Shown here in pieces: positions 1 to 64,000 of a stretch of 64,000 bases of DNA. The notes under the pieces are model-generated. The model had not been told where the DNA came from. It saw only the letters and a list, made by a program, of their open reading frames with translations, and searched no databases. Origin of the DNA: Podarcis muralis. Its lineage: Eukaryota. The translations under genes were made by a program, and so were the position numbers. Position 1 is the stretch's first letter, and each line of letters starts with the position of its first letter. The stretch is taken from contig NC_135662.1 of the NCBI RefSeq assembly GCF_964188315.1, forward strand, positions 51,460,001-51,524,000, in the 5' to 3' direction.

Positions 1-989
1 TAAGATGTCTGATGTATTTTTGCACTATGAAATCATGGGAACTGAATTCTATTATGTGTAGGCCATTTAAGGTGCATCTAAGCAGTCACCATAACTAATG
101 GATAAAGTCTGCTGAAAGCCAGTTCTCAAGATTTTCATTCTGCACACTTTTTAACCTTGAAAATGTGTGGCGTTCTGTTTCTGGGTCCTCAGAACAAATT
201 CTTCTTTGTACTTTATAGGTGGACATATGTGATGGATGATTTCCTTAGCTAGTCTGTGGCCCTGAAAACAGTGCAGCTAAGAAATATTCATGGTAACAGG
301 TCTTAGTGCTATGGGCCCACCTGTGCTAAAGTTGCTTGACTTGGATCTAGTTCTGTTTATAGTATATTGGCTGCAGAGCTGCCTAGTTGTAGTGTTTTTG
401 CTGTATGGCTTTGTTTATCTGATCCCTTTGGGGAAAATCTAAAACATTAAAGCCTTGGGTTCTAATAAAATATACATATATGCCTTGTATTCTATATAAC
501 AGCAGATTTTATTCTGTTTTCGCAACTAACCACCATACAATTTCAATGAAAATGTACACTCACCTTTAGCGTCACTGTGACATTAATCCAGAATCATACA
601 GGCTGAAAGATACAGAACTACAGTGAAGTAAAATGCAAGTGAGCAGCCTGGTTCACATTTGTAGCACTTTTATCTGGGGGAGAAGGTGAATCCCTGCTAG
701 ACATTTTACAACAGCATCCTTATGTAGATTCATTCAAATCCAAGCACTTTTTCAAAGCTACTGTTATGAATTTTCCTATCTTTAATGTGCTGTACCTACA
801 CTAATCAGATAGTAAATCTTTTAATTTATCATGACTTTCTTCTGAATTTCAGCAATAGCAGTTACACATTTCTAGTTTCCCACTCCTATATTCTACATAG
901 TCTATATACAAGGCACACATATTGTGGAGCCATTGTGGTATACTTAGGGAACAATCTTATGCACAAGAAGATGGCATAAAGCATACCGC

Positions 990-1270
990 TGTTAAGTTAA
1001 GTAGGCGTGAAGTTACACCAGATCCAAACACCACTCAGCAGCACAGCTGATGTTGCTGCTCTGCCTAAGCCTGGTAGAAGCAGGGGGACAATGTTTTAAT
1101 ATAGTATTTGATGCTGGGTTGCTAGGTCTTGTGACAGAGCTGAACTCGGTCCTAAATCCCCCCTCTGGACCTGCCTACCCACCCACTTTGGGGGACTGAG
1201 CCCCAGCTGAGCCAGGGTGAGCAAGTTATGCTAGTTCATCTTCAGCTGAGCAGAGACTCAGCATTAATAT
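990..1270. repeat. Unclassified dispersed repeat; a second, inverted copy lies at about 35400-35720
   Basis: GCTGGGTTGCT(A/C)GGTCTTGTGAC(A/T)GAGCTGAAC and GCTGCTCTGCCTAAG are shared between the two loci. Confidence 0.6.
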
Positions 1271-4200
1271 TGGTCAAGCCCAGCTGATCTTGCCACATTA
1301 TTGCCTCCCTTAGTGACATATTTGACTAAGTGAAACTAGAATGCCACACCTGATAAAATGCTTATTTTAGGAAAGTCATTTGCTTACATCATATTTTGAT
1401 TCCCAAACACCACATCTGCCTTGATCCCTTGGTCTGTTGGGGAGGGTGATGAATACAAGGCTATCAATTAATGCAAGGGTGACCTATCATTGCACCTTCT
1501 GATGTAATGCCTTGAAGTGTATGTCTTAAAAAGCTTCTCCCATAAGTTGTGTGACACCAAATAGAAAGTAAATGCAGAAATATCCACTAATTTTCAATCT
1601 AGTCACTCAGTGGTCTTGGTTAACTCATCCTTGTTTCAAATACCCCAATAATTTAGGAATTATTTAGAAAGGAACACTGACAGCATGACATTTTTGACAG
1701 TGCCCTCACAGCTACAGGTTTCCCTCCTCAGGTAAATACCCACATACTACTTTTAAAAGAATGTTGACATTGATTTTTAAAAGAGCCATGAACTTTATTT
1801 TTTAAAGATCTATGTTTGTTTGATGTGCTCGTTCTTGAATTTTATTTGTTGCTGCTCATATAGGGTTATTTGGAAAGTTTGTTTTATGTGGTTTTATGTT
1901 TGTTATTTTTTTAAAAAAAATCCTTTTGAACCACCTTGGGAGAGCTGTGCTCTGAAAGGGAGGTTAGGAATAAATAAACCACAAATAAATAATACCTACA
2001 TCGTAGCTCGCCAGGGACAGCTACCAGGAAAAGTGGGATTTTTCTTGGGTCATTTGGCTCAGAAGTCAGCATATGTAGTACTAGCAGCAGCATAATGGTG
2101 ACTGTGATAGAACTAGTCAGGTGAATAAAATTTAGACCTTAGGCATTTCCCTTCATTATTTTTTTAGACAGAAAAGCTTCAAATTCTTTGGATTTCTGAG
2201 AAACCTGAACGCATTATGTGAGAGAAAATCCAGAAATCGCAATCTATTCAGCTGAAGCGCTCCTCTAACAGACATAAGTTTATTAAAGCCCTTTATGAAA
2301 TACTCTATCTGACTACCACTGAAAAGTTAATCACAATATGAAGCTGTGACTGGATATCAGGATTTCCTCCAATAAGCTCTGTGATCTGCACAGAAGGCTC
2401 CACTGTAGCGCTTCTGTGCTTTACATGTTCAGGCTTGGACCCACAAAAACCACTTTAAGCTGAAAAGAAAGGCAAGAAACACAGTAATCAGAATTTAACC
2501 TAATGCAGGAGCATGAAAGGATCTATATAATCATGTGCTTAGTGAAAGCTGCTTGTGCGGTAATTCTCACTAAGCACTCGTTCCTAACGTCCTTAGTAAA
2601 GGCACTGCTTAAAAAGATGGCAAAACTATTCTTGTCAGCAACTAAAATTACTGCAAGGACAGCAATTCTTAAAATACTTTTTGGGTTTGTTTTTTTTTAA
2701 AAAAACACATTTCAAAGCTCAGTGCAGTTGCTTTACACTAATCTAGCAGTTTGGAGAAAACTGCTGGAATGACGATAGAGGTATTCCGCATTTAATGACA
2801 TGGCTTATTAACTTCTTTCATCTTTTTCCAGAAACTGTATCTTGCGTTGTGTGGACCATAGGGTGAAAATGCATCCTACTAGATTTAGGCTGCAATTCTG
2901 TAGCCACTTTCAGGCTACAGTGGGATTTGTTACTGAGTAGACATGTGCAGGGTTGCATTGTTTGTGACTCATTGCAAGCAGAGAGGGCACACATTTCCAG
3001 CTTCAGAGAGGCAGTAGCCATAATCTCTGTGTATGGGAAATGCAGACATTTAGCAGTCTGGCCCCTATAAAACAGAAATACGCTCCTGCAGATTTTAGGG
3101 GTGGGCTGAATGAGGTGAAAAGGAACAACATACTGGATCCTTTTGTTTGTGCTCACTTTTGTTAATAAATATTGGTAAAATAGAAAAGAGAATCTACATA
3201 ATATGAGGCCTAGACAGTGCTCCCCACCCCCTAGAAAAACAGGTCCTGGTACTCACCATGAAGTTGTTACAGCAAGTGCCACACTTTTTAACAACCAAAA
3301 AGAGGCATGCATACCATTGAGTAACCCCTGATATAAAAAGCACTGGGCCTGGATGATATTATACGGACCAAATATCCATATTTACCAGGGATCGTCTGGT
3401 TTTTCTGGGGCTATGCTGAACATTTCTCCTTTTTCCTACTCAGCCATTTCCCTTTCACTTAACAAGATAATAAAATGTATTTGAAAATTATCAAAAGGCA
3501 GATATCATAGGTGTTTTGTCACACATTTTTATTTTCAAGGTGTCTGTTGGATGTTTTCAAGTGGCCTCCCTTTACTTCAGCAAATCACCTCTCCAGTGGT
3601 CTGCATTCTGTAGCCCTCCCAGGGGTCTTTGTTTCAATCAAAGCCCAGAGAAAGACATCATGAAGTAACTTCCTTCAGGAATTGCTGATAGCCAGGGACA
3701 CTGCAGACTGCTAAAGGAAATGTTTACTGGCAAGAAAACACTGACACCCACACACCCACACACCCCACCCCAGGCCACCTTATAGTGATAAGGCAAAACC
3801 CAACACTGCAAGAAATTATCAAGTGCCCTGAGAATGAGAAAAATGGAAGCGTGTTTCACAGGGCAAGAACACTTATGAGAAATTGGAGGGTGGATGTTGG
3901 TATTGAACTAGAATTTTCTAGTAACTGTCCTGGGAGAATGACTGTCCTTTTGCTTTTGATGCCAGAGATATTCAAGTTTCACTCTCCAATCTCTAGAGCT
4001 TGAAGGGGAGGGAGGAATGAATCCTAACTCCCATGCAAATAGATGCAAATTTCAAAACACTAGTGCACTATTTTCCTACCACCTCCCCATAACTCTCAAA
4101 CATCCTTATGCATTGCTTCTTTCCACATATACTTTTATTAGTTTAGGATATTAATAAAATACTAATGAAAGGATGGAGCAGCTCTAAAGCCTTACTATGA

Positions 4201-4286
4201 CCTAAAGAGGGCATGGGAACTCCAACTCCCTTCTGTCCCAGACATAATGGTCAAAAGTCAAGAATGACGGAAATCGTAGTTCAACA

Positions 4287-5054
4287 TTTGCACTTCAAGG
4301 ACCTCAGGTAACCCCCCAGAAATAAATTCATACAGACTCAAATTTTAATTTTAAAATTAATGGGCAAATTTAGGCCACAACTTTATTGATTACACAATGT
4401 GAGCAGTATTGGCTTAGGCATTGACAAACTAAAACTGACCCCTTCCAGGAGGTCTGGATGGGTAGACCAAACGAGGGAGCTAAATCGATGCAAATCAGCT
4501 GTAGCTCACCCCAGGTTTCCTGTGGTCCTGGCATGCCCCTAGCCCCTCAAGCGGACTTTGGATGAGATCCAGAACACCCAGATTCCTTTAACGGAATACC
4601 CTTTTTTAAGGAGGAGCAGGTGATGGCCACACCTCCCCTCCCCCAACCACACTAAGTCAATGCCTAACCGCCAAACCTTACAAAGTTGTGACGATTGCTG
4701 GGAGGTAGGCGAGAACCCAAATGGCCAGTGCCCATCTGCCAAGTGGACAAAATTCCTACCAGGCCCCTGCCACAAAACAGGTGACCAACTGAAGTCCCAA
4801 GCAAGGCCAGAGCACAGAAACCAAAGAGGCCGGGTGGGCAGGTGTTTGGCAGTGTGAAGCAACTGGCTCTGACATGTCACGCTGCCGTTTATAAACCCGC
4901 ACCCTCCCCAACTTGCAAAACAACCTGATTGGGTGCTGGAAATGGGGTGATCGAGAGACCACCCCAGGAATGCCTGGGCTAAGCCCTGCTTCCGGATGCC
5001 ATGGGGGGGCCCAAGGTCCTGAGTGCAATTAGGACCCTCTTTGAAGAGGATCCC
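4287..5054. mobile_element. Unclassified ATIR-plus-hairpin element, copy A
   Basis: TTGCACTTCAAGGACC (from 4288) pairs with GGTCCTGAGTGCAA (5015-5028). Hairpin GGACCCTCT-ttga-AGAGGATCC at 5032-5053. GGCCACAACTTTATT at 4373-4387. The element interrupts a short squamate repeat. Confidence 0.7.
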
Positions 5055-6410
5055 ATATCCAGGACTGCAACTTCCTTCCTCCAGGCAAGAGGTGGATCTA
5101 GCTAGAGCATGGAAGCTTTGCCAGCTTGGGTTAGGGGCTGCATTTTTAAAGAGTGGGGAGATTTTTTGGGTGGGGGCCGGGTTGCAGTTTCATTTTCCCA
5201 AAGGGAAAATAATATGCAAAGGATTCCCTGCAGCTTGGTAAATTGACAATAGTGTCTTCAGCAACAAGGAAAAGCTCTGTAACACACCCTCCTTCATGTG
5301 TTAATAATTAGAGAGACAACAGCGACTCCCTGTGCAAATTGAAGCTTTTTATCTGCAAATATTATGAGATGCAAAAGGAAAGGAAATGTATCTACAGAAA
5401 AACACACATCCTTTTAGGGGGTGTTTTTAAATGTGTTTGTTTCTTGTCCTGCTTTGACCATTTGCTTTGTGGAGGCGCAATATTCATTCTTTGTCAGTGT
5501 TTAATGTTGCAGAAGCCATTTCACTTTGCTTTCCAAAGGCAGAGGTTTCCTATCAAAAGAATGTACCATAAATGATGTTAATGCATAATGATGAACTTTT
5601 TTTTCTAGCACACATTCCTTTTTATTGACATAGTTCTCTGCTACTTTCCCTTCACATATAAAATGCATTAGAAAGGCTGTATTGCCAATCCAAATAATTA
5701 AAAAAACTCAGCCAGCAATGTAAATGAATTTCACAAAACCACTATGCAAAGACACTTGAATAAAGTGTCAGGTAGCCTACATAATATGAAATTCAAATAC
5801 AGCCTTTCCTCAGGTTGGGATTCCTTTGTCAGGAGAGAGCTGCCGGACTCTTATGGTGTTATATATCCTTTTTTTTAAAAAAAACCCACAAATATATAAG
5901 TAGAGTTTAGGTAGAGGAAAAATTAAAACAAAGATAAAGCACTATTTCTTTTTTCTTTGCCTGTTGAATATAGTGTTTTCCAGTTTCCTTCTCACATTTA
6001 TTATGTATATATGGCAACTTGTATTTCTCCAAGGGAATCCTTCCCTCACCCCAATTCTGTCAATATTTCCAGCCTTATTTCCAGACTATCTTTTTTATTT
6101 CATTTTGTAGCTTATCTCGGCTCTCCCTAGTGTTGCAATATATCCCATTTTTATCACTGGCAAATGCCATTAAAATGCTGTTTATCTCCTCTTCCTGATC
6201 ATTAATGTAGGTGTTATAAACAACGTGGATCCTGTTTTTTGCCCCAGGGAACATTTCCTTCCATTTGATGTGTTGAAGTTTATCATATTCCTTTATTTAT
6301 GATCCTTCAGTTACTTTCCAATTCTCTTGACAAACTAGGTAGGTATAATTGTCAAGAATATGGAGTATCTGGCTGCTGACTTATTTACCTTGAGGCGTTC
6401 ACTGTTTACT

Positions 6411-6482
6411 TTCTTCTTCTTCTTCTTCTTCTTCTTCTTCTTCTTCTTCTTCTTCTTCTTCTTCTTCTTCTTCTTCTTCTTC
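6411..6482. repeat. (TTC)24 microsatellite
   Basis: Read directly. Confidence 0.98.
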
Positions 6483-6869
6483 TGTGCTAGGCTTTCTTTA
6501 GGTGTCATATAAACTGCTAGTTATCTGGTACAATTTGTATACTTTCAAATACCATCAAAATTATAGGCTCCTCTTTTCTTTAGTGTAGTATTACTCTGGC
6601 TGATTCTGTGATGTCTTGAAGCACCTGTTCCTTCAAATATATGAAGCATGACTCAGTTGGTGTCAGGCAAACAATTTAGGAAAAATGAGGGACATCTGCT
6701 GCCACCTTATTGAGGATCCACTCTGTATTTATCAAGAGTTGCTTCGTCATATTTATCAAACACCAAGTGCTTACATCTTGTTGGCATGTAGTGAATCATG
6801 GGGCAACAGAAGTGTGCATGTCTTGAGCGGGTAGGAGAACCGCAACCGTCAGATGATGGTAATTGTTGT

Positions 6870-7056
6870 GCTACACACCCTCCAACATTTCTTCAATAAA
6901 AATAGGGACATCCAACCATACCATTCAACATTTCTCAGATGAAAATAGGGGTGTCCTTAGGAAAAGCAGGACATTCCAGAATCAAATAGGAAACCGGGAC
7001 AGCTTCTGTAAATCCAGGATTGTCCCTGGAAAATAGGGACACTTTGGGGGTCTGGT
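6870..7056. mobile_element. Degenerate MITE-like fragment
   Basis: Repeated AAATAGGGAC and GGGACA motifs, as seen in vertebrate DNA-transposon MITEs. Confidence 0.4.
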
Positions 7057-7527
7057 GCTATACCATGTCAACTAGTGTAAATGAAATTTAGCGTGCCATG
7101 ATGGTATAACAGTCAAATAGCCACAGCTGTATAAGGCAATGGGTGCTGCTGTTTAAAAGGAACGTTAGCAATAGGGACAGTTTGTATCCATTAAAATAAC
7201 ACAATAAACCCCTGTCTGAATGCAGTCTTCATGGCTACATTGAGCTGGACTGCCTTTAAATAACATAACCAATTCAATATTAATGGCAAACAACTGGTTT
7301 GTTAATTGTGCATCCAGCACGTGCAGTTCATGAACACAGAAGTACTAGAGCTTGTGTTAGAAAAGGAGTGTTTAATAGGACATCTGAAATAGGAATGTTT
7401 GTGGAATTCTTTGTGAATTCTGGTATCAAGGGAGCTGATTCGAGCCACCTGGATTAATGTATAGAATTGAATTAGTTATCCACTGGCTTTCACCCTTCCC
7501 AAACATCGCATTTCAATCACAGTTTTT

Positions 7528-7528
<1 letters not shown>

Positions 7529-7563
<35 letters not shown>
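7529..7563. repeat. (AC)17 microsatellite
   Basis: Read directly. Confidence 0.97.
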
Positions 7564-7569
<6 letters not shown>

Positions 7570-8486
7570 ATACACATTTTTAAATTAAGTTTTAGATAAA
7601 ACACATTTAGAAATCTATTTCTTTGAGAAAGCATATCATTGGAATACATGTTTTCATATGGACATTTTCATATGGACTTAAAAAATAATAATAATTACAA
7701 TTGGCACAGAAAAAGGACTGAAAATGTATTGAAAGCAGATTTATTCATCCATTCCCTAGTCTGAAAGGGGTTAGCTATGCACATAGAGCTGTAATTTTAC
7801 AGAGGCTACATGTGATCAGGAATTCTGACCGTGCTGGATTTTTTATCAACCGGAGGGTCTCAATATTTAGATTGTATGCATACCTGTTGACTGTATGCAC
7901 TCAGTCTCAGCTATTTCACTGAATATGTGGACATCAAGTGGGATGACAGATGGATCTCTTATTGTTATAAGAAATAAGAACAAAGCCTCCTTTACTTAAG
8001 AGAGAGGAATGTGGGTGATTATCATCTGTGCTCACAGGTATCCTTGCGTGTCTCTGCCAATAAGCGCATTGAAGAATTATATTTAGTTTTCATAGCCACG
8101 TTCACCCCCAGTTATGTATCTCCGAGACAAAGTTTCATTCTTCACTTTTAAGGAGATCTGTAAAACTTCAGGAACTCCTTGGTGCTACACCACATAAAAG
8201 TAATTTAACGAAGTGTAGTGAGGAAACTCTCAAACTGTAGTGTCCATTGCTTTTACTTTGACACCTCCACATAAAAGAGGACGCATGCCCTGAAAACTCA
8301 AAGTACCATGTTATATGGAGTTTTGTGTGCTGTTATTTTATATCCTCCAGCTAAAGGGAGAACAGCATAGCCTGTGCTTCCAAATATCAAATCCACTGAA
8401 TTTCATATTTCATCAGATCCCTAAAGGCAGAAGGTGTACACATGCTGTTATGTCCTACATTCTGGCTTTCCAGAATGTATATATAT

Positions 8487-8832
8487 GGGATGTGGGTGGC
8501 ACTGTGGGTTAAAGCACAGAGCCTAGGGATTGTCGATCAGAATATCGGTGGTTTGAATCCCCGTGACAGTGTGAGCTCCTGTTGCTCAGTCCCTGCTCCT
8601 GCCAACCTAGCACCTCGAAAGCACGAAGTGCAAGTAAATAGGTACCGCTCCAGTGGGAAGGTAAATGACACTTCCATGCGCTGCTCTGGTTTGCCAGAAG
8701 CGGCTTTGTCATGCTGGCCACATAACCTGGAAGCTGTACGCCAGCTACCTCGGCCAATAAAGCGAGATGAGTGCTGCAACCCCAGAATTGTTCGCGACTG
8801 GATGTAATGGTCAGGGGTCCCTTTAACTTTAC
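8487..8832 (+). mobile_element. Sauria SINE, full length
   Basis: GGGATGTGGGTGGCACTGTGGGTTAAA head, tRNA-like B box GGTTTGAATCC, and a CCCTTTAACTTT tail. Confidence 0.9.
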
Positions 8833-8847
8833 ACACACACACACATA

Positions 8848-9078
8848 CAATGGTACTTCGGGTTACAGATGCTTCAGGTTACAGACGCTTCAGATTACAA
8901 ACTCTGCCTAACCAGAAGTAGTACCTCAGGTTAAGAACTTTACTTCAGGATGAGAACAGAAATCATGCGGTGGCAGCGGGAGGTCCCATTAGCTAAAGTG
9001 GTGCCTCAGGTTAAGAACAGTTTCAGGTTAAGAACGGACCTCCAGAATGAATTAAGTTCTTAACCTAAGGTATCGCTG
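8848..9078. mobile_element. Tc1/mariner-type MITE (TTAACCTGA-rich subfamily)
   Basis: TA flanks; TIR CAATGGTACTT...AAGGTATCGCTG (degenerate CAGTGGTACCTC). Confidence 0.75.
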
Positions 9079-9728
9079 TATATAAAATTTCATTTCATTA
9101 TTATAATAACCAAATGAGGTAGATTAGGCTGAGAGAGTAAGAAATCCCTGAAACCTTTTAAGCAACTAAGCAACTTTCATTGTGGGGCAAAGATTGAGTC
9201 TGTGGCTACCCAGTACTTAAACTTACCTCTTTAGTATCTCCAGGCTGGGTGAATTGACCTAAAGTTGCTGGTGAACTGTCCTGTCTGGGGACTGCAGTAG
9301 ATATTATGGACAGCAGAGGTGGCTAACTGAGGCTCTCCAGATTTTGTTGTACTCCAACTCCCATCAGCCCTAACCAGCATGACCGATGGTCAGTTATCAT
9401 GGAAGCTGTAGTCAAGCATCATCTATGCCACGTCCAACCTCCAAGAGACTGTGATCTACTCCCACTATAAATAAACTGGCAGTGATCTACCCATTGGATT
9501 GACCAGAGTTGCTAAGCTTTTTTTTGGGGGGGGGGGGGGAGACTTCTTCATAGTTGTTGAGCTTTTTTGGGGGGAGGCTTCATCAAAATTGATGAGCTAT
9601 TTTTAGGGAGGATGAGCCAAAGTTGTTGAGCTTTTTTCTTCTTCATAAGATCAGTTGGACATACCTGAGGGTCAGAGGATATTCACCCCTGACATAGGTG
9701 ACATATGACTAGATGTACTGTACCTATA

Positions 9729-10085
9729 GGGACGTGGGTGGTGCTGTGGGTTAAACCACAGAGCCTAGGACTTCCCGATTAGAAGGTTGGCGGTTTGAAT
9801 CCCCGTGACGGGGTGAGCTCCCGTTGCTCGGTCCCTGCTCCTTCCAACCTAGCAGTTCAAAAGCACATCAAAGTGCAAGTAGATAAATAGGTACTGCTCC
9901 ATCAGGAAGGTAAACGGCGTTTCCCTGCGCTGCTCTGGTTTGCCAGAAGCGTCTTAGTCATGCTGGCCACATGACCCGGAAGCTGTACGCCGGCTCCCTC
10001 GGCCAATAAAGTGAGATGAGCGCTGCAACCCCAGGGTCGGTCACAACTGGACCTAATGGTCAGGGGTCCCTTTACCTTTACCTCT
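9729..10085 (+). mobile_element. Sauria SINE, full length, with 12-bp TSD
   Basis: TSD TACTGTACCTAT at 9716-9727 and 10086-10097; (ACCTTT)n tail. Confidence 0.93.
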
Positions 10086-10294
10086 TACTGTACCTATGCA
10101 GTTCTATTATTCAAATAGGAACTATTGAGAAAAGGATTTAGGTCAGGACTGCAGTATGGGGAAGGAGAGTTGAATACTTTCCTTATCCAAATGACTTCCT
10201 CACACCGTTGTTAGTCAAAAAGAGGGATGCATAATAGCTCATTTCTCTTGCTCCCTTCATATGCTTTACAGGAGAAGAAATTATGTGGGCAGAA

Positions 10295-10297
<3 letters not shown>

Positions 10298-10337
<40 letters not shown>
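10298..10337. repeat. (CT)n microsatellite
   Basis: Read directly. Confidence 0.97.
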
Positions 10338-10339
<2 letters not shown>

Positions 10340-12207
10340 CCTTCACATGAATATTCATTCTCCTCTACCCCCTGCAAAAGAGAAAACAAAACAAAACCCT
10401 ACACAGCCTTCAGGAAAGTTCTAGAACATTACTTGGTGAGATCCAGTCACAGAACAACTAATTTTGGCCCTAAGAAACTCAAGCTATAGAACAAATTGGC
10501 GGAAAGGGGCTGTGGAGGATTTGCAGAGGAAGCCTGGGTACAAAACTGTCAGAGACGCTTTAAGTGAAGGTTATTTTGTTTTAAATAAAGATTGAATTAA
10601 ATTACCAATATTGTCTCTTACCAATTCTACTGCACTATAGTTAAGATGGCAGGCAAATTGTCCCTTTACCAGCAGCTTTCCACTTAGCCTATACTCTTCA
10701 GGTTTCTGTTTCTGTCTAACAAGCAAGTATAATAGTACAAACACTGATATTTGCAATTCCGTTTGCTTTTTGCTTCTCCATTTTTGCCTCAATGGTAATT
10801 CATTTGAGATTTCCTGTCTGGTGTTTCTTTTGCTTTTGTTCTTAAAAACAAAGTAGCTGATGGACTTGTTTTCCTTATCACAATGCCAGCTTTCGGGTAT
10901 TGAAATGTTTCAATTGATTACACGACGCGGAGGCCATAAAATAAACACCTAATAGAAACATGGTAAATAAATAAGAGGCAGGGCTCTCTTTGCACCGGAT
11001 GCCATTTGAATGCATTTGATAGCTTTTAGATCACTACATTTTGTGCTGATCAGCCAGATGGATAAAGTGACAGAGAATAATAGTTCTGAGCCAATTTTAT
11101 ACTGGCTGTAGATTGTGCAAACAAAAATACAGCAGGGGAATTTAATTTGGAAGACTGACTCTATTCCTGAAAGATGAAATGGAATGGGATCATTTTCTGA
11201 AGAGCTGGATTAACATTAAAGTGTTTTACTATCTTATTATCTAATGTTATACATAAAGTTTTATGTCCACCAGCTTAGCATTTTAAAGATCTTTAATACT
11301 GTGACAATAAAATTGAGTGCTGCAGCTAATTTTATATTCCATAATAAAAAAAATAAATCTGTGCTGGGAAATCAGTCATTTTTTAAGCTCTTAATAAAAA
11401 GGGAAAATGCCCAGATGTGAATAGTATTTGGTTTTTTGCAACATGCTTGATTACCATAGTTAAGTTGAATATTGATTCACACTTGAACTTTTTCAGGTTC
11501 TGCCAGTGAGAAAATTAATTAGGATTTTAACAAGAAGTCACACTTAATTATGAATAGATATCGGCTGTTACAGAGATCTATGTTTTAACACAGATAAATT
11601 AGATTTATTTCAATTTGCTATTTCAAAATAAATACTTTTGCTGAGAGTAAAGTATATGTACAGCCACAACAAAGACAAATCACAAATTATGTGCACCTAT
11701 TAATTTGTCTGAGGAAATGTAGGTGAAAGTATCAGAGAGAGAAAAATGTGAAAAATAAAATGTCTGTCACAACCGAGTTTCAGATTTGTCTAGATAATTC
11801 TAGAATTGGCAGTGAAACACATTGGGTTTTTTCATTCTCTCCAAGATTTCAGGTGTTTCTGTATTCACTATAAACTGTACAAAATTCCATACTGTATGAA
11901 ATACATATACATTTTTGATTGTGATTATTAAATTGTAGCCAGCAGAACTTTGTAAATAGCTGAAAAGCTTAAACTGCACAGAATACTGAAAGAAAATTAA
12001 GTTTTTCTGTACTTGTAATGTTGAATGTCTTTTTCGGAAGAGGAAAAAATAGCACATACTGATAATCTGAGATGATCATTTTAAGCAAGGATGTCTTTTC
12101 AAATGCAATATCCCTGTGCACAGAAAATAATGTCTCAACAACAGGTGCACCAACTCACAATTTGCTTATATCAGAATCTTCCATTTTTGAAGGGAAGGTG
12201 GGTAGCC

Positions 12208-12213
12208 TTTATT
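12208..12213 (-). terminator. Candidate polyadenylation signal AATAAA for CDH19
   Basis: AATAAA on the minus strand about 235 nt after the stop. Others occur further on (e.g. 11604-11609), so usage is unverified. Confidence 0.35.
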
Positions 12214-12445
12214 CTAGCATCGTTTCTGCAAGATGCTGCCAGTACACAAATATATTTCTAACAACCATATGCCAAAAATACAATTTAAATAATAAGACTT
12301 GTGCTGTATTTCAAAACGGCTTGGCTTTGCCATCTGTGTTGATATTTCCAACTTTCTTTGATACAATAAGAGAGTTGCAGTCTTTTGTAACTATTGCCAC
12401 AGTCATGTCTGCTGGACTTTCCCATAATGTCACAATTAGCAGTGC

Positions 12446-12939
12446 CTATGGCTTTGCCCTCTTTGCAGAGCCCCAGGGGCTTCTTACATACTTGAAGCGA
12501 GATCCCAGTTCAGGAACATAGTCATAACTTTCATCCTGTTCAGAAGAACTTGATCCCAGGGAGCTAAGCGATCCAGCCACTGACCCAGTACCTTCAAAAG
12601 CATATATCTGAAGGGAATCATAAGGGGGAACATCGGGATCAGAGTTGGCTTCTTCTAACTTCATTGTAATGAATTCCCGGAAAACAGCACTCTCGGGGCC
12701 AACCTGCAGAGATTGCCTGTAAAGGCTCTGGATCTGTGTTGTGATATTTCTTCGAGGTTTGTTTTCTCTGAGGACAGTTTGGTTCCTCAGAGCTGAAATA
12801 TCAAAAGCCTCCGTGTCCTGCTCCCCACCTCCTTCGTCGTCATACTTCACAATGTTTTCTCTGAATGCTTCTCCTCCTTTCTTGTGAAATAGAGATTGCT
12901 TTGTCTGCTGCTTCAAGGCCACAATTGCTAGAATAAAAA
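12446..12939 (-). CDS. CDH19: CDH19 last coding exon (cytoplasmic domain), 494 nt to stop
   Basis: TTGGCAG|VFILAIVAL...[16 protein letters not shown] (p120 core)...[28 protein letters not shown]...; TAG at 12448-12446. Confidence 0.95.
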
Positions 12940-12987
12940 CTGCCAAGCAAACAAATAAAAGCGTGGTGCTGGTGAAATACTTGAGAA

Positions 12988-13026
<39 letters not shown>

Positions 13027-16000
13027 TTTTACTAATCTTGATGCTACTGCAGTGTGACCAGTTTTATAGACTCTGGTTTCATGGGTGAGATAGGAAGAGT
13101 GTGGATCATGAACATGGTAGTATTATGAGCACATATATGTGTATAGAACTGGGGTAGATAAATGGGGTCTATGAGTTATTGTAAATGGGGGTTTTGTGTC
13201 TGGTGCTTTTTTAGTTTTTTAAAAAATTGAGGTGTTGGTACTCATATCTTGATAAAAGTGCTATAAGCACCAGCACAAAATCGTTGTCATCGTAGCAAAG
13301 GAAAGTGATGATGGCACCCTGTACCAGTGAGTACTATCACAGATACAAAAGCACAGGTTGCGTCCAGGATATAATCACCATGAAGGTGTTGAAAATTAGG
13401 GTAAGGGAAACTCAGGGCTGGGAGTCAAGTGTAGTCCTCCAGGCATGTCTATCTGGACCTTGGAACTCTCCCCAGGCTATGCGTTATCTCATCAGCCCAC
13501 ACCCCTCACTGGTTCTACTTTGTACACCAGTTGTCTGGCTATAATGCATTCTTTAACTCTAATCATCTCTCTTCCTTGTCTGGACAAGGATAGTGAGGAT
13601 GTATTTCTGTGCATGTGTGTAGAAACTAGCCTATTATACAATGATAAAAGTTACATTCATTCCTCTGGGCTATTTTTGCCTCTGGCCTTGCCCACCACTG
13701 GCATCTTGCTCTAAGGAGATTCCCAGAAGTGAATACAGTGGTACCTCGGATTTTTAACGTAATCTGTTCCAGAAGTTTCTGAAATGTTCGAAAACCGAAA
13801 ACTCAATAGCCAACAGCTAGGCCTCAGGATCTTGCACTCAGCGGAAGCTGCGTGGCACATTCAACTTCTGAGGTGTGTTCAAAAACTGAAGCATTTACTT
13901 CTGGGTATACGACATTCAAAAACTGAAATGTTCATCAACGGAGACATTCAAAACCTGAGGTACCACTGTATGGTCCTCTGTCTAAAAAAAGGGTGCCATT
14001 GACTCATATATGAGTTCTGTCAGGTTTTAATTAGGATAATACAGACCATGTTCTGGGCAACAAATCCATGGAACCAAGAAGACATAATATGAAATGAAGA
14101 AAGGATTGTTTTTCTTACCTAATATTATTAGTAGGCAAGCTACAACAGCAACTAAAGCTTGTACACTGATGCCCATTGAGAAGAGCATTGCTCCATATCT
14201 GCATGACTGGAGACTAGGTTCGTGGTCACAATCGCACACAGTGACGGTCAAAGTGTTTGTGCCGGTGAGGGGTGGACTTCCGTTGTCAGCAATTAGGATT
14301 GGTAAGGTAAAAATAAACTGTTCTCGACGATGAAATCCCCCTCGTGTGGTGATAATTCTAGCTGTATTATCTTTAAAAAATAATAACAAAAAAGATTATT
14401 TTGTTTCATGACATTGCTTATGGGTTTCCAAGTCCAACAATTCACGTTCAGTTAGAATATCTTATTTATGAGAAACACTGTGCCATATTTTGTGCAGATA
14501 AAGAGGTGTGGGGGAAGAAAGTTGGAAATCATGATGCTAAGGGGACAACTTAGTCCCACTCAGATCAGTGGAGCTTGCCTCCTCATAAGTGTGTTTAGGA
14601 TTATGCTGCACATTGGCTAAAATCTGAATAGTTCAGATGCACCGCTATCATCATCATCCCTACATAATCTCAGCAACCCTTGCAGTACTAACTCAATAAG
14701 GTAGACTCGTATTATGTGCACCTGGGTGGTGTGAGGCTGAGAGGCAGTGGTTAGTCTAAGGCCACATATTTTGTGGGCCAGGCAGCATCTGAACCAAGCA
14801 ATTTCTTATTCAGAATACAGTGAACTTTCCAAAAGTTAGCTGTATTGATTTATTCACCTAGCCAGAACATTCAAATAATTAGCAAAGTCAATATGAGCAA
14901 TGTATACTTTAGTTGAATTTGAAATAGCTCTTCTTCTAAGTCTCAGAAGGCTGCCTTTAAGTGGTCTCCTTTCCTGCAATTTCATCAGCTGTTGAACTTA
15001 GGTTTTCCCCTCAGATTAGTTTCGATTGGTGTCCCCCCTTTACGATTCTTTCTCAGCCTAAGGGATCAATACAAATGCTGCATAACATCGCAGCACAGAA
15101 AAGTCATTCATATGATGTCATCTGTCTATCGATGAAAACAGTGTAATGGGGGAACAAGAAACAAAGTTAAATAATTGTGAACTGTGCCTTTGTCTTTAAC
15201 TGTGTTTTAGCAGAACTAAATACAATGCAGAAGCTTTTATTAATATTAAATCTTCACTTCATTTTAAAAACCTGCTCTCTCCCTTGCACGCTCTTCCCTT
15301 TTCTAATACTACCAGTGTTTGGCAGTTTAAGAGATAATGGGGAAGTTATTACTCCTACAATCTGCCATATTTAGAAAGCAATTATTAAGAGATAAAATTG
15401 GCTTTTGAGATTTTGTTCTGAGGGTTTTTTATTATTTCAGAGCACTATATCTGCAGATCTGCGAAAGAGCTGCTGGAATAAGAATCTGCCAGCGGTGCTC
15501 TACATAAGAGGGAAAGAATTTAGTATCCTACTACCTAATCCAGCTTCCTGTTTTCAGCAGTAGCCAGTCCATATTTATCAGGAACAATCAAGAAGAGCAT
15601 GAAGGCACTAGGCACTAGGCCACCCTCAGTGATTTACTGTCCCTGAACTTGGAAGTTCTACTTAAATGTCATCTACATCAGCCTCCCCAACCATGTGCCC
15701 TCCAGGGTGGAGGAAGGGGGTGTGGTAGGGGCTGACCACCCCGGTTGTCACCACTGAGGGGGGTGACAAAATGCCAGGCAGCACTCACTGCGGGGCCTGC
15801 AGTGTGCCTGAGCCACACATCTCTCCTGTGAGTGGCTTGGGCGCCCACAGGCTCCGCGCTGCCCCAAACGGTCTGCCCACCACCTCCTCCTCAGCTGTTG
15901 GGTGAGGAGGAAGGTAGACACCTTGGAGGCCCCATGGAGTGCCCTGCTCCCACTTGCCCTGGGTATAGGGTATGCACGCCTCCCTAGGCATTTGCTCCCC

Positions 16001-19000
16001 TGCTGATTATAATCCCCATCATTTCTGACCAGTGGCCATGCTGGCTGGGCCTGATGGAAATTGGAGTCCAAAACGTGGAGGGCACTGGGTTGGGAAAGGC
16101 TGAACTTTATAGAACAGGAGCTCTCCACTCTGCAACAGTTTGTTCTAGAGCCCACTTGTCCTGGCTAACAGCTACTGTTCACCCTATCCTTAATTTTATC
16201 TAACATTTTGCAACGTTGTCAAAGCTAGTAGTCATAATGCACCATTTCACCATTGATTCTGCACATTTTGTTATATATTGTATGAAGTGGTGCTTCCTTT
16301 TGAATCAATTTTATTGGTTGACTCCTAGTACTGTGAGATCACCTCATGAGAAGAGAAGACTCCCTGGAAAAGACCCTGATGTTGGGAAAGATGGAGGGCA
16401 CAAGGAGAAGGGGACGACAGAGGACGAGATGGTTGGCCAGTGTTCTCGAAGCTACTAACATGAATTTGACCAAACTGTGGGAGGCAGTGGAAATCAGGAG
16501 TGCCTGGAGTGCTCTGGTCCATGGGGTCACGAAGAGTCGGACACGACTAAATGACTAAACAACAAACAACTATAAGATGAGGAACATCTCCTCTTTCTCC
16601 TCATGCTATCCTTACTTTCTATAAACAACCCTACCATTCCCACCAACCCCACCAGAACCAAGCTAAAGATGTTGCTACTGAACTGTGTGCAGTCTCCCAG
16701 TGCCCTGGACTATTGGCATAGAAGGCTGCAATCTGCCTTGCTACTTCTCTATAGGCTTTCTAAGTCAGAATGCAGTTTCTTTTGCTGCAGAGAAGGACCC
16801 TTGAGGAGAAACCTCATGAAATTCAGCATCACCTTAGTCCTTAGTCATCTCCCCCACCCCCTCTAAATCAGAAGTCAACAATTCCTAACAATCTGTTACA
16901 ACTGCCCAGATAGTTGCTTATTTGGGTAAGTGCTTAATTGGCTTTTTTTTTTACACCAAGAATAGTGACTCTGGTAGGACTTATAATTTTTATATGACTC
17001 TGGCTATAGTCCCTTACCTCCGTGAGATTACACAGACTTAGGTGACTACAGCTGGCAAGAATTGTTATTAGGGACAAAATATTCTGTCCCTGGGTGGGGG
17101 CAAATATACCCACCCTTGATAGGAGACTTGCAGATGGTAAGATCAAGCAGGGTGTGGAAGACTTAAGGTAATGGTGTGGAGAAGCAGGCCAAGAGAAGTT
17201 TTTCTAACAGTAGAACTCAGGGCCACCCATTGAAGCTGAATGTTGGAAGATTCAAGACAGACAAAAGAAAGTTGCATAGTGAAACCATTGCATTAGCTCC
17301 TCCAAGAGGTAGTGATAGCCACCAACTTTAAAAGAACTGTAGAAAAATTCATAGAGTTGGAGGCCATCAATGGTTACCGGCCATGTTGGCTGTGTTCTGT
17401 CTCCACTGTTTGAGGCAATATGCCTCTGAGTATCAGTTCCTAGGAATCACAACTGAGAAGAATACTGTTGTACTCAGGTCTTGCTTGCAGGCTTCCTATA
17501 AGCATATGGTTGCCTCCTGTGAACAGAATGTTTGACTGGATTTGCCTTTGCTCTGATCCAGCAGAACTCTTATAATGGTCTCAAGCTACACAGTAAGAAA
17601 AAGAGGAGACTGAATATGATAGTAGAAATGCTTGTGGGGATCTATGTCCCATTCAGCAAAAAGCAGCACTATATTTTATCATTAAGATATGGAAAAGAGG
17701 TGTAATTAATTTGTCAGAAGATAAATGATAGATATGCCATAAATACAAACCCAATTTCTTCCACATTTGGTGGAGGAATTCAGGAACTGAAAAATCTTGG
17801 AAGCAATAACTTATCAACTTCCTGCACCTTAAATAGAATATTTTATTTGATCTATGAGTTATTTTATTTGCATTCTTATAATTAGATAAAAGCCAAGCAT
17901 ACCAGATTAATTTTTGCTTATTAGCTGTAGCTCAATTATAAATAGCTAAATTGGGGAGGGGATGACATCATGAGATCACTGCCTAATAAAGGTTTCAGAA
18001 ACAGCAGACATAGCGGAATTCTTAAAGCAATGCTTTCCTGGCCTGATGACAAGTATTTAAGATTTGTGTCTTGTGGAATGTGTGCCTGACTGTTGAGTAT
18101 GCTGTCTTCAGTATTGCACTTTACAACAGCTCAGTAAAAACACATTTTAAAAAAGGAAATGGCTCCAACACTCTATAGTTATTCTGCTCAACACATGAAA
18201 TAACCAATGATCACAAACATCCTTATTCATTTTAATATATATATATATGTGAGTGGTGTTGTTTTTAGTGTGTTTATACACCATACTTCTAGTGTAAATA
18301 CATCTCTCAGGACAGTTTGCAACATATAAAAATTATAATTTCATTAAAAACCTCAAAGAGACAGCATCATCAGTTGTTGTTTTTTTAAAAAAAATCATAA
18401 AAGTGTTGCCTATTTCAAAAATTAAAAGACTGCTAGAATAAAACTTTCTTTGATGCCTTGCAAAAAGCAGCATGTGTGGGGTGGGACAGTATTTAACTAC
18501 ACTTCATTGGTTTTTCATATTATGGGGCCAGTCTGGAGAAGGCTGTATCCTCACCGACTATGCCTCTACCAGAGGAGACACTTCTTCTAATCAAAGGAAA
18601 TGGGCAGGATAATAAGGGATGCGATGCTCCCTAAATTGTTTTGGGCTAAGCTGTTTAGGACTTTAACGGTAAACACCATCTCTACGAATTGTGCCTGTAA
18701 GCAAACTGGTACATAGTACAGATGTATTGGTGCAAAGTGACCCTATTTGCTAGTATTCACCAACAGCTACAGAGGTAATACCATGTGGAGTGCATTACAC
18801 AGACCAGGTTTAATTTCCTTAGGTATGTGCACTGCTGGTACAGCAGCCTCAGCTGACCAAAGGGACAGCAAAGCACAGACACCACTTGATTATCCAGGTG
18901 TAAAACCAAAACCAGGATGACTGAAAGGGACTGTTCCTGACAACTTTGACATGATTAACTGTGAGAGTATGCTGCAGATTCGTTTTAGATGAAGACACCA

Positions 19001-22000
19001 GCCCAGGTTCTAAACACTGGGATATAATTATGTATGTGGTATGTTTTTATTCATTGGATAATTATCCAGCCATATCAGCAAGAAATTTACAGACAGCAAG
19101 TTAATCTCATTAATATTCCTGTGAGGTAATAAAAGAGAATGACATCATTGATGTTCATAGCTGAGCTCTGAGTTGAGCCTGGCATTCTAAATCCTGAAAA
19201 TTAAGCCGTTGTGTGGCCCACAGTGGTTCTCAGCTATACACCACAATTTGTACTATTTACCGGATGAACAATAGACTTGCTCAGATGTTAGCTTTCAAGA
19301 GTTCTCAGAACATATGGAGAGAGGACCACATGCACTGCCCCCACCCCCCAGTGTCTACATGTGAAAAAAATCTCCACCCTCGATTGTAGAAGAAGAGAAA
19401 AGTTTGGATTTGATATCCCACTTTATCACTACCCGAAGGAGTCTCAAAGCGCCTAACAATCTCCTTTCCCTTCCTCCCCCACAACAAACACTCTGTGAGG
19501 TGAGTGGGGCTGAGAGACTTCAAAGAAGTGTGACTAGCCCAAGGTCACCCAGCAGCTGCATGTGGAGGAGTGGAGACACAAACCCAGTTCACCAGATTAC
19601 AAGTCTACTGCTCTTAACCACTACACCACACTGGCTCTTACTATTGCAACTGAGTGGGAAGGTCAGCAGGGAGAAACTTTGCACATTCAGCTGAACGTGT
19701 TTAGAATTTTCTGTGTGAACAGGAACCACAATTGCTCAGGGTTTCCAGCTGCATAAAGCCTTCTAAGGGCTTTCTAAGTTCATTCAAATGAACACATGAA
19801 AATTCCATCTTTAGATTCAAGATCTAAGGCTGCAGTCAGCACAAACAGGGTATGCACAACTAGTTCCTCCCTCCACAATTTCTGAGAACACATGAAGGTG
19901 AATGTCTGAACAGGTCGAGTGAAAGTTTCATAATTAAAGTGGCAAATTGAGCATTAATTCTTTGCAGAAATATTTCAAGGGCTGTGCACACAATACCTAC
20001 TTTGATTATCTTTGACTGCAAAACCAGAGCTGTTTGTGGCCTCCTCATTCAAATAGTAGAAGAAATGATGGGCCTCCACAGAATTGTCTTTGTCCACTGC
20101 ACTGATGGTCTGAATAACCTAAAAGCAAACAATGGCAAGCAATATGCTTAGCACCAAATATTATTGGCTGCCTTTGAAAGCAATGCAACAAAATTGCGTG
20201 CAAGACATTCCATTCAATTAGTAAGGTTGAAATCCCCCTGCCTTGTCTCTGAAGGGCAGGAAATGTATTAGCTGCAGCAGCAAATACACATCACTTAACA
20301 CAAGCCTGTTGAGCTTGTTGATTTTCTAATGTCCTACAATTATGCCACTTGATTTTGTATTGATTGGGAGGAGATAAGCACTAAAGTCGTGGGCTAATGC
20401 AAATGGCTTCTGGAATTGAAAATGCAAAGGTTAAATAAAGTTTCCATAAGGGGGGGGGGGAAAGAATAATGTATAAAGTATTCTGCCCTTCCTTTGTTCT
20501 CCAAGGTGAAAAGTATATCATTCTATATTTGAACACATCCTTCAATACAAAAACCTATTTCCTTCCAGCCCACAAACATCATAGGCATCACTCAAGTGAT
20601 GTATTATAGTTGCCGTGACCGCAAGATTGTGACAAGTTCATGTGCTGAATTGTTGATTCTTTGAGATAGTAACAGATTGATTATGGGAACACTTGGTTGT
20701 GTTTTCAAAGAAACAAAATAGCCTAAATTTCCAAACCTATTGAACCAGATTGTCATTTGCAGGAAAACAGAGTCAAAATTAGCGTCTTTGCATTCAGAAA
20801 TCATTGATTCCATCACCTCAAATAAACAAGCCATGTTGCCGTTGTTATAATGAACAGTTGCTCTGCTTGCTAAGAGTAAATATTTGTTACCATTATCGGT
20901 TGATACCATTGGGCAAATCGTACATTATCAGTGACAACATTTTTTATCTTGCTATTTCAGCTCCACATTATCTTGCCATTTCAATGCACTACCAGTTCAT
21001 TTCTTTCATTAAGAGGGTAAGTCTTCTAAAATGCTGTTTAATGGCTAATTGGGGCTTAAAAACCCAGCCTTGCCAAGTACAGGGTCAGAGAAGCCAACAG
21101 ACAGCCACAGAAATTACTTTGTGATTATGGCACAACCATAGTTCAATGCAATGATGGGCTAATAGAGTTTTTTAAAGAAATGATTTTTAAATGTTTATTT
21201 TCATTGATAACAGCCTGATTCTATCATCTGCTGCTTTAGTTCTTAGGATGAGATGCAAGCTTCTGCATCAACCTGACATAAAAACAAACTGTTTCACGTT
21301 ACACCTATGACACCCTAAGTTACTGGTCTAATCATAACAGGATTGCAACAGCAGGTCCTCTAACTCTAGCTACTACAAGTTGTCAGCTGTCTCTTCAAGC
21401 AGTAGCAGCAGCTCCTTGTAATGACATAACCTTACATTAGATACAACTCCATGGTGGCAGAATACTCATGGACAGATTGAGTAGGCAAACTCCCCTTGCT
21501 CCCTCTTCCCCTTCAGAAACAATAGTGGGTGTGGTTTAAGAATGGACCATCTGTCAGTGTCATCCACCCCACCCAGTTTCTCATTTTTCAAGGCTCAAGT
21601 TAAGTGTTCTGCATCAGTTTGCTTTAAAAAAAATCCTCTTGAAAATTCACCAGCAGTTTAATGCAATTTTTTGCTGTGCAGTTCTGTAAGCAATTTTGCC
21701 GACAAATACATTTTTACAAGCAATTTCCTCTAACATGCATGGTATTTTCTGTAATATATGGGGTTTTGTGAATAATTTCCCCTGAATATTTGCATTTTTG
21801 TACACATTTATTTGGTTAGAGAATTGTCTCACAAGATTCAGAGTATAAATTTAAAACAATTAATGATCTCCCACATCGTTTCTACTTTGGTCCGAAACTA
21901 CCTGATAGACAGCAGTTCACTAGTTAAACCATCATCTCCTTTAAAAAGAAAAAGAAAAGAGTGCACTAATTGTTTCTGGATCAGGGTCTAATATGACTTC

Positions 22001-25000
22001 ATGCTTTATGTTAAAACAAAGGTAACATAGTTGGATATTACTTTGGAAAGCTTGCATGGGTTGGTTTATTGATTGTGCTGAAATCTAATTGCCAAGAATT
22101 GTGTCATATCAAGGCTCATTAATTTGAAAACTGTAGCAATCTACAAGTCAGTGGGGAAGACTACTAACTGGGGAACTTGCCTGGTCATTGTTTAAAACAG
22201 AAATTGGTTTGAGTAAAAATCCAGGCTTTAGAGAAGGGTCAGCCCTAGCATTAGACATAGTGAAGCAACTGCTTCAGGCAGCTGCATTGGATATCATGAT
22301 TATATTTGTACTGCCATAGAGGGTGGAGAACTTGACTGGCCTTGGGTATTCTGCATCTTGACTTGGGGATGAGGACTTTAATGCTCAACCTAAGGCAGCA
22401 GAAAAGTGCCTTGGGTCAGCCTTTGAGAGGAAGCAGCTCTACCTCCTAAAAACCTTGAAAGCAAACTGAATCTTGACAGCTTGAAGTCTGCCTGATACAA
22501 CCAGAAGGCCTTGAAATTATTGTGGCAGGGGATGGAGGAAATGGTCAACTACAGTTTCTTTCAGTTTCATATTTTTCCAGACTTGGGATCAGATTGCCAC
22601 ATTTATGCAGCCAGGCATAATGTATTTCTTTTTTAAAAGGAGTCTTCATAAAAAAAATTGCCACCATTTTAGTGTGCATTTCTAATATGCACATTTTATC
22701 ATGCAGTATATATTTTCCAGAAATATATGCTGTTTTGAGCACGGTATATATGTATGTCTGCGCATATTTCCTGGTTGGAAAAGATCATCACAAAATTCAA
22801 AGAACTGCACATTTCAAAGTTGTACTTTGGTTCACAAATGCAAATAAGGTATGTCTGTGTTAAAATGCAAACTCAACTGAATCTCTTTCCCATCACAATT
22901 TGTAGCTAATCTGGCCTTCATTTCAGATGAGTAATCCAATTTCTTCCTCATTCCATCCTTAACACTACTAGCCTTCTCTACCAGTTGGAAGGGAAGGAGA
23001 AAAGAGTATATAAACCTGGTGGGTATTGAGAAAAAAATCATTCTCCAGCCTTGTACATACATTTTTCAGTGGGTGATCCTCTCACTTCCCCACCTTTCAT
23101 TTCCCACTTTCTTTCTCAGCACCGGAGCCAAAGGTAAAGATAAAATCAGTAGCTACCACACAAAATGAATTTCCAAACTGGGAAGAGAAGCTGTGCACTA
23201 CTGCAACAGGAACTTGAACCCTTCTTAGGCATTATGTCATCTCATTGGAAGGCAAAAAATGCAGGGGAGGTTTCTGTGGGCAAGTGTGGTCCATGTGGCC
23301 CTTGTCTTCATCCTTGCATGGTCAAGCTTAATAGCTGTAGAGGGCTTTGACTTCTTATTCCTTCTGTCTCTCCCAGGGTCTGTTTTGCTGATTTGTCAGC
23401 GGCTGATTTTCACTGAAAAAAGCCCTGTTCATCTGAGCTGTCTCCTTTTCATTAGTATTACATGGGAGCTTCAAACACACTTCATTTTTCTTTTCAAGGA
23501 TGGTTAGTGATGTTCAAGGATTTCATTTGACTTGAAGATTTTTACTTGATTCACATCTCAGGCTCAAACTGCCGTTTTCTTGCACTTCAAATTTTGCATT
23601 ATACTTCACAGCTCAAAGAACATACCAAAATGTGTACAGAATATATACTTTAGGTTAAAACACAAACAAAATGCACACAGAAACTGATATACTCTGAAAC
23701 AATACATTCATGGTTTGTTTTTGTATTTTAATGCAGATGGATGCAAAAATGGAATGGGACAGAAATATTAACACATGTGAAACTGACACAAATCAGAAAG
23801 AGAATGATCTATCCATCTCTTTTAATCACTCCCACATAAGAACTTCTTTAAATTCAACATGGATGCCAATATATTGTCACAAACAACTATCAGATGCCAT
23901 CCTGTGGCCCCGAGGTTCCACCAATCAGATTATTGTAGCATGTCCCTCAGACCTTGTGGGGGGCTGGACTATATGTTGCCATGATTATGGCCTGCATTTT
24001 TGGCAAAAAACCTTATTGGGACCAACCCCCACATTGCCCAAATGTTATTTTTTTGGGGGGGGGGGCGCCTCATACACCCATGCTGCTTCCTTTGCATTTT
24101 TCGTGTTGACAGTTATTATTTCTCTCGTAAGGTGGGGGTGGGTGGGCTGAGGTAAGCATGCCATTCCTGTCAGCCCTGGAGAGCATGTGTGCATGCGTGG
24201 GTGAAGAGAAAAGCCATTGGCCATGCTAAGTCAGGCTGGTGCCGCTTAAGCTAAAATGTTCTTTTCCCCATGTGAGGGAAGATGAGGCGGCGGCTATTTA
24301 CCTTTCCATGGCTTGCACTGTGTAGATAATGAGCGGCCTCCTCAGCAGAGTGCATAATTGTTTTGGAGTGCAGCCGCCCAGGCACTCACTGCTTCCTCCA
24401 GTGGGGAGCACTGCCGCTACAGACACGGGCAGGCGTCACTCCCGAGGCACCTCCGAGCCCCTGACAGCACAACTACCCTTTCTGAGGTCAGTCACTGGCA
24501 GCTCCATGGTGGAAATCCGAACTGTGGCTCCTTTCCCCTCTTCCCCACCCTCCAGCCCAGAAGAAAAGATTGCTGCGCACACGCAATAGACAGAGAAGGG
24601 ACTTGTCTTGAGCAGCCGCCCGTCTCACTTTTGACCCCCGAGCCTGGCTGAGTCACAAAAACCATCATGCATGCACACTATGCTGGCTGCCTGGATCTAG
24701 AAGGCAATTGGGCTGATCTGACCCGCGGGGCTTAGTTTGCCAACCCATGCTTTAGATGAATACAGTTCCCACACCCTTTGGGGAACCTGTTAAGCAGGCT
24801 TCCTCAAACTTGTCCCTCCAGGTGTTTTGAGACTACAGTTCCCATCATTCCTAACCACTGGTCCTGCTAGCTAGGGATCATGGGAGTTGTAGGCCAAAAA
24901 CATCTGGAAGGCTGAGTTTGAGGAAGCCTGCTGCTAAGAGTTCTCAGAACTGGACAAGTCTTCTGTGTGAATCTCTGTAGGGTCCCTTCCTCACTAAACC

Positions 25001-28000
25001 TAAATGCACAGCCACTGGGGGCATGGCCAGAAGTTACATTCACACTGAGGGCAGGGTGGGTGAGGAAGCTTGGCCCAAAGTCATAGGACTCCATTTGCCC
25101 CTCACATATTCAAATGAGCACCCTCCTTAAATGGCTTGCTGTCTTCTGGCAAATCCTATCAAGTCTTAGTGAAGCCAGTTGCAATGTGTAGATCTTCCAA
25201 TAGCCAAAGATGCAACATCCACACACAAGAGAGTGGTATCAGCAGGTCTGGGGGAAATTCCAAATCTTGCAGAAAAGCAACAGCAATAGCGATCTTTAGA
25301 AAAACACTAAGGTGTGTAGGAGGGGGAATCCCCAAAAAGGGAAGAACAGAGGAATGGCAAAAATGGTTGTGACATCCCCTACAGTGACCAGACTGGTTAC
25401 ACTCCCCTAAATCTATCCCTGCTCTGAATAATAGCACTTTAGTCTGCAGCATTTTGTTTTATGTTCCACTTGTTCATATGGACCCTTGCTTGTTTTGTAA
25501 AATATTATCTTCATTCTCATCTTCCTACATAAAAACAGGTAGGAATTTCACAATTAGGGATCAAATTTGCCATGGTCTAGAAGTGCACGTAAATAAAACA
25601 ACTGGTCTCTGCTGACATCTTCCAATACTTTTCACTTGTTGTTTCTTTTTTTCTTGATCCACTACATATAGATTATCAATATTGTTTTAATTTATACAGA
25701 ATGCCTCCCTAGTTTTATATTTTTTAAAAATGGTTGAATTATATTCAAGTTGTTATTTTTCCTGGCATTTGCGGCATTATCTCTCTTTTATAGAGAACTA
25801 ATGTCAAGTAAGTAGCTTTCACTTTGACTGTAATTGCTGACTATTTTATTTTATGCTAAGTGCTGGGTAAATATGTATTGCCTTGCTATCTCTGTTTCAA
25901 AGTGCAAAATACACATTCATCCACTTTACGAGCTAATAAGTAAATGGTCAAGTAAATTGCTGCATCAAAGTCAATTCGCAGATGATACGCAAATTGCAGG
26001 TATTTGTGCCAGAATAAATATGTATTAGAGAGGACAGTATTATTTCAGAAAGATACAAGTAAACATAGTATCTCACCCTCAGCAAAAAATATTATTCTTC
26101 CTTCATGCAAAGCAACTGTAATGTCCACAAGATAGCAGGGATACACTACTATTATTGCTATTATTTTCTTTTGTTGGTTTTTAAAAGAATCATTGAGTAG
26201 CCACTCATTGTAATGATTCTTCTGTACTACTTCTAAAGGGTTTTTTTTTAAAAGCTTTGTGTACTAATATGCACCACCCTGATATTTTTTGAGAGGGTAA
26301 TATATAAATGCTTTTATAAATAAAAAATAAAAAAAACCATTTTTATGGATTTCATGTTCTCCAAGGGTGTGTGAACACTGCATACTGTCTTCAAGCTGGG
26401 TTTTTTAAAAATACAATACTGTACATAAAAGTTCAATATCTGAAATAGCATTAACAATGAGTAAAATACAGCAGCAGATAAACCATTATTAGATGCAACA
26501 ACTACAAAATCATCCCAATGCAAAGTGAATTTTTAAAAAAGTCTTTGCAAAAACCATAAAAGGCAATGGAGAGAGTGGAGGGTACTCTGGCAAAACAGGG
26601 CCACCACGAAGAAGGCTTGATCCATGTTACTTACGAACTGAATCATTTTCACTAGTAAACTTGCAACATATGGTGATAAACAAGTTCGGTCAGGTACATA
26701 TGGATGTAAGCAGTTCTTCCAATAATGACCGCTCTCCACATCAAACGGAGGACGCCTTTTGTGTGCCCGCGCGCAGTACCCCCGATCCTAGGTGACTCCT
26801 GGCAGAGCACTCCTGGACCACCACCCAAGTTGTGAACCTTAAGGCTCCCACCAAACCTCAGTTCAAATAACCAATCACGACTTGGGAGGTGGAGCCAGGG
26901 GAGCGGACCAAGTAAGGGTAGGGTCCGCTCTTTAAGCATAAAAGAGGGTGGAGCCTACCTGGGAGCTCTCAGTTGGCTCCAGAGCTTCACCTGCCCTATC
27001 CTCCCTTCATTTAGACCTTTTATTGCAGGTTGGCTTCTTCTTTACAGGTATGTGGGTGCTGCTGCAGTCTTACAATGGTTGCTGTTAAAGGACCAGGAAG
27101 AATTTCCCCTGCATTGGCACGTTTCGCCTTCCCCGTAGCAAAATGTCACAACTTTGGCGGTTTTAGGCCTTGGTCGGAATCCTTTAGTCTATCTTCCCTA
27201 AACGGGGTGGGGTGTGTGAAGTGGTGAAACATGCCCCCCCTGCGGCGGCGATCCCAGGGTTCCCCATTAAAGGGGTTGTGTTGAGGGGAATCACTGGCCA
27301 TACACTGAAAGGTTGTCAGTGCACTCCCCTGTGTTGCGGTGAAATGGGGGGTGGGCTCACTGCTTAAACATATGTCTTCCAAAGCCAGCCCAATCCCCAG
27401 ACAGATTGGTTAACCCTGATGTGCCCCAGATCCCCGGACGGGGACTGGGAGGGATAAACACCCAGTGCCAAAGCCAAGGTCTTCCCAAATCTGAAATTTT
27501 TATAAAGCTGTGGCCAATTTTAATCCCGTAACATGTTGCCACGAGTCATTATTCCACCTGGGTGTCGCATGGGGTCAGGGGGTCTCAGCCTGGGCACACA
27601 AACTGCTTACAAAACATTGGGGATTTTAAAGAGCAATAACGTAATGCTTAAATTGGCCCTGAAAATGTGACTGGTAGCAGCAGCAACAACAACAACGCAA
27701 TAGGATCAAGATGGCACAAGCAATGCAAAGTAGATGCTCCTAAAAATGTTCTTCTTTTGCACTCTAAACCAACTGAAGTTTCCAGGTGTCCCTCATGTTT
27801 CTTTTTCCACTTGAAAGCCATGGTTTGAGGACCAATGCCCCACATAATCTGTGTTCCTTTTTTATTGGCTAATCAAAACATTCACCTCAGCATTCCACTT
27901 TGCAGCTTATTTGCTGCCCATATCTTTTTTTTTTCTATTTCATTCCAGTGCAAGTAATCCAAGCCATCTGGGATCATGTTCTGAATGCCAAAATACTAGG

Positions 28001-28201
28001 CAGCCAACCTTTTTGGGTTATTGTCTGACATCCCTAAGGGCAAATGAAGGTCATTTAAGCAATGCTCACTGTACAAATCATTTGCACAATCCTAAACAAT
28101 CAGGGATCACAAACTATCAGGGATCAAAAATGAAACTTTTTTTTATTTATCCTGAACAAATGATGAAAGTGTATTACTTCTTCCAATTCTAGCAAAGTTG
28201 T

Positions 28202-28267
<66 letters not shown>

Positions 28268-31200
28268 CTCCCTTCTCGCTCAGCCCTACATATAATACAC
28301 AATAACAAATGTTGCTCAGCTTGTTTACTTACTTGTCTACAAATACATTTGAAGCAGAACGTTTCAATCTTCTTTAGGTCAGAACCAGGTTGTGGTAATT
28401 CTGACTGAGTCAGATTAATTCTGCTGTAGCATCTAAGATAAATTTGGTCCCCTTTTATATTGCTGGATATATTGCCGCCATTCTGGCACCCTTGTTTGGA
28501 AGTAAGCACAACTAAAAGCAATAAGATTTATTTGCAAACTGACAACTGCTCTGTCCTGAACGTTTATGCTTTACTGCAGCAAGTCTTATCCCAGAATGGA
28601 CTAGAGAGCCAAAGACATGTGTCTCCAAATAACATCAGACTCAAATCTACCTCGATCATGTTAAAGGAAAGGGCAAGTGATAATTTAGTCCACCCCAAAG
28701 TCATTTTTACCCTAGCTCTGGTCAGATATGAGACATTTTACTAGAAAAAAAGTAACCTGGGAAAGGAAAGTACATAGTAAAATGGTGTGTTTCGTGTGCA
28801 CGTTCCTTCACTCTGTCTCACCCATTTCTCTGCTTGGTACTTTAAATCACACACTCCACCACTTAAGGCAGATCCAAGTTTGTGACCGCTGCCTGTAGTT
28901 TGAACCTTAGGAGCAGTTTATAAGCGATAAATACTCTACAGGTTGTTTGGATGTAAATTCAAAGTTCTGCTGCACAAGGACTTGGGAAAGACATTCTGTC
29001 AGCCTAAACCCTGCATCTATCAAATGAGAATCTTAGCAACCAGCATAATTTATAAAATGGGAGTCTTACATGTTGTGTAGGTGAATAGCATAATTACTTT
29101 GCACTTTAAGAACTATAGAAATGACAGGGAATAATAAATCAGTTAAAGTACAGTGCGGAGCTAATTAACAAAGATCTTTGTTTTGTCAGGTTTTAATCTG
29201 ATCATATTGCCCAGGCTTTTATAGTTTGCTCTGAGAGCTGAAGAGAGGCAGTGTAAATTCATGTAAATGTAACACACAATTTACTGGTATTATTCTGTTA
29301 CATCTGATGGCTATCAAAGGATTAGACTTTCATTTTATTGAGTTCCTTTCATGCACATCCTGTTTTGAAGTGTTTTACAGACCAATGAATCCAACTCTAG
29401 GAGTGCACTGGACTTGGTTTGTGTAAGAAAAAGTCAGCTATTGTGTAGCCGATGCCTGGGTTTGTGGAAGGTGTGGAGCGCTGACATGAAAAGTATAATG
29501 GAAATCTATTTAAAGTGTCTGGTAAGCATGATGGATAGAGTTATGGAAAAATCAATCTCCTTTTACATTTAGTTTTTATTACCAAGTTATGTTTTCATAT
29601 GATAGTCCCAAGGACTTACATATAGAGAGAGACCCATTTCCAGAGGGTAAATCAAAAAGTTCAAGAGCACCCAAAAGTCACAATAAAGGCAAAAAGAGGA
29701 TGCAATCGCTTTATTAAATGCAGCTTTCCCCCCAGAATCTTGATAAAAACTAAACAAAATTTCTGTGGAAGTGATTTTTATTGGGAATTTTACAAATGGA
29801 CTCTCCTGCATTGGATTGAACAGATGTAAGCCACATTAGCATAGAATCTCTTTTTACTTTTAAGGTAAGTTGGATCCTCCTAACAGAGGGTCCATGTTGT
29901 GCTCAGCCCTGAAACTTCCCTAACTGGCTTGTGGGCGGGGCTTGCCCCGCTCCAAGCCAGTGGTGCCACAGTTATGCCAATGGCCTTTAGCCAATCAGCA
30001 GCGTGGCAAGGTTGGGGGTATCTATTTGGCAGCACAACGTAGGGACCTCCTTTTGCTTCACGCTGCCACCTGGGGGCGAGCACCAGTCAATATACACTGA
30101 CGGAGATCCTCCTGCTAGTTGTTTACCCTTCCAGACTTCCTGCAGGGTGGGGCAGGAGCCAGATATAGTTTGATACCAATGCCTAAGCCAATACCAGTCA
30201 CACTTGTGTATTTTAATAAAGTTGTGGCCAAAATTTGCCCATTAACATTTAAACTAAATTCTGTCTCCACTGTGTCTTTATTTCCATTCAGGGTGGGTTT
30301 TGGGGCTCGAAGCACAACTATGTAGAGGGCTTTATGAAATCTTAGCCCTGGTTCATATATTTGGTCAGGATCAGTGCTGAGATATTGTTGGAGAAATATC
30401 AGTAGAGGCTGTTTCATTAGGTAGGGCAACCAGGGCTTAGTCTGACCAAACTAAATTTCCAGAACCTCCCGACTCAAGCAGACATCCACTCAATCTTAAC
30501 CCTGCTTGTCCCAGCAAATATACAACTGCTCATTTAGGTGCTAAGTACTGATGAAACGACAATGTTTTTAAGTCTCTACAGTTTCTCTGCAAAGAAGAAG
30601 GAAAGAAGAAGAACCAGAACAGGTGGAGGTTACACAACTTTCTTTCCCAGCATAGAACAATTCTGAAAAATATATATGGCATTTTTCTGTTTGGTTAGGT
30701 GCTGCCTATTTATAAACAGCAATGCTTAAGTGTCTGGAATATATTTGCAAGGGAGGAAGCTGAGGACCTGGCTATGCCACACCACATGACCTCTTAGAAG
30801 TCCCAACAGGTCTAGTGCACATCAGTTGCCACTGGGCGTGAGTCTATCCCCTTTACTAGGGAATTAGTCTTCAGTGTGAAACAAACCCTCTATTTGAGCA
30901 CACAACCTATGAAGGCCCAGTTCACATTATTTCTCCTCTTCAGAAATTGGTCAGGAAGAGCATACATGAAATGGGACCTGCTCCTGGCTGTTCATAAGGC
31001 CCAATTTCACATTATTTAGACACTAGGAGAGGATTTGCTTGAAAGAAGCTGGCACAGTGACTGAAAATATACGTGCTACCCTTTTAAAAGGGAGAACGCT
31101 AGACAGTCTAAAACCTGCAGTTTTCTGGCCCACCTGCTGCGTGTCTGGCAATGTTGATGTATTGTGTGGTGACCTTGGCATTTATGATTCACCTGAATAG

Positions 31201-34200
31201 CATTGTTATTGGTTTCTAGGGCCCCCACAATTCTTGTTTTCATCACGATGGCACTCGTATGAGGTTTGTGCCCTTATAGAGTGATCAATACACATTCCCT
31301 GCTCATTGTACATCAGCTTTCAATACCATGGGTTATTATGAGATGCTGGTGATGTTTCTGTGGAAGCTAACAGGCATTTGAGAGATCTTATCATGTCCCT
31401 CTTTGCAGACAAGATAAACATGAGGCTGCTAAGTGGTATGTCTTTAATGTACTGCTCTTACTTCTTTCTTTAAAAAGTCTGACCCAGATGTAGTCTGGAT
31501 ACAGTTGGCGAGCCAATAGAAGCTGGAGTACAGGATTAGTACACAGGACATTATATGTTTAAATCAAAATATTTATATACCACGTTTCATTAAAAAAATC
31601 CCAAGGTGGCATGCACCAGGATTAACAAAAGGAGGTAAATAACTTGTATAGAATGATCATAAAAGTGACTGGCTCATCTTAAAAGTTTAAACCACGGAAT
31701 AGTGGACTTTCCCCCCAGGATTCCAGTCAAAATAGAAGGGTTAAACCTCCCCTTTCTATGTACTGTGGTCTCAATCCTGATTCCAATTAAAAAAAACTCT
31801 GACATTCCTGCAAGCCATCCCTTTAACATCCTGCGTAGCTAGTCCTAAGTTTGAGTGAATCATAAGCAGGAGATATACAGAAGATAGGAGGATTCATGTT
31901 AGTGATTAGATTCAACCTCCTCTAGATATCTGGTGAGTAGTCTAGGGTACTCTTGGATTCAGTGACAGTAATTGGAATGGTAGCCGGTGATGGTGGACGT
32001 GAACTATTCTCATCAACTGTATCTGATTAAAATGAGCTATGACATTATATTTCAGTTTCACAGCTGATGAATGTCAACCACAATTTTGAACCTGCACAGT
32101 AATATTGTGCTTGCAGGAGAGAATACGAGAGGAGGGAGGCAGACAGACACACAGAAAGAAAAGGACTACAGCTCTTATTAACAACACAAACAAGCATTAT
32201 GGAAACCTGGCACTGAGAGGACAGGGAATGAAACAGGTAGAAGGTAAGAAGACAATGCAGATCAATTACAGAGTCAGTTGTTTCTGTTTTTGTCTCATTT
32301 CACAGTTTTACCAGTTCCATTTCTTCTTCAAAATTTGCATACCTGCCCCAATATATAAGTTCCAGTTTCAACAGTGGACAATGAAACACCTGTCCAGAGC
32401 AATGACCCATCTAAAGGGATGCCAAGCACTGATGAAAAACCCAGGATCATATGACTGATTTTTTTCCTCATGGTCATCCAAAGAAGCAGTCAACAAACAC
32501 CCACAGTGATAACAAAAGTGAAACAGAAAGCAATGCAGATGAGGAGATGCAACAAGACTAAGGTCAAAGCAAGGCTTCACTCTCCATTTACCTCCTGTGG
32601 TGGACTGGAAAGGAGAAGTACTCCAATGATATGAACCACTAAAATCAGCTGCCACTGAAAGAAATCATTCATCCCAGAGTACCTGTCCAAATAAGAAAAT
32701 CTTACACGATTTCAGGCAGCCAAGAAAGGATGAGCACTGGCAGATCTCAGCAGGGAGGAAAAGAGATCAACAAGACTTTTTCATCTTACCTGTCCAGCAC
32801 CTGCATTCTCACACACATATGTCTCATAGTAATCCGAAAATTCTGGCGCATGTTCGTTAACATCACGAACATGTATATAAACATTCACTTTCGATATTTG
32901 TTTGGGGTTCACTGAAGCAAAGGAAACAAAAGTAAGTATAAATAAAAGGCAAAAATGGCAGCTCATAGTCTATTGTGCGACCCTATAGTATGATATATAA
33001 TTTTGTCATTAAAATGCTTTGTTCAGCTCTAGAAGACGTGACTATTGTAAAAAAAGAGAACACCTCTCCTGTGAGACATACTGTGCCTTTGATTTCAGGA
33101 ACAAATAGTATGACTGTTACATATTATTATATGTCACAATGAAATAATAATAAATATAATAGTCATTTTGCATAGCATTATCCACTGTGCTGATACAATG
33201 TCTTCAATAGGGGTAACTGCTTAGCATTCCATGACTACCTGTGACTGAGTCACATACAGTACAACATTCTAGAGCATGTGACGAGTTCATTTAGGCAAGT
33301 TCCTCCTTTGATCAGCGCAAGCGGCAAATTGCCTATTTGAAAGAGCAATGAAAGAATAAACACCCCAAACAAATATTGCGTGGACAGGCGGAGTCCCCAG
33401 ATCCCGAGTGCCCCCCCCCGTCATGTGGAATAACGACTCTAGACAATGTGCTATGGGATTAAATTGGCCACAACTTTATTAAATTTCAAATGTGGGTAGA
33501 CCTTGGCTCAGGCATTGGGCGTTCTCCCTCCCCAGTCCCCAGCCGGGGACCTAGGGAGCTTCAGGGTTATCCAGTGTGTGTGTGGGGGGATGGGCTGGCT
33601 CTGGAGAACATATGTTCAAGCAGAGACAGCCGCCCCCGTTACGCCGCCGCCGTAGGGGAGAACAATGACGACCTTTCGGCGTACGGTCAAAGCCTCCCTT
33701 CCGAAACCCCCTTTAACAGGGAACCCTGGTATCGTCGCCGCAAAGAGGAAGATGGACTAAAGGATTCCGCCCAAGGCCTGATACCGCCAAAGTTGTGACG
33801 TTTTGCTACGGGAAAGGCGAAACCTGCCAATTCCTTTCCGGCCCTTTAACAGCGACCTTACGTAGCAGCGCCCGCATACCTGTGAAGAAAAGTTAACCTG
33901 CGAAACCTGTGAAGAAAATTTAACCTGCAAAATAAGACATTAACTGAGGGTGGGTAGGGTGGGAGAAGCTCTGGAGCCAAGTGAGGATTACCAGGTAAGA
34001 TCCTCCCTCTATTGTGTGGGCAGGTAATCCCTCCCCCTACCTGGCCTGGTTTCCCTGGCAACGCTTCCCCCAGGTGGGATTGGACAACTCACTGAGGTAG
34101 GCGGTGACCTCCAGGTATCCCACCTGAGGGAAGGCAAAGCCTATGCTGATGGGGCCACTCCAGATCCAGGGCTGCACGCGTCCACGCAAAGGGCGCCCCC

Positions 34201-37200
34201 CGTTTTAAGCGGGGAGCGGTCATTCCCTGATGTGACTTAAGACAAATGTTGTAGGTAAATGAACTGAGTAAGCAATAACTGAGATATGGACAAATGTGAA
34301 AGAAAATAACTGAAAACCAGAACCACTGAAGGAAGGAATTTACTTTCTTACTTTCCTTCTTTCTAGCAATTCTTTTACAGAAGATATGATAATTTTAAAT
34401 GCTTTAAAACAAATGAATCTTTTGCTTAAGACAGGTATGACAGAGTATTGGCAGTCCCACACTTAAATAAGCTTAGTTTTCAAGAAGTACTTGATAAAGC
34501 CATTTTTGTCTTTACTTGTAAAAGTAAATGAAATCTAAAATTCTCTACAATGGCTATCAACAGTTTTATTTATTCATGGGATTTTCTTAGTCTTTGGATA
34601 TTGTTCCATAAGTCAACATATCATTGCTTAGAAAAAGCAGAAAAGGCTAATTTTCCCTTATGTTGAAAAGAGGAAAGGGATTGTGGGAACTGGTTGTAAA
34701 ATTTGGACATATTGACAAGGTCAGTCATGCCAATGGAAATCTGCTATAATGAATAAATGAATAAAATTTATAATGAATAAAATTAAAAGCAAAAATAAAA
34801 CCCATATTTTGAATAAAGGCCTTTGTGACATTTTTTGACAAACAAATAATGCCAAATAGTTCTGTTTTGTTGTTTTGAACAAAATGTTTTAGGCTCTTTT
34901 ATCATAACACCTGCTGTTCCAAAGAGGAATTTTCTTCTTCTCCCCAATTAGCTGTGCCAATGTTTGATAACAACTAACGTGACTTGCTTTTAAGAAATGA
35001 GGGTAGGATTACAGAAATTAATTCAGTATTTTTTGAAAAACCTCTGGAGAACAAAGATGTCAAACTAGATTGCCTATGTTATGTAATGCATTTTTTTTAT
35101 ATTGACCAAATTAATATGGCAACTATCACTTCCCAGCTGAACAGCAAAATAAAAGCTAGCATACAGGTATAGAACTTCTTTCTGGATAGTTTATCTCTAG
35201 ATAGTTTCAGACAACCAGGCTTTTCCCAGTAATCTGTAGCTTTCCTGGTCAGCAAGGGATGAAAATCGTATGCACGCTGCACAACCAACTTTCCTAATAT
35301 CCTAATTCTGCCACAGATACCAGGAAACTGTACTTATTAAAGATGTCTGTAACTAATGGGGCAATCCCGTAGCAAGATCCTCTGGGGTGAGTAGTTTAGC
35401 AAGCAGTGGTTCAGCTACAGTTAAGTCCCCAACCCTGGTTTAGTCAAAGATACACCACTGTAACTTGCTCATTCTATTCAGGACTCAGTAAGTCACCCAA
35501 AAGTGATGTTCCAGGGGCATGGTGGGGTGGGACCAGAAAGGGAGGATTTAGGCTGCAACCTAAGCCCGTTCAGCTCAGTCACAAGACCGAGCAACCCAGC
35601 ACAGAATGCTATCTGGAAGTCTCTCTCCTCTGCTAGTCTTAGGCAGAGCAGCAGCAGCAGCCCCACTACTGAATGGGGTCTGGATCTGGTGTAAATTTAT
35701 GCCAGCTTAATTTACGCTGGCTCACTTTTCTTGTGCATAGGATTGCTCCCTAAATCTATTCTGATTTTCAGTGCCTATAAATCATTGCATACAGCAATCC
35801 GAGATTTTCTAAAATTTGAATTTTGTGAGAATTTGTGATTTCAGAAAAAAGATGAGAGATATGTAGAGACAGATAACAGACTACGGAATACTATTTGGGA
35901 TATTGCACAAAGAAGATCTCTTTATTGTCATTCCGTGTTGTTGTTTTAAAGGAAACAGAACAAAAGTGAAAATGAAGGTTCAAAATTTCACGCAATATGT
36001 TGGAATGTTGCAAGGTGGAAGGGAAAAAATGAGCTATATTATTTTGAGTTAAACTGAACTCAGTTTAAAATCTATTAGGATTCTATTTAAAAAATCTGTA
36101 TAGTTTTTCCATGCTGTAAGTAATTTTTATTTTGGTATAATTTAATTTGTGTGTGCATTATCCTTTATAATGAAAAGCCCACAGCTCATCTTTTTGACAA
36201 GACAATCTCAAGTTATCTGAAATTGTTCCCTTGTGGTTTTCATTTACTCTTTTTATTGCTAGGCACTAAGTTTCTGGCACACTGTTCCAGATTTACATTT
36301 TTGATTTTTTGGAATTACCTCCCTAAGGCAAGGTGACCTGTAAGTGAGAGCACAAACGAGGCAATTTGCATTTGATTTTGAGACAAAACTGACAGGTGAT
36401 ATCTATATAAGGTATGCTTTCCTGATTTAATTGCAACTGTATGGAAGTCTAGCTGATTAAAGCCCTGCTTTCACAATTAATTTGAGACACAGGTTTCTGA
36501 CTGGTGTTAAATTAAACCCTGGCTAATTTCATACCAGTCAAAAAATCTGCTGTGAAATTAACTGGGGTCTAATTTAACATAAGATCTTGTACCAGGAGAG
36601 CAGTTTTATATGCTTCGGTGTAACTTAAAACTGTTTTAGTTTCCATTATTTTCTTTTTTAAAAAAATGGTATAATATTTTATGAGAATCCAAGACTTGGG
36701 AGATCAAACATTATTTGGCTTCCAACTCATCATTTTAGCAATGCTACATACGGTAATGTTAGCTAGCAACGGTAAAATAATGAAAAAGTAGCTTATTTTC
36801 TCAGTTCAGAAAGAAGAGATATACTGAAGATAATTGCAAGGAATTCATGCCATCGCTCAAGCATAGGGTTCCTTAATGTCTTACTCACTTGATTCTGTGG
36901 CTGAGACGGTTATGTTGTGCCAAGCCGCTATCTCTCGGTCCAGAGGTTTGGTTATACTGATTGTTCCATTGTGTGCATTGATGCTGAAAAATCCCTTTAA
37001 ATGCTTGCTGTGGACAATAGAATACCTGCACATCAAAGTAGGGAAGGGGGAGATGGAGACTTTCTTAAGAACTGAACAAAAATGGTACTTCTGAAACAAG
37101 GCTATATAAGCTATTGTCAGTGAAGAAAGGAGAGTGGTGTAGATATGAATATGGATGTGTTCTCCAGCTGCTCAGAAATCATGAAAAATGTACACTGATA

Positions 37201-40200
37201 AACATTTAAAATTCACTGCTACCAAGATCAAAGCGCTTCTTTCTATGAAACTAAATATGCCTCAGACCTATATTAATGTGAACCAAATCTAAAATGCATT
37301 ATTCATTCTCATTGCGCAGGCAGACTCACAGCAGGTGAGTGACTCAATTCAAAAGAAACAGCGAAGTGCCACTTGTAAAAGGAGTAACACTGGCAACTTA
37401 GTTGGGATATAACCGCACATTTATTTCATCATGGTTGGCTTGATGCAGTGTCAAAGAAGCAGAGCAAAGGAGGAAGAGCTGAAAAGAGCCCCCTTGATAG
37501 TATGTATCCCACTTCCATTAAATAAAAAGAATAGGTCAGAAAATGGTGTTGCCAGGAAGTGGGGGGAAAGACCTTTGGGCTTACTTTTCACAAACTGTTT
37601 TGTAAGGCAGAATAAGGTTTTCCTACTTAAAAGACCTCCTTCTTAGTTTCCCTACAGTATTCCAGCACCCCCTCCCCAAAAACAAAAACTGGATATTTTA
37701 TAGAGGGAATTTTTATATATTTTTTAATATATACTTATTCTGTACCCTTGGAAAGGGAGCACTCAAAGATCATTTTTTTAAAAAAATGGCTTACATTAAA
37801 GCAGGCATCACCAAACATGGGGTCATTTGACATTTTGAGAAAATGCTGTTGTTTGCAGAGAAGGCAAAGCGTAACACAAAATGGCTGCCATGGGGACATG
37901 GCATAATGCTTGCCACAACTAAAACAACAGAAAAAATGGAACAAGACCATAAATGGTGTGGGCATGCACCTCAGCAATGAAGAAAAGGCACCTACACCAG
38001 CCACCACAATTCATCTCAGTCACTGAGATAAATTATTGGGACTTCTCTGTTCAGATGACATGTTCATTGGCAGAGAGGCTGGGCCAGTGCAAACAGGAAC
38101 TGAGCAGGAACGGCTAACAATCTCATATGTTGTGGATTTTTGAGGAAATATTTACTGAGATCTTTTGCAGATACTATTGGAAATGCTGACAGGTCCCATG
38201 ATAGGGACCCCTACAATGAGATTTTGCAGAGTGCATGAGATCTCATGAAATTTGGGTGAGATCTTTTCAAAATCAGTGCTGCTGCTGGTGGTGCTTCTCT
38301 GCCAGTGGGGTGGGCAGGGCAGCAGCAGGGCAGCACTTCCCATTTTACCTAAATTGGATGACAAAATGGGATGTGCCACTCCTGATTAAAAGGTAAAGGT
38401 AAAGGTACCCCTGCCCGTACGGGCCAGTCTTGATCACTGCTCTGGCGAGCCAGAGCCGCACACGGAAACGCCGTTTACCTTCCCGCTAGTAAGCGGTCCC
38501 TATTTATCTACTTGCACCCGGGAGTGCTTTCGAACTGCTAGGTTGGCAGGCGCTGGGACCGAACAACGGGAGCGCACCCCACCGCAGGGGATTCGAACCG
38601 CCGACCTTTCGATCGGCAAGCCCTAGACGCTGAGGCTTTTACCCACAGCGCCACCCGCGTCCCCCCACTCCTGATTAGATAACCCATTAAAAGCAGCTAC
38701 TATTGAAAGAAATCATACATCCCAGAATACCTGTCCAAATAAGCAATTCTTATCAGATTTGTGGCAGCCAAGAAAACATGAGAAGTAACTCTGTTTCAAA
38801 ATGCTTGTATTGTTTAATAACCCCATTTTCTTTCCCAGGATTCACTTTACTTCACAAACTATAAAAGCAGTTATATTTATAAATCAGCAGTTCTTTCCAA
38901 ACAGCAAATGTGCAACTAAACACTGAATGTGCAGAGTCTGGATATGCACACAGAGGTCCCCCTATAGCAAGGCTTTGCCATTGTATTTAAGGGAAACAAA
39001 GCTCCATAAATGTACCATTTTAAACACAAACAGGAGAGCCTCAACTGAATTAATGGGGAAGTGCCATACACCTCTCAGACGGAACATACAGGTCTAGATT
39101 TGAGCTGCTGTCTTCAGTGTTATTCAAGAATCTATGACAATCTCAGCTGGAGAAGGATCTCTTGAAGCTGCACCTGATTGAACTGTTGACACTGTCTGGA
39201 TCTCTGGAACTCACAACTCCTACAAATGAATCATTCAAATCCCCTTCATCAATCTCCATCACAAATTCATCTAACGTGAAAATGGGAGGCTCATCAACAT
39301 CCTTCACTCTGATCCTAAGAGAAGTTGTGTCTTCAAATGGCCCATCTTTTAGGAAGCGCTCATCTATGTGCCTGTTGAAACCTTTCACTTTCATATTATA
39401 TATGCTTTGATTCTCATAATCCAATATCTGTATGTAAGAAAAGGAAGGGGGGGGGAGTAGAATAGTTTCCATTCAGCATTAGGAAGCTCATAATAAGTGT
39501 AGAATTAAAGACAATAAACATATTAATGGTTCATCTTTGCCTTACCTCTCTTTGCTTTTACTATTAAGTTTACTCCTTTAGTTTCCTGGTGTTTTTGATG
39601 ATCAATCATTGGGCTGGAGCCTGGCTTTAGGAGTCTGCTCCTTCCCTGAGCTCTTCCTCTTGGCATTTTGCTGTATGCTCCCTCCGTATATGCAGTGTGG
39701 GCTTTGGCTAGGTGCCTTTTAGAAGAGGCTGAGCAGGATTTTTTGGGGGGTGGGGGGTTCCTTCATTGCCCATTAAGGTACCTCCTTATTTGCCTACTCC
39801 ACACTGGGGACAATTTGGCTGGCATTCTGGGGAGTGGCATAGATTAACTGCTCATGGAGCATTGAGCCTGGGCATGTGAGGAAGCTGGGGGAAAAAACCT
39901 TAGGTATATTGAGGCATTACCAGGTTAAGGGCCCACTTTATGGATCCACCTGTGTTTTAGGTGTGGTGGCTTTGGGGAGGTGCCCTGTATGCCTGACATA
40001 CATATTATGGATGGGCACTGGGCAACAGGGCCTGGGTACACATGGGTAGCTCATACTCAAGGCTCACCCAGCAAAAAAAGGCATTGTTTCCTCCTCATCC
40101 TTTGCTGGGGAGCCACAACCTACAGCTGTATCCCATGCCCAAGGGTCTGAAGGGATGCTTCCCTACCATAGACAAAATTATCAGCTGACCACAGTTTCTG

Positions 40201-43200
40201 AATGTGGTTAATTTGGTTTGTTGTTCCTGCAAGGTGTTGCATTAATTAAAATGCCATTGTCCCATGTTTGATCTCATGAATTTGTGTGGGTCTAGGGCCA
40301 TACTTTTCTGCATACAGCCAATCTATCCTGGATCATGCCGGAGTTTGGCATACGTCTGAGAGAAGATTTTCTTCTTCAAAACAGCCCTTTATATTGCATT
40401 GATATTTTATCATGACCAACAACACAAGGCTATAACAAGCAAACGTACTTAATCTTGTCTGTTTCAATGATTTCTGTGGTATTTCTTTGTCAAGTAATGG
40501 CTGACGTCTCACCTTGTTTAATATGACAGTTCCTTCTTGAGTCTCATTGTTAGTAACGATGCGAACAATGTGAGGAGTGTCTCCTTCTATTACATAGTCC
40601 ATGGCAGCATTCTCTCCCAGGTCACTGTCATCTGCCTTGATTTTGCCTAGAATGCTGCCCACGGGTGCTGCCTCAGATGCATACATTTCATAACGCTCTT
40701 GAAGAAACAACCAAATATCAGAGAAAGTTGCCAACACAATCTTGATCACCGACATAACAACTAAATGTAGACCACTTTTTATTCTGAAAATTGCCCAGTT
40801 ACACAAGATGTATGGCTTGGGGGTGGGGGAGCTTATGTCATAAGCTCATTTTCTTTTGTGAAGCTTGGCAGCCTTGACTTGGATCATCCATTCATGAGTT
40901 TCAACATTCATGAGCCAATTCAACATTCCAGTTGTTTATAAGTTCACTTGCTTGCTTGTGTGCAATACAAAAACTCAATTGAACAATGACATATCAATTG
41001 TCCAACAACCAATTTCAAAGAGGGGAAATGAAAAATACAACTAATTGTGACTGAAACATCCAAGACTGACTTCATTTTTAAGGAAGACTGGAAAGATGTA
41101 TGATGCTTTGCAACACAATACCTCAATATATTTCATTAGCTAAGCATCTAGAAATGGTCCCTAAGCAGTTGTGGGTTGTTTCGTATTGAAAGTAATACAT
41201 TCTACATCCTCTAATGATGTGTTCAGTGTAAACACATCATTAGGTCACTTTATGATGCTCATGTCTAGAATATTTTTCCTTGTGCTTTCATTGCACAGTA
41301 GCAACCTAGTACCCACTAAAATTAAAGGTTTCAAACATTCTGCCTTCTGAGGCTCATTCCAGATCACTTTGTCTTTTGAGGAACATGTGGAGAAGGTTTG
41401 GAGGAAATGTCATTACATGTGCACACAATTCACTGTACTGATCAGGACTGCTGGACCTCACCATTGCTCTACTAGAACTGAAAGTGCACCCAAAATTATA
41501 CTCAGCACCACCCTGCACATGAGAAAATTGTTCACAGCATTGTAGGAGAGGAGAGAAAATTGCAGGCTGTCTGTCTTTTAGGGAAACACATTTCCATGAC
41601 TGCTTTTTTTTTAACTGAGGAACACCTGATAAGTTTTTAGAGAATCCAAGTAGTGAAAACCACTACCATAAATTACAGATTTTCTGTTATTAAAAATCTA
41701 AGGTGTACTATGCCTTGCCTGCTAGATTGCACTGAGATGTGTTGGTCCCAAGTTACTCAGTTTATATTTATCACTTAATTAGTTGGTCCTCAGAGGATTT
41801 TTGTCCTTAGCAAAACCTCATTTTATCCTTGTCGGTATAACAACACTAGTTTCAAAAATATAGGCTGCTATCCCCAAGAGAGGTGGAAATTGTATTAGGT
41901 GTTCAACGGAAGAGTTTCTTTCTATTTTAAATATCTGTATAGAAAGTGATAAGGCTGAGACAAAATGGCAGGGAACATGTTTTGTGTGAGTTTTACCTCC
42001 TCCAAAAAGAGATGCTCCCTCTTTCAGCAATGGGAAATACCAATATGGGAAAAAAATATTTGTAGCATGGTTCTCTCTCTAACACCCATTCAAGATAAAA
42101 GCGATGCTCCTGGACCTTATTCTGAATTGCCTTTTTGTGATGCAGTAAAATCTAAGCGGCTCTGTGGTATTTTTACATAATCAAATGTATTAGGTGATCC
42201 CTGTTTGGTTAGAATCATTCAAGGAAGGGGAAGACATAGTGGAGAGGTACATGGCACTAAAGCAGCAGTGAAGAAAAATAATTTTTCAGGATTCTCCATG
42301 TATACTCTAAACATTTTCACAGGGTGACTATTGGAAGAACTGTTTGTTCAAATGAAGCAGCTGCTTGCCTGGTGATGGACATGCAACTAAAGAAGAAACA
42401 GTTGCAGTTTTCTGACTGTGTTTTCTTTACAGGTTGCTCTATGCTTTTATTTTTTATAGCTATTTAAACATAGTGACTACATCTATGTTACCAAGACAAA
42501 ATTGACAGTACAAATTTAAAGTAGTGAGAAAAGACTGAATTTGTAGCAGTAGTAGAGTTCTAGATGCCTCAGTTAAGAATTCACAGAAGTACATTTCTCA
42601 AAGTTCCTTTATCTAAATTATAAACGTTCCAACGAAATGGCTTATGGAGTCTGGACACACTGGGTTTACCTTCCTTTGGCATTAATTATACTATCAATGC
42701 AATGTTTCTTTGAATGGGTTATAAAGAGACAATGACATTTAATCAAGGAACATAATGCAATATAAAAACATTAATTTTTAAGTTTTGTACAAAAGTATTT
42801 CACATATAACATATGTTTTATTTATCAGAATTAGTTGGTCTGAATTTGCTCCCAACATTTAAAAAAAATATATGAACCAAAAGACATTTTACTCACTCTG
42901 CTGAAATCGAGGAGGATTGTCATTAACATCAGAGAGGTTGATAGTTACAGTTGTGGTAGCTGTAGGGACACCTGCTTCACCAACTCTGGCTTGAATGACA
43001 ACAAAGCACTGATCCTGTGTTTCTCTGTCCATTGGGTAAGCCGTTCTTACTACCCCTGCAAAATATACAATATTTACAGCACAGTTAGATGTCAATGAGA
43101 CCTGCAGCCTGGCAAGCATGTACAGCACTGGAATCTTAAAGTTCAAACTATTTTTCTCACACCAACGCATGAGAGTATTTTATCATACCATTGCCCCAGT

Positions 43201-46200
43201 CTAGAAAGGACACTTTGCATGCACAGAGGGTTTCCATGATTGGATAGCCTCTGGCTCTGCCTTTGTATGGACAAAAAGAAAAGGAAGCCTACAGGATGGT
43301 ATTCTGATGGCCCCAGCTGTTTTGAAATCTGAAGGTACTGCTGAATTAGTACTGTGACCTGTAAGGTAGGGCTAAGGAACTTGTGACCCCCCCCCCAAGA
43401 TTATTGAACTACAACTCCCATCATCCCCGAACACATAGACTTGTGTTGATGGGAGCTGGAATCCAATAACATCTGGAGGACCACAAATCCCCCTTCCCTG
43501 TTCTAAGAGCCCAGTTGCCTGTTTGGGAAAGACAGTCACTCTCTACCTCCAGCTGGTGAGAAGTGCAGTCAAAGCAATCTGGGTCAGTATCTGTTGATTT
43601 AGAAGCCGTGCACCACACACAGCTGGGTACATTTTGAAGAGCAATTCATATATGGAAGCTTATGTGGGTTGAAAATGACCACAACTTTACTTGTTACAGC
43701 TGGGATCACTGGGTGGGCTGCTCCTATGGGCCGTGTAAACAAACACACAAAGTCCCAGAATNNNNNNNNNNNNNNNNNNNNNNNNNNNNNNNNNNNNNNN
43801 NNNNNNNNNNNNNNNNNNNNNNNNNNNNNNNNNNNNNNNNNNNNNNNNNNNNNNNNNNNNNNNNNNNNNNNNNNNNNNNNNNNNNNNNNNNNNNNNNNCC
43901 TTCATCTTCATCAATGGAGCATGGGAGAGGGGGCCAGCATGGGGAAAAGGCAGCATCTTCCTGCAGCTCCATTATGTTCATTTAATCTTAGATGAAATCT
44001 GGATCCAACCCAGTTCTTTTAATTTAATTATAATACAGATATAACATCAAAGGGAAATTATTGGTTATACAGGTTTTTCACACCCATGTTGTGCATTACT
44101 GATACTCAAGAGTCTTATATCCATAACCAGCAATACCTGTTGTTGGCTCCACAGAAAAATAGGGTTGTTCAGAAGGGATACTGTAAAGCAGGCGGGCACC
44201 TGTTGGAGCTGTAGCTGTAACCTGAATCACCGAAGTACCTGTGGAAGTGTGGAGTGAAAGGCACAGTTCTTATGGGAGCATTTACTATAGCTAGCCATGT
44301 AAAAAAGTTACTCATTGTTTGTTAATGTTTCTATATGTATATAGACATATAGGCAACATAAAGATACTTTCTTTTCATGATCCTGTTAGGGAAAGTAAGG
44401 GTTAGGGTTAGTTTACATGCTTTATTCAATATATAAATAAATACCAGTGTAGATGAAATCCTCTTTTGTGTGTGACCCTTTATTTACCAAAGTATAGTGG
44501 ATCTCTTTACAGAGACACCCAGCTTTTGGAATTATTCACCTGAAAAGCTACCTGTCTCATTTTTTATGAGATTGCGAAGCCTAGCAGAATCTAAATCTTG
44601 TCCTCCTTTTTACTGAATTTCACTGTGAATGCCTCCCATATCACTGCAAGGACAGCTACTTTTGGATTACATTTTGCCCATGGTAACAATGTGTAAACTA
44701 ACCATTTTATGTATTGCATTTTTAGATTTCTACTATGGCCTTTAGACAAAATGGAAATAAAACTCAACTGACAGCACAATCCTATGCATTTCTGTGGAAT
44801 TTAAGTAATGTAAGTAACAATGTAATCCAGATCCATGATCTGGTTGGATTAGAGTTTGGATCTTGGGCTTTCCTGGTTGAGCCTTGCCTCAGCCAGGGCT
44901 CAGCAGCTTTAAGACTCTCTCAAAATATACATCTCAAAAGCCAGTCTAAAGAGGCACATCCACCAAAAGCTGTGTAATGAAGATGTACCTGTTTGGGAAG
45001 GGAGTTCCACATTATAGGGGCTGCCACAGGAAATGCCCTCCCCAGGGCCACCCCCCCCCCCCAAGCATCTGAGGGTGGTTGGACAGTACTCCCTAAGCCA
45101 GGCTTCTTCGAACTCAGCCCTCCAGATGTTTTTGGCCTACAACTCCCATGATCCCTACCTAGCAAGACCAGTGGTCAGGGATGATGGGTATTGTAGTCTC
45201 AAAACATCTGGAGGGCTGAGTTTGAGGAAGCCTGCCCATGCTGATCTGAACACCAAGGGGTCTGTAGGGAATGATGTGGTCTTCAGCTATTCAGGGCCTG
45301 AGTCATTTAGGGCTTTAAACACTAATTTGAGCACCTTAAATTCAGTCTAGAAATGAACTGGCAACTAGTGCAGTTGTTTTTACTTGGCCATATTTTTAAA
45401 ACAGGAGTATGGGGCCTGTGGCGCTCTAGATATGGCTCAGCTACAACTCCCATCATTCCTGGCCTTTGACTATGCTGGCTGTTGTTGAAGGGAGCTGAAG
45501 TCCAGCAACATATTGAGAGCCACAGTTCCCCCATTCCTGTTTTACACTTTGTTTTCCGCACACATGTGTACTTATGCGAGATGCTCTCTTAATTTTACAC
45601 TGGCTACAGGTTTAAGAGATAATAAAGGACTCCATATTTAAAAAAACCAAAACACAAAAAACCACCAAACCAGGAGCACTGCATCAGTCCTTAATTTAAT
45701 GCCTGTGGTGCGGCTTAAAAGAAATAAACTCAAAAGAAGCAATGCAGGCAAGACACACAACAGGATTCTGATAGCTTTTTATATCCTTGAGGTTGGTAAT
45801 GAGCATTTTCCACTGAATAACAGATAGTGCAATCCATCTAGAGAAGACAATTTTGTCTCTGGTTGGGAGCTGGCTATATCCTAGATCTAAATCTGACACC
45901 ATCCCCACGGGCCTTTCATAAGATTATACCCATGAAGGAAATATTCGTCAGAGCTTCTCATTTTATAATGCAGTGTTTATGTCTAACTCATTTCTTTCCT
46001 AACTCCTAAATACAAATACAAATCGACCTCTCTTGGGGCGTGCAAGACCTCCAGCCACTTTCTATCATAGAATCACATTATCACATCTTATCCCAAGACA
46101 TTCCACTACAACGGCATGTTTCTCTGATAAATTAGTCAGCAGCACCCTCAGGACTTTTAGATGCCTATATAAAGCTGTAACATTATCTGTAAATATGTTG

Positions 46201-49200
46201 ATAGGGAATCTGGCTGTTTTCATGGCATCAAAAGAAATGTCCCAAACTAATGGCTTGTGTGTTGTATCTCACCTGCAAACTTATTTGTATACTATTACTT
46301 AAGAAAGCAGCACAGAGTATTACATTTATTTGCTTGGAAGCTTCTTTGGGACCACATCATTTAAGTCAATTATGTCTACCCTGTGGGCCTTCAGAGGTTG
46401 TTGGACTACAACTTTCATCATCACTGACCAATGGCCATGATAGTTGGGGCTGATGGGAGTCCAATAACTTCAGGAAGGCTGCAGTTTCCCCATCCCTAGT
46501 ATATTTTGGCTGTGACTTGGTTTAAGTAAAAAGGAAGTCACTACTAAAAAGATAATCCTTAGGTAACACCCACTACTATAATCTTATTATTGTGTGGCTT
46601 CAATCATGTGATTTTTTTGAATGGCCCATGAGGCACTGAATAGCTCATGAGGCTAGACATATGGCACATAAACTGGATTGCTACATACATATGTTTATAT
46701 GATCCTGAGGTAATACGAGAAGAACAACTCTGAAATCTGCATTACAATAACCAGATGGATATTCAGCTTTTTGCAGACTTATAAGACCATTCAGGAAAAT
46801 GCTAGAAATGTGGCAACCTAATAATTTCAAAAAGTTGACAAAGATGAATCAGTTGTGCCATGGAATTTGTTCCTTCAGTAGCTTCCCCATATTACATTTA
46901 ATAGTTTCCAAATACTATAGGACCTCAAGATTGTGTACTCAAAAATGATTTCAACTAATTAAAAATGATTTCACGTGTGACTATTAGGCTACAGTGTTTA
47001 AACTGAAATGTTACTCTCACAAGTACAACAACTTGTCAGAGTTGATGAAGACGAGAACCATGGAAGCAATGAATGGAATAAGAATGCAATAATAATACAA
47101 TACAGTGGTACCTCGGGTTAAGTACTTAATTCGTTCCGGAGGTCTGTTCTTAACCTGAAATTGTTCTTAACCTGAAGAACCACTTTAGCTAACGGGGCCT
47201 CCTGCTGCCGCTGCGCCGCTGGAGCACGATTTGTGTTCTCATCCTGAAGCAAAGTTCTTAACCTAAAGCACTATTTCCGGGTTAGCGGAGTCTGTAACCT
47301 GAAGAGTATGTAACCTGAAGCGTATGTAACCTGAAGCCTATGTAACCTGAGGTACCACTATATGTCCTGAATTTGCTACTAGACAGCGGTATAAATAATA
47401 ATACCATGGAAATTGCAGAAAAACTATATGGATAAAGTTTTAAATCATATCTCAAACCCACTGAAATATAAAGTATGACAACTGCACTCAAATCTTGCTC
47501 ATTTTTATAAATGTATTGTGTCTATAGACATTTAAACTATATGATTTACACTCATTGAAAGTACCAACTAGCAGGGGGTGGGGACAGAGATCATAGCGTT
47601 GTATTTGCAGAAGAGTCTACAGTGGTACCTCGGTTTTCGAAAGTCTCTGCTGATGAACATTTCGGTTTTCGAACACCATAAACCTGGAAGTAAATGCCTC
47701 GGTTTTCGAACACACCTCGGAAATCGAACACGCCACGCAGCTTCTACTGAGTGCAAGATCCTGAGGCCTAGCTGTCGGCTATTGATTTTTTGGTTTTCAA
47801 ATGTTTTAGAACTCAAACTGTCTTCTGGAATGGATTATGTTCAAAAACTAAGGTATCACTGTATTTCCTGTTACACTTTAATTTAGTATAACACTTGTAT
47901 TTAAAACCTGAAGAAAATGTAAATGCGGGGAAGTAAGAAAGTATAGTGGCAAAGTAAGAAAGTGTATTAAATAATAAATTAATGTGCATTCATGTTAATA
48001 CAGGTATTGATTCTTGAAATCTCACTTAGAGCTAAATATTCTGCTGAAGAAACTATATAATTTGAAGAGCCCTGGAGAGACTGTGTGAATGTGAGATAGC
48101 AACTGAATGCTAGGAAGGAAGCATTTAAAGAAGAAGTTAAAACTTAATTTAAGCAGTTAAACCAGATTTAAATTGGTATATCTCCTATCCTTTTGCAGAA
48201 CCCCCAAAAAGAAGGATGTGATCTAAACAAGCTACAATTTAGATCTCAGGAAGCAAGCTAGTCCAAAAGAGATGTTCAGATGGAGAAAACAGAAAAATAA
48301 AACCAAATCAGAGATTAAAGACTCATACAGACAATGTGTTTATTGTGCATTCATACTGATTTGCTTACTCAAGGGTTATATAGTGTCCACTCTTTTTGAG
48401 CATTTGTTCTGATTTGGTTCTGGGATGCTTATGTGGCAAAGAGCCTTTTCTGCAGTGGCTCCCCATTTGTGGAATGCTCTTCTGGCATTTTCATTATATA
48501 TTGTTTCTCTATAACCTTGCCTTTGGTTGATAAAACATTGTATGGCCTTTTAAATATGTTTGTGGGAGGCGGGTATTTGGTTTTTTGTTTTGTTTTGTTT
48601 TCTTTATTGCGTGTTCTGTGTTCTCATTTGGTATTTTTATGTAACTTTGCCCAGCCTTTTGCTGCAATCTATGGGCCACAGCATCACTGGGCAAAGGCAT
48701 CCCATGATTATTGGGCATGGAACAAGGTTTATAGGAATGAGAGGGATGTGATGATTAGAAATGCTGGTTTAGAGAAACCCCATTGGTTTGCACATATTTA
48801 AAGTCCTGAATCTTTTCAAATTTTGATTCTTTAGGAAAATGAAATAATCTAGCTGCAACAGCCTACTTCATACACACAAACACATAGAATAAATGCAAGG
48901 TCAAAGTACAACACACAGTACCTCTTACAGACATTTCAGGAACAGTGGCTTCATAGGGTTCATTCAAGAAATGTGGTCCATTATCAGCCAGGGAATTGTC
49001 TTGCTTATCTACATCAGATTTCAGCTGCGAGAATAATGAGTAACAAGCTGATTTCAAGATAGGATTCAAACAAACAAACCTTATCAAATTTAATGTCAAG
49101 TCGGTTTCCCCCCAATAAGGTCAGAAATCCCTTTGATGTATTGATTTATACCAAATTGAATGAGATTGTAGTATGTCATTCTGATTGCAAAGCAAATGGA

Positions 49201-52200
49201 GTCAATTTATTTTCGTAATTAGCAGAATTTTCTCCTTGTAATAGAAACAAACAGTTGCGGAATTTCACGAATGCCCCATGATTCATCAGTTCAGATATAA
49301 AAGCTGCCCAATATCTGGAAACAACTTTCTGGAAACAACTAAAAGCATTTTTGATCTGACAGACTTTAACAGCTGGATAAATGGGTCCTTGCCATGAATG
49401 TCTATTTTGTATGATTTTAGTTTTGTTTTAAACATATTTGCTGTTTTGGTTGTCTTTATTGTAAATCATCTTGAAATGCTTGTTTGGAGTGTGAATAATT
49501 AATTGATTGATTGATTGATAATTCTTGCAAAGACTAAATAACAAGTATTTGGATCTGGTATCCATCATTTTCTATATTAGCGTGGTGAAATCTTCTCCTT
49601 AGTATGGCATCAGTGAAAAAATGCAAGTTCTTCAGATATGACAAATTTAAATGATATGAGGTGCTAATCAAAATTCAAATATTTATCAAACCATCTTGAT
49701 ATATTAAACTCCATTTCCCAAAGCTGAGAAACACCAGCCATCTTGATTAATAATCAATCAGTCTTCCCAGGGAATTCTAGGAACTGTAAGAGGAAAAGTG
49801 GTCTCCTAACAACTCTCAGCACCGTTAGCAAACTACAGTTCCCATGAATCTTTGGAGGAAGCCATCTCTGTTTAAAGTGCTATAATACTGCTTTAAATGC
49901 ATAGTGCACATGAGGCCTCAATAAGGCTTTTTAAGGCTTATATGTTTAAGGAGAAACTTCAGAAGCCGTTTCTAAATGCATTGATGACAAAAAGGAGGGG
50001 CAAAGGTACCCAGAAAATGCTTCCTATAAACAAATAGAGGCCCTCTGCATCACATTACATTCTGCAAATTAAATCCATATTTGCTTTTGGTGTTGTTGTT
50101 TTTTAAAAAAGCAAACTTTCTGAAAGCTGATCACATTTTTGTGACCTTTCTGTTAAAAGAAAAGTGACCCATATTTGCAGATTCACAAAATATAAAGGGA
50201 TTGTCTTGTTGTATCCTTTTGAAATGAGACATCATACTTCCAGAGTTTTTACTTTGAAAGGCTGTAAAAAGTAATTAATGAATTTTGAGCACTTCACCCT
50301 TTGGGCCCAATTAAATTTTAGTGCTAGTTAATTAGTGGTTAAACTTTTTTTTGCCATTCATTCAGCTCAAAAGTTGCCTTACAGGAAAAGGATGCAAGAT
50401 GGGAGATTAAAAATGGCTTTAGCATTGTGTGTTTTTTTATTCTCTTGTTTTGATTTGGTGTTGTTTTTTTTAAGTAACTAAATAACAGCAATAAAGAAGA
50501 AGGGGGAAGAATCATTAAGAAAATTACTGGGCATCGTATGCATTTTCAAACAGGGTGGAAAATAATTGCTTATTGTGCCCAAGTCACGTTAACGTAATGA
50601 ACTGTGTCGGTTCCTGGTGCTTTCTTACTGGTAAAAAGGATTTAGTATTAATCTGCTTCATTAAAAATTAATGAGGGGTAAATCAAATGCCACTTAACGT
50701 AACAGAATATCAATCTAAATAGTGTTGGTAAACTGCATTGCTGCTCAGTGTGTCTGTTCTGATGCAATGCCAAAAAAAGGGGGGGGGAGAGAAAAAGCCT
50801 AAGCAAGTTGCCAGATGTTGATAAATGAATCCTTTCTTTCTTTTCGGAAGATGGAAGGGAATTTCAAAACACTTTTGTCAATACAGCATGATACTATTTT
50901 TTAATTGCACAGTTCCTTTTCCTGTGCTGTAGCCCAGATAAAAGTCCAGAAATACGTACATACCAATCTTCAAGTTAAACTACTATGATTGGCTACCTCA
51001 GCCCATAGGGAATTCGATTCTGAGTTTGTAAGTTCCTTCAAGGAGCCAGGGAAATGCTGAGAAGTGGCCTAAACCAAATATGGTTTTAAGTTTATGATAG
51101 CAACTTTAGTGTCAAACGAGTACTTGCGGTTGAAGGACAGGCTGGATGATGAAAAGTGGTGGGAGGTGCCAACCCAAGAACCCCTTAGAGATGACATAGA
51201 GGAAGAAGACTTGGACCAGGACAGTGGTGGTGGGACACTGAGGAAGAAAGCTGGGAAGTGGTAGAAGCAGGAGGCTTGAGTGAACATAGAGAGTCAGAAG
51301 AAGGAAGCTGTCCACAGACAAGGTGGGATGCCAAGTATGTCAGTTTGAGTGCAGACTCTGAAAGAGAGCAGCCAGAAGCTGCCTCAGTTTCATATCAGTA
51401 GGCAAGTCCTTCTACAGTGGCCTCTCCTCCTCCACTGACACCAAGATCATGAAGAGCCTTGCACATTGCTGAGCAACAGGCCAGACAGGCCCAGAGGAGG
51501 GGTCACTCCTCCTCACCATAGTTTATGTCTGCTTGGGAGGAGTCCAGAGGCAAAGGGCTAAAGAGGGAAGGAGGGGACAGATGCCAGCCACAACAACGTC
51601 TTCAACTGGGGCAGTTGAGCCTGAGTGAACTCTGCTGTGTTTTCCTTTTCTGAATGAAAAAGCTGACTGCACATTGAGTCTTGAGTCATCATTCTGACCT
51701 GTGGATGATCCTGCCTGTCTGACAGTCCTAACACAGAATCTTACATGGCTCTCTGACCAAGTCCTCCAGTCCCAAGTAAAACCTTGACAGGAGATCTTTC
51801 AGATTCTCTGATGCTAAAGCATCTTTGAAAACATGGAGCAGATCGTTAAACAGTGCAAGAAGGGCAAAGATGGTGCTTATTCTTCAGGTATTGCTGTATA
51901 TTGCTGCACATCTCAGAAGAAAGGTTTCAAGGAGACTGTTCTTTCACAAGGCCAGATTGAGGGAAGATTTAGAAAAGCAAGCAGGTATTAATCAACACCT
52001 CAACGAGATGTTAAACCTCCCACAGAAAGAGTTACTGTACCTGGCCCGATTTCAAAGGATGTGTTAACATCAGTTCTTCCTGTACAACCAGCAGGTTCCG
52101 AACCCCGCCATGTTTCACTCTCTGACGTCTCACAAATGCTTGCTCCAAGTCATCGGGGTTACACTTGTGCGTACAGGGAAAACAGGGCCCAAGCTGAGCC

Positions 52201-52238
52201 AGGGTCAGTGCGAGTGAGAGCCATTTGTAACAATGCAT
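12446..52238 (-). CDS. CDH19: Cadherin-19-like type II cadherin; 11 coding exons, 2124 nt, 707 aa; lacks most of EC1
   Basis: Join(52238-52041, 49024-48922, 44238-44137, 43055-42897, 40697-40513, 39427-39174, 37025-36889, 32911-32790, 20118-20001, 14370-14119, 12939-12446). All junctions are AG/GT with matching phases. The sum is 2124 nt = 708 codons including TAG. The tail [20 protein letters not shown] and the MHCY start match recalled CDH19 rather than CDH7/CDH20. Confidence 0.92.
12991..13024. repeat. (CA)17 microsatellite about 50 nt upstream of the last CDH19 acceptor
   Basis: Read directly. Confidence 0.97.
13736..13968. mobile_element. Tc1/mariner-type MITE (TTCGAAAACC subfamily)
   Basis: TA|CAGTGGTACCTCGG...CTGAGGTACCACTG|TA. 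Confidence 0.82.
14119..14370 (-). CDS. CDH19: CDH19 coding exon 10 (EC5 end and transmembrane helix), 252 nt
   Basis: TTTTTTAAAG|NTARII...[22 protein letters not shown]...[13 protein letters not shown]|GTAAGA. Confidence 0.93.
16335..16566 (+). mobile_element. RTE-BovB LINE 3' end
   Basis: Translates as [30 protein letters not shown]; ends GAAGAGTCGGACACGACTAAATGACTAAACAACAA. Confidence 0.88.
17150..17570 (+). mobile_element. Degenerate CR1 LINE 3' fragment
   Basis: AGAACTCAGGGCCACCCATTGAAGCTGAATGTTGGAAGATTCAAGACAGACAAAAGAAAG resembles the end of CR1 ORF2, followed by 3' UTR-like sequence. Confidence 0.7.
19388..19638 (-). mobile_element. tRNA-derived SINE (Squam3-like)
   Basis: The minus strand reads GAGCCAGTGTGGTGTAGTGGTTAAGAGC (A box)...ATATCAAATCCAAAC...(TTC)n tail. 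Confidence 0.78.
20001..20118 (-). CDS. CDH19: CDH19 coding exon 9 (EC5), 118 nt; absent from the ORF track
   Basis: GCTTTTAG|[39 protein letters not shown]|GTAGGT; canonical length. Confidence 0.92.
26724..27602. mobile_element. Unclassified ATIR-plus-hairpin element, copy B
   Basis: Imperfect hairpin at 26730-26754. TTTGTGTGCCC (26758-26768) pairs with GGGCACACAAA (27592-27602). CCAAT-like, TATA-like and shared family motifs lie inside. Confidence 0.7.
28199..28267. repeat. Compound (TG)n(AG)n microsatellite
   Basis: Read directly. Confidence 0.97.
29872..30319. mobile_element. Unclassified ATIR-plus-hairpin element, copy C (short, internally deleted)
   Basis: Hairpin GGATCCTC-ctaaca-GAGGGTCC at 29872-29893. 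GTTGTGCT (29896-29903) pairs with AGCACAAC (30311-30318). AATAAAGTTGTGGCC at 30215-30229. The 3' part closely resembles copy A. Confidence 0.7.
32790..32911 (-). CDS. CDH19: CDH19 coding exon 8 (EC4/EC5), 122 nt
   Basis: TTGCTTCAG|[40 protein letters not shown]|GTAAGA. Confidence 0.93.
33376..34224. mobile_element. Unclassified ATIR-plus-hairpin element, copy D
   Basis: TTGCGTGGAC (33376-33385) pairs with GTCCACGCAA (34180-34189). Hairpin CGCCCCCCG-ttttaag-CGGGGAGCG at 34194-34218, then GTCATT as in copy B. Contains a 27-nt tandem duplication at 33878-33931. Confidence 0.72.
36889..37025 (-). CDS. CDH19: CDH19 coding exon 7 (EC4), 137 nt
   Basis: GTGCAG|[45 protein letters not shown]|GTGAGT. 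Confidence 0.93.
38389..38664 (-). mobile_element. Sauria SINE (second subtype) with about 90-nt internal deletion and 13-bp TSD
   Basis: TSD CCACTCCTGATTA at 38376-38388 and 38665-38677. The deletion is relative to the copy at 53532-53895. Confidence 0.92.
39174..39427 (-). CDS. CDH19: CDH19 coding exon 6 (EC3/EC4), 254 nt
   Basis: TACAG|ILDYENQ...GPFEDTT...DVDEPP...[11 protein letters not shown](R)|GTGCAG; canonical length. Confidence 0.93.
40513..40697 (-). CDS. CDH19: CDH19 coding exon 5 (EC3), 185 nt
   Basis: TTCTTCAAG|[34 protein letters not shown]...[10 protein letters not shown]|GTGAGA; canonical length. Confidence 0.92.
42897..43055 (-). CDS. CDH19: CDH19 coding exon 4 (EC2), 159 nt (canonical 165)
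   Basis: TTTGCAG|[52 protein letters not shown]|GTGAGT. Confidence 0.93.
43762..43898. other. Assembly gap, 137 N, inside a CDH19 intron
   Basis: Run of N between the exons at 44137-44238 and 42897-43055. Confidence 1.
44137..44238 (-). CDS. CDH19: CDH19 coding exon 3 (EC2), 102 nt (canonical 120); absent from the ORF track
   Basis: CTTCCACAG|(G)[33 protein letters not shown](G)|GTATTG; phase 1 to 1. Confidence 0.9.
47103..47360. mobile_element. Tc1/mariner-type MITE (TTAACCTGA-rich subfamily)
   Basis: TA|CAGTGGTACCTCGG...GAGGTACCACTA|TA. Confidence 0.82.
47620..47861. mobile_element. Tc1/mariner-type MITE (TTCGAAAACC subfamily)
   Basis: TA|CAGTGGTACCTCGG...AAGGTATCACTG|TA; the interior is the inverse of 13736-13968. 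Confidence 0.82.
48922..49024 (-). CDS. CDH19: CDH19 coding exon 2, shortened to 103 nt (canonical about 295 nt)
   Basis: TTCTCGCAG|[35 protein letters not shown]|GTACTG; phase 0 to 1. Confidence 0.9.
51110..51724. mobile_element. Degenerate solo-LTR-like sequence in the intron after the first coding exon
   Basis: Purine-rich, GC-elevated block bounded by TGTC...GACA. No TSD found, so boundaries are approximate. Confidence 0.4.
52041..52238 (-). CDS. CDH19: CDH19 first coding exon (signal peptide, prodomain, EC1 strand A), 198 coding nt
   Basis: [21 protein letters not shown]...[30 protein letters not shown]. Donor CAG|GTACAG at 52040. Acceptor TTTTTGTCTTCCCACAG places the exon start at 52268. 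Confidence 0.9.
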
Positions 52239-52253
52239 GCTGAAATTTCCTTT

Positions 52254-52268
52254 TCAATCAATATGCAT
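52254..52268 (-). promoter_or_regulatory. Four-codon uORF (ATG CAT ATT GAT TGA) in frame with the CDH19 ATG, starting 30 nt upstream
   Basis: Begins at the first base after the predicted acceptor. The stop lies 15 nt before the main ATG. Confidence 0.55.
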
Positions 52269-53531
52269 CTGTGGGAAGACAAAAAGTAACTCTTACAAAG
52301 CAGAACAAATATTGATTCTCCGTCAAACTGAAGGCTCAATTTTCGCCATTAGAAAGACTTTTTACTCTTGAAAGAAAGGAAGTAGAATAAAGCCGCAGGT
52401 TTTTGATTAGAAACACAAAAAGCATAAAGTCAACCTCCCCCTGCCTTTCTTTGTTTGGGAAATGTGTAAACGCCACACAGACACATTTGCCACATAAAGG
52501 AAAATAATCTTACGTATTAAGCTTGGTAATGCCTATTGTGCAACCAAGCCATTATGCTTTAAGTAGATTCCATTGTCACATTCTACCTACCCAAAATTTT
52601 GCATTTTGAGATGGAGGTGCCTAGGACATGAATGATTTGCTGATTCTAATGAGTGCAACAAGAAACAGGAATCCTAAAAATTGTGGTTGGAATGCACATT
52701 CTCTGTTCTGAAAAGAAATACTTCAGAAGTCTCATTTATGTGTTGCACGTGGGAAAAGACTAAACATGAAGCCAGGAGGTGTGGAGTCCTGTCTCCACAT
52801 CCACATGCCTCCCACTGCTCCTGATTTCTCAGTCACTGTATTCACCATAACTTATTCAGCAGAACTACTACATGATTTAGAACCTTGATCCTTTAGGGTT
52901 CAACAATGGGCAAGGAGACTTCATGCAAAGAGCAGGCTCCCTATTGGCAGAGGTTATGATGGGCACAATGATGTCAGTGGAGGCAGTCATGTAGTCCCTG
53001 GCACCATGATTATATCAGAAACATGTGAAGAATATTACCCACATGTTTGAGTAAAGATGGATGTACCTTCCAATTTCAGGTCCTCATTTTTCTGATCTTA
53101 AATTCGGTTCTCCACATTTCCATCGAAATTTTTGATCTGTTTTGGGGAAAGAAAGAAAAAAAACAACCTACAGCATTAGTGAATTTCTCCTAATAAATAG
53201 TTTTGTATTTGGTTTTGACAAATACACATATTTTTGCAAGTAATTTTTACCCAGGCGCATTTCTGTTTTGGTTTTTTCATTAATGCATGCATTTATTGGA
53301 CCCTTCCCCAGCTCTTTCCCAGGGCAAAACCATTCTGAGTCTTCTTCTCAGGGGAGTTGGGTTGTGGCAAATTCACCTCCACTCTAAGGTGGTAGTAGCT
53401 GTTTCTCATTAAAGTGCAACCAGAATGAGATCCTCCCCACAGCCCTATGTGTGAGTCACATGATTTCCAGGATCTTTTTGCCTCCTCAGAAACAGAGTAT
53501 CACAGAATTAGGATGAACTTCATTTTCACAT

Positions 53532-53895
53532 AAAAGGTAAAGGTAAAGGTACCCCTGCCCGTACGGGCCAGTCTTGACAGACTCTGGGGTTGTGCGCCCA
53601 TCTCACTTAAGAGGCCGGGGGCCAGCGCTGTCCGGAGACACTTCCGGGTCACGTGGCCAGCGTGACATCGCTGCTCTGGCAAGCCAGAGCGGCACACGGA
53701 AACGCCATTTACCTTCCCACTAGTAAGCGGTCCCTATTTATCTACTTTCACCCGAAGGTGCTTTCGAACTGCTAGGTTAGCAGGTGCTGGGACCAAACGA
53801 CGGGAGCGCACCCCGCCGCGGGGATTCGAACCGCCGACCTTTCGATCAGCAAGTCCTAGGCGCTGAGGCTTTAACCCACAGCGCCACCCGCGTCC
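53532..53895 (-). mobile_element. Sauria SINE (second subtype), full length, with extra templated DNA at its 5' junction
   Basis: TSD TCATTTTCACAT at 53520-53531 and 53989-54000. Confidence 0.92.
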
Positions 53896-55369
53896 TCATT
53901 TATGGACAATTATGTAGGGGTCACCAACTTCAGACCTCATTTATGGACAATTATGTAGGGGTCACCAACTTCAGACTTGAGAAAAACATCATTTTCACAT
54001 GTCTTCCCTCAAAAAATCATGGGAACTATAGCTTACCTCTCAGTGCTACAATTGCATCCTTAACAAATAATAATTCCTGGGATTCTTTGGGGAAAGTCAT
54101 GTGCTTTATATGTGTGTATATGCATCCCGAGTTTCAGGAACATGATAGAATCTCAGCAAGTCTTTTTTCTGAAAACATAACAGCATCTCGTGTGATTTTA
54201 GAGGAAGAAACTAGCATGTGGAAGAGACTAGCTCCCTAACAAATGATACAGTACTTCTCTCTCTGTTTTTCTTTTTAACCTTTTTATGTCCTTTCATGCT
54301 ATCAGTTCGTCTGACAAAAGGAAAATGTGACCCGCAAGTTCCTGGTTTAAAATGCATGAATGATAAATTGATGATGCAAACGATGCACTTGGTGAGCCAA
54401 GCATTTTTGGAAGATGTACACAATCAGCATTTGTTCTGAGTGGTTTCTTTATAGACAAGGTTAATAAACCTGAGTATCAGAGGCAAAGCTTCAAATGACT
54501 GAGCACGGCTTCCCACCTTCCATGATGTAAATAAAATATTTCATAATACCCAGCCATTCACACATTTTTATTGTATTACATGGAACAGCTAAATCTAATA
54601 GTGGTAGGCATTTAGAGTTTTACAGTTCTTAGAAGGAAAGATCTGTCTTGTATACATGTAGCAAACCTGTCTGCTCCCCATTTACAAAGTGTGTTTGTGG
54701 GCTGCATGCGTGTTTGTTCCAGGAGCTACAAGCTTTCATGAATACAGGCCTCCCTAGGCTAGACCTGACAGAGCCCTTTTAAAGGCACCCTCTGAAATCC
54801 TCAGAGCTTGAAATCCCAGGGCCTAGAAAAGGCTGGTAGATACAGCATTCATGGTTTGAGGTCTTTAGTCAATGGAAAACTAGTCTATGCTATAAAGCTC
54901 AGTTGCTTCAGGACACCATTGAAGCAACTTGTATGTTTTGCTGTCAGTGATAGTATAATCAGCTGTGGTCCTAAAGTCCACACCACTTTCCAAGGTGTTG
55001 ATCTTCCTTCTACAATGGAACCCCACCAGGATCGTGCTGCCGGGGGCGGTGCGCTCCCCCGCCCCCCTCTTCCTCCTCCAGTGGGTCCCTAGGTTCAATT
55101 CCTAGAATCTCCAGGTAGGATAAGGGATTTCCTTGCCTGAAATTGTAGCCAGTACTGATGACATGGTCTGACTCAATACAAGACAGCTTTTTGTGTTTCT
55201 ACATACATGTCTTGCCATGGACAATTATGTAGGGGTCACCAACTTCAGACTTGAGAAAAACATCATCAATGAACTGGGGAGGGGGAGGATTTCTCATCCA
55301 TAAATACAGAGCTCCCCCATCACAAAACACCACTCCATCAACAATAAATCCAATGTATCAACTAAAATA

Positions 55370-55721
55370 GGGATGTGGGTGGCGCTGTGGGTTAAACCAC
55401 AGAGCCTAGGACTTGCCAATCAGAAGGTCAGTGGTTTGAATCCCCACGACGGGGTGAGCTCCCATTGCTCGGTCCCTGTTCCTGCCAACCTAGCAGTTTG
55501 AAAGCACGTCAAAGTGCAAGTAGATAAATAGGTACCGCTCCGACGGGAAGGTAAATGGCGTTTCCGTGCGCTGCTCTGGTTCACCAGAAGCGGCTTAGTC
55601 ATGCTGGCCACATGACCCGGAAGCTGTACGCTGGCTCCCTCGGCCAATAAAGCGGGATGAATGCTGAAACCCCAGAGTCGGCCACGACTGGACCTAACGG
55701 TCAGGGGTCCCTTTACCTTTT
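55370..55721 (+). mobile_element. Sauria SINE, full length, with 15-bp TSD
   Basis: TSD TATCAACTAAAATAG at 55356-55370 and 55722-55736. Confidence 0.93.
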
Positions 55722-56879
55722 TATCAACTAAAATAGCACAGACATTTTGGATCACACTTCGTACATTTTCTAGCAATTTTTTTAAAACTTAATGGAACAG
55801 CATTAAGTCTCATTTTTTAAAAAAGCTTTCACACTGCAGGAGGGGAACTCACCTATTATCTAGCAACACCTGCAGATGATTTAAGATGCTTATATTTATG
55901 CTTTAAATGTCATATTCATTATCTCAATAATACCCAAGGGGAGACACCAGCATAAATCAAAGCATGTCATTAATGCATTTGTTAAGCAGGTTTTCTTTGC
56001 AACATACTTAGGAGAAGCTACAGATCAATGAGGAAATCTGGAACTGCATGCCAGGCAGTGACTATAACATTATTCTTACTAAAATTGTATGGTGAATTCC
56101 ACAAGGATAGTACACACCAATTACTGAATTTGTGGTGCTGATTAATTATCCATCTGATACACACTGTTTGTTTTTTGCAGTCACTGTGAAGGAAAGACTG
56201 ATGTACCATTGTCTTCTCAGTTTAGATTAAGAATATTCTGCACAGTGAGCTGGATAAATGCATATTAGAAAGTAGTGTCATTTTGAATGAGTTTCTTTAT
56301 TCATGTCATGCTGGTAAGTCACTCTGCTGTTGTTGTTTGTTAGGGAAGCAAATTTAGGGCAAAGCTATCAGTATGAGCCCTAGAAATAGTTTTCTTTTAC
56401 ATGATATTACTTGTACTTTTTCCTAGGCTATGGGGCTTATACTTAAAAATGGTTCAACACATTGATTTGAAACATCATGAGAAGAAAGCTTGTACATGGA
56501 GCATGCTGCATTTGAGGTATAAAGGATAAGAAACAGCTTACTTTGAATGAGTTAACTTGTTTGACAAGACACTCTGGCACTAAACAGTTTGAGAAAAAAT
56601 GGGGAATATAAAATACTCAGGCACAAATTCTACACGTGCCGCTTTTCCAAATACTTGCTGTCTAAGTAAACTAAGAATTTCTGCCTGATAATCTATAAAA
56701 TGCAACGTTCTCTCCCCACAGCAATGTGTACTGGATATCCAGTAACTAATCCTACAGGTTCAGCCTCCTCAAACACTTGCTGTATATGCATCTGATGGTC
56801 ACATTTCTCACTCTCACACATGTATACCAACACCCACCCACCCATTTTGAGTGGAAAATCAGCATGAATGACATTTGGC

Positions 56880-57008
56880 TGGATCATAGAATCACAGAGT
56901 TGGAAGGAACCCCCATAGTAATCTAGTCCAACTGCCTGCAATGCAGGAAGTCTCAACACATGGTCCCCCATCCAATTTGAAACCATACCAGACCCTGCTT
57001 AGCTTTGA
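56880..57008 (-). mobile_element. 5S rRNA-like head joined to a CR1-like tail (SINE3-like fragment)
   Basis: Minus strand AAGCTAAGCAGGGTCTGGTATGGTTTCAAATTGGATGGGGGACC resembles the 5S internal promoter. It is followed by TTCCTGCATTGCAGGCAGTTGGACTAGAT...TTCCAACTCTGTGATTCTATGAT. Confidence 0.55.
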
Positions 57009-57088
57009 AAATGTGCTAGCCGTTTTATTGCCAATTTCATACCGACACAAAACATGGTTTCAATTTTATTGAAAATACAATTTATAAA

Positions 57089-57280
57089 GAGGGCCGATAT
57101 GGTATAGTGGTTAAGAGTGTTGGAGTAGGACCTGAGATAACAGGGTTCAAATCCTCATTCAGCCACATATGTCACTGCGTGATCGTGGACCAGTCACCAT
57201 CTCTCAGCCTAACCTACCTCACAGGGCTGTTGAAAAGATAAAATGGGAAGGAGGAGACCCATGTATGTCACCTGGAGCAT
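57089..57280 (+). mobile_element. Old tRNA/CORE (MIR-like) SINE
   Basis: TGGTATAGTGGTTAAGAG A box, GGTTCAAATCC B box, and CORE-like TCTCTCAGCCTAACCTACCTCACAGGG. Confidence 0.65.
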
Positions 57281-57304
57281 CAATCAATCAAGAAAGTATT
57301 TTTT

Positions 57305-57318
57305 AATAAATAAATACA

Positions 57319-57353
<35 letters not shown>

Positions 57354-57355
57354 AT
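57305..57355. repeat. (TAAA)n repeat
   Basis: Read directly. Confidence 0.93.
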
Positions 57356-57611
57356 TACTTTTAGCTTGCATTTAGATGCATGGTGGATCTATTCCACTGA
57401 GCAGATAAATCTGGTCCACCTCTCTGTAACTGACAGCCATCCACCCCCCAGTAGTCCTGAAACATGAACCAACCACAATATAGGATACCATACTATATTT
57501 ATATTTTCTAAATAACCATCTATTAAGTGCATAACCCTGCTGCTATTTGCCAGCATTTTAGAGCCTCCGTGAACAGAGAAAGCCTTTAACACAACTTGGC
57601 AGACTAAAAGC

Positions 57612-57616
57612 ATTGT

Positions 57617-57681
<65 letters not shown>

Positions 57682-57690
57682 CTGCTGCTG
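57612..57690. repeat. (GTTGCT)9(GCT)6 compound repeat
   Basis: Read directly. Confidence 0.95.
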
Positions 57691-59156
57691 TTTATTAAAT
57701 TACAGAAGATGGTTGTACAAATCATTAATATCATCAGAAGAAAGTAGTTTTTAAGACTACTGGTTTTGTGACCAAGCTCTATTTTTTAAAATCCTCTTTT
57801 TTTAAGAGAAGGAAGATGCTTCATCACAGCAGGGGGAAATATATTTATTTCATAAAATTTATATGCCACTTAATCATAAAACACAAAAACAAAACTCAAA
57901 GTAGTTTACAAAAGAAGTAAGGTATTTTTATGTTGTTGTGATTCTTTTGCTTTGCTCTGTAACCACAAGACCCTACAGCTAGTTCCAAGAGAGATGAGAG
58001 ACATCACACTACAAAGTGCTTCAATTCAGCTGGAGATTTCACAAGACTATTGAGCAATTTAGTATTAAAATGGGGGTTGGCAGCAGAAAACCTGCTGACT
58101 GCAATTCTGTAAGGGTTTATCTGCCATATTGCACTACACCAGGAGTGGGAAATCTTGGGCCTTCCATATATTGGTGAACTCCCATCAGCTTTAACAAACC
58201 TGGTCAATGGCCAGAGATGATGGGTGTTGTGTAGGTTCCCCACATTGAATTACCTGGTTCCTTTACGCTCACTCTCGTGTCATTCTGGGTAATCTCTAGT
58301 GCTTATGCTCATTTGATTGAGGCACATTGCATGACTGTGCAACACACGGTTGACACTTGCCTGGAATACATAACCCTGTACCTCAGTAATCTCAGCTCCA
58401 GAGATGTGCTGATCAGAAAGAAAGGCCTTTCAGTGGTGGTACTTCAGTTCTGGAATGAGGAAGATGCAGCATTCATTCACGCTTTGCACCTTTTCGCTCT
58501 AAGGCTACAAACTACACATCTGAAGCACATTCTTTCTCTCACAGAATTCTGGGCACTCTCATTTGTTAAGATTTGCTGAGAATTGTAACTTTGTGAATGG
58601 TGAACTACAGTGTCCAGAATTCTTTGAGGGAAAGAATAATGTGTTTTGAATGTGCTTTAATGTTGTAGTGTGTGCACAGCCTAGCTTCCAACAGGGATGG
58701 GCAGCCTATGGCCTTCTATTAACCCTGACCATTGGCCATGTGGGCTTGGGCTGCTGGAGTCTAACAACTCTGCACCATGATCTTGGCTGAACGAACTTCA
58801 ACCTGGGAACCAGGTGAGGTGGGTAAGATCTCAGAGACGTCCTTCTTTGCTGTGGCACCTGTTCTGTCTCTGCACCGCCTCGCCCCCTTTCAACACAAAA
58901 AATGGCACACTTGTCAGTGGTCACACGTGTGCTGATTGCATACAAGTGGGGCGGTATTAAGTTCAGTGAAAACAAATCAGAAACAAGAGAGTAAGGACAA
59001 ATCCATACCATACATCCGCAGTGCATTCAATACACATGTAAAGCACTTGCCTTCTTCTAAAGAATCTTGAGAACTGTGGCTATAGCTACTATTACCAGCA
59101 TCAGTATGGAACTACAGTTCCTATGATTTGGGGAGGGGAAGTCACGTGTTATAAAG

Positions 59157-59963
59157 CGTGTTCTCACTAAAAGAGAGCACGTGTTGCGGATGGGGCCGGA
59201 CAAAACCCCATCTAGTGGCCAGTCCTTAGATGGTAAGGGGCCTGGAGCAGATTGGAGGTTGTTGTTACTGGGGTAAATTTGATGTTGCCAATTTAGGGGT
59301 GGGATTAATGGTTATATATAAGCATGGTCCACAGCTTTCTCTTTCTCTTTCGCTGTGGACACCGGATCTCCCGCCCGCCCTCCCTTGATTGGGCTTTCGC
59401 TTTGACCTTGCTCTGCCTGTCATGGGGTCGTCCGCATTGGTGCGGGGGCCCAGTAGGAATTTTTCCAATTGGCTGATTAGTGCGTGCCTTTTGGGTTTTG
59501 CCTACTGCTTAGCAAATCGTCACAACTTGTAAGGTTGGCGGTTAGGCATTGGTTAAAATTGGTTGGTGGAGGGGTATGGATTGGCTGTGCCTGCCCCTCC
59601 AATGCTGCTGCTGACGGGTATTCCGTTAAAGGAATTCTGAAGCTTACCATCCCCTTCGTCCAATCCCTGACGGCAGGGTGCGGGCCGCGTAAGCTTCAAG
59701 GAGCATGCGGGGGTAGCTGAGGGTCTGTGACGCAGCTCCAGCTGACCCTGATCTTGTTCCTCCGGGGCTGACTAAGGAGTCAGCGCTGTCCCCCAAGGCG
59801 GGGGGGGGGGGGGACAGCTAGTCATAACCAATGCCTAAGCAACCACTCGCAATTTGTATGATAATAAAGTTGTGGCCAAAAAATTATGCCAAAAACCTTA
59901 AACAAAAATTATGTGTGAAGTGTGAGTTATTGGGTAGGGGTTTTGTGGGACCTCAGCACGCAA
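59157..59963. mobile_element. Unclassified ATIR-plus-hairpin element, copy E
   Basis: Hairpin CGTGTTCTC-actaaaa-GAGAGCACG at 59157-59181. Imperfect TTGCG...CGCAA ends. AATAAAGTTGTGGCC at 59863-59877. The element interrupts an older short repeat. Confidence 0.68.
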
Positions 59964-60026
59964 AAGTGTGTTGGATACACTTTACTTGTATAATGTGCAT
60001 CTGTCCCAGGAATAAAAATGGGAGTA

Positions 60027-60621
60027 CAGTGGTACCTCGGATAAGAACTTAATTCGTTCTGGAGATCCGTTCTTAACCTGAAACTGTTCTTAACCTGAAG
60101 CACCACTTTAGCTAATGGGGCCTCCCGCTGCACTGCTGCGTGATTTCTGTTCTCATCCTGAAGCAAAGTTCTTAACAAGAGGTACTATTTCTGGGTTAGC
60201 GGAGTCTGTAACCTGAAGTGTCTGTAACCTGAAGCATCTGTAACATGAGGTAAAGGTAAAGGAACCCCTGATCATTAGGTCCAGTCGTGGCCGACTCAGG
60301 GGTTGCGGCACTCATCTCGCTTTATTGGCCAAGGGAGCCGGTGTACAGCTTCCGGGTCATGTGGCCAGCATGACTAAGCCGCTTCTGGCGAACCAGAGCA
60401 GTGCACGTAAACACCGTTTACCTTCCCGCCGGAGCGGTACCTATTTATCTACTTGCACTTTGACGTGCTTTCGAACTGCTAGGTTGGCAGGAGCAGCGAC
60501 CGAGCAACGGGAGCGTACCCCGTAGCGGGGATTTGAACCACTGACCTTCTGATCGGCAAGTCCTAGGCTCTGTGGTTTAACACACAGCTCCACCCACGTT
60601 CCGTAACCTGAGGTACCACTG
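60027..60621. mobile_element. Tc1/mariner-type MITE interrupted by a Sauria SINE
   Basis: TA|CAGTGGTACCTCGG...GAGGTACCACTG|TA. Confidence 0.82.
60253..60602 (-). mobile_element. Sauria SINE nested in a mariner-type MITE
   Basis: TSD GTAAC(A/C)TGAGGTA at 60240-60252 and 60603-60615. Confidence 0.92.
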
Positions 60622-61318
60622 TACTAATGCTGCTGTTGGGGGACTGGCACTCAGCTTAGTCATAATCATTATTTTCAACAGAACTGCTATGAGTTGAATG
60701 CCATCCCTAATGTTTAAACACCAGTTTTGAAGAAATGGGATGCTTACAACATTTGCTTGCCAAGTCAGCACTGTGACTGATGCAGTGCCTCACAAAAGCT
60801 GCACAAAGGAGCTTATGCACAGACCTTATAACTGCAGCTTTATACCTAGGAAAGTGCTCAGGGCCAAACCCCTCCTGGTTTACACTGCTCTTGTCAGCAG
60901 CCATTCAAATCTGGGGGAAAAAGAAGCAGCTTAATGTATTTGATTATGCTTCTGATTTAGAAGTGTGCTTGTTTGATTCATGAATAATTATCATTTTCTC
61001 TTCCATGCAGATTATGCTTGAACACAGCAAAATTCTTTTCCAGTCAAATTGCATCTGAATGCAACCACTAAGCTAAGCAGGGAAAGGGTGTAGGGGTGGA
61101 ATATTTATCTGAAAATTGGATATTATGCCAAATTGCATTCATTTTGTAGGTATTTAATAACTGTGGCAAATGTGTTTTATTTATGTGTCTCAGTCCTTGT
61201 ACTCAATTGAACAAATATATCTACAGAGTCATTGTGCTGGGACTTATAAAATGGGAGTGCATGCCAATCTTTGCTTCTGTTGTCCTGACTATTTTTTGAT
61301 ATTGAGTTAATATTGAGA

Positions 61319-61554
61319 AGCAGTTCGAAAGCACCCCTGGGTGCAAGTAGATAAATAGGGACCGCTCTGGCGGGAAGGTAAACGGCGTTCCGTGTGCTGC
61401 GCTGGCTCGCCAGATGCAGCTTGTCACGCTGGCCACGTGACCCGGAAGTGTCTGCGGACAGCGCTGGCTCCCGGCCTATAGAGTGAGATGAGCGCACAAC
61501 CCTAGAGTCTGGCAAGACTGGCCCATACGGGCAGGGGTACCTTTACCTTTACCT
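61319..61554 (+). mobile_element. 5'-truncated Sauria SINE (second subtype)
   Basis: TSD TTAAT(A/G)TTGAGA at 61307-61318 and 61555-61566; (ACCTTT)n tail. Confidence 0.88.
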
Positions 61555-62226
61555 TTAATGTTGAGAGTCAGGTGTTCCTACCATGGGAATTTGCTCTTCC
61601 TAAGCATATTTGTCTCAATAATATGATATGAAAAGAACTCTGGCAGACTTAGTTGTTCCAAGTAACTAGAATGTGAGTCACACCCATATTTATGCAAGGC
61701 GTAACAGAGTAAGGACTCCATCCAAGACCTGTTCACACAGCATTCATGCTGATTTGCTTGCAAAAAGCTGATGCAGTGCTTAGACTATGTCCTGTCTTTA
61801 CTGAGCATTCATACTTATTTGTTGATGGGGTGGTTATATGGCAATAATCATTCATCCTAATTTGCTTGCAAGGTCTTGACCTGACTTCCAGCTAATCATT
61901 TGTCCATCCCACATTTTTCAAAACATTTCCCTGTCATTTTTCAAACTGCAAACAAATAAAAATCCTGAATTTGTTGCATGAGTGCAAGAGGAAGTGTTGG
62001 GTGTGCTACACGGCCTGTTTTGCAATCAGCAGGCTTTCCTCAGCTGCAGCAGAGGACACTCTTTTTGCTAGTGCTGGAAAAATATTTAGTTGCTAGTCCA
62101 GTCAACTTCTGTGCTTGAGAATTAGGGGAGAGGGAGCTATCTTGTCCATTGCTTCCAGCAACCACATGGCTTAACCCAGCCCTAGCAGTCAGGTGGTTTC
62201 ATCATGACACTCCTTTTTGTCACAAC

Positions 62227-62617
62227 ATTCAAAGTGTTGGTGCTGACCTTTAAAGCCCTAAATGGCCTCAGCCCAGTATACCTGAAGGAGCGTCTCCACC
62301 CCCATCGTTCAGCCCAGACACTGAGGTCCATCACCGAGGGCCTTCTGGCGGTTCCCTCACTGTGAGAAGCCATGTTACAGGGAACCAGGCAGAGGGCCTT
62401 CTTGGTGGTGGCATGCACCCTGTGGAACACCCTCCCACCAGATGTCAAAGACAGCAACTACCAGACTTTTAGAAGACATCTGAAGGCAGCACTCTTTAGG
62501 GAAGCTTTTAACGTTTGATGGATTACTGTATTTTTAATATTTTGTTCGAAGCCACCCAAAGTGGCTGGGGAAACCCAGCCAGATGGGTGGGGTATAAATA
62601 ATGTTGTTGTTGTTGTT
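62227..62617 (+). mobile_element. L2-clade LINE 3' end
   Basis: TTCAAAGTGTTGGTGCTGACCTTTAAAGCCCTAAATGGCC...TGGAACACCCTCCC, ending in a (GTT)n tail. Confidence 0.8.
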
Positions 62618-62633
62618 ACTCACAGCCGTTAAC

Positions 62634-62951
62634 AAGGTAAAGGTAAAGGGACCCCTGACCGTTAGGGTCCAGTCATGACTGACTGGGGTTGCGGTGCTCA
62701 TCTCGCTTTATTGGCCGAGGGAGCCGGCGTACAGCTTCCAGGTCATGGAGCCAGCATGACTAAGCCACTTCTGGCAAACCAGAGCAGCGCACAGAAACAC
62801 CGTTTACCTTCCCGCTGGAGCGGTACCTATTTATCTACTTGCACTTTGACATGCTTTCGAACTGCTAGGTTGGCAGGAGCAGGAACCGAGCAACGGGAGC
62901 TCACCCCGTCATGGGGATTCGAACCGCCGTCCTTCCAATCAGCAATTCCTA
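62634..62951 (-). mobile_element. Slightly 5'-truncated Sauria SINE
   Basis: AAGGTAAAGGTAAAGGGACCCCTGACC tail; the body matches the other copies. Confidence 0.88.
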
Positions 62952-64000
62952 AGAGTAAGTTGTTAATAGGCAAACCCTGCTGAGCACCCACATGCAGAAC
63001 CTCATTTAACATACCAAGTCAGGAAACAACGTCCGGGGGGCGGGGGCGGGGGGAATAGAAAACTGCAATTCCTAATGCAGCTGAGCACTTTGAGCTGGAC
63101 AAATTTGTGCAGCAAACCAGGCAATTATGAATTTTGTCAACATCACTAATCATTTTCTTAGTTCCAAGTCAAGGCATTTGACTCTCGGAGACTAGAGCAA
63201 TACTATTTCTGACTGCTCCTGAATGGCAATGTGGTTATTAACTGCTGGAAGAATGCCAAGATTCCACTGTCCCTTGGTACTTCCTCATCACTATTCATGA
63301 TTTAATCAGGATGCTGAATATGGTTTGCATCCTTATGCAGATTTATTTACATGGGCATTATTTTCTTAGCTGTTTTGAATTGCTTCTTCCCTTTGAAAAG
63401 ATATTCAGCCACGGTTGTTCAGAAGTGCCAGAGCCATTTGGCTGTATTTGCTATCAGTTAGCATTGTCTATGTGTCAGTGATTATCAATCCATAGTCCAC
63501 ATAATTACAGCAAGAGGTGTGGAGTGGGCAGGATACAATTCTACCCTATATTGGGTTTAGGAAGGATTTATTCCTATGAATTCAGTTTATTGGCAAAAAT
63601 AAAAAAATAAAAAAATGGTAGGGATCAGATGGCAATAGAAGGGTAGTCATGGTTTTTGGGTCAGGTACCTTAAATTCCCTCAAACGTCAGCCTAGCCCCT
63701 TATCCCTGACACCCTGCTAGCACTCTTTCCAGTGGATAGTTCAACAAACCCCACAATGCATCACAAATGCCATTCCTCTCAAACATTGTATTGCTAGAAG
63801 TTCCTCAAGCTGGAAAACCCAAAATGGGCCTTCTAAGAGCGAGCAGTGTTGTTGAGTGTGGGACACAGCACTTTAAGAACACTTAAGCTGTCATCATAGA
63901 GTAAAGGGAATGGTAAAACATGAGAAGTTTGACAAAATTTGGTTTCCATTTATCAACTCTGTTTACATAATGTAAAAGCATCACCCTCCAGACACTTACA

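What the first reader, a model, noticed from the sequence alone, without database searches (positions are those of the whole stretch)
42897..44238. Two more in-frame deletions remove the EC2 half of the EC1-EC2 calcium site while later sites are kept
Seen: [14 protein letters not shown] replaces canonical VTA(S/T)-DADDPxxGNN-ARLLYS (exon 102 vs 120 nt). IQAR-VG replaces IQAK-DM-(I/V)G (159 vs 165 nt). Established: the EC2 DxD, GN and AxD residues coordinate Ca2+ at the EC1-EC2 junction, together with EC1 DRE and the DxNDN linker, which are also deleted or reduced to ADN here. Motifs for the other junctions persist: VPEMS, MDRE, DVNDN, DDSD, GENA, LDYE, DVDEPP, DPD, LDRE, DVNEH, DKD, ADNG. Three deletions in three exons, all multiples of 3 and all hitting one functional site, argue against an assembly artefact or random decay. 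Inference: constraint was lost only at the EC1-EC2 junction while the rest stayed under selection, so EC2 became the new N-terminal domain.
Basis: partly seen in the sequence, partly recalled or inferred. Interest (0 to 1): 0.75.

Follow-up and report, generated by a model that had tools for sequence, protein, structure and literature searches.

The report
Lizard cadherin-19 lost orphaned calcium site
In wall-lizard cadherin-19, which already lacks its outermost domain, two small in-frame deletions have also removed the next domain's share of the calcium site that joined the two; both deletions are real, expressed, and shared by lizards and snakes.

Summary
The window holds CDH19 of Podarcis muralis on the minus strand: 11 coding exons and an intact 707-aa frame. 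Exon 3 (44238-44137) is 102 nt, against 120 nt in turtle and alligator. Exon 4 (43055-42897) is 159 nt, against 165 nt. The missing 18 nt encode the DXD...GN loop of EC2 and the missing 6 nt encode the Asp-Met of the XDX-top motif.

The N gap (43762-43898) lies inside intron 3. Transcript-like contigs from three studies and raw RNA reads join 44137 to 43055 exactly, so the coding sequence is continuous and in frame.

The deletions are ancient, not species-specific.
- The 18-nt loss is in all 32 other squamate species examined (Anolis is net 12 nt shorter).
- The 6-nt loss is only in Lacertoidea plus Toxicofera (27 species). Three geckos and two scincoids keep the Asp-Met.
- So the 6-nt loss came after the EC1 loss. 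The order of the 18-nt loss and the EC1 loss is unresolved, because no tuatara CDH19 was found.

All calcium ligands of the EC2-3, EC3-4 and EC4-5 junctions are kept. EC2 is under purifying selection (omega 0.28), and relaxation is confined to its two apex loops.

The scan had already noted the EC1 loss on this same window (s1-152527). This finding is its corollary: a new variant of a known kind, of moderate interest.

The parts
44137..44238 (-). CDH19 coding exon 3, 102 nt (canonical 120 nt). It encodes EC2 strand B, a shortened BC loop and strand C ([20 protein letters not shown]...).
   Evidence: Sequence and AG/GT borders. Turtle and alligator have 120 nt. PDB alignments show a 6-residue gap. 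The exon is present with no insertions or deletions in RNA contigs.
44209..44214 (-). Approximate junction of the 18-nt deletion, about 44212|44211 (the alignment can shift by a few nt). It removed the second Asp of DXD, the following Asp, and Pro-x-Tyr-Gly (turtle D134-G139). The flanking D132 and N140 have since changed to Ala and Thr in this species.
   Evidence: DNA alignment of exon 3 in 8 species. Ligand table.
42897..43055 (-). CDH19 coding exon 4, 159 nt (canonical 165 nt). It encodes EC2 strands D-G, MDRE, a shortened FG region (IQAR-VGEAG) and the DVNDNPPRF linker to EC3.
   Evidence: Spliced to exon 3 and exon 5 in RNA contigs.
42983..42986 (-). Junction of the 6-nt deletion, about 42985|42984. 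It removed Asp-Met of the XDX-top motif (turtle D186-M187).
   Evidence: DNA alignment. The deletion is absent from Gekko and Tiliqua and present in Python, Anolis, Elgaria, Zootoca and the window.
43056..44136 (-). Intron 3 (GT..AG on the minus strand). It contains the assembly gap 43762-43898 and a dispersed repeat around 43400-43490.
   Evidence: Joint 44137|43055 in contigs of X1, X5 and X10 and in 3 raw RNA reads of X21. Orthologous introns are 1004-2677 nt long.
48922..49024 (-). Coding exon 2, 103 nt (canonical 295 nt). It holds the EC1 remnant ([11 protein letters not shown]), the linker remnant (L-ADN-GPHF) and the start of EC2 (VPEMS).
   Evidence: The loose end of the RNA contig beyond 44240 matches the 3' end of this exon.
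52041..52238 (-). Coding exon 1: start codon, signal-peptide-like stretch, prodomain remnant and degenerate EC1 A strand ([12 protein letters not shown]).
12449..40697 (-). Coding exons 5-11 (40697-40513, 39427-39174, 37025-36889, 32911-32790, 20118-20001, 14370-14119, 12939-12449). They encode EC3-EC5 with all calcium motifs, the transmembrane helix and the catenin-binding tail.

Best explanation
This is the functional CDH19 gene of Podarcis muralis. A 180-nt in-frame deletion in exon 2 removed the body of EC1 in the squamate stem lineage. With EC1 gone, the residues that EC2 contributed to the three-calcium site at the EC1-EC2 junction had no partners and no longer mattered. These residues are the DXD...N residues in the BC loop and the XDX-top Asp in the FG loop.

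They were then lost piecemeal.
- An 18-nt deletion shortened the BC loop on the squamate stem.
- A 6-nt deletion removed the FG-loop Asp-Met later, on the stem of Lacertoidea plus Toxicofera.
- The surviving ligands (D132, N140) drifted in some lineages, and further small in-frame indels hit the same spot in skinks, colubrine snakes and anoles.

Both deletions lie in loops at the membrane-distal tip of the EC2 beta-sandwich, so the fold is kept. The rest of the protein stays under purifying selection: EC2 core, EC3-EC5 with complete calcium sites, transmembrane helix and catenin-binding tail.

Shown here: the deletions, their phylogenetic distribution, expression, selection, and the retained sites. 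Inferred: that loss of constraint (rather than selection for removal) drove them, and what the four-domain protein does. My guess is a calcium-stiffened, catenin-binding cadherin that cannot strand-swap and so acts through cis or heterophilic contacts.
For: Exon sizes are 198/103/102/159 in the window, against 198/295/120/165 in turtle and alligator.

Gaps fall at identical DNA positions across species.

Distribution in 32 other squamate species: the 6-residue loss is in all (Anolis net 4). The Asp-Met loss is in 27 species of Lacertoidea plus Toxicofera and in none of 3 geckos, Tiliqua or Hemicordylus.

The junction L-(T/A)-D-N in exon 2 is shared by geckos and the other squamates. This points to a single ancestral EC1 deletion.

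The calcium-ligand table shows junctions 2-3, 3-4 and 4-5 essentially invariant and junction 1-2 lost.

Omega by domain in 7 squamates: EC2 0.275, EC3 0.40, EC4 0.62, EC5 0.26, tail 0.24. Omega=1 is rejected for EC2 (2dlnL 64.8).

Relaxation is local to the apex loops.

In the AlphaFold model, EC2 and EC3 are confident. The deletions sit at loop 111-116 and at the end of strand 150-159 / loop 160-165. The best structural match is mouse cadherin-8 EC1-3.

Pfam finds 4 cadherin repeats, against 5 in turtle, plus the cytoplasmic domain.

Spliced transcripts carry both short exons, and all variants seen in them are synonymous.

Motif roles (XEX-base, DRE, DXNDN, DXD, XDX-top) are as described in PMC5120219.
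Against: The order of the EC1 loss and the 18-nt loss is not resolved. Both map to the same branch, and no tuatara sequence was found.

Neutral relaxation cannot be separated from selection to remove uncompensated acidic residues.

Three contig runs are only guessed to be RNA. Firm RNA support for the exon 3-4 joint is 3 raw reads in one run.

Omega values come from only 7 squamate coding sequences, and the outgroup baseline is a single pair.

No calcium binding or adhesion was measured.
Confidence: 0.8

Rival explanations
1. Reverse order for the larger deletion. The 18-nt loss of the DXD loop came first and destroyed calcium binding at the EC1-EC2 junction. That made EC1 floppy and non-adhesive, and EC1 was deleted afterwards.
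For: Both events are shared by all squamates sampled and so lie on the same stem branch. Nothing here orders them.
Against: About 120 EC1-bearing CDH19 proteins from turtles, crocodilians, birds, a monotreme and amphibians all keep the loop. This shows strong constraint while EC1 exists. The 6-nt loss demonstrably followed the EC1 loss.
Confidence: 0.12
2. Adaptive remodelling. The deletions were selected, either to remove an unpaired acidic cluster from the new free tip or to shape a new binding surface on EC2. They did not simply drift.
For: EC2 as a whole stays strongly constrained. In-frame indels cluster at this spot: about 7 events there, against about 4-5 in the rest of the ectodomain.
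Against: Decay is slow and uneven. D132 survives in geckos, skinks, Rhineura, Elgaria, Varanus and agamids, and the FG-loop Asp survives in geckos and scincoids. After the deletions, the apex loops are the least conserved part of EC2. That is not what a new binding site would show.
Confidence: 0.15
3. Decaying pseudogene or assembly/annotation artefact.
For: The gene lacks its adhesive domain, and an assembly gap lies between the two exons.
Against: The 707-aa frame is intact with AG/GT at every intron. The same structure occurs in 32 other species. Omega is well below 1. Spliced transcripts cross the gap-bearing intron, and the gap is intronic.
Confidence: 0.02

Closest known systems
Canonical vertebrate cadherin-19 (type II classical cadherin), e.g. 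turtle, alligator, bird, echidna and amphibian CDH19
   Same: Orthologous by best hits (62-69% identity outside the deleted parts). It has the same 11-coding-exon layout, the same EC2-EC5 calcium motifs, and the same transmembrane and catenin-binding tail.
   Different: It has five EC domains, with W2/W4, an RxKR cleavage site and a complete EC1-EC2 calcium site. [quoted passage not shown]
Calcium-free or partial-calcium linkers in other cadherins (protocadherin-15 EC9-10, LI-cadherin EC2-3, Drosophila N-cadherin)
   Same: The canonical motifs XEX, DRE, DXNDN, DXD and XDX-top are replaced or missing at one junction while neighbouring junctions are canonical (PMC5120219; PMC8427231).
   Different: In those proteins both flanking domains persist, and the calcium-free linker acts as a bend or hinge. 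Here the upstream domain itself is gone, so the half-site is orphaned at the tip of the molecule.
Engineered N-terminally truncated classical cadherins used as dominant negatives (from my own knowledge; not checked here)
   Same: The adhesive EC1 is absent and the catenin-binding tail is intact.
   Different: Those are laboratory constructs. This is a natural gene kept under purifying selection across all major squamate clades, with EC2-EC5 and their calcium sites also conserved.

Membership tests
Type II classical cadherin (CDH19 orthologue) | Orthology to CDH19: best matches and conserved exon structure | tested here: met
   Best non-squamate hits are turtle, crocodilian and bird cadherin-19. 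Exons 5-10 are 185/254/137/122/118/252 nt, as in turtle and alligator. The protein is identical to NCBI 'cadherin-19-like [Podarcis muralis]'.
Type II classical cadherin (CDH19 orthologue) | Five extracellular cadherin repeats | tested here: not met
   Pfam finds 4 cadherin stretches, against 5 in turtle. 64 residues of EC1 are missing.
Type II classical cadherin (CDH19 orthologue) | Trp2 and Trp4 at the mature N-terminus, after an RxKR cleavage site | tested here: not met
   The window reads RVKH-GGVRN where turtle reads RVKR-GWVWS. The skink Tiliqua still has RAKR-GWAWS.
Type II classical cadherin (CDH19 orthologue) | Cytoplasmic domain with the juxtamembrane (p120) and beta-catenin binding regions | tested here: met
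   PF01049 hit. [16 protein letters not shown] and GSLSSLGSS are conserved in the alignment. Omega is 0.24. Binding itself was not tested.
Type II classical cadherin (CDH19 orthologue) | Complete three-calcium site at every EC-EC junction | tested here: not met
   The EC1-2 site is lost. The EC2-3, EC3-4 and EC4-5 sites are complete.
Cadherins with a calcium-free linker | Two adjacent folded EC repeats joined by a linker that lacks the canonical motifs | tested here: not met
   The upstream repeat is absent. Residues 15-79 are predicted with pLDDT below 50.

The most novel reading that the evidence does not exclude
Squamate CDH19 is not merely a truncated adhesion molecule. It may be a four-domain cadherin with a new job, and the stepwise trimming of the EC2 apex (BC and FG loops) would then be part of building a new calcium-independent tip that binds a different partner. 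That would make it a naturally evolved change of binding mode inside the classical cadherin family.
Probability: 0.15. Interest if true: 0.7.

Novelty: new variant of a known kind. Interest (0 to 1): 0.5.

Why it matters
This is a clean natural experiment on how a multi-domain protein adjusts after losing a domain. The ligands that the surviving neighbour lent to the shared calcium site decay locally and step by step over roughly 200 million years. They are lost through in-frame loop deletions, while everything else stays constrained.

The order of steps can be read from the squamate tree. That gives dated intermediates (gecko-like, skink-like, lacertid/snake-like) that can be expressed and compared.

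It also sharpens the open question raised by the sibling finding: what does a conserved classical cadherin without its adhesive domain do? I found no paper that describes this.

Tried and rejected
- **Tuatara.** No Sphenodon CDH19 appeared in three protein searches. An unnamed Logan protein, P0278, turned out to be salamander-like. The stem-branch order therefore stays open.
- **Missing loci.** The Paroedura isoform is not on record, and the Rhineura gene range is too long to fetch. Both are missing from the DNA-level analyses.
- **Exon mapping.** A first exon mapper that filtered tblastn hits failed. I replaced it with exact-match chaining.
- **Representative-library search.** A search with one exon mostly returned giant cadherins. 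It still yielded the first squamate ids.
- **EC1 test.** A first regular-expression test for EC1 gave false positives and negatives. I corrected and hand-checked it. Three EC1-less turtle 'isoforms' are computational alternative-first-exon models and keep the full loop.
- **Literature.** Searches for CDH19 with squamate or lizard found nothing relevant.
- **Rejected readings.** I rejected a hidden exon in the assembly gap, because the protein alignment has no missing residues between exons 3 and 4 and transcripts join them directly. I rejected pseudogene decay because omega is below 1 and frames are intact.
Full report
**1. What is at the coordinates**

The finding lies in a type II cadherin gene on the minus strand. 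Reading the minus strand gives two exons with AG/GT borders.
- Exon 3 is 44238-44137 (102 nt) and encodes [34 protein letters not shown].
- Exon 4 is 43055-42897 (159 nt) and encodes [12 protein letters not shown]...[11 protein letters not shown]...[11 protein letters not shown].

A sequence search of solved structures aligns exon 3 to cadherin-7, -10 and -11 with six residues missing at the DADDPTYGNS stretch. It aligns exon 4 to cadherin-8 with a gap at AKDMGG.

Mapping the Zootoca CDH19 protein and its exons onto the window gives 11 coding exons, all with AG/GT borders. They are 52238-52041, 49024-48922, 44238-44137, 43055-42897, 40697-40513, 39427-39174, 37025-36889, 32911-32790, 20118-20001, 14370-14119 and 12939-12449. 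The frame is intact and 707 aa long. That protein is identical, with 0 differences, to the NCBI entry 'cadherin-19-like [Podarcis muralis]'.

**2. The assembly gap**

The window has a single N run, at 43762-43898. It lies inside intron 3 (43056-44136), 238 nt from the donor and 706 nt from the acceptor.

I laid four runs on window:40480-44290, which is 3,811 letters and under the 6,000 limit. The joint 44137|43055 (GT..AG on the minus strand) is present in one contig each of X1, X5 and X10. These come from three studies, and their library type is only guessed to be RNA. The joint is also in 3 raw reads of the RNA-seq run X21. The joint 42897|40697 is in X1 and in one raw read.

No insertions or deletions were seen in either exon. 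The X1 contig runs on into the 3' end of exon 2. The variant letters seen in exons 3 and 4 are all synonymous.

So the two exons are adjacent and in frame in the mRNA, and nothing coding is hidden in the gap. The protein alignment also shows no missing residues between them.

**3. Canonical sizes and the exact lesions**

I fetched the genomic loci of eight CDH19 proteins and mapped them exactly.

| Species | Sizes of the first coding exons (nt) |
|---|---|
| Turtle, alligator | 198, 295, 120, 165, 185, 254, 137, 122, 118, 252 |
| Zootoca, Elgaria, Python, window | 198, 103, 102, 159, 185 ... |
| Anolis | exon 3 is 108 |
| Gekko | exons 2-4 are 115, 102, 165 |
| Tiliqua | exons 2-4 are 55, 102, 165 |

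The DNA alignment shows one 18-nt gap at the same place in every squamate. It shows one 6-nt gap (GATATG, Asp-Met) only in Python, Anolis, Elgaria, Zootoca and the window.

In turtle mature numbering, the 18-nt loss removes D134-G139. This includes the second Asp of DXD. The 6-nt loss removes D186-M187, the XDX-top Asp. [quoted passage not shown]

**4. Who has the deletions**

Three protein searches and one cluster listing gave CDH19 from 32 other squamate species and many outgroups.
- The 6-residue loss is in every squamate that covers the region. The two Anolis species are net 4 residues shorter. Other iguanians have the standard state, so Anolis most simply gained 6 nt back.
- The Asp-Met loss is in all 27 species of Lacertoidea plus Toxicofera: Podarcis x3, Zootoca, Rhineura, Elgaria, Varanus, 16 snakes, 2 agamids and 2 anoles.
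- The Asp-Met loss is absent from Paroedura, Heteronotia, Gekko, Tiliqua and Hemicordylus.

On the accepted squamate tree (my knowledge: Gekkota, then Scincoidea, then Lacertoidea plus Toxicofera), this places the 18-nt loss on the squamate stem. It places the 6-nt loss on the stem of Lacertoidea plus Toxicofera.

The EC1 deletion shares the junction L-(T/A)-D-N in geckos and the other squamates. It is therefore best read as one ancestral 180-nt event (G41-N100). Further trimming followed:
- 12 nt (FKYI) outside geckos;
- down to 55 nt in scincoids;
- 2 more residues in colubrine snakes.

So the 6-nt loss clearly followed the EC1 loss. The 18-nt loss and the EC1 loss cannot be ordered, because no tuatara CDH19 was found.

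None of about 120 CDH19 proteins that keep EC1 lacks the DXD loop or the Asp. These include turtles, crocodilians, birds, echidna, axolotl, a caecilian and a frog.

**5. Is only this junction affected?**

A table of ligand positions in 14 squamates and 6 outgroups shows junctions EC2-3, EC3-4 and EC4-5 essentially invariant. The only changes are a conservative D428E in all squamates and variation at one secondary position. At junction EC1-2, only E11 and D101 survive in the window species.

Pairwise dN/dS for EC2 among squamates is 0.20-0.36. That is the same range as EC3-EC5. The turtle-alligator value for EC2 is 0.16.

| Region | Omega, codon model on 7 squamates |
|---|---|
| N-terminal remnant | 0.51 |
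| EC2 | 0.275 |
| EC3 | 0.40 |
| EC4 | 0.62 |
| EC5 | 0.26 |
| Transmembrane | 0.21 |
| Tail | 0.24 |

Omega=1 is rejected for EC2 (2dlnL 64.8) and for the remnant (14.6).

Mean pairwise identity, squamates against outgroups:

| Region | Squamates | Outgroups |
|---|---|---|
| Surviving BC-loop residues of EC2 | 0.61 | 0.80 |
| Surviving FG-loop residues of EC2 | 0.54 | 0.76 |
| Rest of EC2 | 0.83 | 0.79 |
| Homologous loop of EC3 | 0.82 | 0.84 |
| EC3-EC5 | 0.69 | 0.63-0.65 |

Relaxation is therefore local to the old junction. In-frame indels also cluster there: about 7 events, against about 4-5 in the remaining roughly 450 ectodomain residues.

**6. Structure**

I ran AlphaFold2 on residues 1-305 with a 28-sequence alignment. 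EC2 (from about residue 84) and EC3 are confident. Residues 15-79 have pLDDT below 50.

The 18-nt loss falls in loop 111-116, between strands 103-110 and 117-120. The 6-nt loss falls at the end of strand 150-159 and loop 160-165. Both are at the membrane-distal end of the sandwich.

The best structural match is mouse cadherin-8 EC1-3, with 224 aligned columns and 46% identity. Pfam counts 4 cadherin repeats, against 5 in turtle, plus the cytoplasmic domain.

EC2 is thus the first folded domain, preceded by a probably flexible tail.

**7. Explanation and rivals**

Best reading (confidence 0.8): once EC1 was deleted, the EC2 half of the calcium site was orphaned. It decayed by loop deletions and substitutions while the rest of the protein stayed functional.

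The uneven survival of D132 and of the FG-loop Asp in several lineages fits loss of constraint better than selection for removal. So does the low conservation of the loops afterwards.

The rivals are:
- reverse order for the 18-nt event (0.12);
- adaptive remodelling of a new tip (0.15);
- pseudogene or artefact (0.02, refuted).

**8. Comparison and novelty**

By orthology this is CDH19. It fails three defining features of a classical type II cadherin: five repeats, the Trp2/Trp4 pair after a cleavage site, and a complete first calcium site.

It resembles calcium-free linkers of protocadherin-15 and LI-cadherin only in motif loss. In those proteins both flanking domains persist.

I found no literature on squamate CDH19.

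The scan had already noted and followed up the EC1 loss on this same window (s1-152527) and the Trp/cleavage-site changes (s1-152891). The present finding is their corollary. It adds the dated, stepwise series and the locality test.

Verdict: a new variant of a known kind; interest 0.5.

Noticed in passing
L002:6629-6826 and L002:9959-10013 (Tiliqua scincoides): The skink's annotated CDH19 (612 aa) starts at an internal Met. An intact upstream exon 1 and a 55-nt exon 2 exist. Exon 1 still encodes the RAKR cleavage site followed by GWAWS, so both strand-swap tryptophans are kept although the body of EC1 is gone. Hemicordylus likewise keeps RVKR-GW.
   Followed up: partly
Protein alignment; exon 2 remnant (window 48922-49024 is the orthologous place): Colubrine snakes (Ahaetulla, Pituophis, Pantherophis) have lost two more residues of the linker remnant (L--NGPQF). 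Scincoids have lost the whole LKSD...DN part. Geckos keep four more EC1 residues (QEYI/QKHI) than other squamates.
   Followed up: partly
L005 (Anolis carolinensis) exon 3, and Anolis sagrei protein P0329: Anolis exon 3 is 108 nt, not 102. An extra 6 nt (Gly-Pro/Asp-Ser region) looks like a secondary insertion into the already shortened loop.
   Followed up: no
window 43400-43490 and 41664-41682: Short intronic stretches are matched by many unrelated contigs of the RNA-like runs, at high depth and on both strands. This behaves like a dispersed repeat expressed within other transcripts.
   Followed up: no
window 52120-52131 (minus strand, exon 1): The canonical RVKR site is RVKH here, but an RRQR (RRRR in Zootoca) lies three residues upstream. 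It fits a minimal RxxR furin motif, so the N-terminal tail might still be cleaved.
   Followed up: no
window 40557 (exon 5): One RNA-like contig (run X5) carries a Val-to-Ile variant at codon 235. All other variants seen in exons 3-5 are synonymous.
   Followed up: no
P0151 (Rhineura floridana) and P0240 (Crotalus adamanteus): These annotated proteins carry an odd 50-residue C-terminal extension (gene range 171 kb) and an internal 12-residue duplication plus a divergent tail, respectively. They look like gene-model errors.
   Followed up: no

Follow-up and report, generated by a model that had tools for sequence, protein, structure and literature searches.

The classical cadherins are defined by an adhesion that is mediated by strand swapping between their EC1 domains. 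Two members of the classical family that depart from this standard adhesive mode are T-cadherin (CDH13), which has no cytoplasmic tail, and VE-cadherin (CDH5). Both carry a complete EC1 and bind via EC1 or an EC1-EC2 X-dimer.

Strand swapping requires the residues Trp2 and Trp4 together with an acceptor pocket in EC1, and the mutation W4A alone abolishes binding of a type II cadherin (PMC6029887). In the same work the divergence of VE-cadherin was remarked upon, and cadherin-19 (CDH19) was the only type II cadherin left without measured binding properties, since a stable adhesive fragment of it could not be prepared (PMC6029887). Non-adhesive or dominant-negative cadherins have also been engineered, either as ectodomain-truncated forms of N-cadherin, the use of which as dominant negatives has been described (PMC5430493), or as W2A/W4A strand-swap mutants.

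The CDH19 gene considered here lies in a window, the whole stretch of DNA that was analysed, of 64,000 nucleotides from the lizard Podarcis muralis. Compared with canonical vertebrate CDH19 (human, chicken, turtle), its EC2-EC5, transmembrane (TM) segment and cytoplasmic domain are 65-70% identical to those of turtle and bird CDH19, and it shares calcium sites 2-4 and the catenin motifs with the canonical protein. It differs in lacking 64 EC1 codons, Trp2 and Trp4, a furin site and all of the calcium site between EC1 and EC2, and in having second to fourth exons of 103, 102 and 159 nt as against 295, 120 and 165 nt. Unlike CDH13 and CDH5, squamate CDH19 has lost precisely EC1 and the EC1-EC2 junction. 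It resembles the engineered cadherins in that the tail is kept and the strand-swap element is disabled; however, it arose in nature, has become fixed throughout an order of vertebrates and is kept by selection, with four calcium-rigidified EC domains under constraint, and a dominant-negative effect would be attributed to it by analogy. The original prediction, made from the letters of the window, knew of no description of such a natural CDH19, and a literature search combining CDH19 with squamates, lizards, snakes and reptiles likewise found no published account of an EC1-less squamate form.

The CDH19 gene of Podarcis muralis

The gene comprises 11 coding exons on the minus strand (Table 1) with 707 codons and a stop; there are no internal stops, every acceptor is AG and every donor is GT. 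The encoded protein shows 97% identity to cadherin-19 of Zootoca vivipara. A single membrane span is present, the cytoplasmic domain in exon 11 matches Pfam PF01049 (E = 1e-21), and conserved motifs mark both the p120 core and the beta-catenin region, such that binding of both catenins is predicted.

Table 1. Coding exons of CDH19 and a run of N in the window, in 5' to 3' order of the gene
Feature	Positions	Strand	Length and content
Coding exon 1	52041..52238	-	198 nt; start codon, signal peptide, former prodomain, former EC1 A strand
Coding exon 2	48922..49024	-	103 nt vs 295 nt; EC1 stub, degenerate linker LADNGPHF, start of EC2
Coding exon 3	44137..44238	-	102 nt vs 120 nt; six codons with EC2 calcium ligands deleted
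N run	43762..43898	.	137 N; in intron 3, outside the coding sequence
Coding exon 4	42897..43055	-	159 nt vs 165 nt; EC2-EC3 linker DVNDNPPRF intact
Coding exon 5	40513..40697	-	185 nt; first part of EC3
Coding exon 6	39174..39427	-	254 nt; EC3 into EC4
Coding exon 7	36889..37025	-	137 nt; EC4
Coding exon 8	32790..32911	-	122 nt; EC4 into EC5
Coding exon 9	20001..20118	-	118 nt; EC5
Coding exon 10	14119..14370	-	252 nt; end of EC5 and start of membrane span
Coding exon 11	12446..12939	-	494 nt including stop; rest of membrane span and cytoplasmic domain (p120 core, beta-catenin region)

On the minus strand, from 49024 to 48922, exon 2 reads tcgcag / CTGAAATCT...GTAAGAG / gtactg, where the slashes mark its borders. 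The orthologous exon measures 295 nt in Emydura, Alligator and Struthio (turtle, alligator and ostrich), 103 nt in Anolis, Python, Elgaria and Zootoca, and 115 nt in Gekko. About 100 codons make up EC1 and 64 of them are gone, the gap starting immediately after a DxS motif and stopping just short of the (D)xND linker. The absent codons align before residue 98 of mature cadherin-8 (PDB 2a62), that is within EC1, and the window protein aligns to this structure from residue 98 onward only; in place of the five EC repeats of a type II classical cadherin it has EC2-EC5 only. The original prediction had proposed a 103-nt exon with normal splice sites at this site, a length of about 295 nt in other CDH19 genes, a deletion of 192 nt or 64 codons of EC1, and ten further exons in frame over 707 codons without a stop, and it is borne out on each point by the sequence, by the exon sizes and alignments of the orthologs, and by the 11-exon model.

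When the window was searched by tblastn for the missing EC1 segment, the matches were confined to the EC3 and EC4 repeats of the gene itself. As the window thus contains no remnant, a hidden or split exon carrying the segment was rejected.

Distribution and age of the EC1 loss

The EC1 core is absent from all 13 squamate CDH19 proteins examined, which extend from geckos to snakes (Lacertidae, Amphisbaenia, Anguidae, Varanidae, Agamidae, Dactyloidae, pythons, elapids and viperids, Cordylidae, Scincidae and three geckos), the exon-2 junction being covered by 11 of the 13 models. The core is kept in turtles, crocodilians, birds, mammals and a toad. Its absence throughout the squamates sampled indicates that the loss predates crown Squamata. 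Protein searches yielded no match for a tuatara CDH19 and, consequently, the age of the loss is bounded by crown Squamata only.

The best protein matches of the window gene are all named cadherin-19. In the gene tree the squamate sequences form a clade with 100/100 support that falls inside the amniote CDH19 clade, mirrors the species tree and lies apart from CDH20, CDH7 and CDH5. Exons 6-10 have the same sizes as in archelosaurs and all exon phases match. Tree and exon structure together identify this lacertid gene as the one-to-one ortholog of the CDH19 genes of other tetrapods. A squamate paralog with a full EC1 was rejected, because no full-length paralog occurs among the protein-search hits or in the gene tree, which is single-copy.

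Some of the database models are irregular at their ends. Those for Tiliqua (which begins downstream of the exon-2 junction), Crotalus and Naja have wrong starts because their N-terminal exons are atypical, and the Rhineura model, at 756 aa, is about 49 residues longer than the others. NCBI carries the squamate proteins under the names 'cadherin-19' or 'cadherin-19-like' and adds no comment.

Decay of EC1-linked features and constraint on the remainder

Other features linked to EC1 have also decayed. The furin site in exon 1 reads RVKH, not RVKR, so that the prodomain RxKR motif is lacking in the window, and among squamates RVKR is kept by the cordylid alone. At the positions of Trp2 and Trp4 the window has GGVR (GGVRN) where archelosaurs have GWVW, and the acceptor-pocket strands B-G are deleted. 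Trp4 has been lost in all squamates examined, and Trp2 and the RxKR site in most lineages. The EC1-EC2 calcium site is dismantled: the linker has become LADNGPHF, an in-frame six-codon deletion in exon 3 takes out the DxDD...N calcium ligands of EC2, and a two-codon deletion in exon 4 takes out the DM of the late EC2 calcium ligand. Every linker between the EC domains of a type II classical cadherin carries calcium-binding motifs, of the forms xE, LDRE, DxNDNxPxF and DxD, and those at the EC2-3, EC3-4 and EC4-5 linkers are all conserved. In an AlphaFold2 model, residues 15-79 have pLDDT values below 50, no domain is folded ahead of residue 80, and two cadherin domains with pLDDT about 90 occupy residues 80-300; the model predicts a disordered N-terminal tail attached to folded EC2-EC3.

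Maximum-likelihood estimates of dN/dS (omega; IQ-TREE), based on six squamate and three archelosaur taxa (turtle, alligator, ostrich) with partly saturated dS values of 0.4-1.3, were 0.315 for squamates (likelihood-ratio statistic against 1 of 298, p ~1e-66) and 0.295 for archelosaurs, and the recent pair of the window gene and Zootoca gave 0.19. Purifying selection on the EC1-less CDH19 matches in strength that on orthologs with a complete EC1. When squamate omega was estimated by region, the cytoplasmic domain (0.215) and TM segment (0.18) were the most constrained, and EC2 (0.26), EC5 (0.27), EC4 (0.57) and the N-terminal part (0.54, p = 0.001 against 1) also fell below 1, every region significantly so. 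EC2 is about twofold less constrained in squamates than in archelosaurs (0.26 versus 0.13) and, taken together with the value for EC4, this suggests that part of the ectodomain may be drifting.

These values bear on the possibility that the protein is a natural dominant-negative or catenin sink which, by analogy with the engineered truncated cadherins, would have no ectodomain function of its own but would compete for p120 and beta-catenin and lower the adhesion of co-expressed classical cadherins. The near invariance of the p120 core and beta-catenin region, the strong constraint on the cytoplasmic domain and TM segment and the absence of the canonical adhesive apparatus are consistent with such a role, and the sequence shows the prerequisites of the dominant-negative class, a kept tail and a lost adhesive tip, but no more than these. 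However, EC2-EC5 are all under significant purifying selection, the three remaining calcium-binding linkers have been kept for about 200 million years, and overall omega equals that of the species with full EC1. Since a pure catenin sink has no need of a folded, rigid ectodomain, the constraint on EC2-EC5 and their calcium sites argues against this role, which we consider unlikely.

Somewhat less probable again is that adhesion has been retained through a new interface replacing the strand swap, homophilic or heterophilic, and formed by EC2 or by a conserved N-terminal tail. Both are under some constraint, and the lacertid and Python tails share about 67% identity. Against this, the tail is predicted to be disordered, only 6 of the 18 N-terminal positions that are invariant in other amniotes are kept, no gain of new conserved hydrophobic residues was seen, and the cordylid model is devoid of any exon-2 stub.

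A young or decaying unitary pseudogene with an open frame by chance might be suspected from the several deletions and from the loss of Trp2, Trp4, RxKR and calcium site 1, but it is highly improbable, being contradicted by deletions that are all in frame and common to squamates, by the lack of stops and frameshifts in all 13 species, in the 707 window codons and in eight coding sequences rebuilt exactly from other genomes, by an omega far from 1, and by spliced mRNA in three studies.

CDH19 mRNA is made and correctly spliced. RNA contigs of 1499, 242 and 3381 nt, each from a different study, join position 48922 to 44238 and have lengths that fit the 11-exon model, the longest being a full-length transcript. 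The junction of exon 1 to exon 2 is supported indirectly, by the departure of the RNA contigs from the genome at the 49024 acceptor, by their lengths, and by the RefSeq models of orthologs. Raw-read RNA evidence consists of a single junction read in one run of low depth, and 0.91-0.97 of the sampled words of exon 11 occur in at least eight RNA runs; this exon is also present in three related organisms. At the DNA level, 0.75-1.00 of sampled words from the stretch 48700-49300 are present in 14 DNA-like runs from five studies. An assembly collapse or misassembly that cut 192 nt from the exon, for which the only argument is a run of N 5 kb off in a different intron, can be given almost no credence, since these DNA-like runs contain the stretch, the 103-nt exon is directly followed by exon 3 in the RNA contigs, and an identical 103-nt exon is present in four other squamate assemblies.

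The original prediction had proposed as checks a search for misassembly at 48922-49024, for the RNA junction 48922>44238, and an estimate of dN/dS. Misassembly is excluded by the DNA-like runs and RNA contigs, the junction was found, and dN/dS lies below 1. Its structural reading stands, as the gene is an intact, spliced and transcribed CDH19 that codes for a signal peptide, an EC1 stub, EC2-EC5, a membrane span and a catenin-binding tail. Given the presence of the deletion in all sampled squamates and the purifying selection, however, this is neither an oddity of a single genome nor a possible young pseudogene, and the analogy with dominant-negative cadherins is weakened by the constraint on EC2-EC5 and their calcium sites.

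Proposed origin and role of the squamate protein

The explanation that we favour, with a probability of roughly 0.8, is that an ancient deletion of EC1 gave rise to a constrained, four-domain, catenin-coupled cadherin that does not strand swap. In the squamate stem lineage an in-frame deletion of 180 nt would have removed the EC1 core, from late strand B to strand G, and a further 12 nt would have been lost in non-gekkotans, yielding the 192 nt missing here. Features serving EC1 only (Trp4, Trp2, RxKR and the EC1-EC2 calcium site) would then have decayed patchwise, in part by additional in-frame deletions. Purifying selection maintains the remainder, namely the signal peptide, EC2-EC5 and the three linkers there that bind calcium, the span across the membrane, and the sites for p120 and beta-catenin.

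Given the conserved EC2-EC5, span and tail and the spliced mRNA, the translated product is most likely a four-domain membrane cadherin. It would be membrane-anchored, catenin-coupled and rigid, apart from some 55 disordered residues at its N-terminus, and could form neither a strand-swap trans dimer by way of Trp2/Trp4 nor an X-dimer by way of EC1-EC2. Because the gene has lost EC1 yet is transcribed and intact under selection, the protein probably has a function without need for EC1. This function would rest on catenin coupling together with EC2-EC5, which could make lateral or heterophilic contacts or act as a spacer.

More tentatively, and at slightly less than even odds, CDH19 may have a selected function in the neural-crest/Schwann-cell lineage that is independent of EC1 trans adhesion, exerted either by EC2-EC5 as a lateral or heterophilic receptor together with catenin coupling, or as an endogenous antagonist of other type II cadherins, and squamates would then constitute a natural EC1 knock-out of 200 million years.

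Automated annotation labels the squamate proteins 'cadherin-19' with no flag on the missing EC1. Since the binding of CDH19 could not be measured for want of a stable adhesive fragment, the squamate protein offers a natural construct with which, in the development of neural crest and glia, cadherin roles that depend on adhesion can be told apart from those that do not. The loss of EC1 in the ancestor of about 11,000 species, with expression and constraint kept, would point to a selected cadherin function that is independent of the canonical adhesive interface.

Gene model, orthology and transcription

The gene for cadherin-19 (CDH19), a type II classical cadherin, was reconstructed on the minus strand of the window: the nearest protein on deposit served as tblastn query, and exon ends were then adjusted to splice sites. 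The original prediction of a 103-nt second exon, with its translation as written, and of an intact frame of 707 codons was borne out: all 11 coding exons carry AG acceptors and GT donors, exon 2 being flanked by tcgcag and gtactg, and the 707 codons plus stop contain no internal stops. Four exons matched the cadherin repeat and the last exon matched the Pfam cadherin cytoplasmic family (E = 1e-21).

CDH19 coding exons and associated features in the window
Feature	Position	Strand	Remark
Coding exon 1	52238-52041	minus	
Coding exon 2	49024-48922	minus	103 nt
Coding exon 3	44238-44137	minus	
Coding exon 4	43055-42897	minus	
Coding exon 5	40697-40513	minus	
Coding exon 6	39427-39174	minus	
Coding exon 7	37025-36889	minus	
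Coding exon 8	32911-32790	minus	
Coding exon 9	20118-20001	minus	
Coding exon 10	14370-14119	minus	
Coding exon 11	12939-12446	minus	
Upstream ATG (atgcatattgattga)	52239-52268		directly after AG, 30 nt before start codon; stop after four codons
Run of 137 N	43762-43898		intron 3 (flanked by coding exons 3 and 4); coding sequence unaffected
(GT)n microsatellite	12990-13040		about 60 nt 5' of last-exon acceptor
Extreme C-terminus	12446-12500		about 15 codons, past LGSRFK
High-depth segments	47092-47429, 45064-45232		intron 2

The CDH19 models of Pogona and Paroedura begin at a methionine equivalent to the upstream ATG (MHIDCEENFS and MLIDCKGNFS, respectively). The extreme C-terminus varies in sequence and length among squamates, with last exons of 485-530 nt and a 13-residue extension in Anolis, and it is WGPxFKxLAxMY-like in the archelosaurs used for comparison (the turtle Emydura, Alligator and the ostrich Struthio).

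A search with the last exon against 1.8 billion representative proteins led to cadherin-19 of Tiliqua scincoides (80% identity), and the full-length protein matched sequences named cadherin-19 in squamates, turtles, crocodilians, birds and mammals, including that of Zootoca vivipara, which also has 707 aa and is 97% identical to the window product. The window accordingly derives from another lacertid. Maximum-likelihood analysis grouped the squamate sequences in one clade (100/100) within CDH19, sister to turtle, crocodilian and bird, with CDH20, CDH7 and CDH5 lying outside. As in the species tree, geckos branch off first and scincoids next, followed by lacertoids and toxicoferans. The window gene is the single CDH19 ortholog; a truncated duplicate was rejected on the basis of this placement and because no full-length squamate CDH19 (about 778 aa) occurred among the matches of the full-length search.

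Database entries for the squamate proteins bear the name 'cadherin-19' or 'cadherin-19-like', with no further remark. Models for Rhineura floridana, Tiliqua, Naja and Crotalus horridus have wrong or missing N-termini. The faults include initiation at the Met within PEMS, a first exon of unrelated sequence and, in one case, a length of 756 aa and a gene range of 171 kb; they likely result from exons 1 and 2 having lost their resemblance to cadherins.

Over 44050-49100, RNA contigs from three studies uniformly splice 48922 to 44238, which is the junction anticipated for the short exon. It was listed as 44233/48917 ('cut +5'), with CT..AC ends corresponding to GT..AG on the minus strand, and a single read crossed it in one raw-read run. 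Contigs from the RNA data sets X15 (1499 nt) and X19 (3381 nt) each extend 425 nt 5' of exon 2, which fits the 198 coding nt of exon 1 plus a 5'UTR, and the genome match of both ends at 49024-49027, the exon-2 acceptor. The X19 contig continues for 2751 nt 3' of exon 3, fitting the remaining 1721 coding nt plus a 3'UTR; it is thus a full-length mRNA and agrees with the 11-exon model. The junction between exons 1 and 2 is supported indirectly, by the contigs leaving the genome at the acceptor and by the upstream length. At least eight RNA runs from this organism contain 0.91-0.97 of the sampled words of the last exon, which is also partly present in three related organisms. The two intron 2 segments reached a summed word depth of up to about 230,000 in all RNA runs. 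Variant letters and loose ends are numerous there, and the segments behave like copies of an interspersed repeat that is abundant and transcribed, and not like part of the CDH19 transcript.

Extent and age of the EC1 deletion

Exon sizes were obtained by threading eight deposited proteins exactly onto their own genomic loci. Exons 2, 3 and 4 measure 295, 120 and 165 nt in the three archelosaurs, the first in agreement with the reference length of about 295 nt given originally, 103, 102 and 159 nt in the window, Zootoca, Elgaria and Python, 103, 108 and 159 nt in Anolis and 115, 102 and 165 nt in Gekko. Exons 6 to 10 are equal-sized in almost all species (exon 6 being 254 or 257 nt across those compared), the exceptions being Gekko exon 10 (240 nt) and Anolis exon 7 (125 nt). 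A misassembly was excluded because 48700-49300 is present in 14 DNA-like runs drawn from five studies, four other genome assemblies carry the identical exon and the exon is seen in RNA.

Among the extracellular cadherin repeats (EC1 to EC5), the EC1 gap and a six-codon DDPxYG loss in EC2 are common to protein alignments of 13 squamate species, the exon-2 junction being covered by 11 of the 13 models (that of Tiliqua begins downstream and the Naja N-terminus is misannotated). Gecko CDH19 retains four extra residues at the deletion site (QEYI/LTDN). The simplest history would be that the squamate stem lineage lost 180 nt in frame and that non-gekkotans lost 12 nt more. No remnant of the missing EC1 segment was found anywhere within the window. 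As tuatara CDH19 was not found, the event can be placed only before crown Squamata, the age of which is roughly 200 million years in published time trees. A CDH19-like model of the cordylid Hemicordylus capensis keeps RVKR and Trp2 (RVKRGWMRS) and is without even the 16-residue exon-2 stub (THLLTFGQ/PRFLDGPYE), which may reflect either an additional deletion or use of another acceptor.

Selection and motif retention

Whole-gene Nei-Gojobori dN/dS between the window and Zootoca was 0.19, from 22.5 nonsynonymous against 33.5 synonymous differences. Deeper comparisons within squamates gave 0.23-0.33, and those among turtle, alligator and ostrich gave 0.22-0.31. Maximum-likelihood omega was significantly below 1 in every squamate region, as proposed at the outset for a functional gene (whole-gene LRT against 1 = 298, p about 1e-66). 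The 64 codons lost from squamates have an archelosaur omega of 0.14, among the gene's lowest together with EC2 and the membrane span (TM). Of the sites invariant in seven other amniotes, squamates retain 71-83% in EC2-EC5 and the tail and 33% in the N-terminal part.

Omega by region (GY94+F3x4 on fixed trees; few taxa, dS partly saturated)
Region	Squamates	Archelosaurs
Whole gene	0.315	0.295
N-terminal tail	0.54	0.47
EC2	0.26	0.13
EC3	0.38	0.38
EC4	0.57	0.39
EC5	0.27	0.47
TM	0.18	0.12
Cytoplasmic	0.215	0.19

Trp4 and the EC2 DxDD...N ligands, the latter through the six-codon deletion, are lost in all squamates, and the RxKR furin site in all except the cordylid. Trp2, retained in geckos and a cordylid, is lost in lacertoids and toxicoferans, where alone a late EC2 Asp has also gone through a two-codon DM deletion. 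The EC1-EC2 linker DxNDN has become LADNG. Retained are the xE, LDRE, DxNDNxPxF-type and DxD motifs at the EC2-3, EC3-4 and EC4-5 junctions, the p120 core and the beta-catenin region DSLQxYAFEGxGSxAGSLSSL. This pattern would be expected if EC1 was lost first, features serving only EC1 then becoming neutral and the remainder staying under selection.

Adhesion and possible function

CDH19 is known as a neural-crest and Schwann-cell-precursor cadherin (PMC13026002), and it is the sole type II member without a producible adhesive fragment or specificity-group assignment (PMC6029887). Type II adhesion proceeds by exchange of the EC1 A-strand, whose Trp2 and Trp4 anchor it in a pocket of the partner; with W4A, binding is abolished whether homophilic or heterophilic, and the intermediate X-dimer is located at the EC1-EC2 junction (PMC6029887). 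An AlphaFold2 prediction for Zootoca residues 1-300, based on an alignment of 30 sequences, has a signal-peptide helix (7-15), a low-confidence stretch at residues 15-79 (pLDDT below 50) and, from residue 80 onwards, two confidently predicted cadherin domains (pLDDT about 90). The best type II match among solved structures, cadherin-8 EC1-3 (2a62, E = 3e-56), aligned from chain residue 98, at the DINDNAPEF linker, so that nothing equivalent to EC1 is left. Squamate CDH19 thus differs from canonical type II cadherins in being without the tryptophans, the pocket and the EC1-EC2 junction and, judged by established structure-function data, these losses would exclude canonical trans adhesion, as the original prediction had claimed. 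Full-text literature searches (CDH19 or cadherin-19 with squamates, reptiles or EC1) found no description of this EC1 loss, again as supposed originally; the sequences are public, but the literature searched appears to contain no report of the observation.

Constraint on the calcium-rigidified EC2-EC5, together with the invariance of the catenin motifs, suggests a membrane protein that still uses both ectodomain and tail. A pure catenin sink, by analogy with dominant-negative cadherins as first suggested, is possible but would leave the ectodomain constraint unexplained. A new adhesive interface could lie in the N-terminal tail or EC2 but lacks support: disorder is predicted for that tail, its conservation is poor when compared with other amniotes, and the cordylid model has an even shorter one. 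We favour a role for squamate CDH19 as an EC1-independent receptor, or in lateral interactions, that would be coupled to catenins.
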